A DNA stretch of 64,000 nucleotides from Vicinamibacterales bacterium (lineage in GTDB: Bacteria; Acidobacteriota; Vicinamibacteria; Vicinamibacterales; UBA8438), in assembly GCA_937766455.1 (NCBI GenBank), contig CALLXD010000024.1:19519-83518 (forward strand). The letters run 5' to 3'. Below the pieces are notes generated by a model. That model made no database searches. It was not told the DNA's origin and was given only the letters and a program-made list of their open reading frames with translations. The first letter of the stretch is position 1. Every line of letters starts with the position of its first letter. The position numbers and the translations under genes were made by a program. Of the stretch, positions 1 to 64,000 are shown piece after piece.

Positions 1-126
1 CATGTCCGGTATCCGGACGGAACGCCACTGACGAATCTCTACCTGTCGCTGCTCGACAAGCTGGACGTACCGGTCGACCAGTTCGGTGACAGCACCGGCC
101 GACTGCAGCAGCTGGACGCTATCTAG
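1..126 (+). CDS. DUF1552-like protein, C-terminal fragment (5' part outside window)
   Basis: Frame +1 is open from the window edge to TAG at 124-126. Translation HVRYPDGTPLTNLYLSLLDKLDVPVDQFGDSTGRLQQLDAI matches my recollection of the conserved DUF1552 C-terminus (...LLDK.GV....FGDSTG.L..L). Confidence 0.55.
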   Translation, partial: HVRYPDGTPLTNLYLSLLDKLDVPVDQFGDSTGRLQQLDAI

Positions 127-944
127 GAGCCCACGGTGTCGAGTCCGTCGCGGAACGACGGGTAGGTCAGGCGTTCCACCAGTTTGCCGACGGCGCGAGA
201 AGTGCGAACGCGTTTGCCGAGTCCGGTTCCTCCCTCGAAGGGGGGCGCGGGCATGCCCAGCCGCGCCGAGAGCCACTCCACATATTCACCACGCGTCGGC
301 GGATGACCGTCAGAGACGGCGTAGGTTCGACCCCCGCCGCAGGCCGCTGCAGCGACGACCGCAGCCGCGGCGTCATCGACATGGACCAGATTCAGGAAGG
401 CGCCGCGGGAACCAGCAATCGGGGTCGTTGATCTGATGTGGGCCGCGTAAGGCGCCCGCCCAGGCCCATAGAGTCCGGCCAGTCGCAACACCACGGCCTC
501 GTCTCCTCGTGGGTGCGTGGAGAGGAGCCGCTCACCGGACAGGCACGCGCGTCCGCCCGCACTCACGGGCTCGCATGTGGACTCCTCGTCGACCCACTCG
601 CCTGCATTCTGTCCGTACACACCGCTCGAACTGACGTAGATCACGCGGCCTGTGTCGTCGGGGAGTGCATCCAGCACCGCCCGCAGCCCCGTCACGTGGA
701 TGTCTCGCATCGTCACGCCGGCCTGTCGGTCTCGTCCAACAGCAAAGACCACCGTGTCAACCCGCGGTAAGGCGGTTGTCGCGGGGAGGTGTGTGACGTC
801 GAGAGTCAGCGGCCGGAGTCCCGATCGCGACAACACCTCGGACCTGTGGCCTCGCGTCGTGGCGTAGACCGTGTCGCCCGCGTCGCGCCAGCATCGCGCG
901 ACGCGGTCACCCAGATACCCACAACCTACGATCATTCTGCGCAA
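123..944 (-). CDS. NAD(P)-binding epimerase/dehydratase-like (extended SDR fold) protein
   Basis: 273-aa ORF. N-terminal Rossmann motif MIVGCGYLGDRVA, followed by a typical VYVSSSGVYG segment. Coding-like composition. Confidence 0.7.
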   Translation of the reverse strand: MRRMIVGCGYLGDRVARCWRDAGDTVYATTRGHRSEVLSRSGLRPLTLDVTHLPATTALPRVDTVVFAVGRDRQAGVTMRDIHVTGLRAVLDALPDDTGRVIYVSSSGVYGQNAGEWVDEESTCEPVSAGGRACLSGERLLSTHPRGDEAVVLRLAGLYGPGRAPYAAHIRSTTPIAGSRGAFLNLVHVDDAAAAVVAAAACGGGRTYAVSDGHPPTRGEYVEWLSARLGMPAPPFEGGTGLGKRVRTSRAVGKLVERLTYPSFRDGLDTVGS

Positions 945-1134
945 GCGGTCCCCTTCTCATTGAGCGACGGCGGTGTGGCGTGCGTGGTCCGGTTCTCGCC
1001 GTAGTTTCGACCACGCGATTCGGCGACGGTGTCGACACTGACGCGGCATCAGCGACTCGTCAGAGACCGCCGTCCTCCGCCGTTGGGACATCGCCGTCCC
1101 ATCTGCACCCCGCTTTGAGGCTATAGTAGGCGCC

Positions 1135-2046
1135 ATGCTCAGTAGACGAACCCTGCTTTTGACTCCCGTGGCCGGCGCCGTGGCTCGAGTGGTGAGCGCG
1201 CAGCAGTCAGGCGCGGCCGGAAAAATGCTGCTGGCCATGCACCAGAACACCACACGGGCGGCTGGCTTTCGTGCGTCCATGGAAGGCTGGTCGAGGGCTG
1301 GGATCCAGTATGTGGAACTCGGGGCGCCGCAGCTGGCGGGGTTTCTTGAGACCGATACTCTGGCGGCGGCTCGGCGACTGCTCGGTGACCTTGGCCTGAC
1401 CCCGGTCTCCGCCGCGGTCGTGCTGCCAGACATCTGGCTCCCCGGACCGGCACGTACTGCCTCGCTGGAGGCGTGGAAGCGGGGGTGCGAGCAGATGGCG
1501 GAGATGGGGCTGCAAAAGGTCTACTCGCCGTCCGTGACGAACCGACCTCTCACCGCCGACGATTTCGCGGCGACGCCTGGTGCCATTGCTGAGGCGGGCG
1601 ACATTGCGAAGGAGTACAACCTCACTGCGATGATCGAGTTTATCCGCACGTCTACACATCTGGCCACACTGACCTCGGCGCTCCAGATGATTCGTGCCGC
1701 GGGACACCCGAACGTCCGCCCGATGCTCGATTTCTTCCATTTCTGGTCCGGCCTGAGCAAGTTTGAGGATCTGGACCTGCTCGAGCCGGGCGAACTCGCG
1801 CATGCGCACTTTCAGGATCTGCTCGACACCCCACGGGAGCTCATCAACAACGATTCACGGCTGATTCCAGGCGATGGCATCGCACCGGTGACGCGCATCC
1901 TTCGGAAGCTGGCGGAAAAACAGTATGACGGTGCGCTGTCCGTCGAATTGTTCCGGTCCGAATGGGTGCAGGGCGACCCGTTCGCGGTGGCGTCGGAAAT
2001 CCGCCCGAAATGCGAAGCCGTGATGCGGCAGGCGCAGGTTCTGTAG
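1135..2046 (+). CDS. Sugar phosphate isomerase/epimerase (xylose-isomerase-like TIM barrel), secreted
   Basis: 303-aa ORF. N-terminal signal-like MLSRRTLLLTPVAGAVA. Family-typical segments IEFI, LDFFHFW, AHAHFQD and LSVELF. Confidence 0.7.
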   Translation: MLSRRTLLLTPVAGAVARVVSAQQSGAAGKMLLAMHQNTTRAAGFRASMEGWSRAGIQYVELGAPQLAGFLETDTLAAARRLLGDLGLTPVSAAVVLPDIWLPGPARTASLEAWKRGCEQMAEMGLQKVYSPSVTNRPLTADDFAATPGAIAEAGDIAKEYNLTAMIEFIRTSTHLATLTSALQMIRAAGHPNVRPMLDFFHFWSGLSKFEDLDLLEPGELAHAHFQDLLDTPRELINNDSRLIPGDGIAPVTRILRKLAEKQYDGALSVELFRSEWVQGDPFAVASEIRPKCEAVMRQAQVL

Positions 2047-2062
2047 TTCCGCTTCTTCACTT

Positions 2063-4255
2063 GTGGTCAGGCTTCTGACGCTCGCCCTCATCCTGGCATT
2101 CACGCCCGTGGTGTCGGCGGATGATGACTTCGCGCGATTCGTGAATCCGTTCGTAGGCACCGCCGAGCATGGGCATACATTCCCGGGTGCCACCGTGCCG
2201 TTTGGCATGGTGCAACTCTCGCCAGATACACGAACGGACGGCTGGGACGCGGCGTCGTTGTATCACGACTCGGACCGCGACATCATCGGGTTCAGCCACA
2301 CCCACCTGAGCGGCACCGGCGTCGGTGACTACGGCGATGTGCTCCTGATGCCGACCATCGACGATGGGCATCGGGAGCCGGGTACCCCGGGGGTGCCTGG
2401 CAGCGGATACCGTTCCAGCTTCTTGAAATCGGAAGAGGCCGCGTCGCCAGGCTACTACCGAGTCCGTCTGCGCGACTACGACGTGCTGGCGGAGCTGACC
2501 GCGACCACGCGTGTGGGCGTGCACCGCTATACCTTCCCAGAGACGGGTGAGGCTCGAATCATGCTGGACCTGCGGCATCGACGTGGGGAACAGTCAAGCA
2601 GTGGCGCGATCACAGTGCTGAGCCGCACGGAGATCCAGGGATCCCGTGTCAGCCGGGGGTGGGCCGAGGACCAGCCGGTCTTCTTCCACGCGGAATTCTC
2701 GGAGCCCTTTACCTACCAGCTGGTCGACCTTGCGCAACGCCGGCGTCATCGCTCAGGTCCTCGCGTGGCGGGAGAGGACGTGCGCGGGATGTTCTTCTTT
2801 GACCAACGTCGTCATGGGCGTCAGGTGCTGGTCAAAGTGGGGATTTCGGCCGTCAGTATGGAGGCGGCGCGAGAGAATCTGCGGGCCGAGGTTGACCACT
2901 GGGATTTTGACCGGGTGCACCGAGAGGCACGAGCGCGCTGGAACGCCGAACTGAACAAGATAGCCGTGGACATGTCGAGTGAGGCCCGGATGACCGTGTT
3001 CTACACTGCGCTGTACCACGCCATGCTGGCGCCCAACATGTTCATGGACGTCGACCGCGGCTACCGCGGCATCGACGGTCGTCGACACGTGGCGGGCACG
3101 TCCTCGAACTACACGGTCTTTTCGCTCTGGGACACGTTTCGGGCGTTGCATCCGTTGCTCACGATCACGCATCGCGCGTTGACGGCGGATCTGGTGGAGA
3201 CGCTGTTGGGTCATTTTCGGCACGGTGGGGCGTTGCCCCTCTGGGAACTCTGGGCGAACGACACCAAGACCATGATCGGCAATCCCGCGGTGCCGGTCAT
3301 CGTTGACGCGATGCTCAAGGGCATCCCCGTCGACACGGCGACTGCGTATGACGCGGTTCGGCATAGCGCCATGCAGGACGACCGAGGGCTGGGAGACTAC
3401 AAGCGTCTGGGCTATGTGCCATCCGACGCGGATCCAGAATCGGTGTCAAAAACGTTGGAATATGCCTACGCTGACTGGGTCATCGCGCAATTGGCGGCAG
3501 ACCTTGGCCAGGACGCGGACTACGCCTATTTTTCAGGGCGCGCCGAGTCGTATCGCAATGTGTTCGACCTCGAGACGGGGTTCATGCGTCCTCGCGAGGC
3601 CTCGGGACGCTGGGCGCCCGACTTCGACCCACTCAACAGTGCGCATCGTACGAACGGCTACACGGAAGGGAACGCCTGGCAGTACACGTGGTTTGTGCCA
3701 CACGATGTCGCGGGGCTGGTGCAACTGTTTGGCGGACCGGACGCATTCGAACAGAAGTTGGACGGGCTGTTTGCGCTCGACACCGCCGTGGCGGGTGAAC
3801 GTTCGCCGGACATCTCCGGCTTGATCGGGCAGTATGCCCACGGCAACGAGCCGTCACATCACATCGCGTATCTCTACAACTATGTGGGCGCGCCTCACAA
3901 GACGCAGGACCGAGTGCGCCAAATCATGGACGAGATGTATGGGCCGGACGCGGACGGGCTCAGCGGGAATGACGACAGTGGCCAGTTGTCGGCGTGGTTT
4001 GTGTTGAGTAGTCTGGGGTTGTATCAGGTGGCGCCCGGCGATGGGCGGTTCGCGCTCGGGAGTCCACTGGTGCGCGAGGCGACCATTCGTCTTGAGGACG
4101 GTGGCACGTTCGTCATCCGGACCGAGGGCGACGTGGCGAACCAGCATCGGGTAGCACGCGTTCGTCTGAATAATCGGCTGATCGATGGCCTGTCGATCGC
4201 GTACACAGACGTGATGGCCGGTGGCGAACTGGTGTTCGAACTGGAGAGTAACTGA
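2063..4255 (+). CDS. Glycoside hydrolase family 92 (alpha-mannosidase)
   Basis: 730-aa ORF with signal peptide. Hallmark GH92 motifs FVNPFVGTAEHGHTFPGATVPFGMVQLSPDT and GNEPSHHIAYLYNY...GNDDSGQLSAWFV. Confidence 0.9.
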   Translation: MVRLLTLALILAFTPVVSADDDFARFVNPFVGTAEHGHTFPGATVPFGMVQLSPDTRTDGWDAASLYHDSDRDIIGFSHTHLSGTGVGDYGDVLLMPTIDDGHREPGTPGVPGSGYRSSFLKSEEAASPGYYRVRLRDYDVLAELTATTRVGVHRYTFPETGEARIMLDLRHRRGEQSSSGAITVLSRTEIQGSRVSRGWAEDQPVFFHAEFSEPFTYQLVDLAQRRRHRSGPRVAGEDVRGMFFFDQRRHGRQVLVKVGISAVSMEAARENLRAEVDHWDFDRVHREARARWNAELNKIAVDMSSEARMTVFYTALYHAMLAPNMFMDVDRGYRGIDGRRHVAGTSSNYTVFSLWDTFRALHPLLTITHRALTADLVETLLGHFRHGGALPLWELWANDTKTMIGNPAVPVIVDAMLKGIPVDTATAYDAVRHSAMQDDRGLGDYKRLGYVPSDADPESVSKTLEYAYADWVIAQLAADLGQDADYAYFSGRAESYRNVFDLETGFMRPREASGRWAPDFDPLNSAHRTNGYTEGNAWQYTWFVPHDVAGLVQLFGGPDAFEQKLDGLFALDTAVAGERSPDISGLIGQYAHGNEPSHHIAYLYNYVGAPHKTQDRVRQIMDEMYGPDADGLSGNDDSGQLSAWFVLSSLGLYQVAPGDGRFALGSPLVREATIRLEDGGTFVIRTEGDVANQHRVARVRLNNRLIDGLSIAYTDVMAGGELVFELESN

Positions 4256-4270
4256 AGGAACGAGCGTGCC

Positions 4271-5128
4271 ATGACTTGTGATCTACGTCGTCTTGCCGTT
4301 GTCGGCTGTCTCCTGGGTGCGATCGCCATACCGCTGGGCGCACAAAACGCGGCATGGACGCAGCCATTTCCCGGACATCGGGTGATCGGGAACCTGTATG
4401 CAGTCGGGACCTACGACCTCGCGGTGTTCCTGATCACGTCGGACGAAGGGCACATCCTCATCAACACCGGTCTGGAGGACTCGACGCCGTTGATTCGCGA
4501 GAACATCCAGTCGCTGGGATTCCAGTTGGAGGACGTCCAGATACTCTTGCAGATGCAGTCTCATTGGGACCACACCGCCGCGCTCGCCGAAATCAAACAG
4601 ATCACGGGTGCGGCCATGTGGGCGACTGAGGCCGACGCGCCGGTGCTGGAAGACGGCGGATTCAGCGACCCGCACTTCGGAGGGCGAGAGTCGTTTACGC
4701 CCGTGACGGTGGACAAGATTATCGCTGACGGCGACGTGATCGAGTTGGGCGACATTCGGCTCACGGTCATGGCCACCCCGGGGCATACGGCGGGAAGTTC
4801 AAGCTATCTGATGCAGGTGCGAGAGGGCAGCCGCGATTACAACGTCGCGATTGCGAACATGGGTACGATCAATCCGGGGAAGAAGCTGATTGTCGATCCC
4901 ACGTATCCAGGTGTCTCAGATGACTTCGCCAGCACGTTCCGAGACCAAAAGGCGCTCACGGTTGACGTCTGGGTGTCTGCGCACGGTTCTCAATACGGAT
5001 TGCACGACAAATACGAGGCCGGCCAGCCCTACAGTCCTGAGACGTTCGTCGACCCCGCCGGATTTCTGGCCGCAGTGGAGCGTCTCGAGCAAGCCTACCT
5101 GCAGCAACTCGCGGACGAACGCCGCTGA
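4271..5128 (+). CDS. Metallo-beta-lactamase fold protein, subclass B3-like (Gln at position 116)
   Basis: 285-aa ORF with signal peptide. Metal motifs QSHWDH (aligned to H-x-H-x-D-H), ATPGHTAGS (His196 equivalent) and SAHGS (His263 equivalent). Confidence 0.8.
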   Translation: MTCDLRRLAVVGCLLGAIAIPLGAQNAAWTQPFPGHRVIGNLYAVGTYDLAVFLITSDEGHILINTGLEDSTPLIRENIQSLGFQLEDVQILLQMQSHWDHTAALAEIKQITGAAMWATEADAPVLEDGGFSDPHFGGRESFTPVTVDKIIADGDVIELGDIRLTVMATPGHTAGSSSYLMQVREGSRDYNVAIANMGTINPGKKLIVDPTYPGVSDDFASTFRDQKALTVDVWVSAHGSQYGLHDKYEAGQPYSPETFVDPAGFLAAVERLEQAYLQQLADERR

Positions 5129-5164
5129 AGGCGGCTGGCCCCGTGACCGCCCGGTGACAATCCT

Positions 5165-6511
5165 GTGAGAAGCATGAAGAGCGCAATGGCGAGGCCGTGC
5201 GGATCCGGCAGAGTCGCATCGGTTCGATACCCGGGCAACAGACGGGCGAGCCTGATCGCTCTTGGGGTCGTGGCGGGGTTGATGACGCAGCTTGCCTGTG
5301 GCGATGCAGCGCCGGTCTCCGATGACCGCGAGGCGGTCGTCGTCCCGGTCTCCGACGCACCACAGCGCCTGAACGGATGCGACCGCCGGACCGCGACGGA
5401 TCTGCCCGGCGCTAGCGTCCGACTACCGTTCGGCGGGATGTTCGGATTTGCCTTCGACCCCGCGTGCATCACACTCGCAGTGGGCACCGAGCTGACGTTC
5501 GTTGGCAACTTCGCGCAACACCCGCTGAAGCCAGGCCGCGTCGAAGGGGACGCCGTTGTTGTGGCGGACAACAATCCGATCCAACCGACGTCCACCGGTT
5601 CGCAGGCCGGCTTCGTGTTCTCCCAGCCGGGGAGCTACGGGTTCTTTTGCGAGGCGCATGTGCACGAGCGGATGCTTGGAGCGGTTTTTGTGGGGCCAAC
5701 ACCGATGTCGGCGCCTGGCGAGCCGCCGGTTGCGGTAGCGACATCCGTCCCGCCCGAAGACGAGACGGCAGCGGGGACGTTGACCGCGACCGCGCCAGAT
5801 GCGCCGCTGCGTGCCTGGGAAGACCGCTTGGCGGGGCCCGACAAGGCTACGCTGCCGCCAGACGGACGGCTCATGCGCAATGTCTTTCGTGGCACCGGGT
5901 GGGAGACCGAGCAGTCTGTTCCGGAATTGCCGGGCGCGTTGATGGAGGTGTGGGAGGTCACACGCTATCAACCGGACGCGCCACCGACCGCGGGTCACAT
6001 CGCGGCGGCTCAAAGCCTGGTTGAGGCGGCCTATCAAGCGGCCGCGAACCATCGATGGTTCGACTTTGAGGTGGGCAGCCGAGAGGGGTTCCAACCATCA
6101 GCCGGGGACCCGACCCATTTCTCGAATATAGAGTTCATGCTGGATGACGCGTGGCTTGACCCGGATCGTCCCGAGTCCTTGATGTACTACCAGACCGCGA
6201 CGGGGCCCAAGCTGGCCGGCATGATGTTTCTCGCGCGAAGCCCCGACGAGCAAGGTCCGCAGGTCAGCGGACAGTTGACCCGTTGGCACTATCACCTCTG
6301 GCCCGAGCCGACCTGCTTGATGCACGGCCTGCTCATGACCACACGGGCGCCGTGCACCGACCCCGATGAGGTCACGGCGCAGATCAGTCCGGAAATGATG
6401 CACGTCTGGCTCGTCGACCACCCTGGCGGCGCATTCGCGACCGCGATGGAAATTGATCCTGACCTGCTGAATTCGCTGTTGGCACAGAGATTCGCCGACC
6501 GCGGGTGGTAA
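5165..6511 (+). CDS. Cupredoxin (plastocyanin-type blue copper) domain protein with an uncharacterised C-terminal domain
   Basis: 448-aa ORF; the start is uncertain (GTG 5165 or internal Met). Hydrophobic leader ending ...QLACGD. Type-1 Cu ligands FVGNFAQHPL and FFCEAHVHERMLG (C-x2-H-x4-M). The C-terminal ~250 aa match no family I recognise. Confidence 0.7.
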   Translation: MRSMKSAMARPCGSGRVASVRYPGNRRASLIALGVVAGLMTQLACGDAAPVSDDREAVVVPVSDAPQRLNGCDRRTATDLPGASVRLPFGGMFGFAFDPACITLAVGTELTFVGNFAQHPLKPGRVEGDAVVVADNNPIQPTSTGSQAGFVFSQPGSYGFFCEAHVHERMLGAVFVGPTPMSAPGEPPVAVATSVPPEDETAAGTLTATAPDAPLRAWEDRLAGPDKATLPPDGRLMRNVFRGTGWETEQSVPELPGALMEVWEVTRYQPDAPPTAGHIAAAQSLVEAAYQAAANHRWFDFEVGSREGFQPSAGDPTHFSNIEFMLDDAWLDPDRPESLMYYQTATGPKLAGMMFLARSPDEQGPQVSGQLTRWHYHLWPEPTCLMHGLLMTTRAPCTDPDEVTAQISPEMMHVWLVDHPGGAFATAMEIDPDLLNSLLAQRFADRGW

Positions 6512-6674
6512 CGGGTCGGAAGGCATGAGCCCGGACGGGCCACCACACGGCATCCTATGGTGTCATTGGTCTCGCGTCGGACGAGGCGGGCGGCGCGGTT
6601 CCAGGCCGTCCTCGGCCAGTTATACTGCGTGCGTCTTCGATCATGGTCAAGCAACGGCAGTCAGGAGCGTGGGG

Positions 6675-7763
6675 ATGAGCAAGCGATTGTATGACGCGAC
6701 GGAGCGGCGTGGTCTGCAGAGAACCGTCGTCCTGGTCCTCCTGCTGACTGTAAGCGTGAGCATATCCCCCGCGGTGGCCCAGCCCGTCACGAATGCTGGT
6801 CAGACTGTGCAACGCACGCCCTGGGGTGACCCTGATCTGCAGGGCATCTGGAACAACTTCACCATTACGCCACTGGAGCGCCCGGCCAGCCTCGGCGACC
6901 AGGAATTCCTCAGCGCAGAGGAAGCGGCGGCGCTCGAACAACGCGCGGTCGCGGGAGTGGCGCGTCAGAATGCTCCGAGTGAGGTACGCACCGAGCCGCT
7001 GCCGGTAGGCGGCGACGTGGGGGCCTACAACAGTTTCTGGACTGATCAAGGGACGCGGGTGGTGCCGACCATGCGCACGTCGCTGATCGTCGATCCGCCG
7101 ACAGGCCGACTGCCAGCGCTGACGGACGAAGCGCTCACGCGCATTACCTCCACGGAATATCGACGGCTGGCCGATGCAAAGGATGGCCGGGTACCGGCCG
7201 ACGGTCCGGAGGACATGGGGCTGAGCGAGCGGTGCCTCTGGTATCGGGGCATCCCGTCGTTTCCAACCGGCTACAACAACAACTACCAGTTCTTCCAGAA
7301 CCAGGAGTTCGTCATCATTCTGCAGGAGCATATCCACGACCTGCGGGTCATCCCTCTGGATGGACGCCCGCATCTCGCCCCGCACGTGCGTCAGTGGGCC
7401 GGGAGCTCGCGCGGGCACTGGGAGGGCGACACGCTCGTGGTGGAAACGACCAATCTGCGGACTCCGTTCATCAGACGGTGGATTCGTCCAGAGCACTCGC
7501 TTTCGCGCGGTGATCTGAGCGACGCGGTCACAGTCGTCGAGCGTTTTACCCGGGTTGATGCCGAGACGCTTGCCTACGAGTTCACCGTCACTGACCTGAA
7601 GACCTGGACCCAACCGTGGAGTGGGTCGCTCCCCATGGCGCGTACGGACGGCCCGATATACGAGTTCGCGTGTCACGAAGGCAACTACGGCATGGCCAAT
7701 ATGCTGGCCGGCTCTCGCGCTGACGACTTGGCCGGGGCCGCGGACGCGAGCAGTCTGCGGTAG
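6675..7763 (+). CDS. Secreted protein of the uncharacterised PDLQG/ACHEGN family (paralog 1 of 5)
   Basis: ATG at 6675 follows AGGAG. Signal peptide present. Motifs GDPDLQGIWN, TPLERP, AYNSFW, TSLIVDPPTGRLP, SERC, YNNNYQ, LRVIPLDGRPH, WEGDTLVVETTN and YEFACHEGNYG are shared with four other ORFs in the window. Confidence 0.8.
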   Translation: MSKRLYDATERRGLQRTVVLVLLLTVSVSISPAVAQPVTNAGQTVQRTPWGDPDLQGIWNNFTITPLERPASLGDQEFLSAEEAAALEQRAVAGVARQNAPSEVRTEPLPVGGDVGAYNSFWTDQGTRVVPTMRTSLIVDPPTGRLPALTDEALTRITSTEYRRLADAKDGRVPADGPEDMGLSERCLWYRGIPSFPTGYNNNYQFFQNQEFVIILQEHIHDLRVIPLDGRPHLAPHVRQWAGSSRGHWEGDTLVVETTNLRTPFIRRWIRPEHSLSRGDLSDAVTVVERFTRVDAETLAYEFTVTDLKTWTQPWSGSLPMARTDGPIYEFACHEGNYGMANMLAGSRADDLAGAADASSLR

Positions 7764-7915
7764 AAGTCGCGCTGCATTCCGACCGACGCCGAAACCGTCG
7801 GCCTGCGTTGTTCAGCGGTCGAGTACTGGCGGCCTCGCCACCCCAGTGTCTGAGTGCGACGCACGGACTGCGAGGGCGTCTGTCGGGCCGATGAGGCCCG
7901 AGTCCGAGCCGCGAA

Positions 7916-8863
7916 TCAGCTGCCCGCGCGAGCCAGACGTTCGCCGGGTGCCAGGCAGTCGTAGAGGAATGTGTTGACGGGTGTGTCGACGCCCCGCGTG
8001 CGGCCAAGGCGCACGATCGTCCCGGTTTGGGCGTCCAGCTCGGATGGTCGGCGCGCCATGAGATCCCGCTGCATCGACGCCGTGCCGCCGGACGGGACGG
8101 CGTCGAGGAATTCCAGCGTTCGGCTGACGATATCGGCCGCGAGCGTGACGCCGTGCGCGGCCGCGAGGGCGGCCACCTCGGTCATCGCCGCTTCGAGCAG
8201 CCGGCGAGTCTCCGGGGCCGAGCAGAGCACGTCCAGGGGGACACGGGTGACCCCTCCCAGCCCGCCCCACGGGGCAATCAGCAAGAACTTCTCCCACAAC
8301 GCGGCCTGGATGTCGTCTGATATCTCCACCGCGACGTCGGCCGACCTCAGTAGTGCAGCTACCAGTTCGACGCGTGGGCTGTGGGAGCCGTCGATCTCGC
8401 CCAGCACGACGGTCGGCGTGATGCCGGCGTGGGCAATCCGGCCCGGGGCGGTCACCGAGGCCACGATCCGGCACAGGCCGCCGATGATCGGTTCCGACCC
8501 GACCGCGGCCATGAGGTCGGACGCTGCCTCGACGCCGTTCTGCAGCGGCACCACCACGGTGTGGTCACCAATCAGTGGTCGCAGCGCCGCGGCGAGACCA
8601 GACACCGCTCCGGCTTTGACGCCGATCAGCACGACATCGGCGACGCCCACGGACGACGTGTCGTCCGTGGCGGTGGCCGGTGTGGCCACGAAGTCACCCG
8701 TGGGACTGTTGACCTGGAGCCCATTGCGCCGGATGGCGTCAAGATGGGCTCCGCGTGCGATGAACGTCACGTGATGGCCCGCCTGGGCGAGTCGGCCGCC
8801 GAAATATCCGCCCACCGCGCCGGCCCCGAACACGACGATGCGCGATGAACGTGGGTCTGACAT
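7916..8863 (-). CDS. panE: 2-dehydropantoate 2-reductase (ketopantoate reductase, ApbA/PanE family)
   Basis: 315-aa ORF. N-terminal IVVFGAGAVGGYFGGRLAQAGHHVTFIAR. Length and layout are typical of the ApbA/PanE N- and C-terminal domains. Confidence 0.75.
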   Translation of the reverse strand: MSDPRSSRIVVFGAGAVGGYFGGRLAQAGHHVTFIARGAHLDAIRRNGLQVNSPTGDFVATPATATDDTSSVGVADVVLIGVKAGAVSGLAAALRPLIGDHTVVVPLQNGVEAASDLMAAVGSEPIIGGLCRIVASVTAPGRIAHAGITPTVVLGEIDGSHSPRVELVAALLRSADVAVEISDDIQAALWEKFLLIAPWGGLGGVTRVPLDVLCSAPETRRLLEAAMTEVAALAAAHGVTLAADIVSRTLEFLDAVPSGGTASMQRDLMARRPSELDAQTGTIVRLGRTRGVDTPVNTFLYDCLAPGERLARAGS

Positions 8864-8959
8864 GGTCAGGAGTGTATGCGCGACCAGCTCACCGCGGTCG
8901 CACGCGAGGCAACCACGTCCGTGCCTGCGTGGGCAACGGCACCGGCGGTGTGCCCGCGG

Positions 8960-9473
8960 CTAGTTCGCCAGCTTGTTGGCGAGATATTTGAGGATGTCGC
9001 GGACGGAGATGACGCCCGTCAGTGTGCCGGCATCATCGACGATCGGCAGATGTCGGTATCCGCCGACGTCCATGCGTTGAAGTGCGAAGGCCAGCTTGGC
9101 GCCGACCTCCAGCGTCACGGGGGCGGACGTCATGAATTCCGAAACGGGGCGATCGCCCAGCGCGGCCGCGTTGGCGCCGAGCTTGACGAGCGCATCGCGC
9201 TCGCTAAAGACGCCGACTGGTTTCCCCGCCTCCGAGACGACCACGCATCCGATGCCCCGCTCGACGAGCATCGCGAGGACGTCGCGCACCGGTGTCTCCG
9301 GGGGAGGTATCGACCGCTGCCTTCGGCGAGAGCACCGCGACCCGGTCCACCAGGAGGCTCCGCTCCACCGCGGTGGCTGGCTCGGACAGCGTGAAGTCGC
9401 TCAGCGCCTGACTGCACGTCGCGCAGTCGACAACGCCGTCGATGTTCTCGCCGCCACAGGCCGGGCAGATCAT
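8960..9473 (-). pseudogene. Zinc-ribbon + CBS-pair protein, reading frame interrupted near 9300-9304
   Basis: ORF 9204-9473 begins MICPACGGENIDGVVDCATC (zinc ribbon) and enters a CBS repeat. ORF 8960-9289 continues it (...VRDVLAMLVERGIGCVVV...GYRHLPIVDDAGTLTGVISVRDILKYL). Removing one G from the GGGGG run at 9300-9304 joins them as ...VDTSPETPVRDVL. The start overlaps the korB stop (ATGA). Confidence 0.7.
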
Positions 9474-10489
9474 GAAACGGTCCAGGTATCTCCAGAGTTG
9501 AGGAGTGCGCTCAAATCTCCGTCACCGCGGTCTTCGCGTGCGGCATCGACCTGTGCGTTCAGCAATTCATCGTAGCGCGGCACGTCCACCGCCCGGAAGA
9601 CCCCGATCGGCTCGGGGAACCCGTCTTCGTGACGCAGCCGGCTGAGCAGATATGCCAGGCTGGGTTCGGGCGCATGTGCGTCGTGCACGAGCAAATCGGC
9701 TTCGGTCACGCCGTCGCCGAGCTCCACGACTTCTGGCTCAAGTCCGTTCAGGCGAATCCCTTTCTGGCGATCCGCTCCAAAGATCAGGGGTTTTCCGTGT
9801 TCCAGCTCGATCGTGTTCTCCGACCGCGTCTGTCGGCCGGTGGCGTAGTCGAACGCGCCGTCGTTGAACACGTTGCAGTTCTGATACACCTCCACGAACG
9901 AGGTGCCCCGGTGCTCGGCGGCCTGCCGGAGTACGCCTTCGAGGTGCTTGATGTGGGTGTCGACGGACCGGGCGACGAACGAACCCTCGCAGCCGATGGC
10001 AAGTGACAGCGGGTGCAGCGGGTTGTCAATCGCGCCCATGGGCGACGTCTTGGTTTTCTTGCCCAGCGGCGACGTGGGCGAGTACTGACCTTTGGTCAAC
10101 CCGTAGATGCGGTTGTTGAACAAGATGATGTTGATATCCAGGTTGCGGCGAATGGCATGCATCAGGTGGTTGCCCCCGATGCTCAGTCCGTCGCCATCGC
10201 CAGTGATGACCCAGACCATGAGGTCGGGACGCGCCACCTTGAGCCCGGTCGCAAACGCCGGCGCGCGGCCGTGGATGCTGTGAATGCCGTAGGTGTTCAT
10301 GTAGTACGGAAACCGGCTCGAACAGCCGATGCCGGAGATGAACACCATCTTCTCGCGCACGACCCCCAGGGAGGGCAGCATCTTCTTCATCTGCGCCAGG
10401 ATGGAGTAATCGCCACAGCCCGGGCACCACCGGACATCTTGATCGCTGCCGAAATCGGCGGCCTTCAGAACAGGGAGTTCAGTCCTCAT
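9470..10489 (-). CDS. korB: 2-oxoacid:ferredoxin oxidoreductase, beta (TPP-binding) subunit
   Basis: 339-aa ORF. Contains WCPGCGDYSIL, GIGCSSRFPYYM, GDGDGLSIGGNHLMHAIRRN and NNRIYGLTKGQ, all typical of KorB. Confidence 0.9.
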   Translation of the reverse strand: MRTELPVLKAADFGSDQDVRWCPGCGDYSILAQMKKMLPSLGVVREKMVFISGIGCSSRFPYYMNTYGIHSIHGRAPAFATGLKVARPDLMVWVITGDGDGLSIGGNHLMHAIRRNLDINIILFNNRIYGLTKGQYSPTSPLGKKTKTSPMGAIDNPLHPLSLAIGCEGSFVARSVDTHIKHLEGVLRQAAEHRGTSFVEVYQNCNVFNDGAFDYATGRQTRSENTIELEHGKPLIFGADRQKGIRLNGLEPEVVELGDGVTEADLLVHDAHAPEPSLAYLLSRLRHEDGFPEPIGVFRAVDVPRYDELLNAQVDAAREDRGDGDLSALLNSGDTWTVS

Positions 10490-10512
10490 CGAATTATCTT
10501 CTCTCGGTTGGG

Positions 10513-12383
10513 TTATGCCACGAGTTGTCTGATCGCGAAGGCGACTTCCGACACGGTGAACGGCTTGCCTTTGACCTTGTTGAGCCCGACGAGCTCGCGC
10601 ACGTAGCGCGCCTGCAGCAACAGACGCAGCTGGCCCATGTTCAATTCCGGCACGAGCACCTGATCGTACGCTTCGAGTAGCGCGCCCAGGTTCTTCGGGA
10701 ACGGATTCAAGTAGCGGAGGTGCGCGTGGGCGACCGAGAGGCCATCAGCCTGGCATCGTTGCACGGCGGTGGTACAGGTGCCATACGTCCCACCCCAGCT
10801 CACCACCAGCAGCTTGCCGGACTCAGGTCCGTTCACCTCCTGCAGCGGGATGTGATCCGCAATCTGCGAGACCCGTGCCGCTCGCACATTGGTCATGTGC
10901 TGGTGGTTCTCTGGGTCGTAGCTGACGTTGCCGGTCAGATCCTCTTTTTCCAACCCGCCGACGCGGTGCATCAACCCCTCTGTCCCGGGGATCGCCCAAG
11001 GGCGGGCCAGCTCCTCATTCCGCCCGTAGGGCAGGAACGTTTCACCCTCGGCCAGCGGGCCGGGGTGCTGGACCGGTATTGGAGCCAGGTCGTCGACGTT
11101 CGGCAGGCGCCACGGTTCGGACCCGTTCGCGATGTAGCCGTCGGACAGCAGATATGACCGGCGTCATGAAGCGGGTCGCGATACGCCACGCCTCCAGTGC
11201 CACCTCGAAACAGTCGCTGGGACTCCGGGTCGCGATGATCGGGAGCGGCGACTCGCCATTGCGCCCGAACATGGCCTGCAACAGATCTGACTGTTCGGTC
11301 TTGGTCGGGAGGCCGGTGCTCGGGCCACCGCGTTGGATATTGATGACGATCATGGGCAGCTCGAGAATCATGCCCAGGCCCATGGCCTCGCCCTTCAGCG
11401 CAATGCCCGGCCCGCTCGAACTGGTGACCGCCATGGAGCCCGCGAAGGCGGCTCCAATCGTGGAGCACATCGCCGCGATTTCGTCCTCCGCCTGCACCGT
11501 CTTGACCCCGAAGTGCTTGAGCGAGCTGAGTTCCTCCAGAATCGAGCTGGCTGGCGTGATCGGATACGACCCGCAATACAGCTCTTTCCCGCTCAGTCGG
11601 GCCGCGGCGATCAGGCCCCAGGTCAGCGCCTGATTGCCCATGATGTTGCGATAGGTGCCGGGCGTGAGCTTGGCGGGCTCGACCTGGTAATTGTGGACGA
11701 ACGCCTCCGTCGTTTCTCCGTAGTACCACCCGGCGCGGAGTGACCGCTCGTTCGCCGCCTCTATCTCAGGTTTGCTGCCGAACTTGGCGTGCACAAACCG
11801 CAGCGTCGCGTCTAGATCTCGGCCGAACAGCCAGTAGATGAGGCCGAGCGCAAAGAAGTTCTTGCAGCGATCCTGGAGCTTCGAACTCAACCCTTCGATG
11901 TCTTTGACCGCCGCGCGGTTCAGCGTGTCCAGCTTCACCTCGATCAGACGGTAATCGGCGACCATGCCGTCTTCGAGTGGGTTGGTTTCGAGCCGAGCCA
12001 GCTTCAAGTCCTTGGGCTTGAAGGCCTCTGAGTTGACGATGAGGATGCCGCCCTTTTCGAGGTCAGCGATGTTGGTGACCAGCGCAGCCGGATTCATCGC
12101 GACGAGGGCGTTGAGCGTGTCACCTGGCGTAAAGATGTGGTTCGATGCGAACTGGACCTGGAAACCGCTGACCCCGGCCAGGGTGCCCGCGCGGCGCGCG
12201 AATTTCGGCCGGAAAATCGGGAAACGTGGCGAAATCATTGCCATGCAGGGCGGAGGTGTTCGTAAACTGCCCGCCGACGATCTGCATGCCGTCCCCGGAG
12301 TCGCCGGCCAGTCGGACCGTGGCGCCTTCGAGAACAATGGTCTCTTTATTGGACGAAAGTGGAGCTTCGGTTAGCACTGCCAT
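10513..12383 (-). pseudogene. korA: 2-oxoacid:ferredoxin oxidoreductase, alpha subunit, two frame interruptions (~12186-12196 and ~11151-11155)
   Basis: Three collinear pieces: 12120-12383 ([15 protein letters not shown]...[11 protein letters not shown]), 11042-12337 ([14 protein letters not shown]...YPITPASSILEEL...GGPSTGLPTKTEQSDL) and 10513-10974 (C-terminal domain). Deleting one base at each junction restores ...EIRAPAGTLAGV... and ...FMTPVILLSDGYIANG... Confidence 0.85.
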
Positions 12384-12421
12384 GTGTGACTTGCGCCTCG
12401 GTTTGAGCTAACAGCGACGGT

Positions 12422-12887
12422 CTATGCGCCTTCGCGGGTATCCGTCGCGTGGTGAGGGGTGGGCGGGAGGTTGTAGATGGTGGTCGGAAAACAATCAACG
12501 AGGAAATGCAGAATACTGTGAGCCTTCAGGAACCCAATCGGACGTCCCGCGGCATCGACGATGGGCAACCGGCGATACCCTCCGGTGGACATCTTGCCGA
12601 TCGCGGTGGCCACTGTGTCTCGCTCTGAGAGGGCCACCGGCGAATCGGACATCACCCGTTCAATGGGGATGTCGAGGTCGGCGTCGTCTGCCAAGCAGCG
12701 CCAACGCGTCCCGCTCGGTGAAAATGCCGGCCAGGCGACCCGCCCGACAGATGAGGACCGCACCGCGTCCCTGGTCGTTCATCCGCCGAAATGCCTCACG
12801 CACCGGTGTCTCCGGTTCGAGGCAGATGGGATTCGAGCTGTACACCCCGTCAAGCGTCGCGGTGTCTAGTTTGAGCAGGAAACTCAT
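12422..12887 (-). pseudogene. CBS-pair domain protein, frame interrupted near 12690-12696
   Basis: ORF 12660-12887 (ETPVREAFRRMNDQGRGAVLICRAGRLAGIFTERDALALL) continues in ORF 12422-12763 (DDADLDIPIERVMS...GGYRRLPIVDAAGRPIGFLKAHSILHFL). One base too many lies at the junction. Confidence 0.7.
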
Positions 12888-13015
12888 GGCCGTACACCAG
12901 CGCGAATTCTAGCCCGGCGAGACAATGTGTCGGTTACAAGGAAGGGAGCATTTCCGCCCCCCAGATCCCTGCCACGTTATCACTCCTGGTGACGTGGAAC
13001 AAGCCTGATGTGTGG

Positions 13016-13047
13016 CCGACCCCGACTGATATTTCAGTCGGGGTCGG
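13016..13047. repeat. Perfect 14-bp inverted repeat (hairpin/palindrome) in a divergent intergenic region
   Basis: CCGACCCCGACTGA tatt TCAGTCGGGGTCGG, read directly from the sequence. There is no adjacent T-run. It lies between the starts of the minus-strand CBS/kor operon and the plus-strand gene at 13255. Confidence 0.6.
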
Positions 13048-13254
13048 AGTCACTGAAAGACGCACGGAGGCGGTATGATCGCGCCTACGCGGGGTGCTCG
13101 GGGCGACGCGGCCACCAACGGCGTGGCCGCTCGACGCCTCTGCTCTGTCGGCGCCCTTGATTGTCCCGCGTGCGCTGCTCTTCGTGCGTGTCGTCGGCGG
13201 CAGCCGTTCGGGCAGCGAGATGTCGCGGAGTTACCGAAAGTGAGAGGAAGACGG

Positions 13255-14262
13255 ATGAGTCGAAGATGTGCGCGTCGACTGATGCTGGTCGCCTGCGTGG
13301 TGCTGGTGGCTACACAGGCAACGGCGCAGGATGCCGCCCAGGCGGGACATCGGCCCAACGGCGACCCCGACATTCAAGGGTTGTTCACATTTAGAACCCT
13401 GACGCCACTGCAGCGCCCGGTCAACGATGCCGGCGCGACGGCGCTGCTGGCGAACCGGGAGACGCTGACCGAGGAGGAGGCGGCCGAATTCGAGGCGTCC
13501 CGGCGCAAGGAATTGAACCGCGATACCCAGAATCTCGAGGTTCATGCGCCTGGGGTTCGGTATCAATCTCGCGCGGAAGGCGGCGTCGGCGGATACAACG
13601 AGTTCTGGTATGAGCGCGGTATTGAGCTGACACGCGACAAGCGGACCTCGCTGATCGTCGAGCCACCCAATGGACGGATACCGTATCGGGAGGAATACCA
13701 GGCGATGGCTCGTGCCCGTGGCGCGAACCTCGGCAGCGGGTTTGCCGATTCCTACACGGATCGGAGCCTGTCGGATCGTTGCCTGATGGGTTTCAACGCT
13801 GGTCCGCCCATGGTATCGAGCGCCTATAACAACAATGTGCTCATCGTGCAGACGCCGGACCACGTCGTCATCCTCAACGAAATGGTACACAACGCCCGCA
13901 TTATTCCGCTGGACGGCCGTGCGCACGGGACTCTGCCGCAGTACTCGGGCGACTCGCGGGGGCGCTGGGACGGAGATACCCTCGTGGTGGAGACCAGACA
14001 CTTCCTGCGCGAGACGAGCCTCGGCGGCTCAAGTCCAGAGACCGTACTGGTGGAACGGTTCCGACGCGTGGATCCCGATACGGTCATGTACGAGTTCACG
14101 GTCGAGGACCCCGGCGGGTTCACGGCACCGTGGACTGCGCTGATGCCGTTTCGTCGCACGGAAGGGCCGATGTTCGAGTACGCCTGTCACGAGGGGAACA
14201 TCGGGTTGGCTGGCATTCTCGCCGGGGCCCGGAACCTCGGTACGCAGCGCGTCGGCCCCTAG
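13255..14262 (+). CDS. Secreted protein of the PDLQG/ACHEGN family (paralog 2 of 5)
   Basis: ATG at 13255 follows GAGAGGAAG. Signal peptide MSRRCARRLMLVACVVLVATQATAQ. Motifs GDPDIQGLF, TPLQRP, GGYNEFW, TSLIVEPPNGRIP, SDRC, YNNNV, ARIIPLDGRAH, WDGDTLVVETRHF and FEYACHEGNIG. Confidence 0.8.
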   Translation: MSRRCARRLMLVACVVLVATQATAQDAAQAGHRPNGDPDIQGLFTFRTLTPLQRPVNDAGATALLANRETLTEEEAAEFEASRRKELNRDTQNLEVHAPGVRYQSRAEGGVGGYNEFWYERGIELTRDKRTSLIVEPPNGRIPYREEYQAMARARGANLGSGFADSYTDRSLSDRCLMGFNAGPPMVSSAYNNNVLIVQTPDHVVILNEMVHNARIIPLDGRAHGTLPQYSGDSRGRWDGDTLVVETRHFLRETSLGGSSPETVLVERFRRVDPDTVMYEFTVEDPGGFTAPWTALMPFRRTEGPMFEYACHEGNIGLAGILAGARNLGTQRVGP

Positions 14263-14278
14263 ATAGGGGAGGCTGCAC

Positions 14279-14821
14279 TTGTCCTGTCCCGCCGTCTGTC
14301 GCCTGGGTGTTGCCCCGAAGTTCGCACTGCTGGTGCTCGGTCTGGGCTGTGGACTGCCGTCGGTCAACCTGGCCGCCCAAGACCTCGGCGCACTACAGGA
14401 CCGGCTGGCGATCGCCGAGCAGCTGGCTCAGTATTCCTATCGATGGGACTCGAAGGATTCCGAAGGCTTCGCGGAACTGTTCACGACAGACGGGGCCATG
14501 GACCGTCGGCGCGGCGGGGAGGTGGTGATCGGCGCTCGCGTGGTTGGCCACCAGGCCATCCTCGACTATGCGCGAACGTCTCATCAGGGCCGGCTCGCCG
14601 ACCGACAGACCCGGCACCATTTCTCGGCGCTCGTGTTCCTGGAACTGACAGCCGACTCCGCCGTCACCGAGAATATGGCGCTCATCACCCACCAACGGGC
14701 GGAAGACGACGCGGCCCGGATCAGTGCGTCTGGCATCTACCGAAATACCTGGAAGAAGACGCCAGCCGGGTGGAAGATTGCCGAACGCGTGCTGTTCGGC
14801 GACCGCTTCGTCAGTCCATAG
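14279..14821 (+). CDS. SnoaL-like / NTF2-fold protein with signal peptide
   Basis: TTG start at 14279 follows AGGGGAGG. Hydrophobic leader present. Pattern IAEQLAQYSYRWDSKD...FAELFTTDG...ILDY...HHF...IYRNTWKKTPAGWKIAERV is typical of SnoaL_4/NTF2-like proteins. Confidence 0.65.
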   Translation: MSCPAVCRLGVAPKFALLVLGLGCGLPSVNLAAQDLGALQDRLAIAEQLAQYSYRWDSKDSEGFAELFTTDGAMDRRRGGEVVIGARVVGHQAILDYARTSHQGRLADRQTRHHFSALVFLELTADSAVTENMALITHQRAEDDAARISASGIYRNTWKKTPAGWKIAERVLFGDRFVSP

Positions 14822-14869
14822 CCGGCCCCAGAGGTGGAGGTCCGGTCAGTTACCGCGTGTGAGACAGAG

Positions 14870-16552
14870 ATGACCACAATGAGCAAGACGAACGCCAGGC
14901 CGTGCTGGATGCTGGCAATCGCCTTCGGCGTGTCGGCCGGCCCCGCCATGTCGCAGACCACACAAGATCTCGTCAGCGATGCACTGACACCCGAGGACGT
15001 GCTCATTCACAGCATGGGCTACGACCGGCAGAGCTACAGCCCGCTCGACGAGATCAACACGTCCAACGTCACGCGGCTGGTGCCCATCTGGAGCACCAGT
15101 TTGATGAACGATGCGGGCGAACTCGCGGCGCCGACGATCTACGACGGCGTGATGTATGCGATCAACGGGAGCTGGACGTTCGCCATCGACGTCGCGACCG
15201 GCCACCAGATCTGGCGGACGCCGGTGACGATGGAGCCAGAGACGCGGCGCACTGGATACAACCGGGGTGCGCCCACTATTTACGAGGGCAAGCTCTTTCG
15301 CGTGACCTACGACAATCACCTGGTCGCGCTTGATCTGGAGACGGGCGTCGAACTCTGGAATGAAAAATTTGCTGAGCGGAGTGAGGGCTACTACTCGACC
15401 GGGGCGCCCATGGTCGCCAACGGCGTGTTGATCTCCGGGATGGCCGGTGGCGAGTCAACGACTCGGGGGTTCCTCGACGGTTGGGATCCGGACACCGGCA
15501 CGAAGCTGTGGCGCCGCCACACGATTCCCGCCCCGGGTGAGCCCGGATCAGAAACGTGGCCGGTGGATGGCGATGGCTGGCAGTATGGCGGTGCACCAAC
15601 CTGGCGCTCTGGCTCGTATGACCCGGAACTGGACCTCGTCTATTGGGGCACCGGAAACGCGGAACCGTATGACCCCCGGCCGCGAGGCGAGCTGGATAGT
15701 CTGTATACGTCGAGCGTGATCGCCATTCGCCCGACGACCGGAGAGATCGCCTGCCACTATCAATACACGCCGAACGACGTCTACGACGTGGACGGCACGG
15801 ATGAGCATGTCCTGGCTGATATCCAGGTGGACGGGCAACCGCGGAAGGTGATGATCCAGGCCAACAAGAACGGCTTCCTGTATGTCATTGATCGCACTGA
15901 CTGCTCGTTGATCGCCGCGCCGCCCTACGTGCAGGTGAACTGGGCCACGCACATCGACCTGGCCACCGGTCGGCCCGTATTGACCGATCTGTATGAGCGG
16001 TTTAAGGCTGGCGACGAAGTCTCCATCTTTCCGTCACGCGGTTCGAACGCCGTGCCGACCGCCTTCAACCCGTCTACGGGACTCATCTACACCAGTACCT
16101 GGAACATCCCGCGCATCCAGCAGATCGCGCCACCGAAGGAACAGGTGCTTGGTGGCGACTCCACCGGGATCAACGGTCGTTTCCCGACCTTCGAGCCAGG
16201 TGAGGTCCTCGGCCACTTCTTGGCCATCGATCCGCTGACGGGGGAGAAGCACTGGGAGGTACCGCTCACCGATTTTCCGAGCTCGGCCGGCATGCTCGCG
16301 ACGGGCGGGGGGCTGGCATTTACCGGGAAAGCGACCGGCGAATTCATCGCGCTCGATCAGGCGACTGGCGAGACGCTCTGGCAGTTCAAGACCGGTTCGA
16401 GCATCAATTCGACCGCGATTACCTACACGCACAATGGTCAGCAGTACGTCAGCGTGACGTCCGGGTTGGGCGGTCTGCTCGCCAATCGCTACGCGGCGGG
16501 CAAGGTGCCGACCGGGGGCGCAGTCTGGACGTTTGCGTTGATGCGGGAATAG
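14870..16552 (+). CDS. PQQ-dependent dehydrogenase, methanol/ethanol family (no vicinal Cys-Cys; D-V-D motif)
   Basis: Signal peptide present. Propeller hallmarks include YSPLDEINTSNV, AAPTIYDGVMY, ISGMAGGESTTRGFLDGWD, WQYGGAPTW, YWGTGNAEP, YTPNDVYDVDGTDE and NKNGFLYVIDR. The start could be 14870 or 14879. Confidence 0.85.
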   Translation: MTTMSKTNARPCWMLAIAFGVSAGPAMSQTTQDLVSDALTPEDVLIHSMGYDRQSYSPLDEINTSNVTRLVPIWSTSLMNDAGELAAPTIYDGVMYAINGSWTFAIDVATGHQIWRTPVTMEPETRRTGYNRGAPTIYEGKLFRVTYDNHLVALDLETGVELWNEKFAERSEGYYSTGAPMVANGVLISGMAGGESTTRGFLDGWDPDTGTKLWRRHTIPAPGEPGSETWPVDGDGWQYGGAPTWRSGSYDPELDLVYWGTGNAEPYDPRPRGELDSLYTSSVIAIRPTTGEIACHYQYTPNDVYDVDGTDEHVLADIQVDGQPRKVMIQANKNGFLYVIDRTDCSLIAAPPYVQVNWATHIDLATGRPVLTDLYERFKAGDEVSIFPSRGSNAVPTAFNPSTGLIYTSTWNIPRIQQIAPPKEQVLGGDSTGINGRFPTFEPGEVLGHFLAIDPLTGEKHWEVPLTDFPSSAGMLATGGGLAFTGKATGEFIALDQATGETLWQFKTGSSINSTAITYTHNGQQYVSVTSGLGGLLANRYAAGKVPTGGAVWTFALMRE

Positions 16553-16628
16553 CCAACGCGGTCGGGACGGTTGAGGCACGCGCACGCTGATGCCCTCGCC
16601 CTGAGTCGTTTGCGAAGAGGAACGGTCG

Positions 16629-17711
16629 ATGCTGCACCCAACTGACGATCTACGAATCGAGGGCCTGCGGCCGCTGCTGCCGCCCGCCATCTTGATGGAG
16701 GAGCTGCCGATCACGGAAGCGATCTCGACGACTGTGACGCAAGGCCGCCACGCGTGCGCCGAAATATTGCACGACCGCGACGACCGCCTTCTTGTCGTGG
16801 TCGGACCATGCTCCATCCACGATCCGGTGGCGGGACTCGAATATGCGCGACACCTCGCAACCGCTGCCCAGGCCCATTCGGATGACCTGCTCGTTGCGAT
16901 GCGCGTCTATTTCGAGAAGCCGCGGACGACGGTGGGGTGGAAGGGGCTCATCAACGACCCGCATCTCGACAACAGTTTTGCCATCAACGAAGGCCTCCGT
17001 GCTGCGCGTCGATTCTTGCTTGCCGTCCTCGACCTCGGCTTGCCCACGGGGACAGAATTCCTGGATCCCATTACGCCGCAGTTCATCGCCGATCTCGTGT
17101 GCTGGGGCGCCATCGGTGCCCGCACCTCCGAGAGTCAGGTGCATCGGGAGCTCGCGTCGGGTCTGTCGATGCCGGTCGGCTTCAAGAACGGCACGGACGG
17201 CACGGTGCAGACCGCGATCGACGCCATCGGATCGAGTCTGCATCCGCACCATTTCTTGTCAGTGACCAAGCAGGGGGTGGCCGCCATCGTCGGGACCCGT
17301 GGGAATCCTGACTGTCACGTGATTCTGCGCGGGGGGGCCGCGGGGCCAAACTACCGCGCTGCAGACATCGGCGAGGCTGTGTCGGCACTCGAAACGTCGA
17401 GCCTGCCTGGTCGGCTGATGGTCGATTGCAGCCATGCCAATAGTGGCAAAGACCACACCCGGCAACCGGCCGTGGTCGCCGACCTCGCAGGGCAGATCGC
17501 GAGTGGGCAGAGACAGATTTTCGGCGTGATGCTCGAGAGCTTTCTGCTCGACGGCAACCAGGCACTCCGTTCCGACACGGAGCTCACATACGGGCTGAGC
17601 GTGACGGACAAGTGTATGAGCTGGGAACGCACAGAACCCCTGTTCGACGTCCTGGCCCAATCCGTGCGCGACCGTCGTTCCGTGACCCCAGTCGCCGTTC
17701 CCGGGACGTAG
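16629..17711 (+). CDS. 3-deoxy-7-phosphoheptulonate (DAHP) synthase, class I
   Basis: 360-aa ORF. Contains DDLRI...LLPP, LLVVVGPCSIHD, KPRTTVGWKGLINDP and DCSHANS, all typical of the AroF/G/H type. The isozyme is not assignable. Confidence 0.9.
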   Translation: MLHPTDDLRIEGLRPLLPPAILMEELPITEAISTTVTQGRHACAEILHDRDDRLLVVVGPCSIHDPVAGLEYARHLATAAQAHSDDLLVAMRVYFEKPRTTVGWKGLINDPHLDNSFAINEGLRAARRFLLAVLDLGLPTGTEFLDPITPQFIADLVCWGAIGARTSESQVHRELASGLSMPVGFKNGTDGTVQTAIDAIGSSLHPHHFLSVTKQGVAAIVGTRGNPDCHVILRGGAAGPNYRAADIGEAVSALETSSLPGRLMVDCSHANSGKDHTRQPAVVADLAGQIASGQRQIFGVMLESFLLDGNQALRSDTELTYGLSVTDKCMSWERTEPLFDVLAQSVRDRRSVTPVAVPGT

Positions 17712-17800
17712 TGGCGCGACGGCGCAGGACAGGTCAGCGACGGCCTCGGCGATATACTGCCTGGCGCTAGCATCTGAATCCGCGAACGTTGCATCGGCAC

Positions 17801-18925
17801 ATGACACACGACGATCCCCGCACCGTCTGGAGCCGGCGCCGCGTCCTCGCGTCACTGCTCGGCGTAGGGGCGGTCGCGCCGTTCGTGCGAGGGAACCGCA
17901 ACGACGCGGACGGGGCGGTGCTGATGCGCTACACGGCGCATGTTCCCAATTCCCACGGGTTGTATGCGAGATGCTTCGTGCCCTGGCGAGACATCGTCAC
18001 CGAGGAGACGGGCGGCCGTATTCGCTGGGAGCACTATGTGGACGGATTGCTCCACGGGGCGCTCGATGGCTTCAAAGCTGTCGCGGCCGGGGTGACCGAC
18101 TACACGCACGCGTACGCGACCTACCAGCCGGGCAGTTTTCATCTGACGCACGGGCTGCAGTTACCGTTTCTCTTTCAGAACTCGGGTGTCGCCGCACTGG
18201 TATCCGAGGAACTGTATCCCGAGTATCTGAAGGGCGAATATGAGCGGATGGGTGTGTATCTGGCGCACTGCGACTCGACGACCGCCTACGACATCATGTC
18301 GAAGACACCGATTCGCACACCTGACCAGATGCGTGGCCTGAAGGTGCGCTCGACGGGCGGATTGATGGCAGATATTCTGCGTCAGGTTGGCGCTATTCCG
18401 GTGGTGCTGGCGGCGGCCGAGACCTACACCGCGTTTCAGCGGGGCATTCTTGACGCGGTCGCGGTGAGTGCCCCGGACATGGCGGCGTATCGGCTCTACG
18501 AAACGGGGAAGTTCTACCTGCGGATCAGGTTGACCCACACCGTCATTCAGTACTGCCTGAATCCGCGCACATTCGACCGGCTACCGGATGATCTGCGCGG
18601 ACAGCTCTACAACCTGTATCGCGTGCGGGGCCAGGTGGCGAATCGCAACTTCTATGGCGGCGAGGCGTTGGAGGAGGCGATTGAGACGTTGGAGGATGGA
18701 GGGGTCGAGGTGATTGACCCGACGCCGGACGAGCGCCAGCAATGGCGGGACGCCGTACAACCGCTGGAGCAACGGTTCATCGATCTGAACGCCGCGCGCG
18801 GGCTGCCCGCGGCGAGATTTGTGCAAGAGGCGAAGGAGCGAGCAGCGGTCTATGACGGGTGGACCGACCAGCAGCTCTGGGACCATGTGTGGGCGCGGCC
18901 AACGCCGGGGATCATTACGTTATGA
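17801..18925 (+). CDS. TRAP-transporter-type periplasmic solute-binding protein (DctP family), no adjacent DctQM
   Basis: The ATG at 17801 gives a TAT-like leader (SRRRVLASLLGVGA). DctP-like segments LKVRSTGGLMADILRQVGAIPVVLAAAETYTAFQRGILDAV. No membrane subunits are encoded nearby. Confidence 0.7.
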   Translation: MTHDDPRTVWSRRRVLASLLGVGAVAPFVRGNRNDADGAVLMRYTAHVPNSHGLYARCFVPWRDIVTEETGGRIRWEHYVDGLLHGALDGFKAVAAGVTDYTHAYATYQPGSFHLTHGLQLPFLFQNSGVAALVSEELYPEYLKGEYERMGVYLAHCDSTTAYDIMSKTPIRTPDQMRGLKVRSTGGLMADILRQVGAIPVVLAAAETYTAFQRGILDAVAVSAPDMAAYRLYETGKFYLRIRLTHTVIQYCLNPRTFDRLPDDLRGQLYNLYRVRGQVANRNFYGGEALEEAIETLEDGGVEVIDPTPDERQQWRDAVQPLEQRFIDLNAARGLPAARFVQEAKERAAVYDGWTDQQLWDHVWARPTPGIITL

Positions 18926-19169
18926 CTCCACCCGAGGGCGACGTGGCGACGGTCTGTCTGTTCAGTTCGCGCTGACCACTCCTGTTGCGAACTCCGCAGT
19001 CGGGGGCCCTCGTCATCATGGCCTGGTGACCGCGTTTGCCGAGATCGCGCGGTGGATCCAGCGCCCGAACCCTTGACTGCTATACTTATCCGTTTGTCAG
19101 GACGTTAGACCATTGGGTGAGACATGGTGGATGTCCATTCGGTGTTGAGCTAGAAGGATCAAGAACCTC

Positions 19170-20171
19170 ATGAGTGACAACGAGAGTGCGAGCGGGAAGG
19201 CCCCGTGGATTACCTACCGTCCGGAGTTGAAAGTATTGGACTGCACCGTCCGGGACGGTGGGCTGATCAACGACCACCAGTTCACGGACGAGTTCGTCCG
19301 TGCCGTGTATGACACCTGTCTGGCGGCTGGTATCGACTCGATGGAGATCGGCTACAAGAACTCCGAGCGCCTGTTCCCCAGAGATCAGTTTGGTGCGTGG
19401 CGTCATTGCCGCGAAGAGGATATGCGCCGTGTCGTCGGCGACCACGACGCCGAACGCACCGGGTTGAAGCTCGTCGCCATGGCTGATGCCGGCAAGAGCG
19501 ACTGGCAGACCACGATCATCCCCGCGGCCGACAGCGTGCTGGGCATGATTCGCGTCGCCTTCTACGCGCACCAAGTGTCCGAAGCGGTGGACATGATTCA
19601 GCACGCCAGTGAGCAAGGCTACGAGACCATGGCCAACCTCATGGCCGTGTCGAACATCACGGAGTCTGAAATAGACACTGTGCTGGAGGCGATTGCGCCG
19701 ACCCCGGCGTCGACCATGGTGATCGTGGACAGCTTCGGTCATCTCTATCGCGAGCAGATCGACGGTCTGTATCGGAAGTATTCGGAGGCGATGGCCGGTA
19801 CCGGCAAAGAGATCGGCATGCATGCCCATAACAACATGCAGCTGGCATTTGCCAACACGCTGGAGGCGATCATCCTGGGCGCGAACCGTGTCGACGCCAC
19901 GATGGCGGGGCTCGGACGCGGCGCCGGGAACTGCCCCATGGAGTTGCTGCTCGGTTTCCTCCGCAATCCGAAGTTCAAGCTCCGCCCCATTGTTCGACTG
20001 CTGCAGGAGCAACTGCCGGAGATTCGCAAGACCGTCGAATGGGGTCCCCTGTTGCCCTACAACATCACGGGGCAGCTGAACCTGCATCCCCGGGCCGCGA
20101 TCGGGTGGCGCTCGGGAGAGACCCCCGACGACTTCGTGGCCTTCTACGACCGCATCGTCAACGAGAAGTAG
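19170..20171 (+). CDS. DRE-TIM metallolyase (HMGL-like / pyruvate carboxyltransferase-domain aldolase)
   Basis: 333-aa ORF. Contains LDCTVRDGG (the D-x-T-x-RDG motif), MHAHNNMQLAFANTLEAI and MAGLGRGAGNCPME. Confidence 0.75.
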   Translation: MSDNESASGKAPWITYRPELKVLDCTVRDGGLINDHQFTDEFVRAVYDTCLAAGIDSMEIGYKNSERLFPRDQFGAWRHCREEDMRRVVGDHDAERTGLKLVAMADAGKSDWQTTIIPAADSVLGMIRVAFYAHQVSEAVDMIQHASEQGYETMANLMAVSNITESEIDTVLEAIAPTPASTMVIVDSFGHLYREQIDGLYRKYSEAMAGTGKEIGMHAHNNMQLAFANTLEAIILGANRVDATMAGLGRGAGNCPMELLLGFLRNPKFKLRPIVRLLQEQLPEIRKTVEWGPLLPYNITGQLNLHPRAAIGWRSGETPDDFVAFYDRIVNEK

Positions 20172-20362
20172 CGCGGGCCTCACGCTCGACCGCGTGCAGG
20201 CGTCGCCATGACCATTCAGAATAGAGGAGTGGGGAACGCTGCGGTCGCGCTGATCGTCGGTCTGGCGCGGTGTCCCCATTACAACTGGCCACGCTGGCCA
20301 CAGTGACCAGCGCGGCCGTCATTTTGGTCGCGAGTGTGGCGAGCCCAGACTCGCGTCTCGCG

Positions 20363-20914
20363 CTAGGAGGACGCGGCCTTCGCCTGTGCCTCGTACTCCA
20401 GTCGCGCCCGTGTCAGATGCGGCACGATGCCAATGAGGCGTTGGACCAGCATCAGTTGGCCGCGGTGATGCATTTCATGCTCCTTGACGGACAGCAGCAT
20501 CTCCAAGCGGCTCTTGCTGGCCGGTTCGGCGCCCGGCGGCATGGTGAACGGCTCCGCCAGGAAGTCATCCGACAGGCCCTCCAGGAAGCTCGCCCACACC
20601 GCGCCTTCTGTCTTGAGCAGCTCAACAACTTGAGCCTGCGTGCGCGCCGTTGCCTCCTGCTCGGCCAGTGATTTCATCAGCGCCATGAAGTCGACGCCCT
20701 CGAAGTTCGAGCGCGCGTCACCCGTGTGAAGCGATAGTTGAAATTGCGGGAAGACGGCGATGTGCGCCAGTGTGCCGGCGACGCTGCGCGTGCCGTCGGC
20801 TGGACAAAACCCGTACTGCGCCTCGGGAATCTCCTCGGCGATTTGAATCGTGTTCTGCCGGACAGTGCGAAAGCTGGCCGCCAGCTGGACGGCTCCGTAG
20901 TAAGTCATGGACAA
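20363..20914 (-). CDS. DinB-family (four-helix-bundle metal-binding) protein
   Basis: 183-aa ORF. Contains TLAHIAV...HEMHHRGQLMLVQRLIG, the His-triad pattern typical of the DinB/YfiT fold. Confidence 0.7.
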   Translation of the reverse strand: MSMTYYGAVQLAASFRTVRQNTIQIAEEIPEAQYGFCPADGTRSVAGTLAHIAVFPQFQLSLHTGDARSNFEGVDFMALMKSLAEQEATARTQAQVVELLKTEGAVWASFLEGLSDDFLAEPFTMPPGAEPASKSRLEMLLSVKEHEMHHRGQLMLVQRLIGIVPHLTRARLEYEAQAKAASS

Positions 20915-21112
20915 CAGTTCCTCTCAATACGCTGCGTGGGTCGGGCACCCTCACCATGCCGTGCACGTCCGCGATACGGGCTGGGAGGGCGGCGGTCCAG
21001 GAGAGACCGTGCAGACATTCTATCCGGAACGCCGAGCCGGGGCCGCGAGTACAATCAGTCAGCTCGTCACTGTCACCTCAAGCCCCGACGCCGCAAGCGG
21101 GAGACCTAACGA

Positions 21113-22762
21113 ATGCGTCGATTGTGTATCGCGTGTGTTCTGTCTGGACTGATGATCTGGCACCAGTCTGACGTGCCCGGGGCCCAGACGTCTGTGGGCA
21201 TCGGGTCCGAGCGCGCCAGCTGCGAGGCACTGCTGCAGACCCGCAACCTCACCATCACCTATGCGGGCGTCGCCACGACGGCCGACGGGACCACGTACTG
21301 CTACGTGAAGGGCATTTTGCCGCCGGCGATTCAGTTTCATGCCCAGTTGCCGCTGCCGGGGGCCTGGAACGGTCGATTTCTCAAGTGGGGCGACGGCGGG
21401 AAGGACGGCGACCTCGACTTTGCCGACCATCGCGTCGGCGAAGGGTACGCCGTGGCCAACAGCAATACTGGCCACGATAGTGGCGCCGAGCCCGGTTCGT
21501 CGTTCGCGTACCAGAATCGGCAGGCGGAAATCGACTTCGGCTACCGGGCGGTCCACTTGACGACGGTCGCCGCTAAGACCCTGGTCGGCGCGTACTACGG
21601 TCGGGCCCCGGATTACGCGTACTTCGAGGGCTGCTCCACGGGCGGGCGTCAGGGGCTGATGGAAGCGCAGCGGTATCCGGACGACTTCGACGGTATCGTC
21701 GCCGGCGCCCCCGCGAACCACTATCAGGCGATGAACGCGGTGCGGGTCTGGCTGCTTCAACGGATGTTTCGAGATGACTTCGCGGGTGCGTTGGCGTTTG
21801 ATACGGATGGGGACGGGCGGTTTGACAGCCTCCGAAAGATGGAGATGCTGGCAGAGGCGGTGCTGGCCGCCTGTGATCGGACCGATGGCATCGCGGACGG
21901 CGTGATCGATGATCCGCCACGTTGCGATTTCGACGCGGAGCGCGATTTGGCCGTCATGCAGTGCGCCGGCGACAACAATGCCGATGATTGCTTGACGGTG
22001 GCGCAGATACAGACGGTGCGCGACTTCCACGCCGGGCCCCGCGACTCGGCGGGCCGTCCGATCTACTCGGGCAAGCCGGTCGGGTCAGAGGCACAGTGGG
22101 CAGGGCTGTTTATTCCCCACCCTGGGAACCGGTTTGCCCCGGGTGCGGTTGGCTTGGGCGGTGACCACCTGAACTACCTCTTCTATGATGAGGACCCAGG
22201 CGTCGCGCCCGCAAACATGCTCGATACCTCCAGTCCGGTCGATCCCGCCGCGACTCCACCAGAGTGGGCGTGGTGGAACTTCGATATCAACGATGTGACC
22301 GCTGGCAAGGGCGATGTCATGGGGCGGATCACCGACGCCACGGCTCCTGACCTGTCACGGTTCCTGGTCGGGAACGACGGCAAATTGATCCTGTACCACG
22401 GATGGGCCGACGGGCTGGTGGTGCCGCAACCGACGCTCGCCTATTACCACGACATGGTGGAGACGACCTTTGGTGGCGATATGTCAGCCGGTCGCGAACG
22501 GGCCCGATTGTTCATGGTGCCCGGGATGGGGCACTGCAGGGGTGGCAACGGCCCGGATACCTGGGACCGCCTGCGCCCGCTCGTCGACTGGGTCGAGCGC
22601 GGCACGGCGCCCGACGCGCTCATTGCGACGCATCTGACGAATGGCGAGGTCGACAACGAGCGCCCCGTCTGCGCCGTTCCGCAGCGGGCGGTGTATACCG
22701 GGCCTGCCGGCGGAGCCGATGACCCCGCAAACTGGGTCCAGTCGAACTTTGCCTGTCGGTAA
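21113..22762 (+). CDS. Tannase / feruloyl esterase family alpha/beta hydrolase
   Basis: 549-aa ORF with signal peptide. Contains the diagnostic YFEGCSTGGRQGLMEAQRYPDDFDGIVAGAPA, a C-terminal GMGHCRGG and conserved Cys pairs. Confidence 0.85.
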   Translation: MRRLCIACVLSGLMIWHQSDVPGAQTSVGIGSERASCEALLQTRNLTITYAGVATTADGTTYCYVKGILPPAIQFHAQLPLPGAWNGRFLKWGDGGKDGDLDFADHRVGEGYAVANSNTGHDSGAEPGSSFAYQNRQAEIDFGYRAVHLTTVAAKTLVGAYYGRAPDYAYFEGCSTGGRQGLMEAQRYPDDFDGIVAGAPANHYQAMNAVRVWLLQRMFRDDFAGALAFDTDGDGRFDSLRKMEMLAEAVLAACDRTDGIADGVIDDPPRCDFDAERDLAVMQCAGDNNADDCLTVAQIQTVRDFHAGPRDSAGRPIYSGKPVGSEAQWAGLFIPHPGNRFAPGAVGLGGDHLNYLFYDEDPGVAPANMLDTSSPVDPAATPPEWAWWNFDINDVTAGKGDVMGRITDATAPDLSRFLVGNDGKLILYHGWADGLVVPQPTLAYYHDMVETTFGGDMSAGRERARLFMVPGMGHCRGGNGPDTWDRLRPLVDWVERGTAPDALIATHLTNGEVDNERPVCAVPQRAVYTGPAGGADDPANWVQSNFACR

Positions 22763-22785
22763 TCACCGAGGCTTTCGAGAGACGC

Positions 22786-23799
22786 ATGATCCGACAACAG
22801 ATACTTCGACTCCCGATGGCGGCGGTGGCTGCCGTGTTGCTGGGTGGCTCTGCCGCAAGCGGCCAGTCTGCGCCAGATCCCGGTACATGGGTCAGCCCCC
22901 GCACCGCCGACGGCCAGCCGGACCTGCAAGGGCTCTGGAACAACACCACGATCACGCCGTTCGAGCGTCGTCCGGGCCAGGCCGAGTTCATCACCGAGGA
23001 TGACGCCGCGGCGGCTGAACGCTCGGCGATCGAGCGGCGAGCGGAGGCCAACGCGCCGAGTATGCCGCGCACCGAACCGCTGCCTGCGGGCGGGAGCACG
23101 GGGTCCGTGAACCAGTTCTGGTTCGGGCCGCGGTTTCAGATCGTGGGAAGTCGACGGAGTTCGCTGGTGATTGACCCGCCAGATGGCCGTGTGCCGCTGA
23201 GGCCGGAGGCGGAGGCGCGACGGGATTATCTGGTCGAGCATCGCACCGACCGCGTCGAGAACATGAGCGTCTATAGCCGGTGCATTACGCGTGGTGTGCC
23301 TGGGACCATGTTCCCGCAGGCCTACAACAACGGTTACCAGATTCTGCAGATTCCGGGGTTCGTGGTGATTCGGGCGGAAATGATGCACGTGCGTATCATC
23401 CCGCTTGACGCCGGTCCGCACATACCCACGCCGATCCGCGGATGGATGGGTGACTCGCGCGGCCGGTGGGAGGGTGACACGCTGGTGGTGGAAACCACCA
23501 ACTTCGACGCGAAAGGATGGATCTCGTCGAACGCGTCGGCGGGGCGGATGCATGCTGTGCCGCAAACCGATGCATTGCACATCGTCGAGCGGTTCCGGCG
23601 GACGGCCGAGGACACCATCACCTGGCAGGCCACGGTCACGGATCCGGACGTCTATGCGGCGCCCTGGACCGTCGAGGTGCCCTTTACCAGTCGACCCGAC
23701 TACATCATTTACGAGTACGCCTGCCACGAAGGCAACCACGCCGTCCAAGGCGTCATGGGCGCCGAGCGCGTCGTCGAGCGACGAGCCGGCTCCCGGTAG
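22786..23799 (+). CDS. Secreted protein of the PDLQG/ACHEGN family (paralog 3 of 5)
   Basis: Signal peptide present. Motifs GQPDLQGLWNN, TPFERR, SVNQFW, SSLVIDPPDGRVP, YSRC, YNNGYQ, VRIIPLD, WEGDTLVVETTNF and YEYACHEGNHA. Confidence 0.8.
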   Translation: MIRQQILRLPMAAVAAVLLGGSAASGQSAPDPGTWVSPRTADGQPDLQGLWNNTTITPFERRPGQAEFITEDDAAAAERSAIERRAEANAPSMPRTEPLPAGGSTGSVNQFWFGPRFQIVGSRRSSLVIDPPDGRVPLRPEAEARRDYLVEHRTDRVENMSVYSRCITRGVPGTMFPQAYNNGYQILQIPGFVVIRAEMMHVRIIPLDAGPHIPTPIRGWMGDSRGRWEGDTLVVETTNFDAKGWISSNASAGRMHAVPQTDALHIVERFRRTAEDTITWQATVTDPDVYAAPWTVEVPFTSRPDYIIYEYACHEGNHAVQGVMGAERVVERRAGSR

Positions 23800-23813
23800 G
23801 GCCGGTCACAGCG

Positions 23814-24032
23814 CTACCACCCGAGACGGATCGCGTACCAGAGGGCCAGGGCGATGAGCAGTCCAACCCCGAGCAACGCGATCACGCTCGTGGTGAAGTA
23901 CGGATACACCATCAAGAGCAGGCCTGCCGTCAGCTGTGGCCACCGCTGCTGCTTTTTCCCGTAGACGAAGAGGACGAACCCGGCCGCACCTGGGATGAGA
24001 GACAGAAAGAGCCAAGCGGGGTCAAAAGACAT
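23814..24032 (-). CDS. Small two-TM membrane protein (hypothetical)
   Basis: 72-aa ORF with two clear hydrophobic helices (WLFLSLIPGAAGFVLFVY / VIALLGVGLLIALALWYAI). It fills the gap between convergent genes. No function is inferred. Confidence 0.45.
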   Translation of the reverse strand: MSFDPAWLFLSLIPGAAGFVLFVYGKKQQRWPQLTAGLLLMVYPYFTTSVIALLGVGLLIALALWYAIRLGW

Positions 24033-24142
24033 AGCTCAGGTGTAAGCGTATCGCGGGGAGCGGTGGCAGTGCGCCGCGCGTGCCGCGGTCAACTCTGGCT
24101 ACGCGTCGTTGCGCGAGTACAATCGCGCGGTACCGTGAATTT

Positions 24143-24967
24143 ATGTTCCCTTCAGTAGACACCTACGCGTTCGATCTCGACCGGGTCCGGCGCGCGCACG
24201 CGCGGCGCAGGGCGCGGCATGGGGCGGTCGCTGTCTTCGCGGTCTGCGTTGCCTTGTGGGCGTCTGGCGTCTCGGCTCAGCCAGCCGATCTGGCGCAGGG
24301 CAAGCGGCTTTTCGAGAGCCAGTGCGGTAGTTGCCACGGTCCTCTTGGGAACGGCGGAAAGGGAGCCAACCTGGCCCAGCCTCGGCTGCGCCGGGCATCA
24401 GACGACGAGGCGCTGTTCAATATCATTCGGCGTGGAATCAGGGGGACCGAGATGCCGGGCTCGCCACTGACACCAAGCCAGGTGTCGAGCATCGCGGCCT
24501 ATGTGAGGACGCTGGGCCGCGTCGCCCCCGAGAACATCCCCGGCGACCGCATCCAGGGGCAAGGAGTCTATGCGTCGCTCGACTGCGCGCGGTGCCATAC
24601 CGTGGGTGGTCGTGGCGGGGTGGTCGGCCCCGGCCTCGGCGATATCGGAGCCCGTCGCAGTGCCGCCCACCTGCGCGAAGCGCTGACCGACCCCGCGGCT
24701 TCAGTGCCCAGTGGCTTTCTCCAGCTCCGTGTTGTCGCCCGAGACGGTCGTGCGTTTTCTGGGATCCGGGTCAATGAGGACGCATTTTCGGTGCAGTTCC
24801 TGGACCTCCAGGGGCGTCTGCACTCTTTCTGGAAAGACGAACTAGACGTCTTGGACCAGCAGTGGCAGCGGTCGCCGATGCCGAGTTATGCGGGCAGGCT
24901 GACCGCGGACGAGACCGATGATCTGGTCGCGTATCTGGTCTCGCTCAAGGGAGTTACGGACGAATGA
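24143..24967 (+). CDS. Dihaem c-type cytochrome (second domain resembles the Pirellula/Verrucomicrobium-type haem-binding domain)
   Basis: Signal-anchor AVAVFAVCVALWASGVSA. Two CxxCH motifs (CGSCHG, CARCHT). The second domain continues ...GPGLGDIG...LREALTDP...MPSY...L..DETDDLVAYL. Its stop overlaps the next gene's ATG (ATGA at 24964-24967). Confidence 0.8.
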   Translation: MFPSVDTYAFDLDRVRRAHARRRARHGAVAVFAVCVALWASGVSAQPADLAQGKRLFESQCGSCHGPLGNGGKGANLAQPRLRRASDDEALFNIIRRGIRGTEMPGSPLTPSQVSSIAAYVRTLGRVAPENIPGDRIQGQGVYASLDCARCHTVGGRGGVVGPGLGDIGARRSAAHLREALTDPAASVPSGFLQLRVVARDGRAFSGIRVNEDAFSVQFLDLQGRLHSFWKDELDVLDQQWQRSPMPSYAGRLTADETDDLVAYLVSLKGVTDE

Positions 24968-26586
24968 CGACGTCATCGCCACCCTTTCGCCTCCCCATCA
25001 TGGTCGCGATGCTGGTGTCTGTGCTGGTCGCGGTGCCGGGTCGCGCACCCGGGCAGGTGCCTTACGAAAGAATCCTGGACGCGGCGTCTGAGCCGGAGCA
25101 TTGGCTGACGTATTCGGGAACCTACGGGGCGCAGCGCTACTCCACGCTGGACCAGATCGACCGTGACAACGTCGGTGAGCTTCAGCCGGCGTGGATCTAT
25201 CAGGCCCGCTCGCTGCAGAAGTTCGAGGTGTCGCCGCTGGTGGTGGATGGGGTCATGTACATCACCGAGGCGCCGTCGGACGCGACGGCGCTCGATCTCC
25301 GGACCGGACGACCCATTTGGAGCTACCGACGGTCGCTCCCGCAGGGCATTGTGACCTGCTGCGGACAGGTAAACCGTGGGGTGGCGCTGCTGGATGATCA
25401 GGTCTTTCTCGGCACCGTCGATGCGCACCTGGTGGCGCTCGACGCCAGGACCGGCCGTGTGCGCTGGGACGTCGAGGTCGCCGACTACGAGCTCGGCTAT
25501 TCGGTGACCGTCGCACCGCTCGCGCTGAAGGACAAAATCATTGTGGGCATTTCCGGCGGCGAGTATGGCATTCGCGGCTTCCTCGATGCCTATGACCCTC
25601 TCACGGGTGAGCGGCTCTGGCGGTTCTGGACCGTGCCCGGGCCGGGAGAGGCCGGACACGATACGTGGTCGGGAGATAGCTGGCAGAGGGGCGGGGCGCC
25701 GACCTGGGTGACCGGTGCATACGATCCCGAACTGGACCTCCTCTACTGGGGAACCGGGAATCCTGGTCCGGATTTCATCGGGGAGGTGCGCGAGGGCGAC
25801 AACCTCTATTCAGAGTCGCTGCTCGCGCTGGACCCCGACACAGGCGAGCTGAAGTGGCATTTTCAGTTCCTCCCGCACGACATCCACGACTACGACTCGA
25901 CCCAGGTCCCCGTGCTGCTCGACGCCGATTTTGAAGGCCAGCCGCGGCAACTCGTGGTCTTTCCGAATCGCAACGGTTTTTACTACGTACTGGACAGGGT
26001 GACTGGCGAGTTCCTCGTTGGGAAAGCGTTTGCCAAACAGACCTGGGCACTAGGTCTGGATGAGGACGGCCGGCCCATCGAGAACCCCGACACCATTCCA
26101 ACCGCGGAGGGGGCCGTGGTCTACCCGGACGACGATGGGGCGGCCAACTGGTACAGTCCCACCTACAGTCCGCAGACGAACCTGATCTACCAGAACGTGC
26201 GAGAAAAGGGCGGCGTCTACTATCTGGCCGACGCGACATACGAGCCGGGCAAGATCTACATGGGCGCGAGCCGTCGGGTTGTGGACGGAGAGGATCCCCA
26301 GGGGTTCCTGCGGGCCCTCGACCCCCTGACCGGTGATCTCGTGTGGGAGATCGCGGTGCGCGCGCCGCCGTGGGCCGGACTGATGTCCACCGCGGGCGGC
26401 CTGGTGTTCTCGGGCACCATGGAGGGCGATTTCTTCGCAGCCGATGCACAGACAGGTGATGTCCTGTGGCGGTTCCAGACAGGCGGGGCGGTGTACGCCA
26501 ATCCGATCACCTATCTGAGCGAGGGACGGCAGTTCGTCGCGATCGCCGCGGGCAACTCGCTGGTGACGTTCGCACTGCCAGACTGA
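24964..26586 (+). CDS. PQQ-dependent dehydrogenase, methanol/ethanol family (Cys-Cys present; D-Y-D motif)
   Basis: 540-aa ORF with signal peptide. Contains WLTYSGTYGAQRYSTLDQI, VTCCGQVNRG (vicinal disulfide), ISGGEYGIRGFLDAYD, WQRGGAPTW, YWGTGNPGP, LPHDIHDYDSTQ and NRNGFYYVLDR. Confidence 0.9.
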   Translation: MTTSSPPFRLPIMVAMLVSVLVAVPGRAPGQVPYERILDAASEPEHWLTYSGTYGAQRYSTLDQIDRDNVGELQPAWIYQARSLQKFEVSPLVVDGVMYITEAPSDATALDLRTGRPIWSYRRSLPQGIVTCCGQVNRGVALLDDQVFLGTVDAHLVALDARTGRVRWDVEVADYELGYSVTVAPLALKDKIIVGISGGEYGIRGFLDAYDPLTGERLWRFWTVPGPGEAGHDTWSGDSWQRGGAPTWVTGAYDPELDLLYWGTGNPGPDFIGEVREGDNLYSESLLALDPDTGELKWHFQFLPHDIHDYDSTQVPVLLDADFEGQPRQLVVFPNRNGFYYVLDRVTGEFLVGKAFAKQTWALGLDEDGRPIENPDTIPTAEGAVVYPDDDGAANWYSPTYSPQTNLIYQNVREKGGVYYLADATYEPGKIYMGASRRVVDGEDPQGFLRALDPLTGDLVWEIAVRAPPWAGLMSTAGGLVFSGTMEGDFFAADAQTGDVLWRFQTGGAVYANPITYLSEGRQFVAIAAGNSLVTFALPD

Positions 26587-26683
26587 CGTCGCCACGGCGA
26601 TGGCCCTTGAGCGGAGTGGTGTCGGGGGCGTAGGATGCACGAGTCGGATAGTCAATGTTCACTATGAGTAGCGAGGGGGAACC

Positions 26684-27693
26684 ATGCGCCATCGATCGAT
26701 CGCGTCCGTGAGTGCCGTTGCCGTGCTGGTCGCGGGTGTCTCGACGGGAGCCGCGCCGGTGGCGGCCCAGTCTGCCGCGGTGGCCACGGAGTGGGGACAC
26801 CCGGATCTACGTGGGATCTGGGATTTCCGCACACATCACGCCACTGGAGCGTCCGGAGGAGCTCGGTGACAAGGCGTTTCTGACCGAGGAAGAGGCGGCC
26901 AACCTCGAACAGGAGGTCGTCGAGCGCAACGCGCGACTCGCGACTCGCTCCGCCGAACGCACCACGGCCGCGAATCAGGTGGACCGGCGCGCCGACGGGA
27001 CCCCCGGTTTCTACAACAATTTCTGGTTGGACCAGGGCACGCGGGCGGTTGAGACACGCCGCACGTCGCAAATCGTCGATCCGCCGAATGGCCGGGTGCC
27101 TGCGCTTACGCGCGGCGGGGCAGGCCCGGGCCGACGCCAGTCGACTGTATCGGGAAGAGCATCCGGCAGATTCGTGGGTGGACCGCACCACCTCTGACCG
27201 ATGCCTACTGGGATTCAACGCCGGTCCGCCGCTCACCCCGGGCGGATACAACCAGAACCTGCAGATTTTCCAGACGCCGGACCACGTCGTGCTGGTGACC
27301 GAGATGGTCCATACCGTGCGGGTGGTACCGCTGGACGGCCGTCCAGCCCTCGGCGACGATCTGCGCCAGTGGTCGGGCGATGCGCGTGGCCACTGGGAGG
27401 GCGACACTCTCGTCGTCGAGACGTCCAATTTCAGCGACGAGAGACGGTGGAGGAACACCACCGACAGCCTGACGCTGGTGGAGCGCTACACCCGGGTTGA
27501 TGCGGACACGCTCGAGTACGAGTACACCGTGACTGACCCGGAGACCTGGACGAGTCCCTGGACGGCGTCCCTGCCGTTGCAACGCACCGACGTGCCGATG
27601 TTCGAGTACGCCTGCCACGAAGGCAACCACAGCATGGACGGCATTCTGGGCGGGCATCGCGCCGACGAGCGGGCGGCCGCGGCAGGTCGCTAG
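26684..27693 (+). pseudogene. PDLQG/ACHEGN family (paralog 4 of 5), two frame interruptions (~26827 and ~27108-27115)
   Basis: Three collinear pieces: 26684-26869 (signal, GHPDLRGIWDF), 26712-27197 (HITPLERP...FYNNFW...TSQIVDPPNGRVPALT) and 27049-27693 (SDRC...YNQN...VRVVPLDGRP...WEGDTLVVETSNF...FEYACHEGNHS). Removing one base at each junction restores a family-like sequence. Confidence 0.8.
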
Positions 27694-27887
27694 AGCGACG
27701 GGGCGGAGCGCTGATTCGATCTCATGCAGGCCGGTGAGATCTATCGTCACGCGATCGGTATCAGGTCCTTACTGATCGTGGAAGCGGCCCCCCAGAGGTG
27801 TCCGTGGCCTCGTACCTCGTCTCGTCATCGGCGGGTGGGCAATGACCCCCATTTCCTCCCTTGGGCGACGGCATTCGGAGGCTCACC

Positions 27888-30147
27888 ATGCGTGCTACAG
27901 CGTTCGCTCTCGTCGCCGCCCTGGTTCTGATTGCACCAGTCGGTCACCCGCGCGCGGCGGAGGGACCCATTTCCGGCTTTCCAGGCAACCAGACCGAGGT
28001 GCAGCGAGCACTCGAGGCTCGGTTCGACGAGGGACTCGACCCCGGCGACCTCCGCTCGTGGATGCAGCACCTGAGCTCGCGCCCCCACCACGTGGGCTCG
28101 CCCTTCGGACGCGAGGTTGCGGAATTCATCGCGGACAAGTTTCGGGAGTGGGGGTACGAGACCGAGATCGAGACCTATCAGGTGCTGTTTCCGACGCCGC
28201 GACTACGTCGGCTCGAGATGGTGGCACCCACCCGTTTCACGGCCGCGCTCGAAGAGCCGGTGCTGGCCGAGGATCGCACGTCGGGTCAAAAAGACGAGCA
28301 GCTCCCGACCTACAACGCGTACTCGATTGATGGGGACGTGACGGGCGACTTGGTCTACGTCAACTACGGCGTTCCGGCCGACTACGAAGAACTCGAGCGG
28401 CGCGGTATCGATGTGGCTGGCAAAGTGGTGATTGCGCGGTACGGGGGCTCTTGGCGTGGGATCAAGCCCAAGGTCGCGGCCGAGCACGGCGCCATCGGGT
28501 GTCTCATCTACTCCGATCCGCGCGATGACGGCTACGCGCGGGGCGATGTCTACCCGGACGGTCCGTACCGGATGGCGGATGGGGCGCAACGCGGCTCGGT
28601 GGCCGACATGCCGCTGTTCCCCGGGGACCCCTTGACCCCGAACGTCGGCGCGACGGAGGATGCCGATCGTCTGGATCTCGACGAGGCCCCCACGCTCACG
28701 ACGATCCCGGTGCTGCCCATCTCGTACGCCGACGCGCAGCCACTGCTTGGCCGCGCTGGGTGGACCGCTGGCGCCCGCCGCCTGGCGTGGTGGTCTCCCG
28801 TTGACGTATCACGTGGGTCCAGGCCCGGCGCGAGTCCATCTGGAACTCGCATTCAATTGGGACATCGAGCCGGCCTACAACGTGATCGCGCGGCTCGAAG
28901 GCCGCGAGCGGTCAGACCAGTGGGTGCTGCGTGGGAATCACCACGACGCGTGGGTGAACGGTGCCGCGGACCCGATCAGCGGACTGGTGGCCATGATGGC
29001 TGAGGCCAAGGCGATTGGTGGCCTCGCCCGCACCGGTTGGCGACCACGGCGCACCATCGTCTTTGCGGCCTGGGACGCGGAGGAGCCAGGTTTGATCGGC
29101 TCCACGGAGTGGGGGGAGCACCACGCGGATGAGCTTCGCGAACGTGCCGTCGCGTATATCAACACCGACGGCAACGGTCGCGGGTTCCTGAATATGTCCG
29201 GGTCCCACACACTCGAACGGTTCATCAACGAGGTCGCGCGCGACGTCACGGACCCGGAGACAGGGGTGAGCGCCTTCGAGCGGCGCCACGCCCGGCGTCT
29301 CGCCCGCGGAGATACCGAGGACCTGGCCGGCACGCGAGACCACCGCATCAACGCGCTCGGCTCTGGGTCTGACTACACACCGTTCCTCCAGCATCTGGGC
29401 GTCGCCTCGCTCAACCTCAGCTTCGGAGGGGAGAGCGGTGGCGGTTCGTATCACTCGATTTTCGATTCGTTCGACCACTACACGCGCTTTATCGATCCCA
29501 CGTTTGAGTACGGCATCGCGTTGGCTCAGACAGCGGGCCGCGTCGTGCTCCGGCTGGCGGACGCCGAACTGCTGCCGTGGGACTTCACCGCATTCGAGGC
29601 CACCGTCACGCGCTATGCCGACGAGGTGGTCGACCTGACCGACGACATGCGGGAAACCACGGAGCGCCAGAATCAGCTCTTGCGAGACGGCCGATTCCAG
29701 CAAGCGGCCGACCCGACCGAGCGCTACGATCCGCCGGACGCGGAGGAGCCGGTTCCGCATCTGAACTTCGCGCCGGTGCGTAACGCCCTGGTTGGGCTGG
29801 AGGAGAGCGCGCGGACGCACGAGGCGGCCCGCCGGGCTCTCGTCGCTAGCGGCGACCGACTCTCCACGGATCAGGCGCGCGCGGTCGACGAGATTCTCTT
29901 CCGCACGGAACGCGCGATGACGCACCCCGACGGACTCCCGGGCCGTCCGTGGTTCGTTCACCAGATCTATGCGCCCGGGTTCTACACGGGGTACGGCGTG
30001 AAGACGCTGCCCGGCGTCCGCGAAGCGATCGAGGAACGAGACTGGGGTGAGGCGCAGAAGCAGATTGTGACGCTTGCCGATACTATCCGTCAGGTGGCGA
30101 CGGAAGTTGACCGTGCGACCCGATTGGTGGAGCCCGCGGGGCCGTAG
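27888..30147 (+). pseudogene. M28-family peptidase with PA and TfR-like dimerisation domains (glutamate carboxypeptidase II/PSMA-like), frame interrupted at ~28749
   Basis: ATG at 27888 follows GGAGG; signal peptide present. ORFs 27861-29003 and 28660-30147 are collinear. Deleting one G gives PISYADAQPLLAALGGPLAPAAWRGGLPLTYHVGPG, which parallels GCPII. This is followed by NVIARLEG...LRGNHHDAWVNGAADPISG and a C-terminal helical domain. Confidence 0.8.
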
Positions 30148-30215
30148 CGGCCGGGGTCGGCTGCCGCAGTCAATATGCAGGACGGCGTGGGGCGACGGCG
30201 CAGGGAAGAGGTCCG

Positions 30216-30599
30216 ATGATAAAAGTCGTGCTCAAGGTCGTGATGGCGGCCTTCTACGTGTTCTCCGGGATCAACCACTTTCGCAGTCCCGAGTTTTATC
30301 TCAACCTGATGCCCGCGTACCTGCCCGCGCATGAGGCGGCCGTCATCTGGAGCGGTGTGGCCGAAATCGCCTTGGGCCTGCTCCTCCTGTGGCCCCGCCG
30401 GCAGTGGCTCGCGGCGTGGGGCATCATCGCGATGCTCATCGCCTTTCTGCCCGTCCATGTCCACATGCTAGTCAACAGTCATCTCTATCCGGAGACTCCG
30501 GTAATGTTCCTCTGGCTGCGTTTCCCGATGCAGGCGGTCTTGGTCGCCTGGGCGCACTGGTACACCCGAGTCGCGGTCCGAGCAACCTCGGCCACGTGA
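30216..30599 (+). CDS. DoxX-like small integral membrane protein
   Basis: 127-aa ORF with 3-4 hydrophobic helices. FSGINHF...AEIALGLLLL resembles DoxX-like family members. Confidence 0.55.
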   Translation: MIKVVLKVVMAAFYVFSGINHFRSPEFYLNLMPAYLPAHEAAVIWSGVAEIALGLLLLWPRRQWLAAWGIIAMLIAFLPVHVHMLVNSHLYPETPVMFLWLRFPMQAVLVAWAHWYTRVAVRATSAT

Positions 30600-30718
30600 G
30601 AATCTGGCCGCACGGTCCCACCGAACGTCACGAGCCGCAACGAAGGACCCTCTGACTGATGCTCCGACCGTCGATACGCGACATCTCGTGCTGGCCGGCC
30701 TAGGTCCGGCGGGCGGGC

Positions 30719-30955
30719 TTAGACCAGGTGTTCGGACACGACGTGTTCCACGCCGAGGAGCGGGCTGGTGTAGGTATGCGTATAGGACTGGTGCGGCACC
30801 CTCTCAAGCACGAGGCCGGCCGCGATAGGCACGGTGGTGACCTTGGCCCACTCCAGTGTCTCGGCGAGCTCGGCCCAGTGGTCTTCCACCAGGATGTGTA
30901 CCGCGGGTGGGCCTGGTGCGAACCCTGGGAATCCGGTGAGCGTGACGTGGAACAT
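30719..30955 (-). CDS. Hypothetical small protein (weak call)
   Basis: 78-aa ORF in an otherwise unassigned 430-bp gap. No recognisable motifs. It overlaps alternative plus-strand ORFs. Confidence 0.25.
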   Translation of the reverse strand: MFHVTLTGFPGFAPGPPAVHILVEDHWAELAETLEWAKVTTVPIAAGLVLERVPHQSYTHTYTSPLLGVEHVVSEHLV

Positions 30956-31025
30956 CCAGTCCCTAGGCTACATCAGCGGTACCCCGAATCGGCGCAACAG
31001 CTACAATTCCGATTCTCAATCACTC

Positions 31026-32767
31026 ATGCCTAACAAATTTGCGCGTGCCCCGCGACCCGCCGTCGTCTTGGTCTTCATCACATTTCTGGCCGGGGCCCCG
31101 GCCGCGGTCGCGCAAGAGGTGCCGCCGCCACAAACTCGGGGGGCGGCCGGCGAGCCGCACCTGGTCGCCGTGGCCCTGTTCGAGAACATCTCTGCCCAAC
31201 CGGCCGACAGATGGATTGGTGCTGGCATTGCCGAATCGGTCGCCGGAGATCTGGATCGGCTTGAGGGTGTGTCCGTCGTTGGGCGGGAAGCGTTGGCGTT
31301 GCCGCCGCAGTCCGCGATTGCGTTCGACGTGGACCGGCGGGTGCTCGAACGGAGTCGCGAGCTTGGGGCAACGTGGCTGGTTGCCGGCGGCTATCAACGG
31401 GTTGGTGAGCAGCTACGAATCACCGCCAGAATCATTGACGTCGAGTCCGGCGTGGTGGGCGAGAGGGTCGCGCTCGACGGGGACCTCAGCGACCTCTTCG
31501 CACTACAAGACGAGATCGTGACCCGACTCATCGGTGTGACAGATGCGGGGCTCGAGCGTCTCGATCGCGCCCTCGGGGCCCAGGCGCCGGCGTCGTCACG
31601 GTTGCCGGCGGTGGCGGGCGATGCCGGCAACGTGGTGCGGTCGGAAGCGGCTCGCACCGTCTCTGGCCGCGCCGTATCCTCCACCCCTGGCGAGATAGAC
31701 GGTCCGCCAGCGCCGACCCTGCCGGAGGTGATGTCGCGGGACGAGCAAGGCGGGGCCACGCTGCGTGCGGTCAGGGTGAGCGAGCCCGTCAGGCTCGACG
31801 GTCGACTTGATGAGGCGGTGTACCAGGAGGTTCAGGCGATCACCGGATTCGTTCAACAGGTGCCGGACGAGGGAGCCGCGGCTACGGAGAAGACCGAGGC
31901 CTGGATCTTGTTCGACGACGAGAACATCTACGTCGGGGGGCGCGTCTGGGACTCGGCGCCGCCGAGCGAGTGGGTCGCGAATGAGATGCGGCGCGACGCG
32001 AATCAGCTGCGCCAGAACGACAACTTCGTCGTCCTGTTTGACACGTTCTACGACCGACGGAACGGAGTGGCGTTTCAGACAACCCCGCTTGGTGCGCTAT
32101 CGGACTTCGCGATCACCAACGAGGGCAGCTACAACGGCGACTGGAATCCGGTCTGGGACGTGCGTACCGGGCGGTTCCCAAGCGGTTGGACCGTCGAAAT
32201 GGTGATTCCGTTCAAGTCGCTCCGCTATCGGCCCGGGCCAGACCAGCTATGGGGCATCCAACTCCGACGGGGTATCCGCCGCAAGAGCGAATATGCCTAC
32301 ATCACGCCGCTCCCGATCTCGGCCGCGGGTGGCGCCGGGGGCACCGCCGGTATCTTTCGCATTTCCGGTGCGGCCACGCTGGTTGGGCTAGAGGTCCCCG
32401 ACGGGAGCCGGAATCTGGAAATCAAACCGTACGCGATCGGCAGGCGCACCACGGACCTCAATGCCACGCCTCCGATATTGGGCGACGGAGACGGGGATGT
32501 CGGGGTGGACGTGAAATACGGGATCACGCGCAATTTGACCGCCGATTTCACCTACAACACGGATTTCGCCCAAGTGGAAGTAGACGAGCAACAGGCAGCG
32601 ACGCCATCAGCAACAACTTCCGGTTGCGTTGGGAGTACTCACCTGGCAGCGAGCTGTTCGTGGTCTACAGCGAAGATCGGAACACCAATCCGCTCATGCC
32701 GAATCGGTTCTCCGAGTTGCGGAACAGAGGCTTCGTGGTCAAGGTCAACCGGCTTTTCCGTTTTTGA
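31026..32767 (+). pseudogene. TolB-N-like + CBM9/DOMON-like + truncated DUF5916-type barrel protein (frame change/internal deletion junction ~32592-32605)
   Basis: Signal peptide present. N-terminal VAVALFENISAQPADRWIGAGIAESVAGDL...WLVAGGYQRVGEQLRITARIIDVESG (TolB-N-like). Then LRAVRVSEPVRLDGRLDEAVYQ...ENIYVGGRVWD (CBM9-like). Then TADFTYNTDFAQVEVDEQQ jumps, in another frame, to ISNNFRLRWEYSPGSELFVVY...NRGFVVKVNRLFRF (C-terminal barrel strands). Confidence 0.65.
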
Positions 32768-32812
32768 CGAGGCATGCCACGGATGAGGAACGGAAAAATG
32801 GAGGGAGGTGTC

Positions 32813-33970
32813 ATGCGGTTCGCTTCCGTCGTCGCGGTGACGTCAATCCTGTGTGCGGCCCCGGTCGTGGCACAGCCCCGTCTCACGATGGAGTGGGAGG
32901 CGATGGCCGAGCGGCTGGTCGCCCAGCTTGCTCCGGAACCGGGGGAGCGGATCCTGCTGCTTGCCCGCCCGGGGATTTTCGACGAGATCGTGCCGCACGT
33001 GCGGTACGCGCTGATGGAGGCTGGCGCGGTCGACCTCGGCGTCGTGGACGTGATCGAGGAGCCGTTCCCCGAAGGGTGGGACGCGGAGGTCCTTCGTCGC
33101 GGGTATGCCGACGCCCGATCCGCCTACAAGGAGATGTTTCGTGACGTCGACGGCGCGATCATGATGCCAGGGGCCAGACCGGGGCAGCCTGCGTATGGCG
33201 CGCTTCAGGACTGGCTGAATGAGGGCGTCGGGCGGACCATCCACTTTCACTGGACCCACAATGGCAGCGCGTTCCCACTGCCCGGACAGCCGCTTCCCGG
33301 CCAGACCGCGATAGACGCCCATTACCAGCGTGCGCTCCTCGAGACGGACTACGGCGCGCTCGCAGCCAAGCAGCGTGACTTTGTCCAGGCCATGCGGGGC
33401 GCCGATGTCCGTGTGACCTCGCCCAGGGGGACAGACATCAGCTTCCGGATCGGCGACAGGCCCGTGAATCTGCAAGATGGCAACGCGTCGCAGGCGCGCA
33501 CCGATCAGGGGGTCATCCTGATCGATCGAGAAATAGAGCTCCCGGCCGGTTCGATTCGGGTCGCACCCGTCGAGGAGTCGGTGAATGGCGTCATCGTGTT
33601 TCCGCCATCGCAGTGGGACGCCCGGCCCGTCGATGGGTTGCGCATGACATTCGAGCGGGGTCGCATCGTCGGTGTGACGGCAGACCAGGGGCTGGACGCC
33701 GCTCAGGCGGAACTCGACGGCGCGCCGTCGGAGGCTCGCGCCTTCCGCGAGTTCGCGCTGGGCTTCAATCCGCTTCTCGCGGTGCCGGAGCGAAATCCGT
33801 GGGTCCCCTATTACGGGTATGGGGACGGTGTGGTCAGGCTGTCCCTTGGCGACAACTCCGAACTCGGGGGCACTGTCAGCGGCGGATATGTGCGCTGGAA
33901 TTTTTTTACGGACACGACGGTGACGCTCAACGACGACGTCTGGGTGCGAGACGGTCGGCTCGTGCGATAG
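32813..33970 (+). CDS. Aminopeptidase-like protein (M29/AmpS-like fold), secreted
   Basis: ATG at 32813 follows GGAGGGAGG; signal peptide present. Segments VRVTSPRGTDISFRIGDRP...ELPAGSIRVAPVEESVNGVIVF...GLRMTFERGRIVGV...EFALGFNP resemble the M29 family layout. Confidence 0.5.
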   Translation: MRFASVVAVTSILCAAPVVAQPRLTMEWEAMAERLVAQLAPEPGERILLLARPGIFDEIVPHVRYALMEAGAVDLGVVDVIEEPFPEGWDAEVLRRGYADARSAYKEMFRDVDGAIMMPGARPGQPAYGALQDWLNEGVGRTIHFHWTHNGSAFPLPGQPLPGQTAIDAHYQRALLETDYGALAAKQRDFVQAMRGADVRVTSPRGTDISFRIGDRPVNLQDGNASQARTDQGVILIDREIELPAGSIRVAPVEESVNGVIVFPPSQWDARPVDGLRMTFERGRIVGVTADQGLDAAQAELDGAPSEARAFREFALGFNPLLAVPERNPWVPYYGYGDGVVRLSLGDNSELGGTVSGGYVRWNFFTDTTVTLNDDVWVRDGRLVR

Positions 33971-33983
33971 CGGGGCCTCGCGG

Positions 33984-34436
33984 GTGTTACACATTTACAT
34001 CGATGGCGACGGATGCCCGGTCAAGCCAGAGGTCTACAAAGTGGCTCGGCGCTACCAGCTGCATGTGACCTTGGTGGCCAACAGTTGGATGAGGCATCCG
34101 ACGGCTGAGTGGCTGAGGATGCAGGTGGTCGAGGAGCAGTTCGATGGGGCGGATGATTGGATTGTCGAGCACGCCGGTCGCGACGACATCGTCATCGCCA
34201 GTGACATCCCGCTGGCGGACCGTTGCTTGAAGAAGGGCGCGCGCGTGCTGGGGCACCGCGGGCGTCCATTCACCGAGGACTCGATCGGCGACGCCCTGGC
34301 GACGAGAGATCTGATGTCGCACCTCCGCGAGATGGGCAGCCCCGCGGATGGCCAGGCCCCATTTGACCAGCGGGACCGGTCCCGGTTTCTGCAAGCGCTC
34401 GATCAGATCATCCAAGCGATCAAGCGGGCCAACTGA
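33984..34436 (+). CDS. YaiI/YqxD family protein (UPF0178/DUF188)
   Basis: 150-aa ORF with a GTG start. Contains IYIDGDGCPVK...DDWIVEH...DIVIASDIPLA...KGA, typical of the family. Confidence 0.8.
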   Translation: MLHIYIDGDGCPVKPEVYKVARRYQLHVTLVANSWMRHPTAEWLRMQVVEEQFDGADDWIVEHAGRDDIVIASDIPLADRCLKKGARVLGHRGRPFTEDSIGDALATRDLMSHLREMGSPADGQAPFDQRDRSRFLQALDQIIQAIKRAN

Positions 34437-34474
34437 GCACCTTGCCGGGTCCCGCCCGGTGACGCCGTTGAGGT

Positions 34475-35389
34475 TTATTGGGGGAGGGGGCCACCGCCGT
34501 AGAACCACTCCAGCGCCTGGTCGTCCGCGCAGATTTCGCGGCCGGCGGCCCGCAGATGCGCGGCGATGTCCTCGGTCATCCCGTCAGCCCTGGCGGCACC
34601 AGCCTTCCCCGTGCGCACCATCGCACCGGGTTCCAACACTGGCACCTCGGTCGCCGTCAAGGCATCGAATTTTGTGCCGTGCTGTTTCATCCACGCAAAC
34701 GAGGTGTACTCGGTAATCTTGCTCCAGGCGTCGGGGGTGGGGTGTGCCCCGATGAAATCAGCGATTCGCCGAATTGACCCCTCGTGGTCGCGCTTCATAT
34801 CTGTGAAGTGCATGAGCAGGACGTTCGATCTGTGCCTGAGAGGCCACCAGGAAGTGAGGAACCCGAAGAGCGCGCGATTCAGGCCCATCGTGTCCAGAAC
34901 CTCACGGTAAAACGTCGGAAAATCAGGACGCGTCAACGCGGCCCTCGGTACCTGCCACAGATTGAGCCAGGCCTCCGTGTGCTTCTCGAAAAACGGCCTG
35001 GCTGACACCAGGGCCTCTTCGGGATTGCGGACGACCACGATGTAGCGAATGTCCTGCCCGATGTCAGGTTCGACGTAGGGGAGCATGGGGGGGGCAGCGT
35101 GGGACTTGAACGCCCGGGGACGGTCGCGTCGCATGCCGTCGACGCGGTCGAGCAGCTCGCCGACCGGCATGCCGGGCCGCGTCAGCAGTTCGAGCCACGG
35201 CACCTCGGCGTAGATATCCTCGAAGTCCGGATCGCCCCCCGTCAGCAACTGGTGAACGATATTCATCGTCCACGTGGTCCCGCTCTTGATGGGAACCGAG
35301 ATCAAAATGTCCTTGTCTCGCCATTCGATCTGTTGCTGCATGCGCGGGTCGAGCCAGCCGGGTAACCCGCCCTTCTGTGCGTCAGTCAT
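34475..35389 (-). CDS. PAPS-dependent sulfotransferase (Sulfotransfer_1-like)
   Basis: 5'-PSB loop PIKSGTTWTMNIVHQLL and a 3'-PB-like VVVRNPEEALVS. The start is taken at Met15 of the ORF (35389); the ORF extends to 35431. Confidence 0.8.
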   Translation of the reverse strand: MTDAQKGGLPGWLDPRMQQQIEWRDKDILISVPIKSGTTWTMNIVHQLLTGGDPDFEDIYAEVPWLELLTRPGMPVGELLDRVDGMRRDRPRAFKSHAAPPMLPYVEPDIGQDIRYIVVVRNPEEALVSARPFFEKHTEAWLNLWQVPRAALTRPDFPTFYREVLDTMGLNRALFGFLTSWWPLRHRSNVLLMHFTDMKRDHEGSIRRIADFIGAHPTPDAWSKITEYTSFAWMKQHGTKFDALTATEVPVLEPGAMVRTGKAGAARADGMTEDIAAHLRAAGREICADDQALEWFYGGGPLPQ

Positions 35390-35533
35390 CGCATCCCTTC
35401 GCGTAGTCGGTGTTCGCATCCAGATTATCAACTGTCACTACCACTGGTTCAACGACGTCGCGCACGCTGTCGCGCGGACCGCGGCACGGCGGGTCCCGGT
35501 GATAAGGTTCGAGCGGCTGGGGAATGTGTCCCC

Positions 35534-36109
35534 ATGTTCGGCATCTGGGGGGCCAATATGCGGAAGCAGATCGTGTGGTGTGCGGTAACGTCGGTGCTGT
35601 TGGCCCTGCCGGTCGGCGCCAGTGCGCAGGCGGCGAGTTGGCAGGAGGTCCAGGTGGCTGACATCGAGTCGATGCGGGACAAGTTCATTCAGCTGGCTCG
35701 GGCGTTCGACGAGTCGCAATACGACTGGCGTCCCATGGCCGGAGTCCGATCGGTTCAGGCTGTGCTCGGACTCGCAGTCGCCGAAGCCCACATGTTCCCC
35801 ACGGGGTGGGGGTACGACCCGCCCGCGATCGCCGCCGACGGCTTCGGACCGGAGATGGAACGCGCGGCGTCGCTCGACAAGGCAGCCCTCTTGGATGAGC
35901 TCGAGACCTCGTTCGATTTCCTGGTCGCCGTGGTTCGCGACATGCCCGAGTCGAAACGGGTATCGGACGGATCATATTTCGGTCGGGAGATGCCGGTCCA
36001 CGCAAGGATTGCGACCGCTATGGCCGACATGCACGAGCACCTCGGGCAGCTCATCGCGTATGCACGGGCCAACGAAGTCGTTCCACCGTGGAGCCAGCCG
36101 GTCCAGTAG
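35534..36109 (+). CDS. DinB-like protein with signal peptide
   Basis: 191-aa ORF (alternative start at 35558). Leader VTSVLLALPVGASAQA. Contains ...GLAVAEAH... and ...MADMHEHLGQLIAYAR (DinB His pattern). Confidence 0.6.
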   Translation: MFGIWGANMRKQIVWCAVTSVLLALPVGASAQAASWQEVQVADIESMRDKFIQLARAFDESQYDWRPMAGVRSVQAVLGLAVAEAHMFPTGWGYDPPAIAADGFGPEMERAASLDKAALLDELETSFDFLVAVVRDMPESKRVSDGSYFGREMPVHARIATAMADMHEHLGQLIAYARANEVVPPWSQPVQ

Positions 36110-36168
36110 GGAAGGGCCCTTGGCGGGCTTCCTAAAGATCGGCGGTCGCGGCACCGACAACAAGGGCG

Positions 36169-37134
36169 ATGGCCCCGCCCGCACATGCGCACCCGGTTTC
36201 CGCACCGGCACCGTTCGATGTCACCGAGCATCGACCGCTACGGCGGCTCGTAGGCGCCGTCAGTCCGATGGTGAACGCGGCGACCACGCTGGCCGGCATG
36301 GCGTGGACCGAGGGTGCCACCGTGCTCGGGCGACTCGGCTACCAGTGGGATGCCCTGGGCGAACGGGACGCGCTCGGCGCGGTGCTGACCAGATCTACTG
36401 CTTCGCCCGTGTGGGACGAACACGAGTTCTTCCAGGCCGGTCGGGCGGATGTCGATCGGCTTATGACGGACATCGCCAGGCGGGCGCCCTGGTTGGCGAC
36501 GCGTCGGGCCCTCGATTTCGGGTGTGGTGTTGGGCGGATCTCCCTGGCGCTCAGCGACCACTTCGTGGAGGTGCACGGAGTCGACGTGGCTGGTTCGATG
36601 ATTGCGCGCGCGCGGCAAGAGAACGGCGCGCTGGGTCGGTGTCACTTTGGGGTGAACCGACGCCCGCACTTGCACCGGTATCAGACGGGAACGTTCGATC
36701 TCGTTTACAGCCGTCTCGTGCTGCAACACATTCCGCCGGAGCTCGTACGGCGGTATATTCCGGAACTTGTCCGAGTGCTTGCACCCGGCGGACTCCTGGT
36801 GTTTCAGTTGCCCACGGTGATTTGGGACCCCAGACGATCGTTCTATGACGCGCCGGTACGCGGTCGCGTCAAACGCGCATTGCCGAAGCGCATGGTGCGG
36901 GCCTACCGGACGTTGAAGTACCCATTCTTCCGACCACGGGCGACCGACATGGAGATGTTCGGTCTGGCCCGCGATACCGTCGTTGGACTGGTGGACCGAG
37001 CTGGCGCTCGCATGCTGGCGATGACACCAGACGCGAGTCATGGTACGAGCGAGCCGGGGTTCGAGTATTGGGTGACGCGACCGTCTGCGGTTTCCCGTAG
37101 ACCCAACGCCCCCCGTATTGCCCGCGTTGCGTAA
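36169..37134 (+). CDS. Class I SAM-dependent methyltransferase
   Basis: Motif I ALDFGCGVGRISL. Post-I VHGVDVAGSMI. Motif II/III FDLVYSRLVLQHI...LAPGGLLVFQ. The start is uncertain. Confidence 0.75.
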   Translation: MAPPAHAHPVSAPAPFDVTEHRPLRRLVGAVSPMVNAATTLAGMAWTEGATVLGRLGYQWDALGERDALGAVLTRSTASPVWDEHEFFQAGRADVDRLMTDIARRAPWLATRRALDFGCGVGRISLALSDHFVEVHGVDVAGSMIARARQENGALGRCHFGVNRRPHLHRYQTGTFDLVYSRLVLQHIPPELVRRYIPELVRVLAPGGLLVFQLPTVIWDPRRSFYDAPVRGRVKRALPKRMVRAYRTLKYPFFRPRATDMEMFGLARDTVVGLVDRAGARMLAMTPDASHGTSEPGFEYWVTRPSAVSRRPNAPRIARVA

Positions 37135-37326
37135 CCACGGCGGTTGCACCCACCTCAGTACCCACCTCCGCGCCGCGCTCCACGGACCACTGTTGCAGTT
37201 TGTCTTGACGTGAACCAGGGACCCGGGCATCCTCGGAACGAGCCTACGTCCGGCACGGACACCCCTGGTCCGTCCGCATCAGGGCGTTCCCGCGGCAACG
37301 CGGTGGAGAGTCGCGGAGGAGAGTGC

Positions 37327-38535
37327 ATGAAAGCGGGAATCGTATCGGCCCTGGCGCTGCTGGCGAGCGTGACGGTGCTGGCGCAGGATACACGGGTCAC
37401 CCTACGCGCCGGGCGTCTCATCGACGGCGCTGGCGGGATGAGTGAGAACGTTCGGTTGACCCTCGATGGGGCGCGGATCGCCAGTGTGGACCGGCTGCGT
37501 GGGGAGGTGACCTACGACCTGTCTGAATTTACCGTGATGCCCGGGCTCATCGATACCCATGTGCATCTGACGGCACACTTCGATGCGGATGGGCATACCC
37601 ACGACGACCCGGACGAGACAGCAGAGCAGGCCATGCTGTTTGCGGTCGAGAACGCATACCAGACCCTGATGGCCGGTTTCACCACGGTGCAGAGCCTGGG
37701 TAGCGTTCGCGACCAGTACCTACGGGAGGTGATTGCCCGCGGGACCCTCCCGGGGCCACGCATTCTCACGTCGCTTGGCGCCGTCACCGTGGACACCGGT
37801 GCCCCCGACGAGATTCGAGGCTACGTACGGCAGCTCGCTGAGGACGGGGCCGATGTCGTGAAGATCTTCGCCTCGGCCAGCATCCGGGACGGTGGGGCCA
37901 AAGTGATGAGCGACGAGCAACTCCAGGCGGCGTGTAGCGAAGCCACCCGGGTTGGGCTGAGAACGGTGGCTCACGCCTATGGGACAGAGAGCGTGACGGC
38001 GGTGATCGAGGCGGGGTGTGGCGGCATTGAGCACGGCACCCGCTTCAGCGATGGAGTCATTGAGCTGATGGCGGAGCGCGGTACCTACCTCGACCCGCAC
38101 GTTGGGTTGGTCTGGGCGAACTACCAGGAACACAAGGACAGCTTTCTCGGGACTGGTAACTATACCGAAGCGGGTTTCGCCCGGATGCAAGACGCGCGGG
38201 TGACCGGATACGACACGTTTCGGCGTACGGTGCAGCACGGTGGCGTGAAGCTGATTTTTGGCAGCGACGCCGTCGCCGGGGCTCATGGCCGGAACGCCGA
38301 GGAACTCATCGCTCGCGTCAACGATGGCCGACAGCCTCCGATGGACGCCATTATCTCAGCCACATCGCGCGCGGCCGAATCGCTGGGCATGGCCGACCAG
38401 ATCGGGACGCTCGCACCCGGGTTCGAGGCGGACCTGGTCGCCGTCGCCGGCAATCCGCTCACGGACATCGATGCGATGAAGGCGATTCGATTCGTGATGA
38501 AGGGCGGCGTTGTGTACCGGCCTGTGGCTCCGTGA
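37327..38535 (+). CDS. Amidohydrolase-family metallohydrolase, secreted
   Basis: ATG at 37327 follows GGAGGAG; signal peptide present. Contains VMPGLIDTHVHL (H-x-H), AHAYG, IEHG and a C-terminal GSDA...FEADLVAV...V.MKGG. Confidence 0.8.
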   Translation: MKAGIVSALALLASVTVLAQDTRVTLRAGRLIDGAGGMSENVRLTLDGARIASVDRLRGEVTYDLSEFTVMPGLIDTHVHLTAHFDADGHTHDDPDETAEQAMLFAVENAYQTLMAGFTTVQSLGSVRDQYLREVIARGTLPGPRILTSLGAVTVDTGAPDEIRGYVRQLAEDGADVVKIFASASIRDGGAKVMSDEQLQAACSEATRVGLRTVAHAYGTESVTAVIEAGCGGIEHGTRFSDGVIELMAERGTYLDPHVGLVWANYQEHKDSFLGTGNYTEAGFARMQDARVTGYDTFRRTVQHGGVKLIFGSDAVAGAHGRNAEELIARVNDGRQPPMDAIISATSRAAESLGMADQIGTLAPGFEADLVAVAGNPLTDIDAMKAIRFVMKGGVVYRPVAP

Positions 38536-38566
38536 GCCGTATGTTGCGACCAGAAGGGACGGTTCG

Positions 38567-39685
38567 ATGAAGCGCCGCGACTTGTTGAAATCAGCCGTTG
38601 CCGCCGGGGCTGGTGTCATGGCCGGTGGGTCTACCGAGTATAGGGCGACCGCCGCGGCCGCCCAGGTTACAGGGGCGGACAATGACTTCGAGACGTTCGA
38701 GTTGGGGGACTTCACCCTGTTGTCTGGTGAGGTGCTGCGCTCGGCCACGCTGGCCTACAAGACGCATGGCACGCTCAACCCTGCCAAAGACAACGTCATC
38801 GTCTATCCCACGTGGTATGCCGGCCGGCACACGAGCAATGAGGGTTCCATCGGTCAAGACCTCGCTCTCGATCCCACCCGATATTTCATTGTGGTCCCGG
38901 ACCAATTCGGGAACGGGTTATCCTCCTCGCCGAGCAACACCCCGCCCCCGCAAGATCGCATGCGGTTTCCGGTCGTGCATCCTTACGACAACGTCCGAGC
39001 GCAGCACAGACTGCTGACGGAGCGCTACGACATCGAGCGGGTCAAGCTGGTGGTCGGTTTCTCCATGAGTGGCCAGCAGGCGTTTCACTGGGGGGCGCTG
39101 TACCCGGAGATGGTTGAGCGCATTGCGCCGATCTGCGGAAGCGCCCGGACCGCAGTGCACAACTACGTCTTCCTGGAAGGCGTCAAGGCGGCCCTCACGG
39201 CCGACTGCGCCTGGGCGAATGGCGAGTATGCGAGTCCGCCGCTGGCTGGCCTGCGAGCGTTCTCGCGCGTCTATGCCGGGTGGTACGCCTCACAGAGCTT
39301 TTTTCGCGAGGGCCTGCATCGTGCGTACGGGGACGACGGGGTCGAGAGCATGCTCGTGTCGGCCGAGCGCTCGTTTGGCCGGTTCGACGCCAACGATCTG
39401 TTGGCGATGCTGGCCACCTGGCAAGCCGCCGACATCGCGGCTCATCCCCGATTCGGCGGCGACCTTCGCGCTGCCCTCGGTGCGATTCGGGCGCAGGCCT
39501 ATGTCATGCCCTCGCGCACGGATCTCTACTTCCCGCCCGAGGACAATGAGGTCGAGGTCGCGCAGATGCCGAATGCCGATCTGCGGGTCATTCCGAGCAT
39601 CTGGGGGCATCTGGCCGGCGGCGGCGGTAACCCAGCGGACCGGGCCTGGATCAGCGAACAGCTCGCGGAGCTCCTGGAGAGCTGA
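38567..39685 (+). CDS. Alpha/beta hydrolase (homoserine O-acetyltransferase/MetX-like fold) with TAT signal
   Basis: Twin-arginine leader MKRRDLLKSAVAAGAG. Nucleophile elbow VVGFSMSGQQAFHW. Contains YFIVVPDQFGNGLSSSP. Confidence 0.7.
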   Translation: MKRRDLLKSAVAAGAGVMAGGSTEYRATAAAAQVTGADNDFETFELGDFTLLSGEVLRSATLAYKTHGTLNPAKDNVIVYPTWYAGRHTSNEGSIGQDLALDPTRYFIVVPDQFGNGLSSSPSNTPPPQDRMRFPVVHPYDNVRAQHRLLTERYDIERVKLVVGFSMSGQQAFHWGALYPEMVERIAPICGSARTAVHNYVFLEGVKAALTADCAWANGEYASPPLAGLRAFSRVYAGWYASQSFFREGLHRAYGDDGVESMLVSAERSFGRFDANDLLAMLATWQAADIAAHPRFGGDLRAALGAIRAQAYVMPSRTDLYFPPEDNEVEVAQMPNADLRVIPSIWGHLAGGGGNPADRAWISEQLAELLES

Positions 39686-39724
39686 GCGTCGCCGGACCCG
39701 TGTGACGGGCGGAGCTGCGACGGT

Positions 39725-40906
39725 TCACCCCACCCGTGTTCCGCCCAGCACCGTCTCGCTGGGGAACAGTCGCTGGCGTCCTGTTCGAGGATTTCCGTAG
39801 TTGTCGAAGAACTCAAACGTGCCCTCGCGCAGTTCGAGCACGGCGACGTCGGCCGCGGCGCCCACGTTGAGCGTGCCCCGGTCGTGAAACACAGGGAAGA
39901 TGCGTGACGGATTGATCGTGGCGCGCGCGATCACCTCCACCAACGTCATGCCGAAAGTTCAGAAACTTCGACAGCACGTTGGGGAAGTCGATGACGCTCT
40001 CGGCGGCCGGGCTCGGTCGTGCTGCCGTCCGTCGAGACGCTGTCCGGCCAGAAGCCCGACTGAATGATGCGGTCGAACGTGTCCCACCGGAGATGGTCGA
40101 CCCGGCCGTTGGCGACGTCGAACCAGACGCCGCGCCGGCGCGCCGCGAGCACCTCCGGAAGGACCTGCCCGGCGTCATCGACAATGCTGTTGGGCGGCGG
40201 GGCCAGCATGTGGGTGACGATGTCTCCTGGCTTCAACTGGGCCAGCAGACTGGGTAGCGGCGAGGTCGTTTGGCCCATGTGGATCATCACCGGCAGGTTG
40301 AAACCGGTGGCCACCTCTTGGGCGCGACGCAAGACCTCGCCGTCGTCGGCGGCGACGCCTCTCGTCAACCGCGCCTTGACCCCCACGACGACATCACGGT
40401 GCCGCGCGACGGCGGCCGTTGCCGCGTCAACATCCGCAAGACGCAGGTCCATCGTGTCGCCATCGGGCAGGATGCCGCTGCGCCCGATGTTGATCAGGAG
40501 GCGGCCCGGCTGTGGCGACGCACGCACCACGGCGGCCATCTGGTCGAGTTGATCGGCTCCCGCCGAGCCGGCGTCGATCCATCCGGTGACACCACCGGAC
40601 AGCCCCAGGGCTGGGCCTGCCGACTCGCGAGCATAGTGCGTATGGATGTCGAGCAGCCCGGGGACGACGAGTTTCCCCGTCGCGTTGATGCACGTCCGCG
40701 GAACCAACCGCGATGTCGGTGCTGACCTCGGCAATGCGCCCACCCGCGATCGCCACGTCGCGGACAGCATTGAGCCGCAGCGAGGGATCGATGACCCGTC
40801 CCCCTCTGACAATCAGGTCATAGTCGGCGGCGAACGCGGCCGCTGCCCGAGAAAAGGTCAGCGCGCTCGCGGCGGCTGCATGCACGAACTGTCGCCGATT
40901 CATCAT
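39725..40906 (-). pseudogene. Amidohydrolase/deacetylase-family metallohydrolase with TAT signal, three frame interruptions (~40688-40693, ~40001-40010, ~39950-39953)
   Basis: Four collinear pieces: MMNRRQFVHAAAASAL...DLIVRGGRVIDP...IAGGRIAEVS; INATGKLVVPGLLDIHTHY...VMIHMG...; AAESVIDFPNVLSKFLNF; and GMTLVEVIARATINPSRIF...GAAADVAVLE. A single-base removal at each junction restores continuity. Confidence 0.75.
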
Positions 40907-41159
40907 CGTGTGTCGCCTCCTGGCCAGCGGTTGGGGAAATGCTGCGCGCAGTCGCCCCACATGTCAACACAGGGCCGCGGCTGCGGTGGCGCGGCGATGG
41001 CTTTCAGGGAATATGTGCGGCGGCGCGAGGCGGAGAGTCGGGCATAGGCGCAACGTGGCGCGATCCGCTTCCCGGTGCGACTGGTCCCAGAGCACGCGCG
41101 CGTGTGCTTTGGGGAGATAGCTGCATGATGCGGCGAACCCGCTGCTAGGGGAGCTCCAG

Positions 41160-42401
41160 ATGAATCGACTAATCACCGGGCTTGTCACTGTCGCGTTGGT
41201 CGGAATTCTGCCGTCGTCCGCGAGAGCGGGCCAGCCCGATGAACCGTTCGCGGCCGGCGGGATCGATGCGGTTCGGCTGCCGGACCCACCGATGGTGTAT
41301 GGCACCGCCGAGGGGCAGGGCATCCGGGTGAGCGTCATGACGGCTGGCCTGACCTACCCGTGGGGCTTTGCGTTTCTGCCAGACGGCAGCGTGTTGGTCA
41401 CGGAGCGCCTGGGCGCGCTGCGCGTGATTCGAAATGACGTGCTCGACCCGACACCGCTCTCCGGCGTGCCAGGGGTGTATACCGGCACCGCGCTGGCGGG
41501 TTTGATGGATGTCGCGGTGCATCCCGCGTTTTCTGACAACCGGTGGGTATACGTAACCTATTCGAAGCCCACTGAGACAGGCTCGACCGTGGCGCTGGCC
41601 AGGGGACGCCTGGAGGGGCACGGATTGTCCGAGGTGCGGGATCTCTTCGTGAGCAACGGCGATGGCTCGTCGGCAGGCGCGTCACGGCTGCTTTTTGCCC
41701 CCGACGGTACCCTCTTCATGACGCTGGGGGGTGCGTTCGGTGGGCGACGGCCGAGCGCCCAGGACCCAGGTAGCCATGTCGGGAAGATTCTCCGGCTGCG
41801 CGATGATGGCACCGCGCCAGAGGACAATCCGTTTGTCGGCCAGGCCGGGCGACGGTCCGAGGTGTTCTCGCTGGGACACCGGAATCCGATGGGGATCGCG
41901 CTGCATCCGGACACTGGCGAACTCTGGGCCAGCGAGCATGCTCCGCAGGGCGGCGACGAGGTCAATATCATCCACGCCGGCCAGAATTATGGGTGGCCCG
42001 ATGTGTCGTACTCCCGCGAATACACCGGCCCGCGTGTCGCAGACCGCCCATGGCGTGAAGAGTTCGAGCAGCCGGAGGTCGTCTGGATTCCGTCCATCGG
42101 ACCGTCAGGCCTGCTGTTCTACACCGGTGACCGTTTTCCTGCGTGGCAGGGCGATCTCTTCGTGGGCTCATTGATGACCGGGCGGGTCGAGCGTACGGGG
42201 CATCTGGAGCGCATCAAATTCAATCGCCGAGGTCTTGAACAGCGTCGCGAGTGGCTGCTCGCTGATCTCCGTCGGCGCATTCGGGACGTGCAACAGGGGC
42301 CAGACGGATTGATTTATGTGCTCACAGCGGGGAGCTTTCTCGGCATGGACCCGGCACGCGGCGACGCCGCGCTCTTGCGGATCGCGCCGGTGGGGCCGTG
42401 A
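41160..42401 (+). CDS. PQQ-dependent sugar dehydrogenase (soluble glucose/sorbosone dehydrogenase, six-bladed type)
   Basis: 413-aa ORF with signal peptide. Contains PWGFAFLPDGSVLVTER, GLMDVAVHPAF, GKILRLRDDGTAP.DNPF, SLGHRNPMGIALHP.TGELW.SEHAPQGGDEVNII..GQNYGWP and PSGL.FY.G. Confidence 0.85.
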   Translation: MNRLITGLVTVALVGILPSSARAGQPDEPFAAGGIDAVRLPDPPMVYGTAEGQGIRVSVMTAGLTYPWGFAFLPDGSVLVTERLGALRVIRNDVLDPTPLSGVPGVYTGTALAGLMDVAVHPAFSDNRWVYVTYSKPTETGSTVALARGRLEGHGLSEVRDLFVSNGDGSSAGASRLLFAPDGTLFMTLGGAFGGRRPSAQDPGSHVGKILRLRDDGTAPEDNPFVGQAGRRSEVFSLGHRNPMGIALHPDTGELWASEHAPQGGDEVNIIHAGQNYGWPDVSYSREYTGPRVADRPWREEFEQPEVVWIPSIGPSGLLFYTGDRFPAWQGDLFVGSLMTGRVERTGHLERIKFNRRGLEQRREWLLADLRRRIRDVQQGPDGLIYVLTAGSFLGMDPARGDAALLRIAPVGP

Positions 42402-42483
42402 GCACCGTTGGGCGGCGGTTGTGCACACCCAGATCTTCCCTGTCTTGACATGGCTCGGCATCTCACACACAGTGCGGACCACT

Positions 42484-44556
42484 ATGGATACATTTGCACG
42501 CAGATGCGTTGCCACCTTGGCTCTCGGCGCCGTAGCGCTTACGGGAAGCCTCCGGGCGCAAGCGCCTGAGCAGGCTGGCGATTATTCGTCCGGCGACTGG
42601 TCGTTTGCTGGGGGGGACCAGGGGAGCTCCCGCTATTCGACGCTGGCCCAGATTTCGACCGACACCATCGACCGGCTCGGGGGAGCCTGGGTCACACGCC
42701 TGGATGGGGGCGGATCATCACGGTCGACCCCAGTCGTCAAAGACGGCGTCATGTTCCTGACGGCAGGGCCCAGTGTGCATGCGGTCAGCGGAGCGACGGG
42801 TGAGGCCATCTGGCGCTGGCAATCCGACAATCCTGAGGCGCGGATGGTGCCGTCCTGGCAAGGGCTCGGTCTGGGTGGAGGCCTGGTATTCGTCGGGTTA
42901 GCGAGCGCTCAGGTCGCCGCGCTGAGCCAGGAGACGGGCGAACTGGTCTGGGCCTCAGCGGCAGGGAGTGTGCCACCTCAGGACGGTGAAACGGTCACGA
43001 CCGCGCCCGTGTACGCACGCGGGCAGGTGTTCGTGGGCGTGGCCAACGGCGACTCCGGTGGGCAGGGGCGCGTGGTCGCCCTCGATGCGGCGACGGGTGA
43101 GATCGACTGGGCGTTCTTCGTCGTGCCTCGACCTGGCGAATTTGGCCATGAGACATGGCCGCAGGGGTCGGACATCTGGGAGGTCGGTGGTGGCGGTGTG
43201 TGGCTCAATGGCAGCGTCGACCCAGAGCTGGGGTTGGTGTATTTCTCGACCGGCAACCCAGCGCCGATGTTCGGCGGTGAGCTGCGCGAGGGGGACAACC
43301 TGTTTACCGCGGCGGTCATCGCACTCGATATGGAGACCGGCGAGCGACGATGGCACTTCCAGGTCGTGCGCCACGATATCTGGGATGCGGACATCGCGAC
43401 ACCCATGTTGCAGTACGAGGTGGAGATGGGCGGCCAGACGCGCAAGGCGCTCGCCGCCATGCGGGCCGACGGCTTGCTCTTTCTCTTCGACCGAGAGACC
43501 GGTGAGCCCCTGATCCCGATCGAGCAGCGGCCGGTGCCGCAAGATGCTGGTCTGCTCACCGCCGACACGCAGCCGTTCCCAGTCGGAGCCGAGAGCATCA
43601 TTCCGGACTGTTCCTATTGGCGAGATCGTGTGCCCCCGCCGTTCGAGCTCAGTTGCAGCGCGTTCACGCCCCCCTCTGTCGATCAGGAGACCGTCGTCGC
43701 GCTCAGCTCTCCGATTCCGATGGTGCGGGTCACGCCGATGGCCTTCAGTCCGCAGACCGGGTACATCTATGCGCAGGGCCGAGGGCATGTCGGACGGGCC
43801 AAACGATTTGCCGATCCATGGATCTCGGACAATCGCCCAGGCGGCTATCTGCGCCTCGGGCTCCCAGAGTCGACCGGTGTACTGGCCGCCGTGGACCCGA
43901 CGACCAATACGGTCGCCTGGAAGCAAGATTTACCGGGTGGGCGATTGGGCACCAGTGGCCCGTTGGCGACGGCGGGTGGACTGGTGTTCTGGGGCGCGGC
44001 GGATGGCCAGCTTGACGCCTACGACGCCCAGACCGGCGAGCGCGTGTGGGCGTTTCAGGCCACCCCGGCCGGGACGCGGCTGCGGCCAGGGCCGACCGCG
44101 ACCTACGCCATCGACGGAAAGCAGTTCGTCACGATTCCGATGGGCAGCGAAATCTGGGCGTTTGCGCTGGACGGCACCGTGCCCCCGCGCGACGAACCGT
44201 TGGATGAGCCGTTGGCGGACCTGGTTCGCTGGACCGGACCGCCGCCTCGGGAGACCAACGAGGTGGAGACCTCCACCTTGCGCGAGAACCCCTCGTGGTC
44301 GCTTGGCGGCAGCCGGGGCGCGCTGGACGAGCACGCGTTCAACCCGCAGCGGGCCCAGATCACGGTCGGCGCACGTCTGCGCATTGTCAACAATGGCGAG
44401 CTCGGCCACACCGTGGTGGCGCAGGACGACAGTTGGACAACGGGCCTCATCGAGCCCGGGTTGTTCGGGACTGTGACCTTCGACCAACCCGGTACGTTCC
44501 TGTTCCATTGCGATGAGCATCCCTGGGCCCTGGGTGAGATCACCGTTGTTCCGTGA
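42484..44556 (+). CDS. PQQ beta-propeller dehydrogenase (glucose/quinate-like WDAD type) fused to a C-terminal cupredoxin domain (copy 1)
   Basis: Signal peptide present. Contains DWSFAGGDQGSSRYSTLAQIS, TPVVKDGVMFLT, YFSTGNPAPMFGG and VRHDIWDADIATP. Pro-rich linker. C-terminal FNPQRAQITVGARLRIVNNGELGHTVV...GTFLFHCDEHPWALGEITVVP. Confidence 0.85.
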   Translation: MDTFARRCVATLALGAVALTGSLRAQAPEQAGDYSSGDWSFAGGDQGSSRYSTLAQISTDTIDRLGGAWVTRLDGGGSSRSTPVVKDGVMFLTAGPSVHAVSGATGEAIWRWQSDNPEARMVPSWQGLGLGGGLVFVGLASAQVAALSQETGELVWASAAGSVPPQDGETVTTAPVYARGQVFVGVANGDSGGQGRVVALDAATGEIDWAFFVVPRPGEFGHETWPQGSDIWEVGGGGVWLNGSVDPELGLVYFSTGNPAPMFGGELREGDNLFTAAVIALDMETGERRWHFQVVRHDIWDADIATPMLQYEVEMGGQTRKALAAMRADGLLFLFDRETGEPLIPIEQRPVPQDAGLLTADTQPFPVGAESIIPDCSYWRDRVPPPFELSCSAFTPPSVDQETVVALSSPIPMVRVTPMAFSPQTGYIYAQGRGHVGRAKRFADPWISDNRPGGYLRLGLPESTGVLAAVDPTTNTVAWKQDLPGGRLGTSGPLATAGGLVFWGAADGQLDAYDAQTGERVWAFQATPAGTRLRPGPTATYAIDGKQFVTIPMGSEIWAFALDGTVPPRDEPLDEPLADLVRWTGPPPRETNEVETSTLRENPSWSLGGSRGALDEHAFNPQRAQITVGARLRIVNNGELGHTVVAQDDSWTTGLIEPGLFGTVTFDQPGTFLFHCDEHPWALGEITVVP

Positions 44557-44577
44557 GATGACGTTCCGTGAGATGAC
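44548..44577. repeat. Perfect 15-bp tandem duplication (GTTCCGTGAGATGAC x2) at the junction of the two PQQ-cupredoxin genes
   Basis: Read directly from the sequence: 44548-44562 equals 44563-44577. Copy 1 contains the last two codons and the TGA stop of the upstream gene. Confidence 0.9.
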
Positions 44578-44580
44578 ATC

Positions 44581-46677
44581 ATGACCGGCTATCTCGGCAG
44601 GTTGCTCGCCGCGGGCGTCGTGGGAACCCTGGCCCTGACCCCGAGCGTGCTCGCGCAGCCGCCAGAAAGCGGTCGTGGCTACCCGGCACAAGATTGGCCC
44701 CTCGTCGGTGGGGACTGGTCAGGGTCCCGGTACTCGCAGCTCACCGACATCACAACGGCCACGGTCGACCGGCTCAGCGGCGCCTGGGTGTCGCAGCTCG
44801 ACGGCGGCGCGGCGTCTCGCGCCACGCCGGTGGTGAAAGACGGTGTGTTGTATCTCACCGGTGGGGCCAATGTCTTTGCCATTGACGCCAGGACGGGCGA
44901 CACAATGTGGCGGTGGCAAACGCCCTCGTCCCACGAGCAGCGGGTGCCGTCCTGGCAGGGTGTCGCACTGGGCGGTGACCTGGTGTTCGTCGGGTTGCGG
45001 ACCTCTGAAGTTGCGGCGCTCCGCCAGGATACCGGCGAGCTTGTGTGGGTGCAGCCGGTAGGGAGCGTGCCACAAGCGTTCGGAGAGGCCGTGACGACCG
45101 CACCCATGTACGCGCAAGGACGGATCTTTGTCGGCGTGGCCAACGGCGATAGCGGGGGACAGGGGCGCATCGTCGCCCTGGACGCGGCGACCGGCGCGCT
45201 ACTGTGGACCTTCTTTGTCGTGCCGCGTCCGGGCGAGGCCGGACACGAAACCTGGCCGCAGGACTCAGACCACTGGCAACTCGGAGGGGGCGGGGTCTGG
45301 CTGGTGGGTACCGTCGACCCGGACCTGGGCTTGGTCTACTTTTCGACCGGAAATCCCGTGCCGATGTTCGGTGGCGAACTCCGGGCCGGCGATAACCTGT
45401 ACACCGCCTCGGTGCTCGCCCTCGACGTCGAGACCGGTGAGCGTCGGTGGCACTATCAGGTCGTGCGTCACGATGTCTGGGATGCGGATATTGCGACGCC
45501 CGTCCTGCTCTACGACACCCAGGTCGACGGTCAGCCCCGTAAGGCGCTCGCAGCCATTAGAGCCGACGGCCACCTCTTCCTGTTCGATCGCGGGACCGGC
45601 GAGCCGCTCAGTCCTATTGAACAACGGCCCGTTCCCCAAGATGCGAATCAACTGACGGCTGCGACGCAGCCATTTCCGGTGGCGGCCGAAAGCATCCTGC
45701 CGGATTGCTCGTTTTGGCGTGACAAGGTGCCACCGCCATTTCGGCTCAACTGCAGCGGGTTCACGCCGCCGTCGGTGGACCAACATACGATCGTGGCGCC
45801 CGGTGTCCCTATCCCGCGTGTGCGCGTGACGCCGATGTCCTACAGCCCGCAGACCGGCTACATCTATGCGCAAGGGGTGGCCATGGTCGGGCTGGCGAGA
45901 CGCCCTGCCGATCCGTGGCTGTCCAACGCGGGTGGTTTTCACCTGACGCTTCCGGAGCCGGTCGGCATCCTCGCCGCGTTTGATCCGCGGACCGGGCGAG
46001 TGGCGTGGAAGCAAGAGGTGCCCTCGAGTCTCCTCGGGACCAGCGGACCGCTGACGACCGCGGGCGGCTTGATGTTCAGAGGTGTCCCGGACGGGCTCGT
46101 GGAGGCCTACGATGCCCGGACGGGCGTGAAGCGGTGGGCGTTTCAGACTGTCCCCGATAGGGCCGCCGACGCGTCGGGGTCGAGAGTGGTGACCCGCCCC
46201 GGCCCCGCGGTGTCCTACCAGCTGGATGGCACCCAGTTCATCGCGGTACCGATGGGGCGAGAGCTCTGGGCCTTCCGCCTCGACGGACCCGTTGCCGCCC
46301 GTGGTGTGCCGGTCGCGGATCCCTGGGCAGGTCTTCCACCGTCAGGCCCGGCGCCCCGCGCGACGAGAGCCATCGAGACCGCGACCCTCATCGAGAATCC
46401 TTCGTGGTCGATCGGCGGCCGGCGCTACGCGATTCGTGAGCACGACTTCAGTCCGGTGCGGGCGCAGGTCGTCGCCGGCGTGCCGGTGCGCGTCGTCAAT
46501 AACGGCGAGATGGCGCACACGATCGCCGCTCGAGACGCGAGCTGGACCACCAAGACCCTTGAGCCGGCGGGGTGGGAGTTCGTGACCTTCGACGAGCCAG
46601 GCACCTTTCTCTATCATTGCGTCGAACATCCGTGGGCGATTGGCGAGGTCACGGTCGTGGCGGACGACGGGCCGTGA
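44581..46677 (+). CDS. PQQ beta-propeller dehydrogenase fused to a C-terminal cupredoxin domain (copy 2)
   Basis: Paralog of 42484-44556, collinear throughout. Contains DWPLVGGDWSGSRYSQLTDIT, YFSTGNPVPMFGG and VRHDVWDADIATP. C-terminal FSPVRAQVVAGVPVRVVNNGEMAHTIA...GTFLYHCVEHPWAIGEVTVV. Confidence 0.85.
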   Translation: MTGYLGRLLAAGVVGTLALTPSVLAQPPESGRGYPAQDWPLVGGDWSGSRYSQLTDITTATVDRLSGAWVSQLDGGAASRATPVVKDGVLYLTGGANVFAIDARTGDTMWRWQTPSSHEQRVPSWQGVALGGDLVFVGLRTSEVAALRQDTGELVWVQPVGSVPQAFGEAVTTAPMYAQGRIFVGVANGDSGGQGRIVALDAATGALLWTFFVVPRPGEAGHETWPQDSDHWQLGGGGVWLVGTVDPDLGLVYFSTGNPVPMFGGELRAGDNLYTASVLALDVETGERRWHYQVVRHDVWDADIATPVLLYDTQVDGQPRKALAAIRADGHLFLFDRGTGEPLSPIEQRPVPQDANQLTAATQPFPVAAESILPDCSFWRDKVPPPFRLNCSGFTPPSVDQHTIVAPGVPIPRVRVTPMSYSPQTGYIYAQGVAMVGLARRPADPWLSNAGGFHLTLPEPVGILAAFDPRTGRVAWKQEVPSSLLGTSGPLTTAGGLMFRGVPDGLVEAYDARTGVKRWAFQTVPDRAADASGSRVVTRPGPAVSYQLDGTQFIAVPMGRELWAFRLDGPVAARGVPVADPWAGLPPSGPAPRATRAIETATLIENPSWSIGGRRYAIREHDFSPVRAQVVAGVPVRVVNNGEMAHTIAARDASWTTKTLEPAGWEFVTFDEPGTFLYHCVEHPWAIGEVTVVADDGP

Positions 46678-46741
46678 CTGCCCGCCGCCCGTATGGGGCG
46701 CCCGTTGCTGATTCTGCGCGGATGGCACCGCTGTCGGAGGA

Positions 46742-47971
46742 GTGATGAGAGGAGACTGCTTTCCGTCTGTCGTCGCCGGTGTCATGGCGCTGGCGTTGGG
46801 CGCATCGGCCGCGCACGGGCAGAGCGCTCCGTATCCCCACGCCGAGGAGCCGATCGGCACGGTCCGCGAGATCTACGACGGCGCGCTGTCTCCGGAGATG
46901 GCGGTCCGCACCTTTCGCAATATCGATCGCCTCTTTCCGTCGGCGACCATTCCGGGTTCTTCGAATCCGCTTCCGTTACCGGTCGCGGCGGCCGCCCTTC
47001 CGCCGATTCGCATCACGGACGATGGCCGCGAGTACAGCTTGGCTGAGTTTCAGGAACTGAATCGCGTGGCGGGGCTGCTCGTGTTGCATGACGGGTTCAT
47101 TAAGTTTGAGGACTACCGGTTTGGGACAACAGCGCAAACTCGCTGGATGTCGATGTCGGTCGCCAAGTCCGTGACGTCGACGCTCTTCGGGGCCGCGCTG
47201 AAAGAAGGGCTGATCGAGAGCCTCACCGATCGGGTCACGAGATATGTACCGGCTCTGAGGGGCAGCGCCTACGACGATGTGACGGTCCGTGACGTGCTGA
47301 TGATGGCGTCCGGAGTTCGGTGGTCCGAAACCTACACCGATCCGGCGTCGGACCGTCGACGCCTGCTCGAGGCCCAGATCGCACAAGAGCCCGGCGGGGC
47401 GCTTGCGATCATGGGTGGGTTGCCCCGTGCCGCCGATCCCGGCACCGTCAATACCTACAACACCGGCGAGACCCAGGTTGCGGCCGAAGTCCTGCGCAGC
47501 GCGCTGGGGCGACCCCTTGCCGAGTATCTGCACGATCGCATTTGGGAGCCCTTCGGTATGGAGGCGGACGCCACGTGGTGGCTGGAATCGCCTGGTGGTA
47601 CCGAGATTGGCGGAAGTGGCTTCGCCGCTACGTTGCGGGATTACGGTCGTCTCGGACTGTTCGTGCTCCAAGGAGGACGCATCGGTGGCACGTCGATTCT
47701 GCCAGACGGCTGGGTTGGCGAAGCGTCCACGCCCAAGATGCTGCGCGGCGGGGCACCGCTCGACTACGGTTATCTCTGGTGGCCGGGCACGTCTGCCGCG
47801 GCGCGACGGGATGGCGCGTTCATGGGCCGCGGTATTCACGGCCAGTACCTCTACATTAATCCGGCCACGAACGTCGTCGCCGTGGTGTGGAGCGCGCAGT
47901 CTCGGCCCACCGGCGACGGCGTTGTGAGTGAGTGGGCATTCTTCCAGGCCGTGAGTGAGGCCCTTGACTGA
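46742..47971 (+). CDS. Serine hydrolase (beta-lactamase class C / penicillin-binding-protein-like fold)
   Basis: 409-aa ORF with signal peptide. S-x-x-K motif in RWMSMSVAKSVTSTLFGAAL. Length is typical of the family. Confidence 0.75.
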   Translation: MMRGDCFPSVVAGVMALALGASAAHGQSAPYPHAEEPIGTVREIYDGALSPEMAVRTFRNIDRLFPSATIPGSSNPLPLPVAAAALPPIRITDDGREYSLAEFQELNRVAGLLVLHDGFIKFEDYRFGTTAQTRWMSMSVAKSVTSTLFGAALKEGLIESLTDRVTRYVPALRGSAYDDVTVRDVLMMASGVRWSETYTDPASDRRRLLEAQIAQEPGGALAIMGGLPRAADPGTVNTYNTGETQVAAEVLRSALGRPLAEYLHDRIWEPFGMEADATWWLESPGGTEIGGSGFAATLRDYGRLGLFVLQGGRIGGTSILPDGWVGEASTPKMLRGGAPLDYGYLWWPGTSAAARRDGAFMGRGIHGQYLYINPATNVVAVVWSAQSRPTGDGVVSEWAFFQAVSEALD

Positions 47972-47976
47972 CGTAC

Positions 47977-48008
47977 GGCGTCTCATCAGAAAGAGACGTT
48001 ATTTGTGA
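47977..48008 (+). terminator. Weak candidate intrinsic terminator
   Basis: The short stem CGTCTC ... GAGACG (47979-47984 / 47993-47998) is followed by the T-rich TTATTTGTG in a locally AT-rich stretch upstream of ftsH. The stem is short, hence the low confidence. Confidence 0.3.
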
Positions 48009-48058
48009 GTATTGAGGAATAATAGAGTGGACGTGATCATGCCTCTGGGAGACCGCTC

Positions 48059-49972
48059 GTGAACTCGATAATGCGCCGCCGCCTGTTCTGGCTGCTGCTT
48101 CTGATGGCGGTGGTGCTGATCGGCAGCGCTTCGTCTCAGTTCGGCGCTGGAGAATCCCCCCTCAGCTTCAGTGAATTTATCCGATTGGTGGATACCGGTC
48201 AGGTCGACCGCGTGGTGATTACCGGCAACGAAATCGTCGGCACCTCCCTGAGCGGCGAGCCATTTCGGACTTATGCGCCGGAGCAATACGAAGGCCTCGC
48301 CAATCGGCTGATCGAGCGAGATGTCGTCATCCAAGCCAAATCGGCCGCGCCCAGCACCCTGTTGACCTTCCTGTACGGATGGGCGCCGATGTTGCTGATT
48401 GTCGGCTTCTTCCTGTTCTACATGCGTCAAGCGCAGAGTGGCGGCAACACGGCGATGTCATTTGGGAAGAGCCGCGCCAAGCAGTCGCCGACGACACAGA
48501 AAAAAGTGACGTTCAAGGACGTCGCCGGCGTGAACGAGGCAAAAGAAGAACTCCAGGAGATTATCGATTTTCTGAGGGAGCCGCAGAAGTATCAAAAGTT
48601 GGGTGGACGTATCCCCAAGGGCGTGCTCTTGACCGGGCCTCCAGGGACCGGTAAGACGCTGCTCGCGCGCGCTGTCGCCGGTGAGGCCAGCGTGCCGTTC
48701 TTCTCCATCAGCGGTTCCGACTTTGTGGAGATGTTCGTCGGTGTTGGCGCATCCAGGGTCCGGGATCTGTTCGAACAGGGCAAGAAGAACGCGCCGTGCA
48801 TCGTGTTTATCGACGAAATCGACGCGGTTGGTCGGCATCGTGGGGCCGGTCTGGGTGGCGGTCACGACGAGCGCGAGCAGACGCTGAATCAGTTACTGGT
48901 TGAGATGGACGGGTTCGAGGCGAACGAAGGGGTCATTTTAGTCGCGGCCACCAACCGCCCCGACGTGTTGGACCCAGCCTTGCTGCGCCCGGGGCGCTTC
49001 GATCGGCGCATTGCGGTCGACCGACCGGATGCTCTGGGTCGCGAAGGGATCCTCGAGGTCCACACGCGCAAGATTCCGCTCGCGGATGACGCGGACCTAC
49101 GGGTGCTGGCCCGGGGCACGGTCGGTTTCGTCGGCGCGGATCTGGCCAATCTCATCAACGAGGCGGCCTTGCACGCCGCGCGCTACAACCAGAAGACCGT
49201 GCAGATGCAGGACCTCGAATTCGCCAAGGATAAGGTGATGATGGGATCCGAGCGCCGGTCGCTGGTGCTCAGCGACGAGGAGAAGAAGGTGACGGCGATC
49301 CACGAGGCCGGCCACGCCCTGCTGGGCTCTGTGCTGGAGCACGCCGACCCCATCCACAAAGTCACGATTATTCCCCGAGGTCAGGCGCTCGGGGTGACTC
49401 AGCAGTTGCCGGTGGAGGACAAGCACAACTATTCCGCTGAGCACTTGCACGACCGGGTGGCGGTGTTGCTTGGCGGCCGAATCGCCGAGGAACTGACCAA
49501 TATCGAGGTGACGACCGGTGCGGGCAACGACCTCGACCGGGTGACTGACTTGGCCCGCCGTATGGTCTGCGAGTGGGGCATGAGCGATGCCATTGGGCCG
49601 CTGACGTTCGGTCGGAAAGAGGAGCAGGTCTTCTTGGGCCGAGGCTTCGGTCAGCAAAAAGCCTACAGCGAGGACACCGCGAACACGATCGATCGGGAAA
49701 TCAAGCGCATCGTGACGGAAAATTACGATCGCGCGCGTGCCATCCTGACAGAGCAGCAGAGCGCGCTGCGCCAAATTGCCCAGGAGCTGCTGACGCGAGA
49801 AGTGCTGTCAGGCGCGCAGGTGCGGCAGATCATCGCGGGAGAGCCGCTGGCGGACCCGGTCGAGGCGGTGCCGGTCTTGGCGGATCCGCCTCCGCGTGAG
49901 GCGGAAGCTGAGGCCGAGGCCGAGCGGCCGCCGGTCGTGCCGTCGCTCGGCGGGCCGATCCCACAGGAATAG
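48059..49972 (+). CDS. ftsH: ATP-dependent zinc metalloprotease FtsH
   Basis: 637-aa ORF with two N-terminal TM segments. Walker A GPPGTGKT, Walker [32 protein letters not shown] and Zn motif HEAGHAL. Confidence 0.95.
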
Positions 49973-50039
49973 GGCCTCACCTACGAGCCGCCCCGCCGCG
50001 GGCCTCACGGCGCGCCACGACCGACGTCACAGGGGACAT

Positions 50040-51284
50040 ATGACCAGACGGACCGTCGCTCAGGTCGCAGCGCTCGGCCTGGGAATCGTGTTGGTCACGA
50101 CCACCGCGTCCTCTCAGACCTCGCAGCCAGTCACGAGCGGGCCCGCACTCGACGGGTCCCCGGGCTGGTTTCTACAAGGATCATTCCCCGACCCAGGTGG
50201 GCGCACGCGCGTGGACCCGGACGGGCGAGTCACCATCGTGCCTCGGGATGAGGCGGGCGGCTATCGCACCAGCACGGGCGAGATCCCGCGGTGTCGTCGC
50301 TCGCCGGTCTGTGGGAATGATGTGGGCCGCCGTCGTCAGACACTCGAACGTGTCCAGTGGGAGCAAACCCTGGGGTACACGTTTACCTACCTTGATGTGT
50401 TGCCCGCCGGCCTCGGGGGTGTCCCTGCGGTGGGGCTCGATTCGGCCGAGAATCTCTGGGTGTTTCAGCGTGCGGAGGTCGGCCAGCCGCAGCTCTTGAA
50501 ATTTGATCCGAACCACCGGCTGCTGGTGCAGGTCGAGCCGGAGGTGATCGGCTACCAGGACAAGGCTCACGGCATGGCGGTGGACGCCGACGACAATGTC
50601 TGGATCACCGCCACCAATGGCGCGACGGTGATGAAACTGAGCCCTGAGGGAGAGCTACTGCTGACGATCGGAGAACGAGGGCGGCGGGGCGATTGGGATG
50701 AAGCGCGCGGCCAGCGACTGCTCTGGCAACCCGTCATGGTCGCCTTCGGTCCCACGGGCGACGTCTATATTGCCCAAGGACACGGGAACGAAAGCCCGAA
50801 TGACACCGGCTCGGATGACCCATCCAACAATATCGGCGCCGCCAGGATTCTGCGTCTCGACAAGGACGGCAATTTCATTCAGCAATGGTTCGGGAACGAG
50901 GCTGGGCCAGGGAAGTTCAACTCGGCGCACGGGCTTGCCGTCGATCCAATGAACGGTGACGTCTGGATCGGCGACCGTGAGGATTATCGGATCGTCGTCT
51001 ATGCCGGTGACGGGACGTTTCGCAAGACGCTCCCGATGCGCAATCTTCCGTGCGCGCTGTACTTCGACTCGCATGGCAGACCCTGGATGGCGAGCGGGCA
51101 GGACGGTCAGTTTCTGCAACTCGATCGGAACGGGAAGGTGCTCGGCGCGATCGGCAACGGGATGGGCATCGGAGAGGGGCAGTTCATCGAAGCGAGCTAC
51201 TGGGTCATGGACCGACAGGACAATCTGTACGCCGGTGACACGGCGGTCGGTCGCATTACCAAAATGGTCGCCCCCACACGATAG
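50040..51284 (+). CDS. NHL-repeat six-bladed beta-propeller protein, secreted
   Basis: ATG at 50040 with signal peptide. Repeated NHL-like units (AHGMAVDADDNVWIT, GPTGDVYIAQGHG, FNSAHGLAVDPMNGDVWIGDREDYRIVVY, DNLYAGD). Confidence 0.7.
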   Translation: MTRRTVAQVAALGLGIVLVTTTASSQTSQPVTSGPALDGSPGWFLQGSFPDPGGRTRVDPDGRVTIVPRDEAGGYRTSTGEIPRCRRSPVCGNDVGRRRQTLERVQWEQTLGYTFTYLDVLPAGLGGVPAVGLDSAENLWVFQRAEVGQPQLLKFDPNHRLLVQVEPEVIGYQDKAHGMAVDADDNVWITATNGATVMKLSPEGELLLTIGERGRRGDWDEARGQRLLWQPVMVAFGPTGDVYIAQGHGNESPNDTGSDDPSNNIGAARILRLDKDGNFIQQWFGNEAGPGKFNSAHGLAVDPMNGDVWIGDREDYRIVVYAGDGTFRKTLPMRNLPCALYFDSHGRPWMASGQDGQFLQLDRNGKVLGAIGNGMGIGEGQFIEASYWVMDRQDNLYAGDTAVGRITKMVAPTR

Positions 51285-51319
51285 CCATTCCACGCCCCGC
51301 CGCCCCGCGCCACGGGCGG

Positions 51320-52576
51320 CTACGTGAACATACCCAGCGTCTGGAACTTGCTTCCGAGTATGTCCTCGGACTGCTTGTGACCCAGGAACTCCTCGATGAG
51401 CGTGGCGTAGACACGGCGGAAGTCCGTCGTGTGCTGCAAGTTGTCGCCGTGTACCAGCTCGGTCAGGCTGGGCGGGGTGCTGTACTGACCACCGGTCACT
51501 CCGCCACCAAGGACGAATGAGACGTTGGCGGTGCCGTGGTCGGTCCCGAGGCCTGTGTTCTCCGGCACGCGTCTTCCGAACTCGCTATGGACCAGAATCG
51601 CGACCTCGTCTTCCTTGCCGAGACGTTTCATCTCCTCAAAGAAGCCCCACACGGCGTCTGAGCAGTACTGGACCTGCCGATTGTGTGGGCTCTCCTGGTT
51701 CACATGCGTGTCGAACAGGCTGTTTCTGAGCCGCACATAGTAGAGCCGCGCGGGGAAGTCGTTCTCGATCAACGCCACGACTTTGTCGAGGTCCAGCAGT
51801 CGCAGGTCTGGATTGCGGGTCTCGTTGTAATTGCTCCATGCCTGACGGACCAGCGCCGAGGCCTCACGGGCGCCCTGGTTCACGTCCAGCAGGAACTTGT
51901 GCGCGTCACTTCTGGGCGCCTGCCCGTTGCCCAACTGCTCGATGCCCGCGCGTTGTGGGCTGAGCAGGTCCCGACCAAAGGCGTTCGGGTCATTGAAGAC
52001 GACCGGGACATGGTCGCGGGCGCGCACGGACAAGGTCTGGGCGTCGGCGATATTCACCAGGTAATTCGATGTGCCTGACGGGTCGAGCGCGTCCGCCGTG
52101 CGCCCATACCAGCCATACGGCTCGCCGCTGTTGGGGGCGCCGGTGTGCCAGTAGGAGCTTGAGGCGAAGTGGGAAAATGATGGTTGATCGTAGCCGGCGC
52201 CGTGAATCACGGCGAGCTTGCCCTCGTCCCACATGCGGTGCATGCCGACCATCGAGCGCTGGAAACCGAAGTGCTCGTCGACCTTGATGACATCGGACTC
52301 GCGGACGCCAATGTTGGGCCGTTGTTGGTACAGCGCGTCGTCGCCGTACGGGACGAACGTGCTCAGGCCATCGTAGCCACCAAACCATTCGAAGACGACC
52401 AGAATCTTGCCCTCGGTGGCGGCGAGCGCTTCGGACGCCGCCCCGAACAACGGGGGCAACGGTCCCAGGCCGCCAAGCATGCCGAGCCCGAGGCCGCGGG
52501 CGCCGATCTTGAGCGCTTGACGGCGTGACACGCCGCTCAGGTCACACAGCTTCTTCCGTCGGTCTGTCATGGTCAT
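51320..52576 (-). CDS. DUF1501 domain protein (sulfatase/alkaline-phosphatase-like fold, TAT signal)
   Basis: 418-aa ORF. Leader SRRQALKIGARGLGLG. Contains FEWFGGYDGLS..VP, HGAGYDQPSFSHF, SEFGRR..EN...GTDHG and other family-typical segments. Confidence 0.85.
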   Translation of the reverse strand: MTMTDRRKKLCDLSGVSRRQALKIGARGLGLGMLGGLGPLPPLFGAASEALAATEGKILVVFEWFGGYDGLSTFVPYGDDALYQQRPNIGVRESDVIKVDEHFGFQRSMVGMHRMWDEGKLAVIHGAGYDQPSFSHFASSSYWHTGAPNSGEPYGWYGRTADALDPSGTSNYLVNIADAQTLSVRARDHVPVVFNDPNAFGRDLLSPQRAGIEQLGNGQAPRSDAHKFLLDVNQGAREASALVRQAWSNYNETRNPDLRLLDLDKVVALIENDFPARLYYVRLRNSLFDTHVNQESPHNRQVQYCSDAVWGFFEEMKRLGKEDEVAILVHSEFGRRVPENTGLGTDHGTANVSFVLGGGVTGGQYSTPPSLTELVHGDNLQHTTDFRRVYATLIEEFLGHKQSEDILGSKFQTLGMFT

Positions 52577-52615
52577 GTCCTTTCGGACGGGGTGTCGCCC
52601 CGAGCCGCATGTCGA

Positions 52616-54475
52616 CTAATTAATCTGATATTCGGGTGTGCTCATGATGAGGTGCGTCACCATGCGCAGTGGATCTTCCAAATAGGTCTGCGCGCGAGCC
52701 AGGTCCGTGGTGCCAAGCTCGTCGCCCAGCATCTCGATGAGCGCATTCCGCATGTCGGCCGAGACAGGCAGCCGGAGGAACCGCTCCAGCAAGGCATCGA
52801 CAGCCTCCGTCGTGGTCGTCGCGCCGGATGCCAGCACGAGAGACGCCACGTCGACCCTGGCCGCGCCTCGCGGGGTTGGGATCAACTTGCGCATGGCGTG
52901 GGCCCACGCCTGATAACCAGATACCCGGGTATTGAACAGTTCGTCACGTTCCTGGTTGGCCATGTCGAACGCCGTCATCATGTTCGGGTTGTCGTCCGGA
53001 TCATCGACCAGCGCAATGGCGGCGCTGAAGTCGAGACCGCGTCGCAGGCGCTCGCCGACCACGCCGTCTCCGCTGCGGGGGAGGAAGTTGGGATCGTTGA
53101 AATCGATGACATTCGGGAACAAGTAGTCAAAGGCGACGTTGCCCCGCTCCTGAAGCAGCGCCGGCGTAATCCACGAACGGCCCTGCGCCCACCCGGCCAC
53201 CGATGGCGGATTCAGCAGATGCTGGCCCAACGCGATCGTCGTCCGGTTGAAATCAGGGACACCGGGCACGTCCGCGGCCCCCAGTTGCTTCAGCATCGTG
53301 ACCACGTGCTCGACGGGGCCCTTGATGTGGGAGGCATGGCTGGCCTCGCTGTAGAAGTCGCGCGACAAGAAAATCGTCGCCAGCAGCGGGCGCAGCTCGT
53401 AGTCGTTGTCCCGCAACACCGCACCGAGTTTGGCGGACAGGGCGGGTGACACCTCGTCGCGCACGAAGAAGCGGTAGATCTTGGAGCCGATGTACTCAGC
53501 CGTGACCGGCTGCTCGAGGATGATCTTGAGCACGTCCACGCCGTCAAAGTTGCCGGTGCGGCCGAGGAAGGTCTTCGGATCGTCATCGTGATGCACGGTG
53601 TTGACGACAAAGTCCAGATTCTCGAAATTCCATCCCGTGAACGCGCGGGCACCCTCGCGCACATCCTTTTCCGTGTAGTTGCCGACGCCCATCGTGAAGA
53701 GTTCCATCACCTCGCGCGCGAAGTTCTCGTTGGCGGCCCCCTTCACGTTCACGCCCGCATCGAGGTAGTACAGCATCGCCGGATCCTGGGCGACGGCGAT
53801 GGCCAACTCGCCGAAATTACCGGTGGCGTGCCGCTCAAATAGCTCGATTTGCCCGATCATCTTGCGATAGTCGCGAACCTTGTTCTGGGCGGTGGCGAAG
53901 TGACCGTGCCAGAAGAGCGCCATCTTCTCCTCAAGCGGCTGATCGGTGTCGAGCATGCGCTCGGCCCACCAGTAGCCGACCCGGCGAGTCTCGAGCTGGG
54001 TCGCGCGCAGCCAGTAGAAGAATCGGTCGGAGATGGGCTGCATGTGACGGTTGACACCCTCCGGTTTGACCCGGATGCCCATACTCTCGCCATTTCTCAT
54101 GGCGAGTTCGGTCGCGGCCGGCCGACTCGGAGGGAAATGCGTGAGGGTAGGGTCCCAGAACCCGGAATGCTCAAACGCGGGCAGGCGGTCATTCGGTATC
54201 TTCTCGTAATAGACGAGAGACCGGACTGCCTCCTCAGGCGACATATTCGCCAATGTTTGGATATCTTCCGGGCTGCCGCTGAAGCCGGCGCGGTCAAGCA
54301 GGTGTTCGGCGCTCTCGTAGGTCCAATCCGCCCCGGTGACGGGTGTCAGGTCGTCTATCCAGGACGCGGGCCCTGGCTCTGCCGCGATCAGGCGGGTATC
54401 CCCGGCGTGCCCGGCCATCACGAACGCCAGCGCAGCGCCGGTGAGTGCCAGATGCCGGCGGAATCGAGTTGTCAT
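52616..54475 (-). CDS. DUF1800 domain protein
   Basis: 619-aa ORF immediately upstream of DUF1501 on the same strand, which is the canonical pairing. Contains LFWHGHFAT, REVMELFTMGVGNYTE.DV.E.ARAFTGW and PPSVAGW. Confidence 0.85.
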   Translation of the reverse strand: MTTRFRRHLALTGAALAFVMAGHAGDTRLIAAEPGPASWIDDLTPVTGADWTYESAEHLLDRAGFSGSPEDIQTLANMSPEEAVRSLVYYEKIPNDRLPAFEHSGFWDPTLTHFPPSRPAATELAMRNGESMGIRVKPEGVNRHMQPISDRFFYWLRATQLETRRVGYWWAERMLDTDQPLEEKMALFWHGHFATAQNKVRDYRKMIGQIELFERHATGNFGELAIAVAQDPAMLYYLDAGVNVKGAANENFAREVMELFTMGVGNYTEKDVREGARAFTGWNFENLDFVVNTVHHDDDPKTFLGRTGNFDGVDVLKIILEQPVTAEYIGSKIYRFFVRDEVSPALSAKLGAVLRDNDYELRPLLATIFLSRDFYSEASHASHIKGPVEHVVTMLKQLGAADVPGVPDFNRTTIALGQHLLNPPSVAGWAQGRSWITPALLQERGNVAFDYLFPNVIDFNDPNFLPRSGDGVVGERLRRGLDFSAAIALVDDPDDNPNMMTAFDMANQERDELFNTRVSGYQAWAHAMRKLIPTPRGAARVDVASLVLASGATTTTEAVDALLERFLRLPVSADMRNALIEMLGDELGTTDLARAQTYLEDPLRMVTHLIMSTPEYQIN

Positions 54476-54632
54476 GGGTCAGTCCCCTCATTTGCCGCGG
54501 CTGGGACCTGTGGCCAGGGCCAGCCATTACCGAGCTGTCCACGGTGGAGCTCAGAAACCCCACCGTTATACACCGAACCCCGACCGAGGACCACGAGGTT
54601 TCTTGGTCGGGGTGACGGTGGACCAAGGTCCA

Positions 54633-55661
54633 ATGAAACTCCTGCGCGAAAAGGACTACAGCGGCCTGATGAAGATGACTATCACGGCGGCAGGCATGGC
54701 GGTTGCGCTCTTGGGATCGTCCGCGGCGTTCGCTGGCCAGGAGTATGAGCCTCCGCGCACCGCCTCCGGCCATCCGGATCTGCAGGGTGTGTGGAAGTTT
54801 TCGTCGAACGTGCCGATGCAGCGACCGGAGCGTTTCGGTGATCGTGAGTTCATGACCGCGGAGGAAGTCGCACAGATGCGCGCCCGGTTGGCGGCGGCGG
54901 ATGCGGCCTCGGACCAGGCCGTGCCCCAACGGGACGGGGGCCCCGGCGGATACAACGACTTCTGGGTCGAGAGTGCCGGTCTGACCGACCAGATCCGCAC
55001 GTCACACATCGTCTACCCTGCGACAGGTCGGCTGCCCGCGACGTTGGACGGGGTGCCGACCATCGCGGGTGGATTGGGAGACGATGTGCCAGGTGCCCGA
55101 CCCGTGCGGTTTGTGGTCGGCGGTATCGCCAAGAACGGGCCTGAGGACCGAGGGTTGTCGGAGCGCTGCATCGTGGGCTTCAATTCGGGCCCACCCTTTG
55201 TGCCCAGTCTGTATAACGACAATGTGCAGATCGTCCACAACGACGATCACGCGGTGATCATGACGGAGATGATTCACGACACACGCGTCGTGTCACTGGG
55301 CGAACGGCCGGCGCTGAGCGAGGCGATCGAGCTCTGGTCAGGGGCACCCCGAGGATACTGGGACGGAGATACCCTCGTAGTGCAGACACGAAATTTCAAT
55401 GGTCTGACGCAGAGTTTCGGCCCGTTCGGCACCTCCAAAGAGAAGGTCTTGACCGAGCGGTTCAGTCGCGTGGGTCCACACACGGTGAACTACGAGTGGA
55501 CCATTGAGGACCCTGCCACCTTTGCCGACAAGATCACGGCGATTGTGCCGATGACAAAAGTTGACGGCGAACTCTACGAGTACGCGTGCCATGAAGGCAA
55601 CTACGGGATGGAGAACATCCTACGTGGGGCACGCAGCGAGGAAGCAGGCACTGAGCAATAG
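54633..55661 (+). CDS. Secreted protein of the PDLQG/ACHEGN family (paralog 5 of 5)
   Basis: Start at 54633 or 54669; signal peptide present. Motifs GHPDLQGVWKF, GGYNDFW, TSHIVYPATGRLP, SERC, YNDNVQ, TRVVSLG, WDGDTLVVQTRNF and YEYACHEGNYG. Confidence 0.8.
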   Translation: MKLLREKDYSGLMKMTITAAGMAVALLGSSAAFAGQEYEPPRTASGHPDLQGVWKFSSNVPMQRPERFGDREFMTAEEVAQMRARLAAADAASDQAVPQRDGGPGGYNDFWVESAGLTDQIRTSHIVYPATGRLPATLDGVPTIAGGLGDDVPGARPVRFVVGGIAKNGPEDRGLSERCIVGFNSGPPFVPSLYNDNVQIVHNDDHAVIMTEMIHDTRVVSLGERPALSEAIELWSGAPRGYWDGDTLVVQTRNFNGLTQSFGPFGTSKEKVLTERFSRVGPHTVNYEWTIEDPATFADKITAIVPMTKVDGELYEYACHEGNYGMENILRGARSEEAGTEQ

Positions 55662-55725
55662 ACGCAATAGCGCAATAGCGGGGCCACCTGCGAGCCGCGC
55701 CCGGCGTGCGCGACCGTCCCGCCGC

Positions 55726-56988
55726 TTACAGGCGCGGCAGGTCGCGGAAAAACGCGCGCACATCGTCGATGTACAACTGGGGTTCTTCGAGTGCCGCGAA
55801 GTGCCCGCCGCGGGGCATTTCCGTCCAACGGACGATGTTGAAACGGGCTTCGGCCCAGGCGCGCGGCGGCAGTGCAATCTCGTTCGGGAAGAGCGCGGCC
55901 CCGGTCGGCACGTCGATATACCCGGCTGGACCGCTGGACGTGTGTCGCGATTCGAAATAAATCCGCGATGCCGACGTCGCGGTCTGCGTCACCCAGTAGA
56001 GAGTGATGTTGGCGAGTAGCTCGTCCTTGGTGAATTTCTCCTCATGCCCACCAGGGCAGTCGCACAGCACGTGTACCTTGTCCATGATCCAGGCGGCCTG
56101 GCCAGCGGGCGAGTCGTTGAGCGCGTAGCCCAGCGTCTGCGGTTTCGTGCCCTGGATGTCGCTGTATCCCCGTTCTGGTCCCCAGAATGCCTGCCGCTCG
56201 CGCATGCGCTCCAGTTCCGCAGCCGGGACGCCAGCTTCGGGATCCTCGACGCCGGGCGGCGGTCCTGCGGTCACGAGGTTGAGATGCAAGCCAATGACCC
56301 GGTCCGGGTGCTCGGAGGCCACCCGTCTCGTGATGGCGCTCCCCCAATCCCCTCCCTGAGCGCCGTAGCGTTCGTAGCCAAGCCGGTCCATCAGCTTCGC
56401 GAAGATGTCTCCCATCTGCGCCGGCCCGTATCCCCGCGTGCTCGGCCTCTCCGAGAAGCCGAAGCCGGGAATGGATGGGACGACGACATGGAAGGCGTCT
56501 TCGGCATTCCCGCCGTAGGCTTCGGGGTCGGTGAGCGGCCCGATGACTTTCATGAATTCAAGGAACGAACCAGGCCACCCGTGCGAGATAAGCAGAGGTG
56601 TGGCGTCCTCGACGGGCGATCGCTGGTGTATGAAGTGGATGTCGAGATCGTCGATCGTCGTCGTGAAGTGGTCGAACGCGTTGATCTGCCGCTCCTGCTC
56701 ACGCCAGTCGAATTCATCGGTCCAGTAGGCGACCAGCTCCCGCTGGTAGGCGAGGTTGGTGCCGTAGTCCCAGTTCGAGCCCTGTATCTCGTCAGGAAAT
56801 CGTGTCCGCTGAAGCCGCGTCTGCAAATCGTCCAGGACCGGCTGCGGGATCTGCACGGTAAACGGGCGAATCGCCAACGGGTCGGTCGAGTCCACGTCGG
56901 TCGGTGTCGAGACGGGCGACGGGCTGTCGCTACCGCTGCACCCGATGCCGACGAGCAGCAGCAGAGTGGGTACGAGTCGAGTCGTCAT
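55726..56988 (-). CDS. Epoxide hydrolase (EH N-terminal domain + alpha/beta hydrolase), lipoprotein-like leader
   Basis: Start taken at MTTRLVPTLLLLVGIGCSG (56988). Contains RPFTVQIPQPVLDDLQTRL..TRFP, IHFIH.RS, HGWPGSFLEF and GGDWGS. Confidence 0.85.
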   Translation of the reverse strand: MTTRLVPTLLLLVGIGCSGSDSPSPVSTPTDVDSTDPLAIRPFTVQIPQPVLDDLQTRLQRTRFPDEIQGSNWDYGTNLAYQRELVAYWTDEFDWREQERQINAFDHFTTTIDDLDIHFIHQRSPVEDATPLLISHGWPGSFLEFMKVIGPLTDPEAYGGNAEDAFHVVVPSIPGFGFSERPSTRGYGPAQMGDIFAKLMDRLGYERYGAQGGDWGSAITRRVASEHPDRVIGLHLNLVTAGPPPGVEDPEAGVPAAELERMRERQAFWGPERGYSDIQGTKPQTLGYALNDSPAGQAAWIMDKVHVLCDCPGGHEEKFTKDELLANITLYWVTQTATSASRIYFESRHTSSGPAGYIDVPTGAALFPNEIALPPRAWAEARFNIVRWTEMPRGGHFAALEEPQLYIDDVRAFFRDLPRL

Positions 56989-57698
56989 GAGCCCCCTAGC
57001 GTGGAGGACGAGGATACTGCGTTTCGACGGACCGTGGTGTGGACCCCGCTGCGACTGGCACGCGGTAAGAGAAACTGCCGCTCGTAGATGGTCCGCCCTT
57101 GGGTTCGATACTTTCGCTCGTACGTGGTGTGAATCGCTGTCTCGTCTTGATCGGTCGCGTTCGCGTTGGCGGCACGCAGCAGTTGGCCGCCGACGCTGCG
57201 CACGGCCTCCTCGGCAAACGCCACGAGTTCGGCATCGTCGGTCTTCAGGTGCACGGACCCGCCCGGCGCCAAGAGCCCGCGGTACCGTTCGAGGAACAGT
57301 GGTGAGACCAGCCGATGCTGGGTCTGGCGGCGTTTCGGCAGCGGGTCTGGGAATGGGATCCACAGGTCGGCGACCCGGCCGGGCGGGATGTGGCCCTCGA
57401 TGTCCTCGATCGGCGCACGCAGGAAGGCCGCGTTCGAGAGGCCTTCGTCGAGCGCGACGACCGCCCCGTTCCACAAACGACCACCATTTCGGTCGATCCC
57501 GAGAAAGCCCCGGTCTGGATGGCGGCGCGCCAACCCCAGCGTGTATTCGCCGCGCCCGCAGCCCAACTCAATCGTCACCGTCGACTGCGGCCCGAACACG
57601 TCGTCAAACCAGCCAGGTCGGTCGCGTCGCCCATCGATGACATTGGGCATGTTCTCAAGTGCCGCGAAGCGGACCAGTTTCTGTCGAGCCATCGCCAC
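56985..57698 (-). CDS. trmB: tRNA (guanine46-N7)-methyltransferase
   Basis: 237-aa ORF. Contains IELGCGRGEYTLGLARRHP...FLGID, WIPFPDP.PK.R..QHRL and GG..HLKTDD. Its stop overlaps the start of the epoxide hydrolase gene. Confidence 0.85.
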   Translation of the reverse strand: MAMARQKLVRFAALENMPNVIDGRRDRPGWFDDVFGPQSTVTIELGCGRGEYTLGLARRHPDRGFLGIDRNGGRLWNGAVVALDEGLSNAAFLRAPIEDIEGHIPPGRVADLWIPFPDPLPKRRQTQHRLVSPLFLERYRGLLAPGGSVHLKTDDAELVAFAEEAVRSVGGQLLRAANANATDQDETAIHTTYERKYRTQGRTIYERQFLLPRASRSGVHTTVRRNAVSSSSTLGGS

Positions 57699-57797
57699 GA
57701 GCGTAGTCTATCGAGACCCAAATGTGCGCGTGGCCGCGCGTGTATGATCGGGCAGCCCGGTCGTCGCACGCGGGCGAGAGCTGGAGGCTTACACGTG

Positions 57798-59324
57798 ATG
57801 CAGCGTCGAGAGTTTGTGCAACGCTCGTTCAGAGGCTCTCTCGGGGTGGGCGCGGCCGTGCTGTTGCCACGCCCCCTCTTCGCCAGGCAGTTGCCGGCCG
57901 ACATCACGACGCTGTCGGCCTCGGCGCTGTCGGCGGCTATCCGCGAGCGGCAGGTGAGTTGCCATGAGGTGATGGAGGCGTATCTCGCCCGAATCCACCG
58001 TTACAACCCCACCTACAACGCGGTGGTCAGCATGGTCGCGGACGACGCGCTGTTGGCGCAGGCCCGCGATGCGGACCAGGCTCTGTCGCGCGGGGAGTAT
58101 CGGGGCTGGATGCATGGGATGCCGCACGCGGTCAAGGACCTGGCCGCCGCCGCGGGGCTGCGCTACACGAATGGTTCGCCTCTCTACGCCGATCGTGTCG
58201 CCACGACAGACAGCCCGTTCGTCGCACGCATCCGAGCGCACGGCGCGATCTTTATCGGCAAGACCAACGCGCCCGAGTTTGGCCTCGGTTCTCAGTCCTA
58301 CAACCCGATATTCGGCGCCACGGGCAGTGCCTACAACCCCGCGCTGACCGCCGGCGGCAGTAGTGGCGGGGCAGCCAGCGGTCTGGGTACCCAGATGCTC
58401 CCGGTGGCGGATGGCAGTGACGCGATGGGCTCGCTGCGGAACCCCGGTGCGTTCAACAACGTGATCGGGTTCAGGCCCAGCCTGGGGCTGGTGGCCCCCG
58501 GTAATCCGCTGTCTCGCGGTTTGAGTACGTCCGGGCCGATGGGACGCAACACCGAAGATACGATTCGTCTACTGCACACGCTCGTCCCAGAGGCGGGCCT
58601 TGACCAGCCCATGGCGTTGCATCAGGTGTTGTCCGACGACGGTGAGTTCGACGCCGCAAGCCTGCGGGACATGAAGATCGGGTGGTTGGGGAATTACGAC
58701 AACTATCTGGCGATGGAGCCTGGCGTGCTGCGACTGTGTGAATCCAGTCTGGCCTCGGTGGCGACGGCCGGTGCAGTGGTGGAGCCTGCCCGTCCCGAGT
58801 TTGATATCTCTACGCTCTGGCAATGTTGGTTGCACCTGCGCCACTTGTCGCGCGTGGGGATGCAGCCGCTGTATCAGGACGCTGACACGCGCGCGTTGCT
58901 CAAGCCGGAACTGGCGTGGGAGATCGAAAATTCGCTGGCGCTCACCGGAAGCGACATCCAGGCGGCGAACAGCGTGCGAGCTGGTTGGTATCGAGCAATC
59001 GAACGGCTGTTCGAGACCTACGATCTACTCGCGCTCCCCACCGCGCAGGTCTTCCCTTTCTCCAAAGACGTGCATTGGCCAGACGAGATCGACGGGCACG
59101 CGATGGATACGTATCACCGCTGGATGGAGGTGGTCATCGGGGGGAGTCTGGCCGGCATACCGGTGGTGAACGTGCCGGCCGGCTTTGACGGCCAGGGCAG
59201 ACCCATGGGCATGCAAATCATGGGGCGATACGGCGATGACCGGAAGGTGCTGCAGTTCGCCAGGACCTACGAGTCCGTGACCGGTCACCTCGACCGTCGG
59301 CCGCGTATGATCGAGGGTGTGTAG
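57798..59324 (+). CDS. Amidase (amidase-signature family) with TAT-like leader
   Basis: ATG at 57798. Leader MQRREFVQRSFRGSLGVGAA. AS signature ...GGSSGGAASGL..., preceded by KDL...G..T.GS. Confidence 0.85.
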   Translation: MQRREFVQRSFRGSLGVGAAVLLPRPLFARQLPADITTLSASALSAAIRERQVSCHEVMEAYLARIHRYNPTYNAVVSMVADDALLAQARDADQALSRGEYRGWMHGMPHAVKDLAAAAGLRYTNGSPLYADRVATTDSPFVARIRAHGAIFIGKTNAPEFGLGSQSYNPIFGATGSAYNPALTAGGSSGGAASGLGTQMLPVADGSDAMGSLRNPGAFNNVIGFRPSLGLVAPGNPLSRGLSTSGPMGRNTEDTIRLLHTLVPEAGLDQPMALHQVLSDDGEFDAASLRDMKIGWLGNYDNYLAMEPGVLRLCESSLASVATAGAVVEPARPEFDISTLWQCWLHLRHLSRVGMQPLYQDADTRALLKPELAWEIENSLALTGSDIQAANSVRAGWYRAIERLFETYDLLALPTAQVFPFSKDVHWPDEIDGHAMDTYHRWMEVVIGGSLAGIPVVNVPAGFDGQGRPMGMQIMGRYGDDRKVLQFARTYESVTGHLDRRPRMIEGV

Positions 59325-59414
59325 GTGCGGCCCGGTGACGCCGACGTGACGTTGAGCGGCCCCGGAACGCGGCCCTCGCGGAGGCGGCGTTCATTCCCAG
59401 GGAGGTGTGTGGTG

Positions 59415-60563
59415 ATGCGTGTACTTCTTGCCGCCGTACTGGTTGTGCTCAGTGTGGCATTGACCCCGGCTCTGGCGCAGACGGTGCCTGAGCTCCCGTT
59501 CGAGTCGGTGCCCAATCCGTTGAAGTTGCCCAACGACATCCACTTCGGTGAAATCGCCGGCGTGGCGGTCAATTCAAGCGGGCATGTCTTCGTCTTCTCG
59601 CGCGGCAATTCGGTGGGGCCGTCCTATATGGCCACCGCGTCGCAGTTGCTCGAGTTCGATGCCAGCGGCAATTTCGTCCGCGAGATTGGGAAGAACCTGA
59701 ACGCGTGGTCCTACGCCCACGCCGTACGCATCGACCCACAGGACAATATCTGGGTGGTCGACAAGGGCTCGAACATGATTCTCCGCTTTACCCCGGAGGG
59801 GCACGTGGATTGGGTCTTTGGGCGCAAGGGCGAGGCGTCGCACCTCATCGTGCCTCCCGACTACCAGACCGTGATGGCCCGGCTCCTCGAGCGGGCGGGG
59901 GTGCCCGTGGACATTCCGGAAGAGAACAACCCGCGCTGGCCGCTTCCTGTGCATCGAGACAACGTCTTCAACCAGCCGACCGACGTCGCGTGGGATTCAC
60001 AGGGGAACTCCTATTTCAGCGATGGGTATATCAACTCGCGAGTGGGGAAGGCCAACGCGCGAGGGGAATGGGTGGCGAGCTGGGGCTCGCTTGGCAGCGG
60101 GCCCGGCCAGTTTGATACGCCACACGGCATTGCGGTCTCCCCAGAGGATGAGATCTTTGTGGCCGATCGCGGCAACCGGCGCGTGCAAGTGTTCGACCCC
60201 GACGGTACGTATCTGCGCGAATTCGTGGTGGACGTCCCGGTGGACACGACACGGGGCAAGATCGTCTACGGGCGTGAGACACCGAATGCAACGACGGGCT
60301 CTACGGCACCCGGGGCGCCCGACGCGTTGTGCATGACGCCCGGGCCCAACCCGGTGCTCTTTATCGGTGACATTTATCCGAGCCGCGTCTACAAAGTGTC
60401 CCTCCAGGGCGAGGTGCTGGGCGTGTACGGCCAACCCGGTCGAAACCTCGGCGAGTTTGGTTGGATTCATGGCATCGCGTGTCCATCCGAGGACGAGATC
60501 TGGGTGGCCGAGTTGATCAACTGGCGAGTGCAGAAGCTCGTGACGAAGGGCACGGACAACTAG
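59415..60563 (+). CDS. NHL-repeat six-bladed beta-propeller protein, secreted
   Basis: ATG at 59415 with signal peptide. NHL units (GVAVNSSGHVFVFSRG, AVRIDPQDNIWVVDKGSNMILRF, QFDTPHGIAVSPEDEIFVADRGNRRVQVFDPDG, IHGIACPSEDEIWVAE). Confidence 0.7.
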   Translation: MRVLLAAVLVVLSVALTPALAQTVPELPFESVPNPLKLPNDIHFGEIAGVAVNSSGHVFVFSRGNSVGPSYMATASQLLEFDASGNFVREIGKNLNAWSYAHAVRIDPQDNIWVVDKGSNMILRFTPEGHVDWVFGRKGEASHLIVPPDYQTVMARLLERAGVPVDIPEENNPRWPLPVHRDNVFNQPTDVAWDSQGNSYFSDGYINSRVGKANARGEWVASWGSLGSGPGQFDTPHGIAVSPEDEIFVADRGNRRVQVFDPDGTYLREFVVDVPVDTTRGKIVYGRETPNATTGSTAPGAPDALCMTPGPNPVLFIGDIYPSRVYKVSLQGEVLGVYGQPGRNLGEFGWIHGIACPSEDEIWVAELINWRVQKLVTKGTDN

Positions 60564-60626
60564 CCGTCGTTGAGCTGGCTTTGGTTGCTGGATGCGTGGT
60601 CGACGACGAAGGGAAGGGGAGCCAGC

Positions 60627-61457
60627 ATGCCGGATAAAGATGTCGCTGCACACTACGCGAGCGACGGATTGATCACCGCCATTCGGGACGGTCTTGGCAA
60701 GCTGGGAAAGACGCCGGCGACGGTGACGGTGGACGATCTGGCTCCGGTCGACGAGTTCCATATTGGCGGGCGCCAGGCATCGGAGGCGTTTCTCGATCAA
60801 CTCACGTTGACCCCGAGCCAGCGCGTGCTGGATATCGGGTGCGGCCTTGGCGGCACTGCGCGATTTGCCACGGAACGGTACGGTTGTTCCGTGACCGGTA
60901 TCGACCTCACCGGTGCATTCGTCGACACGGGAAAGGTCCTTTGCGACTGGGTCGGCCTAGGCGACCGTGTGTCGCTGCAGCAGGGGAGCGCGCTAGACAT
61001 GCCGTTCGAGTCGGATGCCTTCGATGCCGCGTACATGCTGCATGTGGGGATGAACATCGCCGACAAGCGTCAGCTGTGTGCCGACGTCTATCGCGTGCTT
61101 CGCCCCGGCGCGTGTTTCGGAATCTACGACCTGATGCGGACGGGAGCGGGCGAGTTGCGGTACCCCGTGCCCTGGGCGTCGGTGCCTGAAACCAGCGCCC
61201 TGGCTGCGCCGGACGAGTACCAGGAGGCCCTGGAGTCGGCGGGGTTCACGCTCACCGCCGAGCGCGATCGGCGTGACGTCGCTCTCGAATTTTTTGCCAA
61301 CCTCAGAGCGCGCACGATGGGCGCCGGTGGTCCCGCGCCTCTTGGCTTGCACGTCCTGATGGGGGACACCACGCCGCTGAAAATAGCCAACATGGTTGCC
61401 GGCATCTCCAGCGGGACGCTGGCCCCGGTGGAACTTGTGACTCGCAAAGCAGGCTAG
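60627..61457 (+). CDS. Class I SAM-dependent methyltransferase
   Basis: ATG at 60627. Motif I VLDIGCGLGGTARF. Post-I VTGIDL. Also FDAAYMLHVGMNI and LRPGACFGIYD. Confidence 0.75.
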   Translation: MPDKDVAAHYASDGLITAIRDGLGKLGKTPATVTVDDLAPVDEFHIGGRQASEAFLDQLTLTPSQRVLDIGCGLGGTARFATERYGCSVTGIDLTGAFVDTGKVLCDWVGLGDRVSLQQGSALDMPFESDAFDAAYMLHVGMNIADKRQLCADVYRVLRPGACFGIYDLMRTGAGELRYPVPWASVPETSALAAPDEYQEALESAGFTLTAERDRRDVALEFFANLRARTMGAGGPAPLGLHVLMGDTTPLKIANMVAGISSGTLAPVELVTRKAG

Positions 61458-61612
61458 GCGGCGCCGCGTCGCTGTGTGTCTGTCACCTACCCAAAGCCAT
61501 GGCCTCGCGTGTTCCACCTAGCCAGGTCGTCGTACGACTGACCGGAGCACCTGATACGCACCGCTCGCTTGGCGGGGGTGTTGATCTGCCTAACCTGGAG
61601 TCCCCGGTATGC

Positions 61613-62182
61613 TTACTGTTGTACCCCTTTGCACCCGCCAGAATTCGAGCGCGTATCGGCTCGCTGCGTGCCGAGTATGTTGGGCGCTGGGAAGGCAGCG
61701 TCAATGAGCTCTCGCAACGCGTGGCCTCGTGGTAGCGGCTCCGGCCAATTGGCACGTGCTCTGCGTGGGGTCGGTGTGAACGTGCGGTCGCGCTGCGGTG
61801 GGTCTGCTGTCGGCTGCGCCCGGGGCGGTTCGGGAGGTGGCTCCGGTGCCGTTGCTCCGGCTATTTCAGCGGGCGCCGCCGCCACTGGTTGCGGTTGAGC
61901 GTCGCGGCGCGCCAGTTCCTCCTCTAGCATGCGGACCCGATCGCTCAGGCGTGCCACCGTCGCAGCCAATTCGGACGCATCTTCGGGTGTTGGTGCTTCA
62001 GGCCTCGACGCGGCAATCTCTGCGAGCTGTTCTTCTGGTGGCAATTGCGTCGCGGCTAGGGGATCAAGCGCTGCGACTGTTGGCGTGGGCTCTGCGTTTG
62101 TTGCGAGCCCGGCCGGTGGGGCTGGCGAGCAGGCAGCACCGAACAGGACGGCCACGACGAATCCGGACGCGATCCTTCTCAT
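61613..62182 (-). CDS. Pro/Ala-rich putative lipoprotein (low-complexity, hypothetical)
   Basis: 189-aa ORF. Leader MRRIASGFVVAVLFGAAC (lipobox-like). Short coiled-coil-like RLSDRVRMLEEELARR. The rest is low-complexity, and the 3' extent is doubtful. Confidence 0.35.
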   Translation of the reverse strand: MRRIASGFVVAVLFGAACSPAPPAGLATNAEPTPTVAALDPLAATQLPPEEQLAEIAASRPEAPTPEDASELAATVARLSDRVRMLEEELARRDAQPQPVAAAPAEIAGATAPEPPPEPPRAQPTADPPQRDRTFTPTPRRARANWPEPLPRGHALRELIDAAFPAPNILGTQRADTRSNSGGCKGVQQ

Positions 62183-62541
62183 GCAACCTCCCCGTCCGAA
62201 TTCTAGTGCGGTGACCGTGCCAGACTACCCCACCCGCCGCCCAAGCGCGACCACGTGCCGTGGAAGCTCCAGCGAGACGGCGCGCCAGAGCAGTATCTGG
62301 AGATCTACCTGAATGAGGCGCGGGATCCGATGACGCGGCCGGGGCGCAGTCGCGGGGGGCGCAGTCGCAGCCACCGAACGGATCGGTCCAGCCCCCAGAG
62401 GGGACCCGAATAGGACGTCGCGATTCGACCGCTATGCGGCGACCGACGAAGAGGATGCGCCCTGCCTGGCGGCGCATCGCCGAAGCCGTGGGCTCCCGAG
62501 CCCTGTTGATCCAAGCATGCGACTGAGTTCCGTCCAACAGG

Positions 62542-63948
62542 CTAGCAGCCCGTGGTAGAAGCACCGCTTCGTAAATCGAGAGATAGGTGTTCGTGACACC
62601 CAGTCATCAGGTCGATAGCGAAGGAAGTCGGCGGATCTGGCGTCTCAAGCGGCCCGGCGGGCCAGACCCGGGTCCAGAGGCGGCTGAGCGTGGCGATCAC
62701 GGCGGCGAACGCCGCCCCCGTGCGGCCCTGGAGGCTCCGCGGCGTCCCCACCCCGGACAGCTGCCGCAGGAGCAGCCCGAGGTTGAACCCGCAGACCTGG
62801 ACGAGCAGACGCGTGAGGATGTTGGGGTGGCCCCGGAGATGCACGCGACGCATCCCGCCCGTCTCGTAGAGATGCGCGTTGGGGCGTTCGAGCCGCTCGC
62901 CGCGCTGCCGCAACAGCCGCTTCCCGCGCACCCCGCGGATCCGCCGGCGGTTGGCATACACCGCCTGCTTGGCCGCCGCCTGGCCCGTCCAGTTGCGCCG
63001 CCCGCGATCCGGCTCCGACACGTAACTGCGCACCCCCATGTCAGCAAACTCGACCAGCGTCTGATTGCTGTGGTACCCCTTGTCGGCGACGACCTCGGCG
63101 AGCCCGGTGGGCGCGACCTCCACCAGCTGGTCCGCGGCCACGGTGAGGGTCTCGACCAGGGAGGTGGTGTCGCCCGCGTCGGCGTCCTGCACCGTGATGC
63201 CCACGATGGCCCCGGTCTCCAGGTCGACCGCGTGCTCGGCTTTGTGCGCCAGATGCGTGCGGCCGTCCTTCATCTTGGTGATCTTGGCGTCGGGATCGTT
63301 GGGATGGGTCCAGTCGTCGTTGGACCCCTTCTTCTTCCGCGTCCGATCGAACCGGGCCAGCTCCGCGCGGGTCGGCGTCGTGATCCCGGAGGCCTCGGCG
63401 AGGCGGGTCAACCACGCGTCATACCCTTCGCCGGTCTCCCGCCGCACGATGCTCCGCATCGCCGCGTTCGCTTCCAGCGTCGTCGCGTCGATCCCGATCG
63501 TGTACCCCTGCACCAGCTGGGCGTCCGCCAAGCGCTGCAACACCCACGTGAACACCGCCTGATGCGTCTCGAGGTCGATCAAGCGACGGGTGCGGGACAG
63601 CGTAGAGTGGTCCGGCGGCGCCTCGTGCAGCCCGAAATCCAGAAAGGTGCGGATACTCAGCGAATCGGCCGCCCGCCAGGCGATCGCGCGTTCCGAGTCC
63701 AAACCTTCGAAGTACCCCAGCAGCAGCCGCCGGAAATACCGCCCCGGCGCCAGACTCGGCCGGCCCCGCGTCGCGGCATAGAACGGCGCGCACTGGCCCT
63801 CGACGAAGACATCACAGCCCGCGTCGTCCAGCAGGCGGTTCAGTCGCTCGTAGAACGGGTGCCCGGCACTCCGCGGCAGATCCCCCGTCGCGACCCACAG
63901 GCTCGCCTGTCGGTCGCGTTTCCCCTTCGTTCCCATCGCCATGCACAC
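62542..63948 (-). mobile_element. IS5/IS1182-like DDE transposase gene (IS ends not identified; element probably runs past the window edge)
   Basis: 468-aa ORF. N-terminal SLWVATGDLPRSAGHPFYERLNRLLD and SERAIAWRAADSLSIRTFLDF, then IDATTLEANAAMRS, VVADKGYHS and a C-terminal RLERPNAHLYETGGMRR.HLRG. This layout is typical of IS1182/IS5-group transposases. Confidence 0.8.
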
Positions 63949-64000
63949 GAGTGTAGTACGCAGGATCGATCGTGTCGATCCCTATAACGAAGGACTTTCA

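Follow-up and report, generated by a model that had tools for sequence, protein, structure and literature searches.

Tandem PQQ-propeller proteins with fused cupredoxin domains in Vicinamibacterales: candidate quinocuproproteins

Two adjacent genes of a Vicinamibacterales bacterium (Acidobacteriota), here called A and B, encode proteins in which an eight-bladed propeller of the PQQ type is followed by a C-terminal cupredoxin domain. On balance, A and B are probably Sec-exported periplasmic two-domain oxidoreductases. We lean, with some reservation, towards calling them "quinocuproproteins", i.e., enzymes in which copper would take the role of the haem domain in type II quinohaemoprotein dehydrogenases, judging from sequence, structural models and analogy. 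An alcohol, sugar or aldehyde substrate would be oxidised at the PQQ-metal centre, where the metal may be a lanthanide, and the two electrons would exit singly via the fused copper centre, as they do via the C-terminal haem c of type II quinohaemoprotein alcohol dehydrogenases (ADHs), and would then reach the respiratory chain by way of a soluble carrier in the periplasm. This proposal draws on the architecture and fold, the conservation of ligands, the redox-chain context, the conserved active-site residues, the conservation of the A and B groups and the reports on the importer PqqU. The fusion is common in Vicinamibacterales, an order of soil and marine acidobacteria, and seemingly new to the literature; it places a copper domain where relatives carry a haem domain.

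The gene pair and its distribution

Gene A (42484..44556 including the stop codon, + strand) encodes a protein of 690 residues and gene B (44581..46677, + strand) a 698-residue paralogue with the same architecture, as seen from the ORF list, Pfam and BLASTP. The proteins are 63% identical over their full length (BLASTP) and the genes are 24 nt apart (44557..44580, + strand), in agreement with an earlier sequence-only reading that had noticed two same-strand paralogs of about 690 residues. Since no terminator-like site was found in the 24-nt spacer, A and B are likely co-transcribed. The ORF containing gene A extends over 42316-44556 (+ strand), and the ATG at 42484, which is Met57 of this ORF, was taken as the start because a Sec-type signal peptide follows it and homologues begin there too. 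The predicted signal peptide (42484..42558, + strand; residues 1-25), read from the sequence, would be cleaved after L-R-A, and the first residue past this site, Gln26, is nearly invariant in the fusion family. In both proteins the signal peptide precedes the eight-bladed propeller of the PQQ type, which a Pro-rich linker of some 40 residues connects to the C-terminal cupredoxin (83 residues in A). The AlphaFold model of full-length A has a pLDDT of 81.5 and a pTM of 0.84, with low confidence at residues 1-3 and 15-32.

The product of gene A has 120 near-full-length homologues, and in species-representative genomes PQQ-cupredoxin fusions are encoded at 585 loci or more. Of these, the 77 best belong to Vicinamibacterales/Acidobacteria MAGs, one of them labelled merely as an uncultured bacterium; the fusion is thus common in the order Vicinamibacterales. 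Orthologues of B in other genomes are 74-97% identical to it, and the A/B tandem is conserved at three homologous loci (L002, L006 and L017). Judging by these sequence comparisons, the A-type and B-type proteins are old, separately conserved orthologous groups, both of which retain the ligand set described below. Rare three-module variants, known from gene fragments on short metagenome contigs only, continue beyond the cupredoxin into a CxxCH cytochrome c (P0239, P0241, P0281-P0286, P0290, P0291); in one of them, P0285, the copper-ligand Cys and His are both lost. In line with the proposal that the architecture lacks a characterised precedent, full-text literature searches, which included papers on PQQ and lanthanide enzymes of these phyla, found no description of a PQQ-cupredoxin enzyme.

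The cupredoxin domain and its copper ligands

The Pro-rich linker of A (44173..44304, + strand; residues 564-607), delimited by the conservation table and the secondary structure of both models, carries a conserved E-(I/V)-E-T-x-T-L strand just before the cupredoxin. The cupredoxin domain itself occupies 44305..44553 (+ strand; residues 608-690) in A, as placed by the family profile against the PDB and by the domain model, and 46414..46674 (+ strand; residues 612-698) in B. The Pfam search suggested by the sequence-only reading gave a divided answer: the PQQ family was detected (E 1e-81), while Cupredoxin_1 (22.0 and 19.6 bits, cut-off 27) and Copper-bind (20.1 bits, cut-off 21.2) both stayed below their gathering scores. 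More sensitive comparisons are in line with the proposed cupredoxin identity. The last 104 residues match the C-terminal cupredoxin of 9cck in the PDB (phmmer, E 7e-10), and the family profile finds the same domain with an E-value of 8e-16 and amicyanin with 8e-9, the best amicyanin being the engineered M98A mutant. The domain was modelled with a pLDDT of 88, and all the top Foldseek matches of the model are cupredoxins, with 9cck first (2.7e-8), followed by plastocyanins and amicyanins. The assignment of the C-terminal domain as an amicyanin/plastocyanin-like cupredoxin, predicted by profile and modelled fold though sub-threshold in Pfam, is therefore solid.

The first putative ligand of A, His642 (44407..44409, + strand), is equivalent to His53 of amicyanin, and the ligand loop C-D-E-H-P-W-A (44509..44529, + strand) supplies Cys676 and His679, with Ala682 at the position of the axial Met. 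The corresponding residues of B, also on the + strand, are His646 (46516-46518), Cys680 (46618-46620), His683 (46627-46629) and, at the Met position, Ala686 (46636-46638). The NNGE..H motif ends at His642 in A and His646 in B, and HC.EHPWA is likewise present in both translations. In an ungapped HMMER alignment, 'tflyhctehPWaiGeitve' is placed against 'TYDYHCTPHPFMRGKVVVE' of amicyanin, so that Cys, His and Ala fall on Cys92, His95 and Met98; the position-for-position correspondence with amicyanin and the Met-to-Ala change in both copies were thus read correctly from the sequence. The copper site may accordingly be three-coordinate or completed by water.

The pattern is a property of the family. 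Among 186 distinct domains, the residues equivalent to His642, Cys676 and His679 are retained in 176, 172 and 184, respectively, and Ala occupies the axial position in 172 domains, compared with 10 for Met and 4 for Ser. The complete His-Cys-His-Ala pattern is found in 154 of the 186 (83%) and His-Cys-His-Met in 10 (5%); in alignment A2, His-Cys-His are among 17 invariant columns of 101. Related cupredoxin domains outside PQQ proteins (n=597) have the first His in 587, Cys in 539, the second His in 538 and Met in 449 cases. This canonical ligand set in the sister domains of multi-cupredoxin proteins indicates that the PQQ-linked domain descends from genuine blue-copper modules. Besides the axial Ala, residues specific to the clade are Asp/Glu678 before the second His, Glu616-His617 and His675.

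About 10% of the family domains have lost ligands with the rest of the domain kept (RSHA, n=7; HSHA, n=6; RCHA, n=3; also HSYA and HCPA), and in one sub-clade the His-to-Arg change occurs together with Cys to Ser. Such losses, including that in P0285, mean that the cupredoxin domain can persist without copper. It is conceivable, then, that the domain serves chiefly as a structural cap or for docking, with a vestigial or optional metal site, and that PQQ passes its electrons straight to an external acceptor, for instance a soluble cytochrome c or a cupredoxin. Glu616, Trp651 and Trp681, which are kept in 185-186 of the 186 domains and hence better than the copper ligands, agree with this explanation, as does the continued presence of the cytochrome c in P0285. 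However, His-Cys-His is found in about 90% of the domains across two old paralogous groups, some members have the full canonical His-Cys-His-Met set, and no conserved partner gene is located nearby; we regard a mainly structural or docking role as unlikely.

The propeller and its PQQ pocket

The propeller of A is encoded by 42583..44172 (+ strand; residues ~34-563), with PF01011 and TIGR03075 spanning residues 34-554. The PQQ hallmarks quoted in the sequence-only reading are all found in the translations, and Pfam PQQ (PF01011) matches the two proteins with E-values of 1e-81 and 2e-81. The likening of the WDAD motif to the WDMD of glucose/quinate-type enzymes needs correction: the alcohol-dehydrogenase type TIGR03075 scores 308 bits for A and 306 for B (cut-off 480), compared to 188 bits for the glucose/quinate type TIGR03074. 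Because the propeller is nearer TIGR03075, the motif is better likened to the D-x-D of lanthanide-dependent PedH/XoxF. The nearest NCBIfam family bears the name 'acido-empty-quinoprotein' (TIGR04528, group A) and scores as high as the alcohol-dehydrogenase family; neither protein reaches the curated cut-off of TIGR03075, TIGR03074 or TIGR04528. In Foldseek searches, the full-length model of A matches the quinohaemoprotein ADHs 1yiq, 1kv9 and 1kb0 as well as PedH with E-values of 1e-37 to 1e-39 at 26% identity. From these comparisons the propeller appears related to type I/II ADHs (~26% identity), yet forms its own clade.

Profile alignment to 1kb0 and PedH places three motifs of A, all on the + strand, at the cofactor: GDSGGQG (43048..43068, from residue 189), whose invariant Asp190 takes the place of the metal-binding Glu185 of 1kb0; STGNP (43246..43260, from residue 255), whose Asn258 matches the metal-binding Asn263 of 1kb0; and W-D-A-D-I (43381..43395, from residue 300), with Asp301 as the putative catalytic base and metal ligand. 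Two residues further on is Asp303, at a position where lanthanide-dependent PedH likewise has Asp (WDFD) and Ca-type 1kb0 has Thr, and this D-x-D motif suggests a lanthanide as the metal. Asp190, Asn258, Asp301, Asp303 and the stacking Trp240 are invariant or nearly so in the family. Other features set A and B apart from the characterised enzymes aligned: they have no vicinal Cys-Cys, Asp190 stands in for the metal-ligand Glu and Ala328 for the Lys/Arg beside PQQ C5, and, relative to 1kb0, Arg122 is replaced by Gln126 and Glu70 by Arg80. By sequence, the predicted PQQ pocket is non-canonical and departs from every characterised enzyme aligned. A family-specific insertion (43606..43665, + strand) with invariant Cys376 and Cys391, which possibly form a disulfide, is absent from the other two eight-bladed PQQ enzymes of the window (the whole 64-kb stretch of DNA that was analysed).

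Genomic context and cofactor supply

For a classical PQQ enzyme elsewhere in the window (24964-26586), a cytochrome c is encoded by a gene of its own at 24080-24967. No haem motif is present in A or B, no separate cytochrome c gene lies next to them, and the surroundings of A/B loci yielded no conserved gene for a copper chaperone or an electron acceptor. Neither genes of PQQ biosynthesis or import nor a methylamine dehydrogenase gene occur among the window ORFs scanned with Pfam, a scan that covered all but three short ORFs and in which several ORFs matched no family. Vicinamibacteria reportedly possess PqqU, an importer of PQQ, but do not encode PQQ biosynthesis (PMC12124388), and large repertoires of predicted lanthanide-PQQ dehydrogenases were reported in marine Acidobacteria genomes.

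Alternatively, the propeller may be an "empty" quinoprotein homologue without PQQ that binds something else or leaves the copper domain as the sole redox centre. The replaced PQQ-contacting residues, the sub-cut-off scores in all curated PQQ families, with the 'acido-empty-quinoprotein' score equalling that of the alcohol dehydrogenases, and the lack of pqq genes among the scanned ORFs would be expected in this case. However, the (nearly) invariant metal-binding core and stacking Trp, the reported importer and dehydrogenase repertoires, and the fact that fusion to a one-electron carrier is most sensible beside a redox cofactor make an empty propeller rather improbable.

Finally, the open axial position of the Met-less site may bind a small ligand such as O2, NO or nitrite and make the protein a PQQ-dependent oxidase or reductase, as the clade-specific Ala and its accompanying changes and the closeness of Nitrosopumilus copper enzymes in Foldseek, including the NO-reactive 'purple' cupredoxin 5fc9, may hint, but this is very improbable, as Cys-His-His sites are typical of electron transfer, the appended cytochrome c of the variants fits a relay, and engineered M98A amicyanin stays a type-1 site.

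The points counted against the quinocuproprotein reading are the sub-cut-off Pfam cupredoxin scores, the odd PQQ pocket, the failed TIGR cut-offs, the ~10% ligand loss, and the lack of conserved partner genes and of PQQ genes among the scanned window ORFs. The 'quino-cupro-protein' interpretation of the sequence-only reading is supported overall. What the sequences and models show is the architecture, the folds, the ligand pattern with its conservation and clade specificity, and the spread among taxa; occupancy by PQQ, its metal and copper, a three-coordinate geometry, intramolecular electron transfer and its direction, and the class of substrate are what we infer.

Comparison with known systems

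Type II quinohaemoprotein ADHs (1kb0, 1kv9, 1yiq), which the full-length A model matches best in structure, are likewise periplasmic and consist of an eight-bladed PQQ propeller, a linker and a C-terminal one-electron domain of ~90-100 residues. Their natural electron acceptor is the cupredoxin azurin (PMC8348568). They end in a CxxCH cytochrome c, whereas A and B, at 26% identity, end in a cupredoxin, lack the vicinal Cys-Cys and have Asp for Glu185, Ala for Lys335, Gln for Arg122 and Asp for Thr310, the last giving D-x-D. PedH/XoxF (6zcv, 6dam), the best PDB sequence matches (E 8e-73, family profile), have in common with A and B the Asn ligand, the stacking Trp and the W-D-x-D motif, in which the extra Asp is regarded as the mark of lanthanide enzymes; they differ in retaining both the Cys-Cys and the Glu ligand and in using a separate cytochrome c in place of a fused redox domain.

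Amicyanin, in particular its engineered M98A mutant (2idq), shares with A and B a ligand loop of equal length and register (Y-H-C-x-x-H-P-aromatic-X-x-G), an N-x-x-x-x-H context around the first His and an extra N-terminal strand. The enzyme that amicyanin serves, TTQ-dependent methylamine dehydrogenase, is a quinoprotein as well. Unlike the fused domain, amicyanin is free-standing and has the axial Met; TIGR02657 scores 13.2 bits for A and 17.4 for B (cut-off 110). The closest solved relative of the domain is 9cck, a multicopper oxidase/NirK-like protein of Nitrosopumilus maritimus whose cupredoxin is also fused C-terminally to an oxidoreductase. The C-T-L-H-P-W-M loop of this cupredoxin lines up with C-D-E-H-P-W-A of A, but the axial Met is present and the partner is a multicopper enzyme, not a PQQ propeller.

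The nearest sequence relatives of the cupredoxin domain, at ~30-35% identity per domain in an exhaustive search, are uncharacterised proteins with 3-12 tandem cupredoxin domains (e.g., P0131 and P0138), which share the (W/F)-x-N-x-G...H-T-V-x-A-x-D-G-S-(F/W) framework and, unlike A and B, have the canonical C-x2-H-P-x-M loop and no PQQ propeller. The PQQ-cupredoxin-cytochrome c fragments share with A and B the propeller end, the linker motifs and the cupredoxin clade with H-P-W-(S/A/T), and differ in their additional C-terminal CxxCH cytochrome c.

Organization of Genes A and B

Genes A and B are tandem paralogues on the plus strand, each encoding a PQQ-type propeller, a Pro-rich linker and a C-terminal cupredoxin domain (residue numbers below are those of gene A, and "the family" means the propeller/cupredoxin fusion proteins related to A and B). 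Gene A (690 aa) likely starts at ATG 42484 within ORF 42316-44556 (+), since a Sec-type signal peptide, MDTFARRCVATLALGAVALTGSLRA/QA, directly follows the Met at this position and since homologues begin there; a TAT signal ("ARRC") was also considered for A and was rejected because the motif is poor and B has a single Arg. Gene B (44581-46677, +; 698 aa) is 63% identical to A over the whole length and is separated from it by a 24-nt spacer, in which no terminator-like site was found. This agrees with the sequence-only reading of the region, which had described two same-strand paralogues 24 bp apart, and every motif quoted in that reading is present in the translations of A and B. A perfect 15-bp tandem repeat, GTTCCGTGAGATGAC x2, lies at 44548-44577 (+), where it covers gene A's last two codons and stop and occupies most of the spacer. 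The only cysteines of gene A are Cys8, Cys376, Cys391 and Cys676; the CxxCH haem motif is absent from the sequences of both A and B, and neither has a cytochrome Pfam match.

Directly upstream of gene A is a gene for a GSDH six-bladed PQQ sugar dehydrogenase (41160-42401, +; PF07995, E 5e-112); many GSDH-like six-bladed enzymes have been reported to bind lanthanides (2026 preprint, 10.64898/2026.07.10.737718). No cytochrome c partner of A/B, copper chaperone, pqq gene or methylamine dehydrogenase gene was found among the window ORFs scanned. An amidohydrolase gene at 39946-40960 (-) is split across two overlapping frames: its N-terminal portion, which bears an RR-type signal, is at 40427-40960 and the remainder at 39946-40812. 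Either the gene is a pseudogene, or the split comes from a frameshift or from an assembly error. On the other side of the pair are NHL-repeat/SGL propeller genes (49896-51284 and 59325-60563), an adjacent pair of DUF1501 (51320-52576) and DUF1800 (52616-54475) genes on the minus strand, together spanning 51320-54475, and, close to the window end, a DDE transposase gene (DUF772 + DDE_Tnp_1; 62542-63948, -), whose third-position GC of 0.88 is above that of its neighbours.

The C-Terminal Domain Is a Cupredoxin with Alanine at the Axial Position

By its fold and three ligands, the C-terminal domain of A and B is a cupredoxin, as three independent lines indicate. Domain HMMs, by which the sequence-only reading had proposed to recognize it, could not decide the matter because their scores are sub-threshold, for NCBIfam as well as for Pfam: Cupredoxin_1 (PF13473) gives 22.0 and 19.6 bits for A and B (gathering score 27) and Copper-bind (PF00127) gives 20.1 bits (gathering score 21.2). 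The assignment was decided by sequence, profile and fold searches of the PDB. In a phmmer search with the last 104 aa, the C-terminal cupredoxin of 9cck, a cupredoxin-bearing protein of Nitrosopumilus, was matched with E 7e-10, and a 38-sequence family profile matched 9cck with E 8e-16 and amicyanin with E 8e-9. The model of the domain alone has a pLDDT of 88, and its top Foldseek matches are all cupredoxins (TM ~0.65-0.73), among them 9cck, the purple cupredoxin 5fc9, plastocyanins and amicyanins.

The sequence-only reading had matched the amicyanin ligand loop to A and B, and the match holds. In an ungapped alignment of "tflyhctehPWaiGeitve" with amicyanin "TYDYHCTPHPFMRGKVVVE", Cys676, His679 and Ala682 fall on Cys92, His95 and Met98, and in the family profile alignment His642 falls on amicyanin His53. 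Alanine indeed occupies the axial-Met position in both copies (Ala682 in A, Ala686 in B). The top-scoring amicyanin entry, both by profile and by Foldseek, is 2idq, an engineered M98A mutant. The family consensus resembles this mutant, and the classic axial-ligand mutation is reproduced naturally. M98A amicyanin stays type 1, and where the axial ligand is naturally absent from a type-1 site (Leu or Phe, as in fungal laccases), the potential is raised. The domain is not an amicyanin proper, an assignment that was rejected at 13.2 and 17.4 bits against the TIGR02657 cut-off of 110.

Conservation and Remodelling of the Copper Site

Ligand patterns at positions 642/676/679/682 were counted over 186 distinct family cupredoxin domains. 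Conservation of the ligands and of the alanine, on which the proposal of a copper domain lacking its axial Met depended, is borne out: His642 is kept in 176, Cys676 in 172 and His679 in 184 domains, and position 682 is Ala in 172, Met in 10 and Ser in 4. The H-C-H-A pattern is found in 154 of the 186 (~83%), H-C-H-M in 10 (~5%) and H-C-H-S in 4, and at least one ligand is lost in the remaining 18 (~10%), namely by His->Arg together with Cys->Ser in 7, as HSHA in 6, RCHA in 3, HSYA in 1 and HCPA in 1. These proportions offer a ready series for the study of axial-ligand tuning of type-1 copper.

The seven Arg/Ser members form a sub-clade (loci L011, L013, L014, L015, L016, L019 and L062 of other genomes; in most of them the gene lies at about 8001-10070). 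Six are A-type orthologues with ~76% identity, L062 being at 65%, and all retain other cupredoxin features (Glu616, Trp651 and H-P-W-A). The sub-clade has lost its copper site and retained the domain. Such proteins are what would be expected if the cupredoxin were a structural, copper-optional cap, a rival reading of low probability; weighing against it as an account of the whole family are the counts of intact His/Cys/His ligands.

With the domain as query, HMMER returned 5,537 relatives at E <=1e-3 in an exhaustive search. The closest, which dominate the matches, are multi-cupredoxin proteins containing 3-12 domains in tandem, and 597 of their domains aligned to the family model carry the ligands His, Cys and His in 587, 539 and 538 cases and Met in 449. 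In the same search of representatives, no single-domain match of ~690 aa was present among the matches listed, the family appearing there as fragments only. All matches in which the H-P-W-A loop was seen proved to be pieces of PQQ fusions. A word-indexed search with the C-terminal domain scored 11 candidates, every one a fusion fragment or a gene call with an internal deletion, and so brought up no free-standing cupredoxin with this loop. Beyond the axial position, the family has Asp/Glu678 where the relatives have Leu/Ile/Phe, Glu616-His617 where they have Asp and Phe/Asn, and Trp651 where they have Phe, and His675 is a further clade-specific residue around the site. The copper site of the family looks remodelled and not simply decayed.

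Some relatives carry a third module, in the order propeller end, cupredoxin (H-P-W-S/A/T) and CxxCH cytochrome c (P0239, P0241, P0281-P0286, P0290 and P0291 of the exhaustive search), all of them metagenome gene fragments on short contigs of <= ~9 kb. This order is as expected of a redox relay; counter to that expectation, one of the fragments, P0285, is without the Cys and the second His.

The Propeller and the Question of PQQ

The N-terminal domain of A and B is an eight-bladed PQQ propeller (PF01011, E 1e-81). A full-length AlphaFold model of gene A was built with 75 family sequences (pLDDT 81.5, pTM 0.84). Its top solved matches are three alcohol dehydrogenases of the type II quinohaemoprotein group, 1yiq, 1kv9 and 1kb0, and the lanthanide-dependent PedH (E 1e-37 to 1e-39, 26% identity); 6zcw is matched as well, with E below 1e-36. 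A and B fall under every curated NCBIfam cut-off and therefore constitute a clade of their own: they score 308.5 and 305.8 bits with the methanol/ethanol-type family TIGR03075 (cut-off 480) and 188 and 178 bits with the membrane-bound glucose/quinate dehydrogenase family TIGR03074 (cut-off 832). These scores place the clade nearer to the alcohol dehydrogenases than to glucose/quinate enzymes, and the glucose/quinate resemblance noticed earlier was not upheld. Membership in the glucose/quinate type was rejected on the TIGR03074 score, the N-terminus being a single signal peptide and not a membrane domain.

Active-site residues were mapped by profile alignment to 1kb0, whose key residues we take to be Glu70, Cys116-Cys117, Arg122, Glu185, Trp245, Asn263, Asp308 and Lys335, in agreement with the alignment numbering. 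The stacking Trp245, the metal ligand Asn263 and the catalytic/metal Asp308 are kept in the family as Trp240, Asn258 and Asp301. Thr310 is changed to Asp303 (present in >=90% of the family), which yields a lanthanide-type D-x-D, W300-D301-A302-D303, aligned to W-D-F-D of PedH. The vicinal Cys116-Cys117 over PQQ is lost, being replaced by Arg120-Met121 (MVPSWQG); the metal ligand Glu185 is changed to an invariant Asp190, Arg122 to Gln126, Glu70 to Arg80, and Lys335 (the Lys/Arg near PQQ C5) to Ala328, which the invariant Arg327 adjoins. A family-specific insertion of ~25 residues (43606-43665 in A, residues 375-394, and 45703-45762 in B, both +) contains the invariant Cys376 and Cys391. Beyond Asn258, the sequence of the loop P-M-F-G-G-E-L (261-267) does not vary in the family, yet model confidence is at its lowest there (pLDDT 44), and the loop may become ordered only with the cofactor bound.

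Two other eight-bladed enzymes of the window served as controls. The classical PQQ dehydrogenase at 24964-26586 (+) has the complete set of canonical residues, Cys-Cys (VTCCGQVNRG), Glu, Asn, D-Y-D and Arg, and its start overlaps by 4 nt a cytochrome c gene at 24080-24967 (+; PF00034/PF13442). In appearance it is a lanthanide-type enzyme of the XoxF/ExaF kind that has a cytochrome partner to itself, and it provides a contrast to A and B within the window. The third eight-bladed PQQ dehydrogenase (14834-16552, +; 572 aa), downstream of a SnoaL-like gene (14279-14821), lacks Cys-Cys and keeps Glu, D-V-D and Lys.

Taken together, the residue mapping, these control enzymes and the family insertion make PQQ use by A and B probable. 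The rival reading, in which the propeller is "empty" and does not bind PQQ, would draw on the lost and changed residues and on a partial alignment, of residues 36-371 alone, to TIGR04528, "acido-empty-quinoprotein group A", with scores of 292 and 322 bits that do not reach the cut-off of 650; the retained stacking, metal and catalytic positions speak against it.

Distribution and Gene Neighbourhood

A scan of species-representative genomes yielded at least 585 loci, the best 77 of which belong to Vicinamibacterales, Vicinamibacteria or "Acidobacteria" MAGs. L002 (contig CAWWAF010000010.1), the closest of them, bears no label but "uncultured bacterium" and is 97% identical to gene A. Complete Vicinamibacterales chromosomes, OZ242323.1 and OZ252227.1 among them, carry the gene too. 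Among the 120 homologues listed, nearly all are full length (560 to ~745 aa), with identities of 64-97%. The names that members receive from annotation pipelines are "PQQ-binding-like beta-propeller repeat protein", "quinohemoprotein ethanol dehydrogenase" or "glucose dehydrogenase/plastocyanin". A-type and B-type proteins are distinct orthologous groups, B orthologues elsewhere being 74-97% identical; the A/B tandem is kept in L002, L006 and L017, and other tandem pairs are present in L026, L045, L066, L071 and L072.

The related loci are rich in further PQQ propellers without redox tails, and no haem or cupredoxin tails were found on the neighbouring PQQ paralogues (~640-770 aa). Clustering of the neighbourhoods of 79 loci returned other PQQ propellers and GSDH (13/79) as recurring neighbours, and no gene for a cytochrome c, a copper chaperone or PQQ proved to be conserved nearby; the two largest Pfam-less neighbour "families" may be spurious alternative-frame ORFs of high-GC DNA.

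Possible Mechanism and Significance

The best-supported reading is that A and B are periplasmic dehydrogenases with a copper relay. A PQQ-metal site, for which the D-x-D motif makes a lanthanide a possible metal, would oxidize some alcohol, sugar or aldehyde; electrons would then pass one by one into the fused copper centre, which would correspond to the haem c domain found in type II quinohaemoproteins, and from there to a soluble carrier. We infer that the cofactors are bound, that transfer runs in this direction, that the domains dock, and that the copper site is three-coordinate or completed by water. The natural acceptor of type II quinohaemoproteins is itself a cupredoxin, azurin (PMC8348568). 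Within the Acidobacteria, Vicinamibacteria are the sole group for which PqqU importers have been reported, PQQ biosynthesis being absent there (PMC12124388), and the hosts could scavenge PQQ; up to 70 lanthanide-PQQ dehydrogenases have been predicted in marine Acidobacteria genomes (PMC11996626).

More tentatively, and with less than even confidence, we suggest that the family represents a natural class of "quinocuproproteins", in which a lanthanide-PQQ site is wired directly to a blue-copper centre naturally devoid of the axial Met. The copper would then be three-coordinate, or its coordination would be completed by water, by a propeller residue or by Glu616-His617/Asp-Glu678. If so, the electron exit would be unusually tuned, possibly high-potential or ligand-accessible, and haem c would have been replaced in a bacterial order that is abundant in soil and sea. 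The weakest rival, an open and reactive copper site, would take the same missing axial ligand as its starting point and is disfavoured by the behaviour of M98A amicyanin.

A copper relay, if real, would be the first case of PQQ (probably lanthanide) and copper chemistry joined in one polypeptide. The Vicinamibacterales hosts are abundant, mostly uncultured bacteria of soil and sea with very large PQQ-enzyme repertoires, and the way in which these enzymes feed into respiration matters for carbon turnover and for the dependence of soil and marine communities on Cu, lanthanides and PQQ. Direct-electron-transfer biosensors also call for single-chain dehydrogenases whose one-electron centre is exposed at the surface.

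Comparison with Known Systems

The electron acceptor of known PQQ dehydrogenases is a haem domain fused to the enzyme, a cytochrome c separate from it, or ubiquinone, and a built-in copper relay, if true, would be a fourth solution to the wiring of quinoproteins. No description of a PQQ-cupredoxin enzyme was found in the full-text literature searched on the fusion or in the papers looked up on PQQ or lanthanide enzymes, which agrees with the earlier supposition that the architecture is not an already characterized one. A and B would work like quinohaemoprotein alcohol dehydrogenases, but are not members of that group, as they have no CxxCH and score below the family cut-offs. Their C-terminal domain shares the fold and three ligands of cupredoxins and differs from them in the axial Met; amicyanin, in particular, has Met98 where A and B have Ala, and its equivalog model does not recognize them. 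We place the A/B family with a known kind of protein, the quinoproteins with a fused electron-transfer domain.
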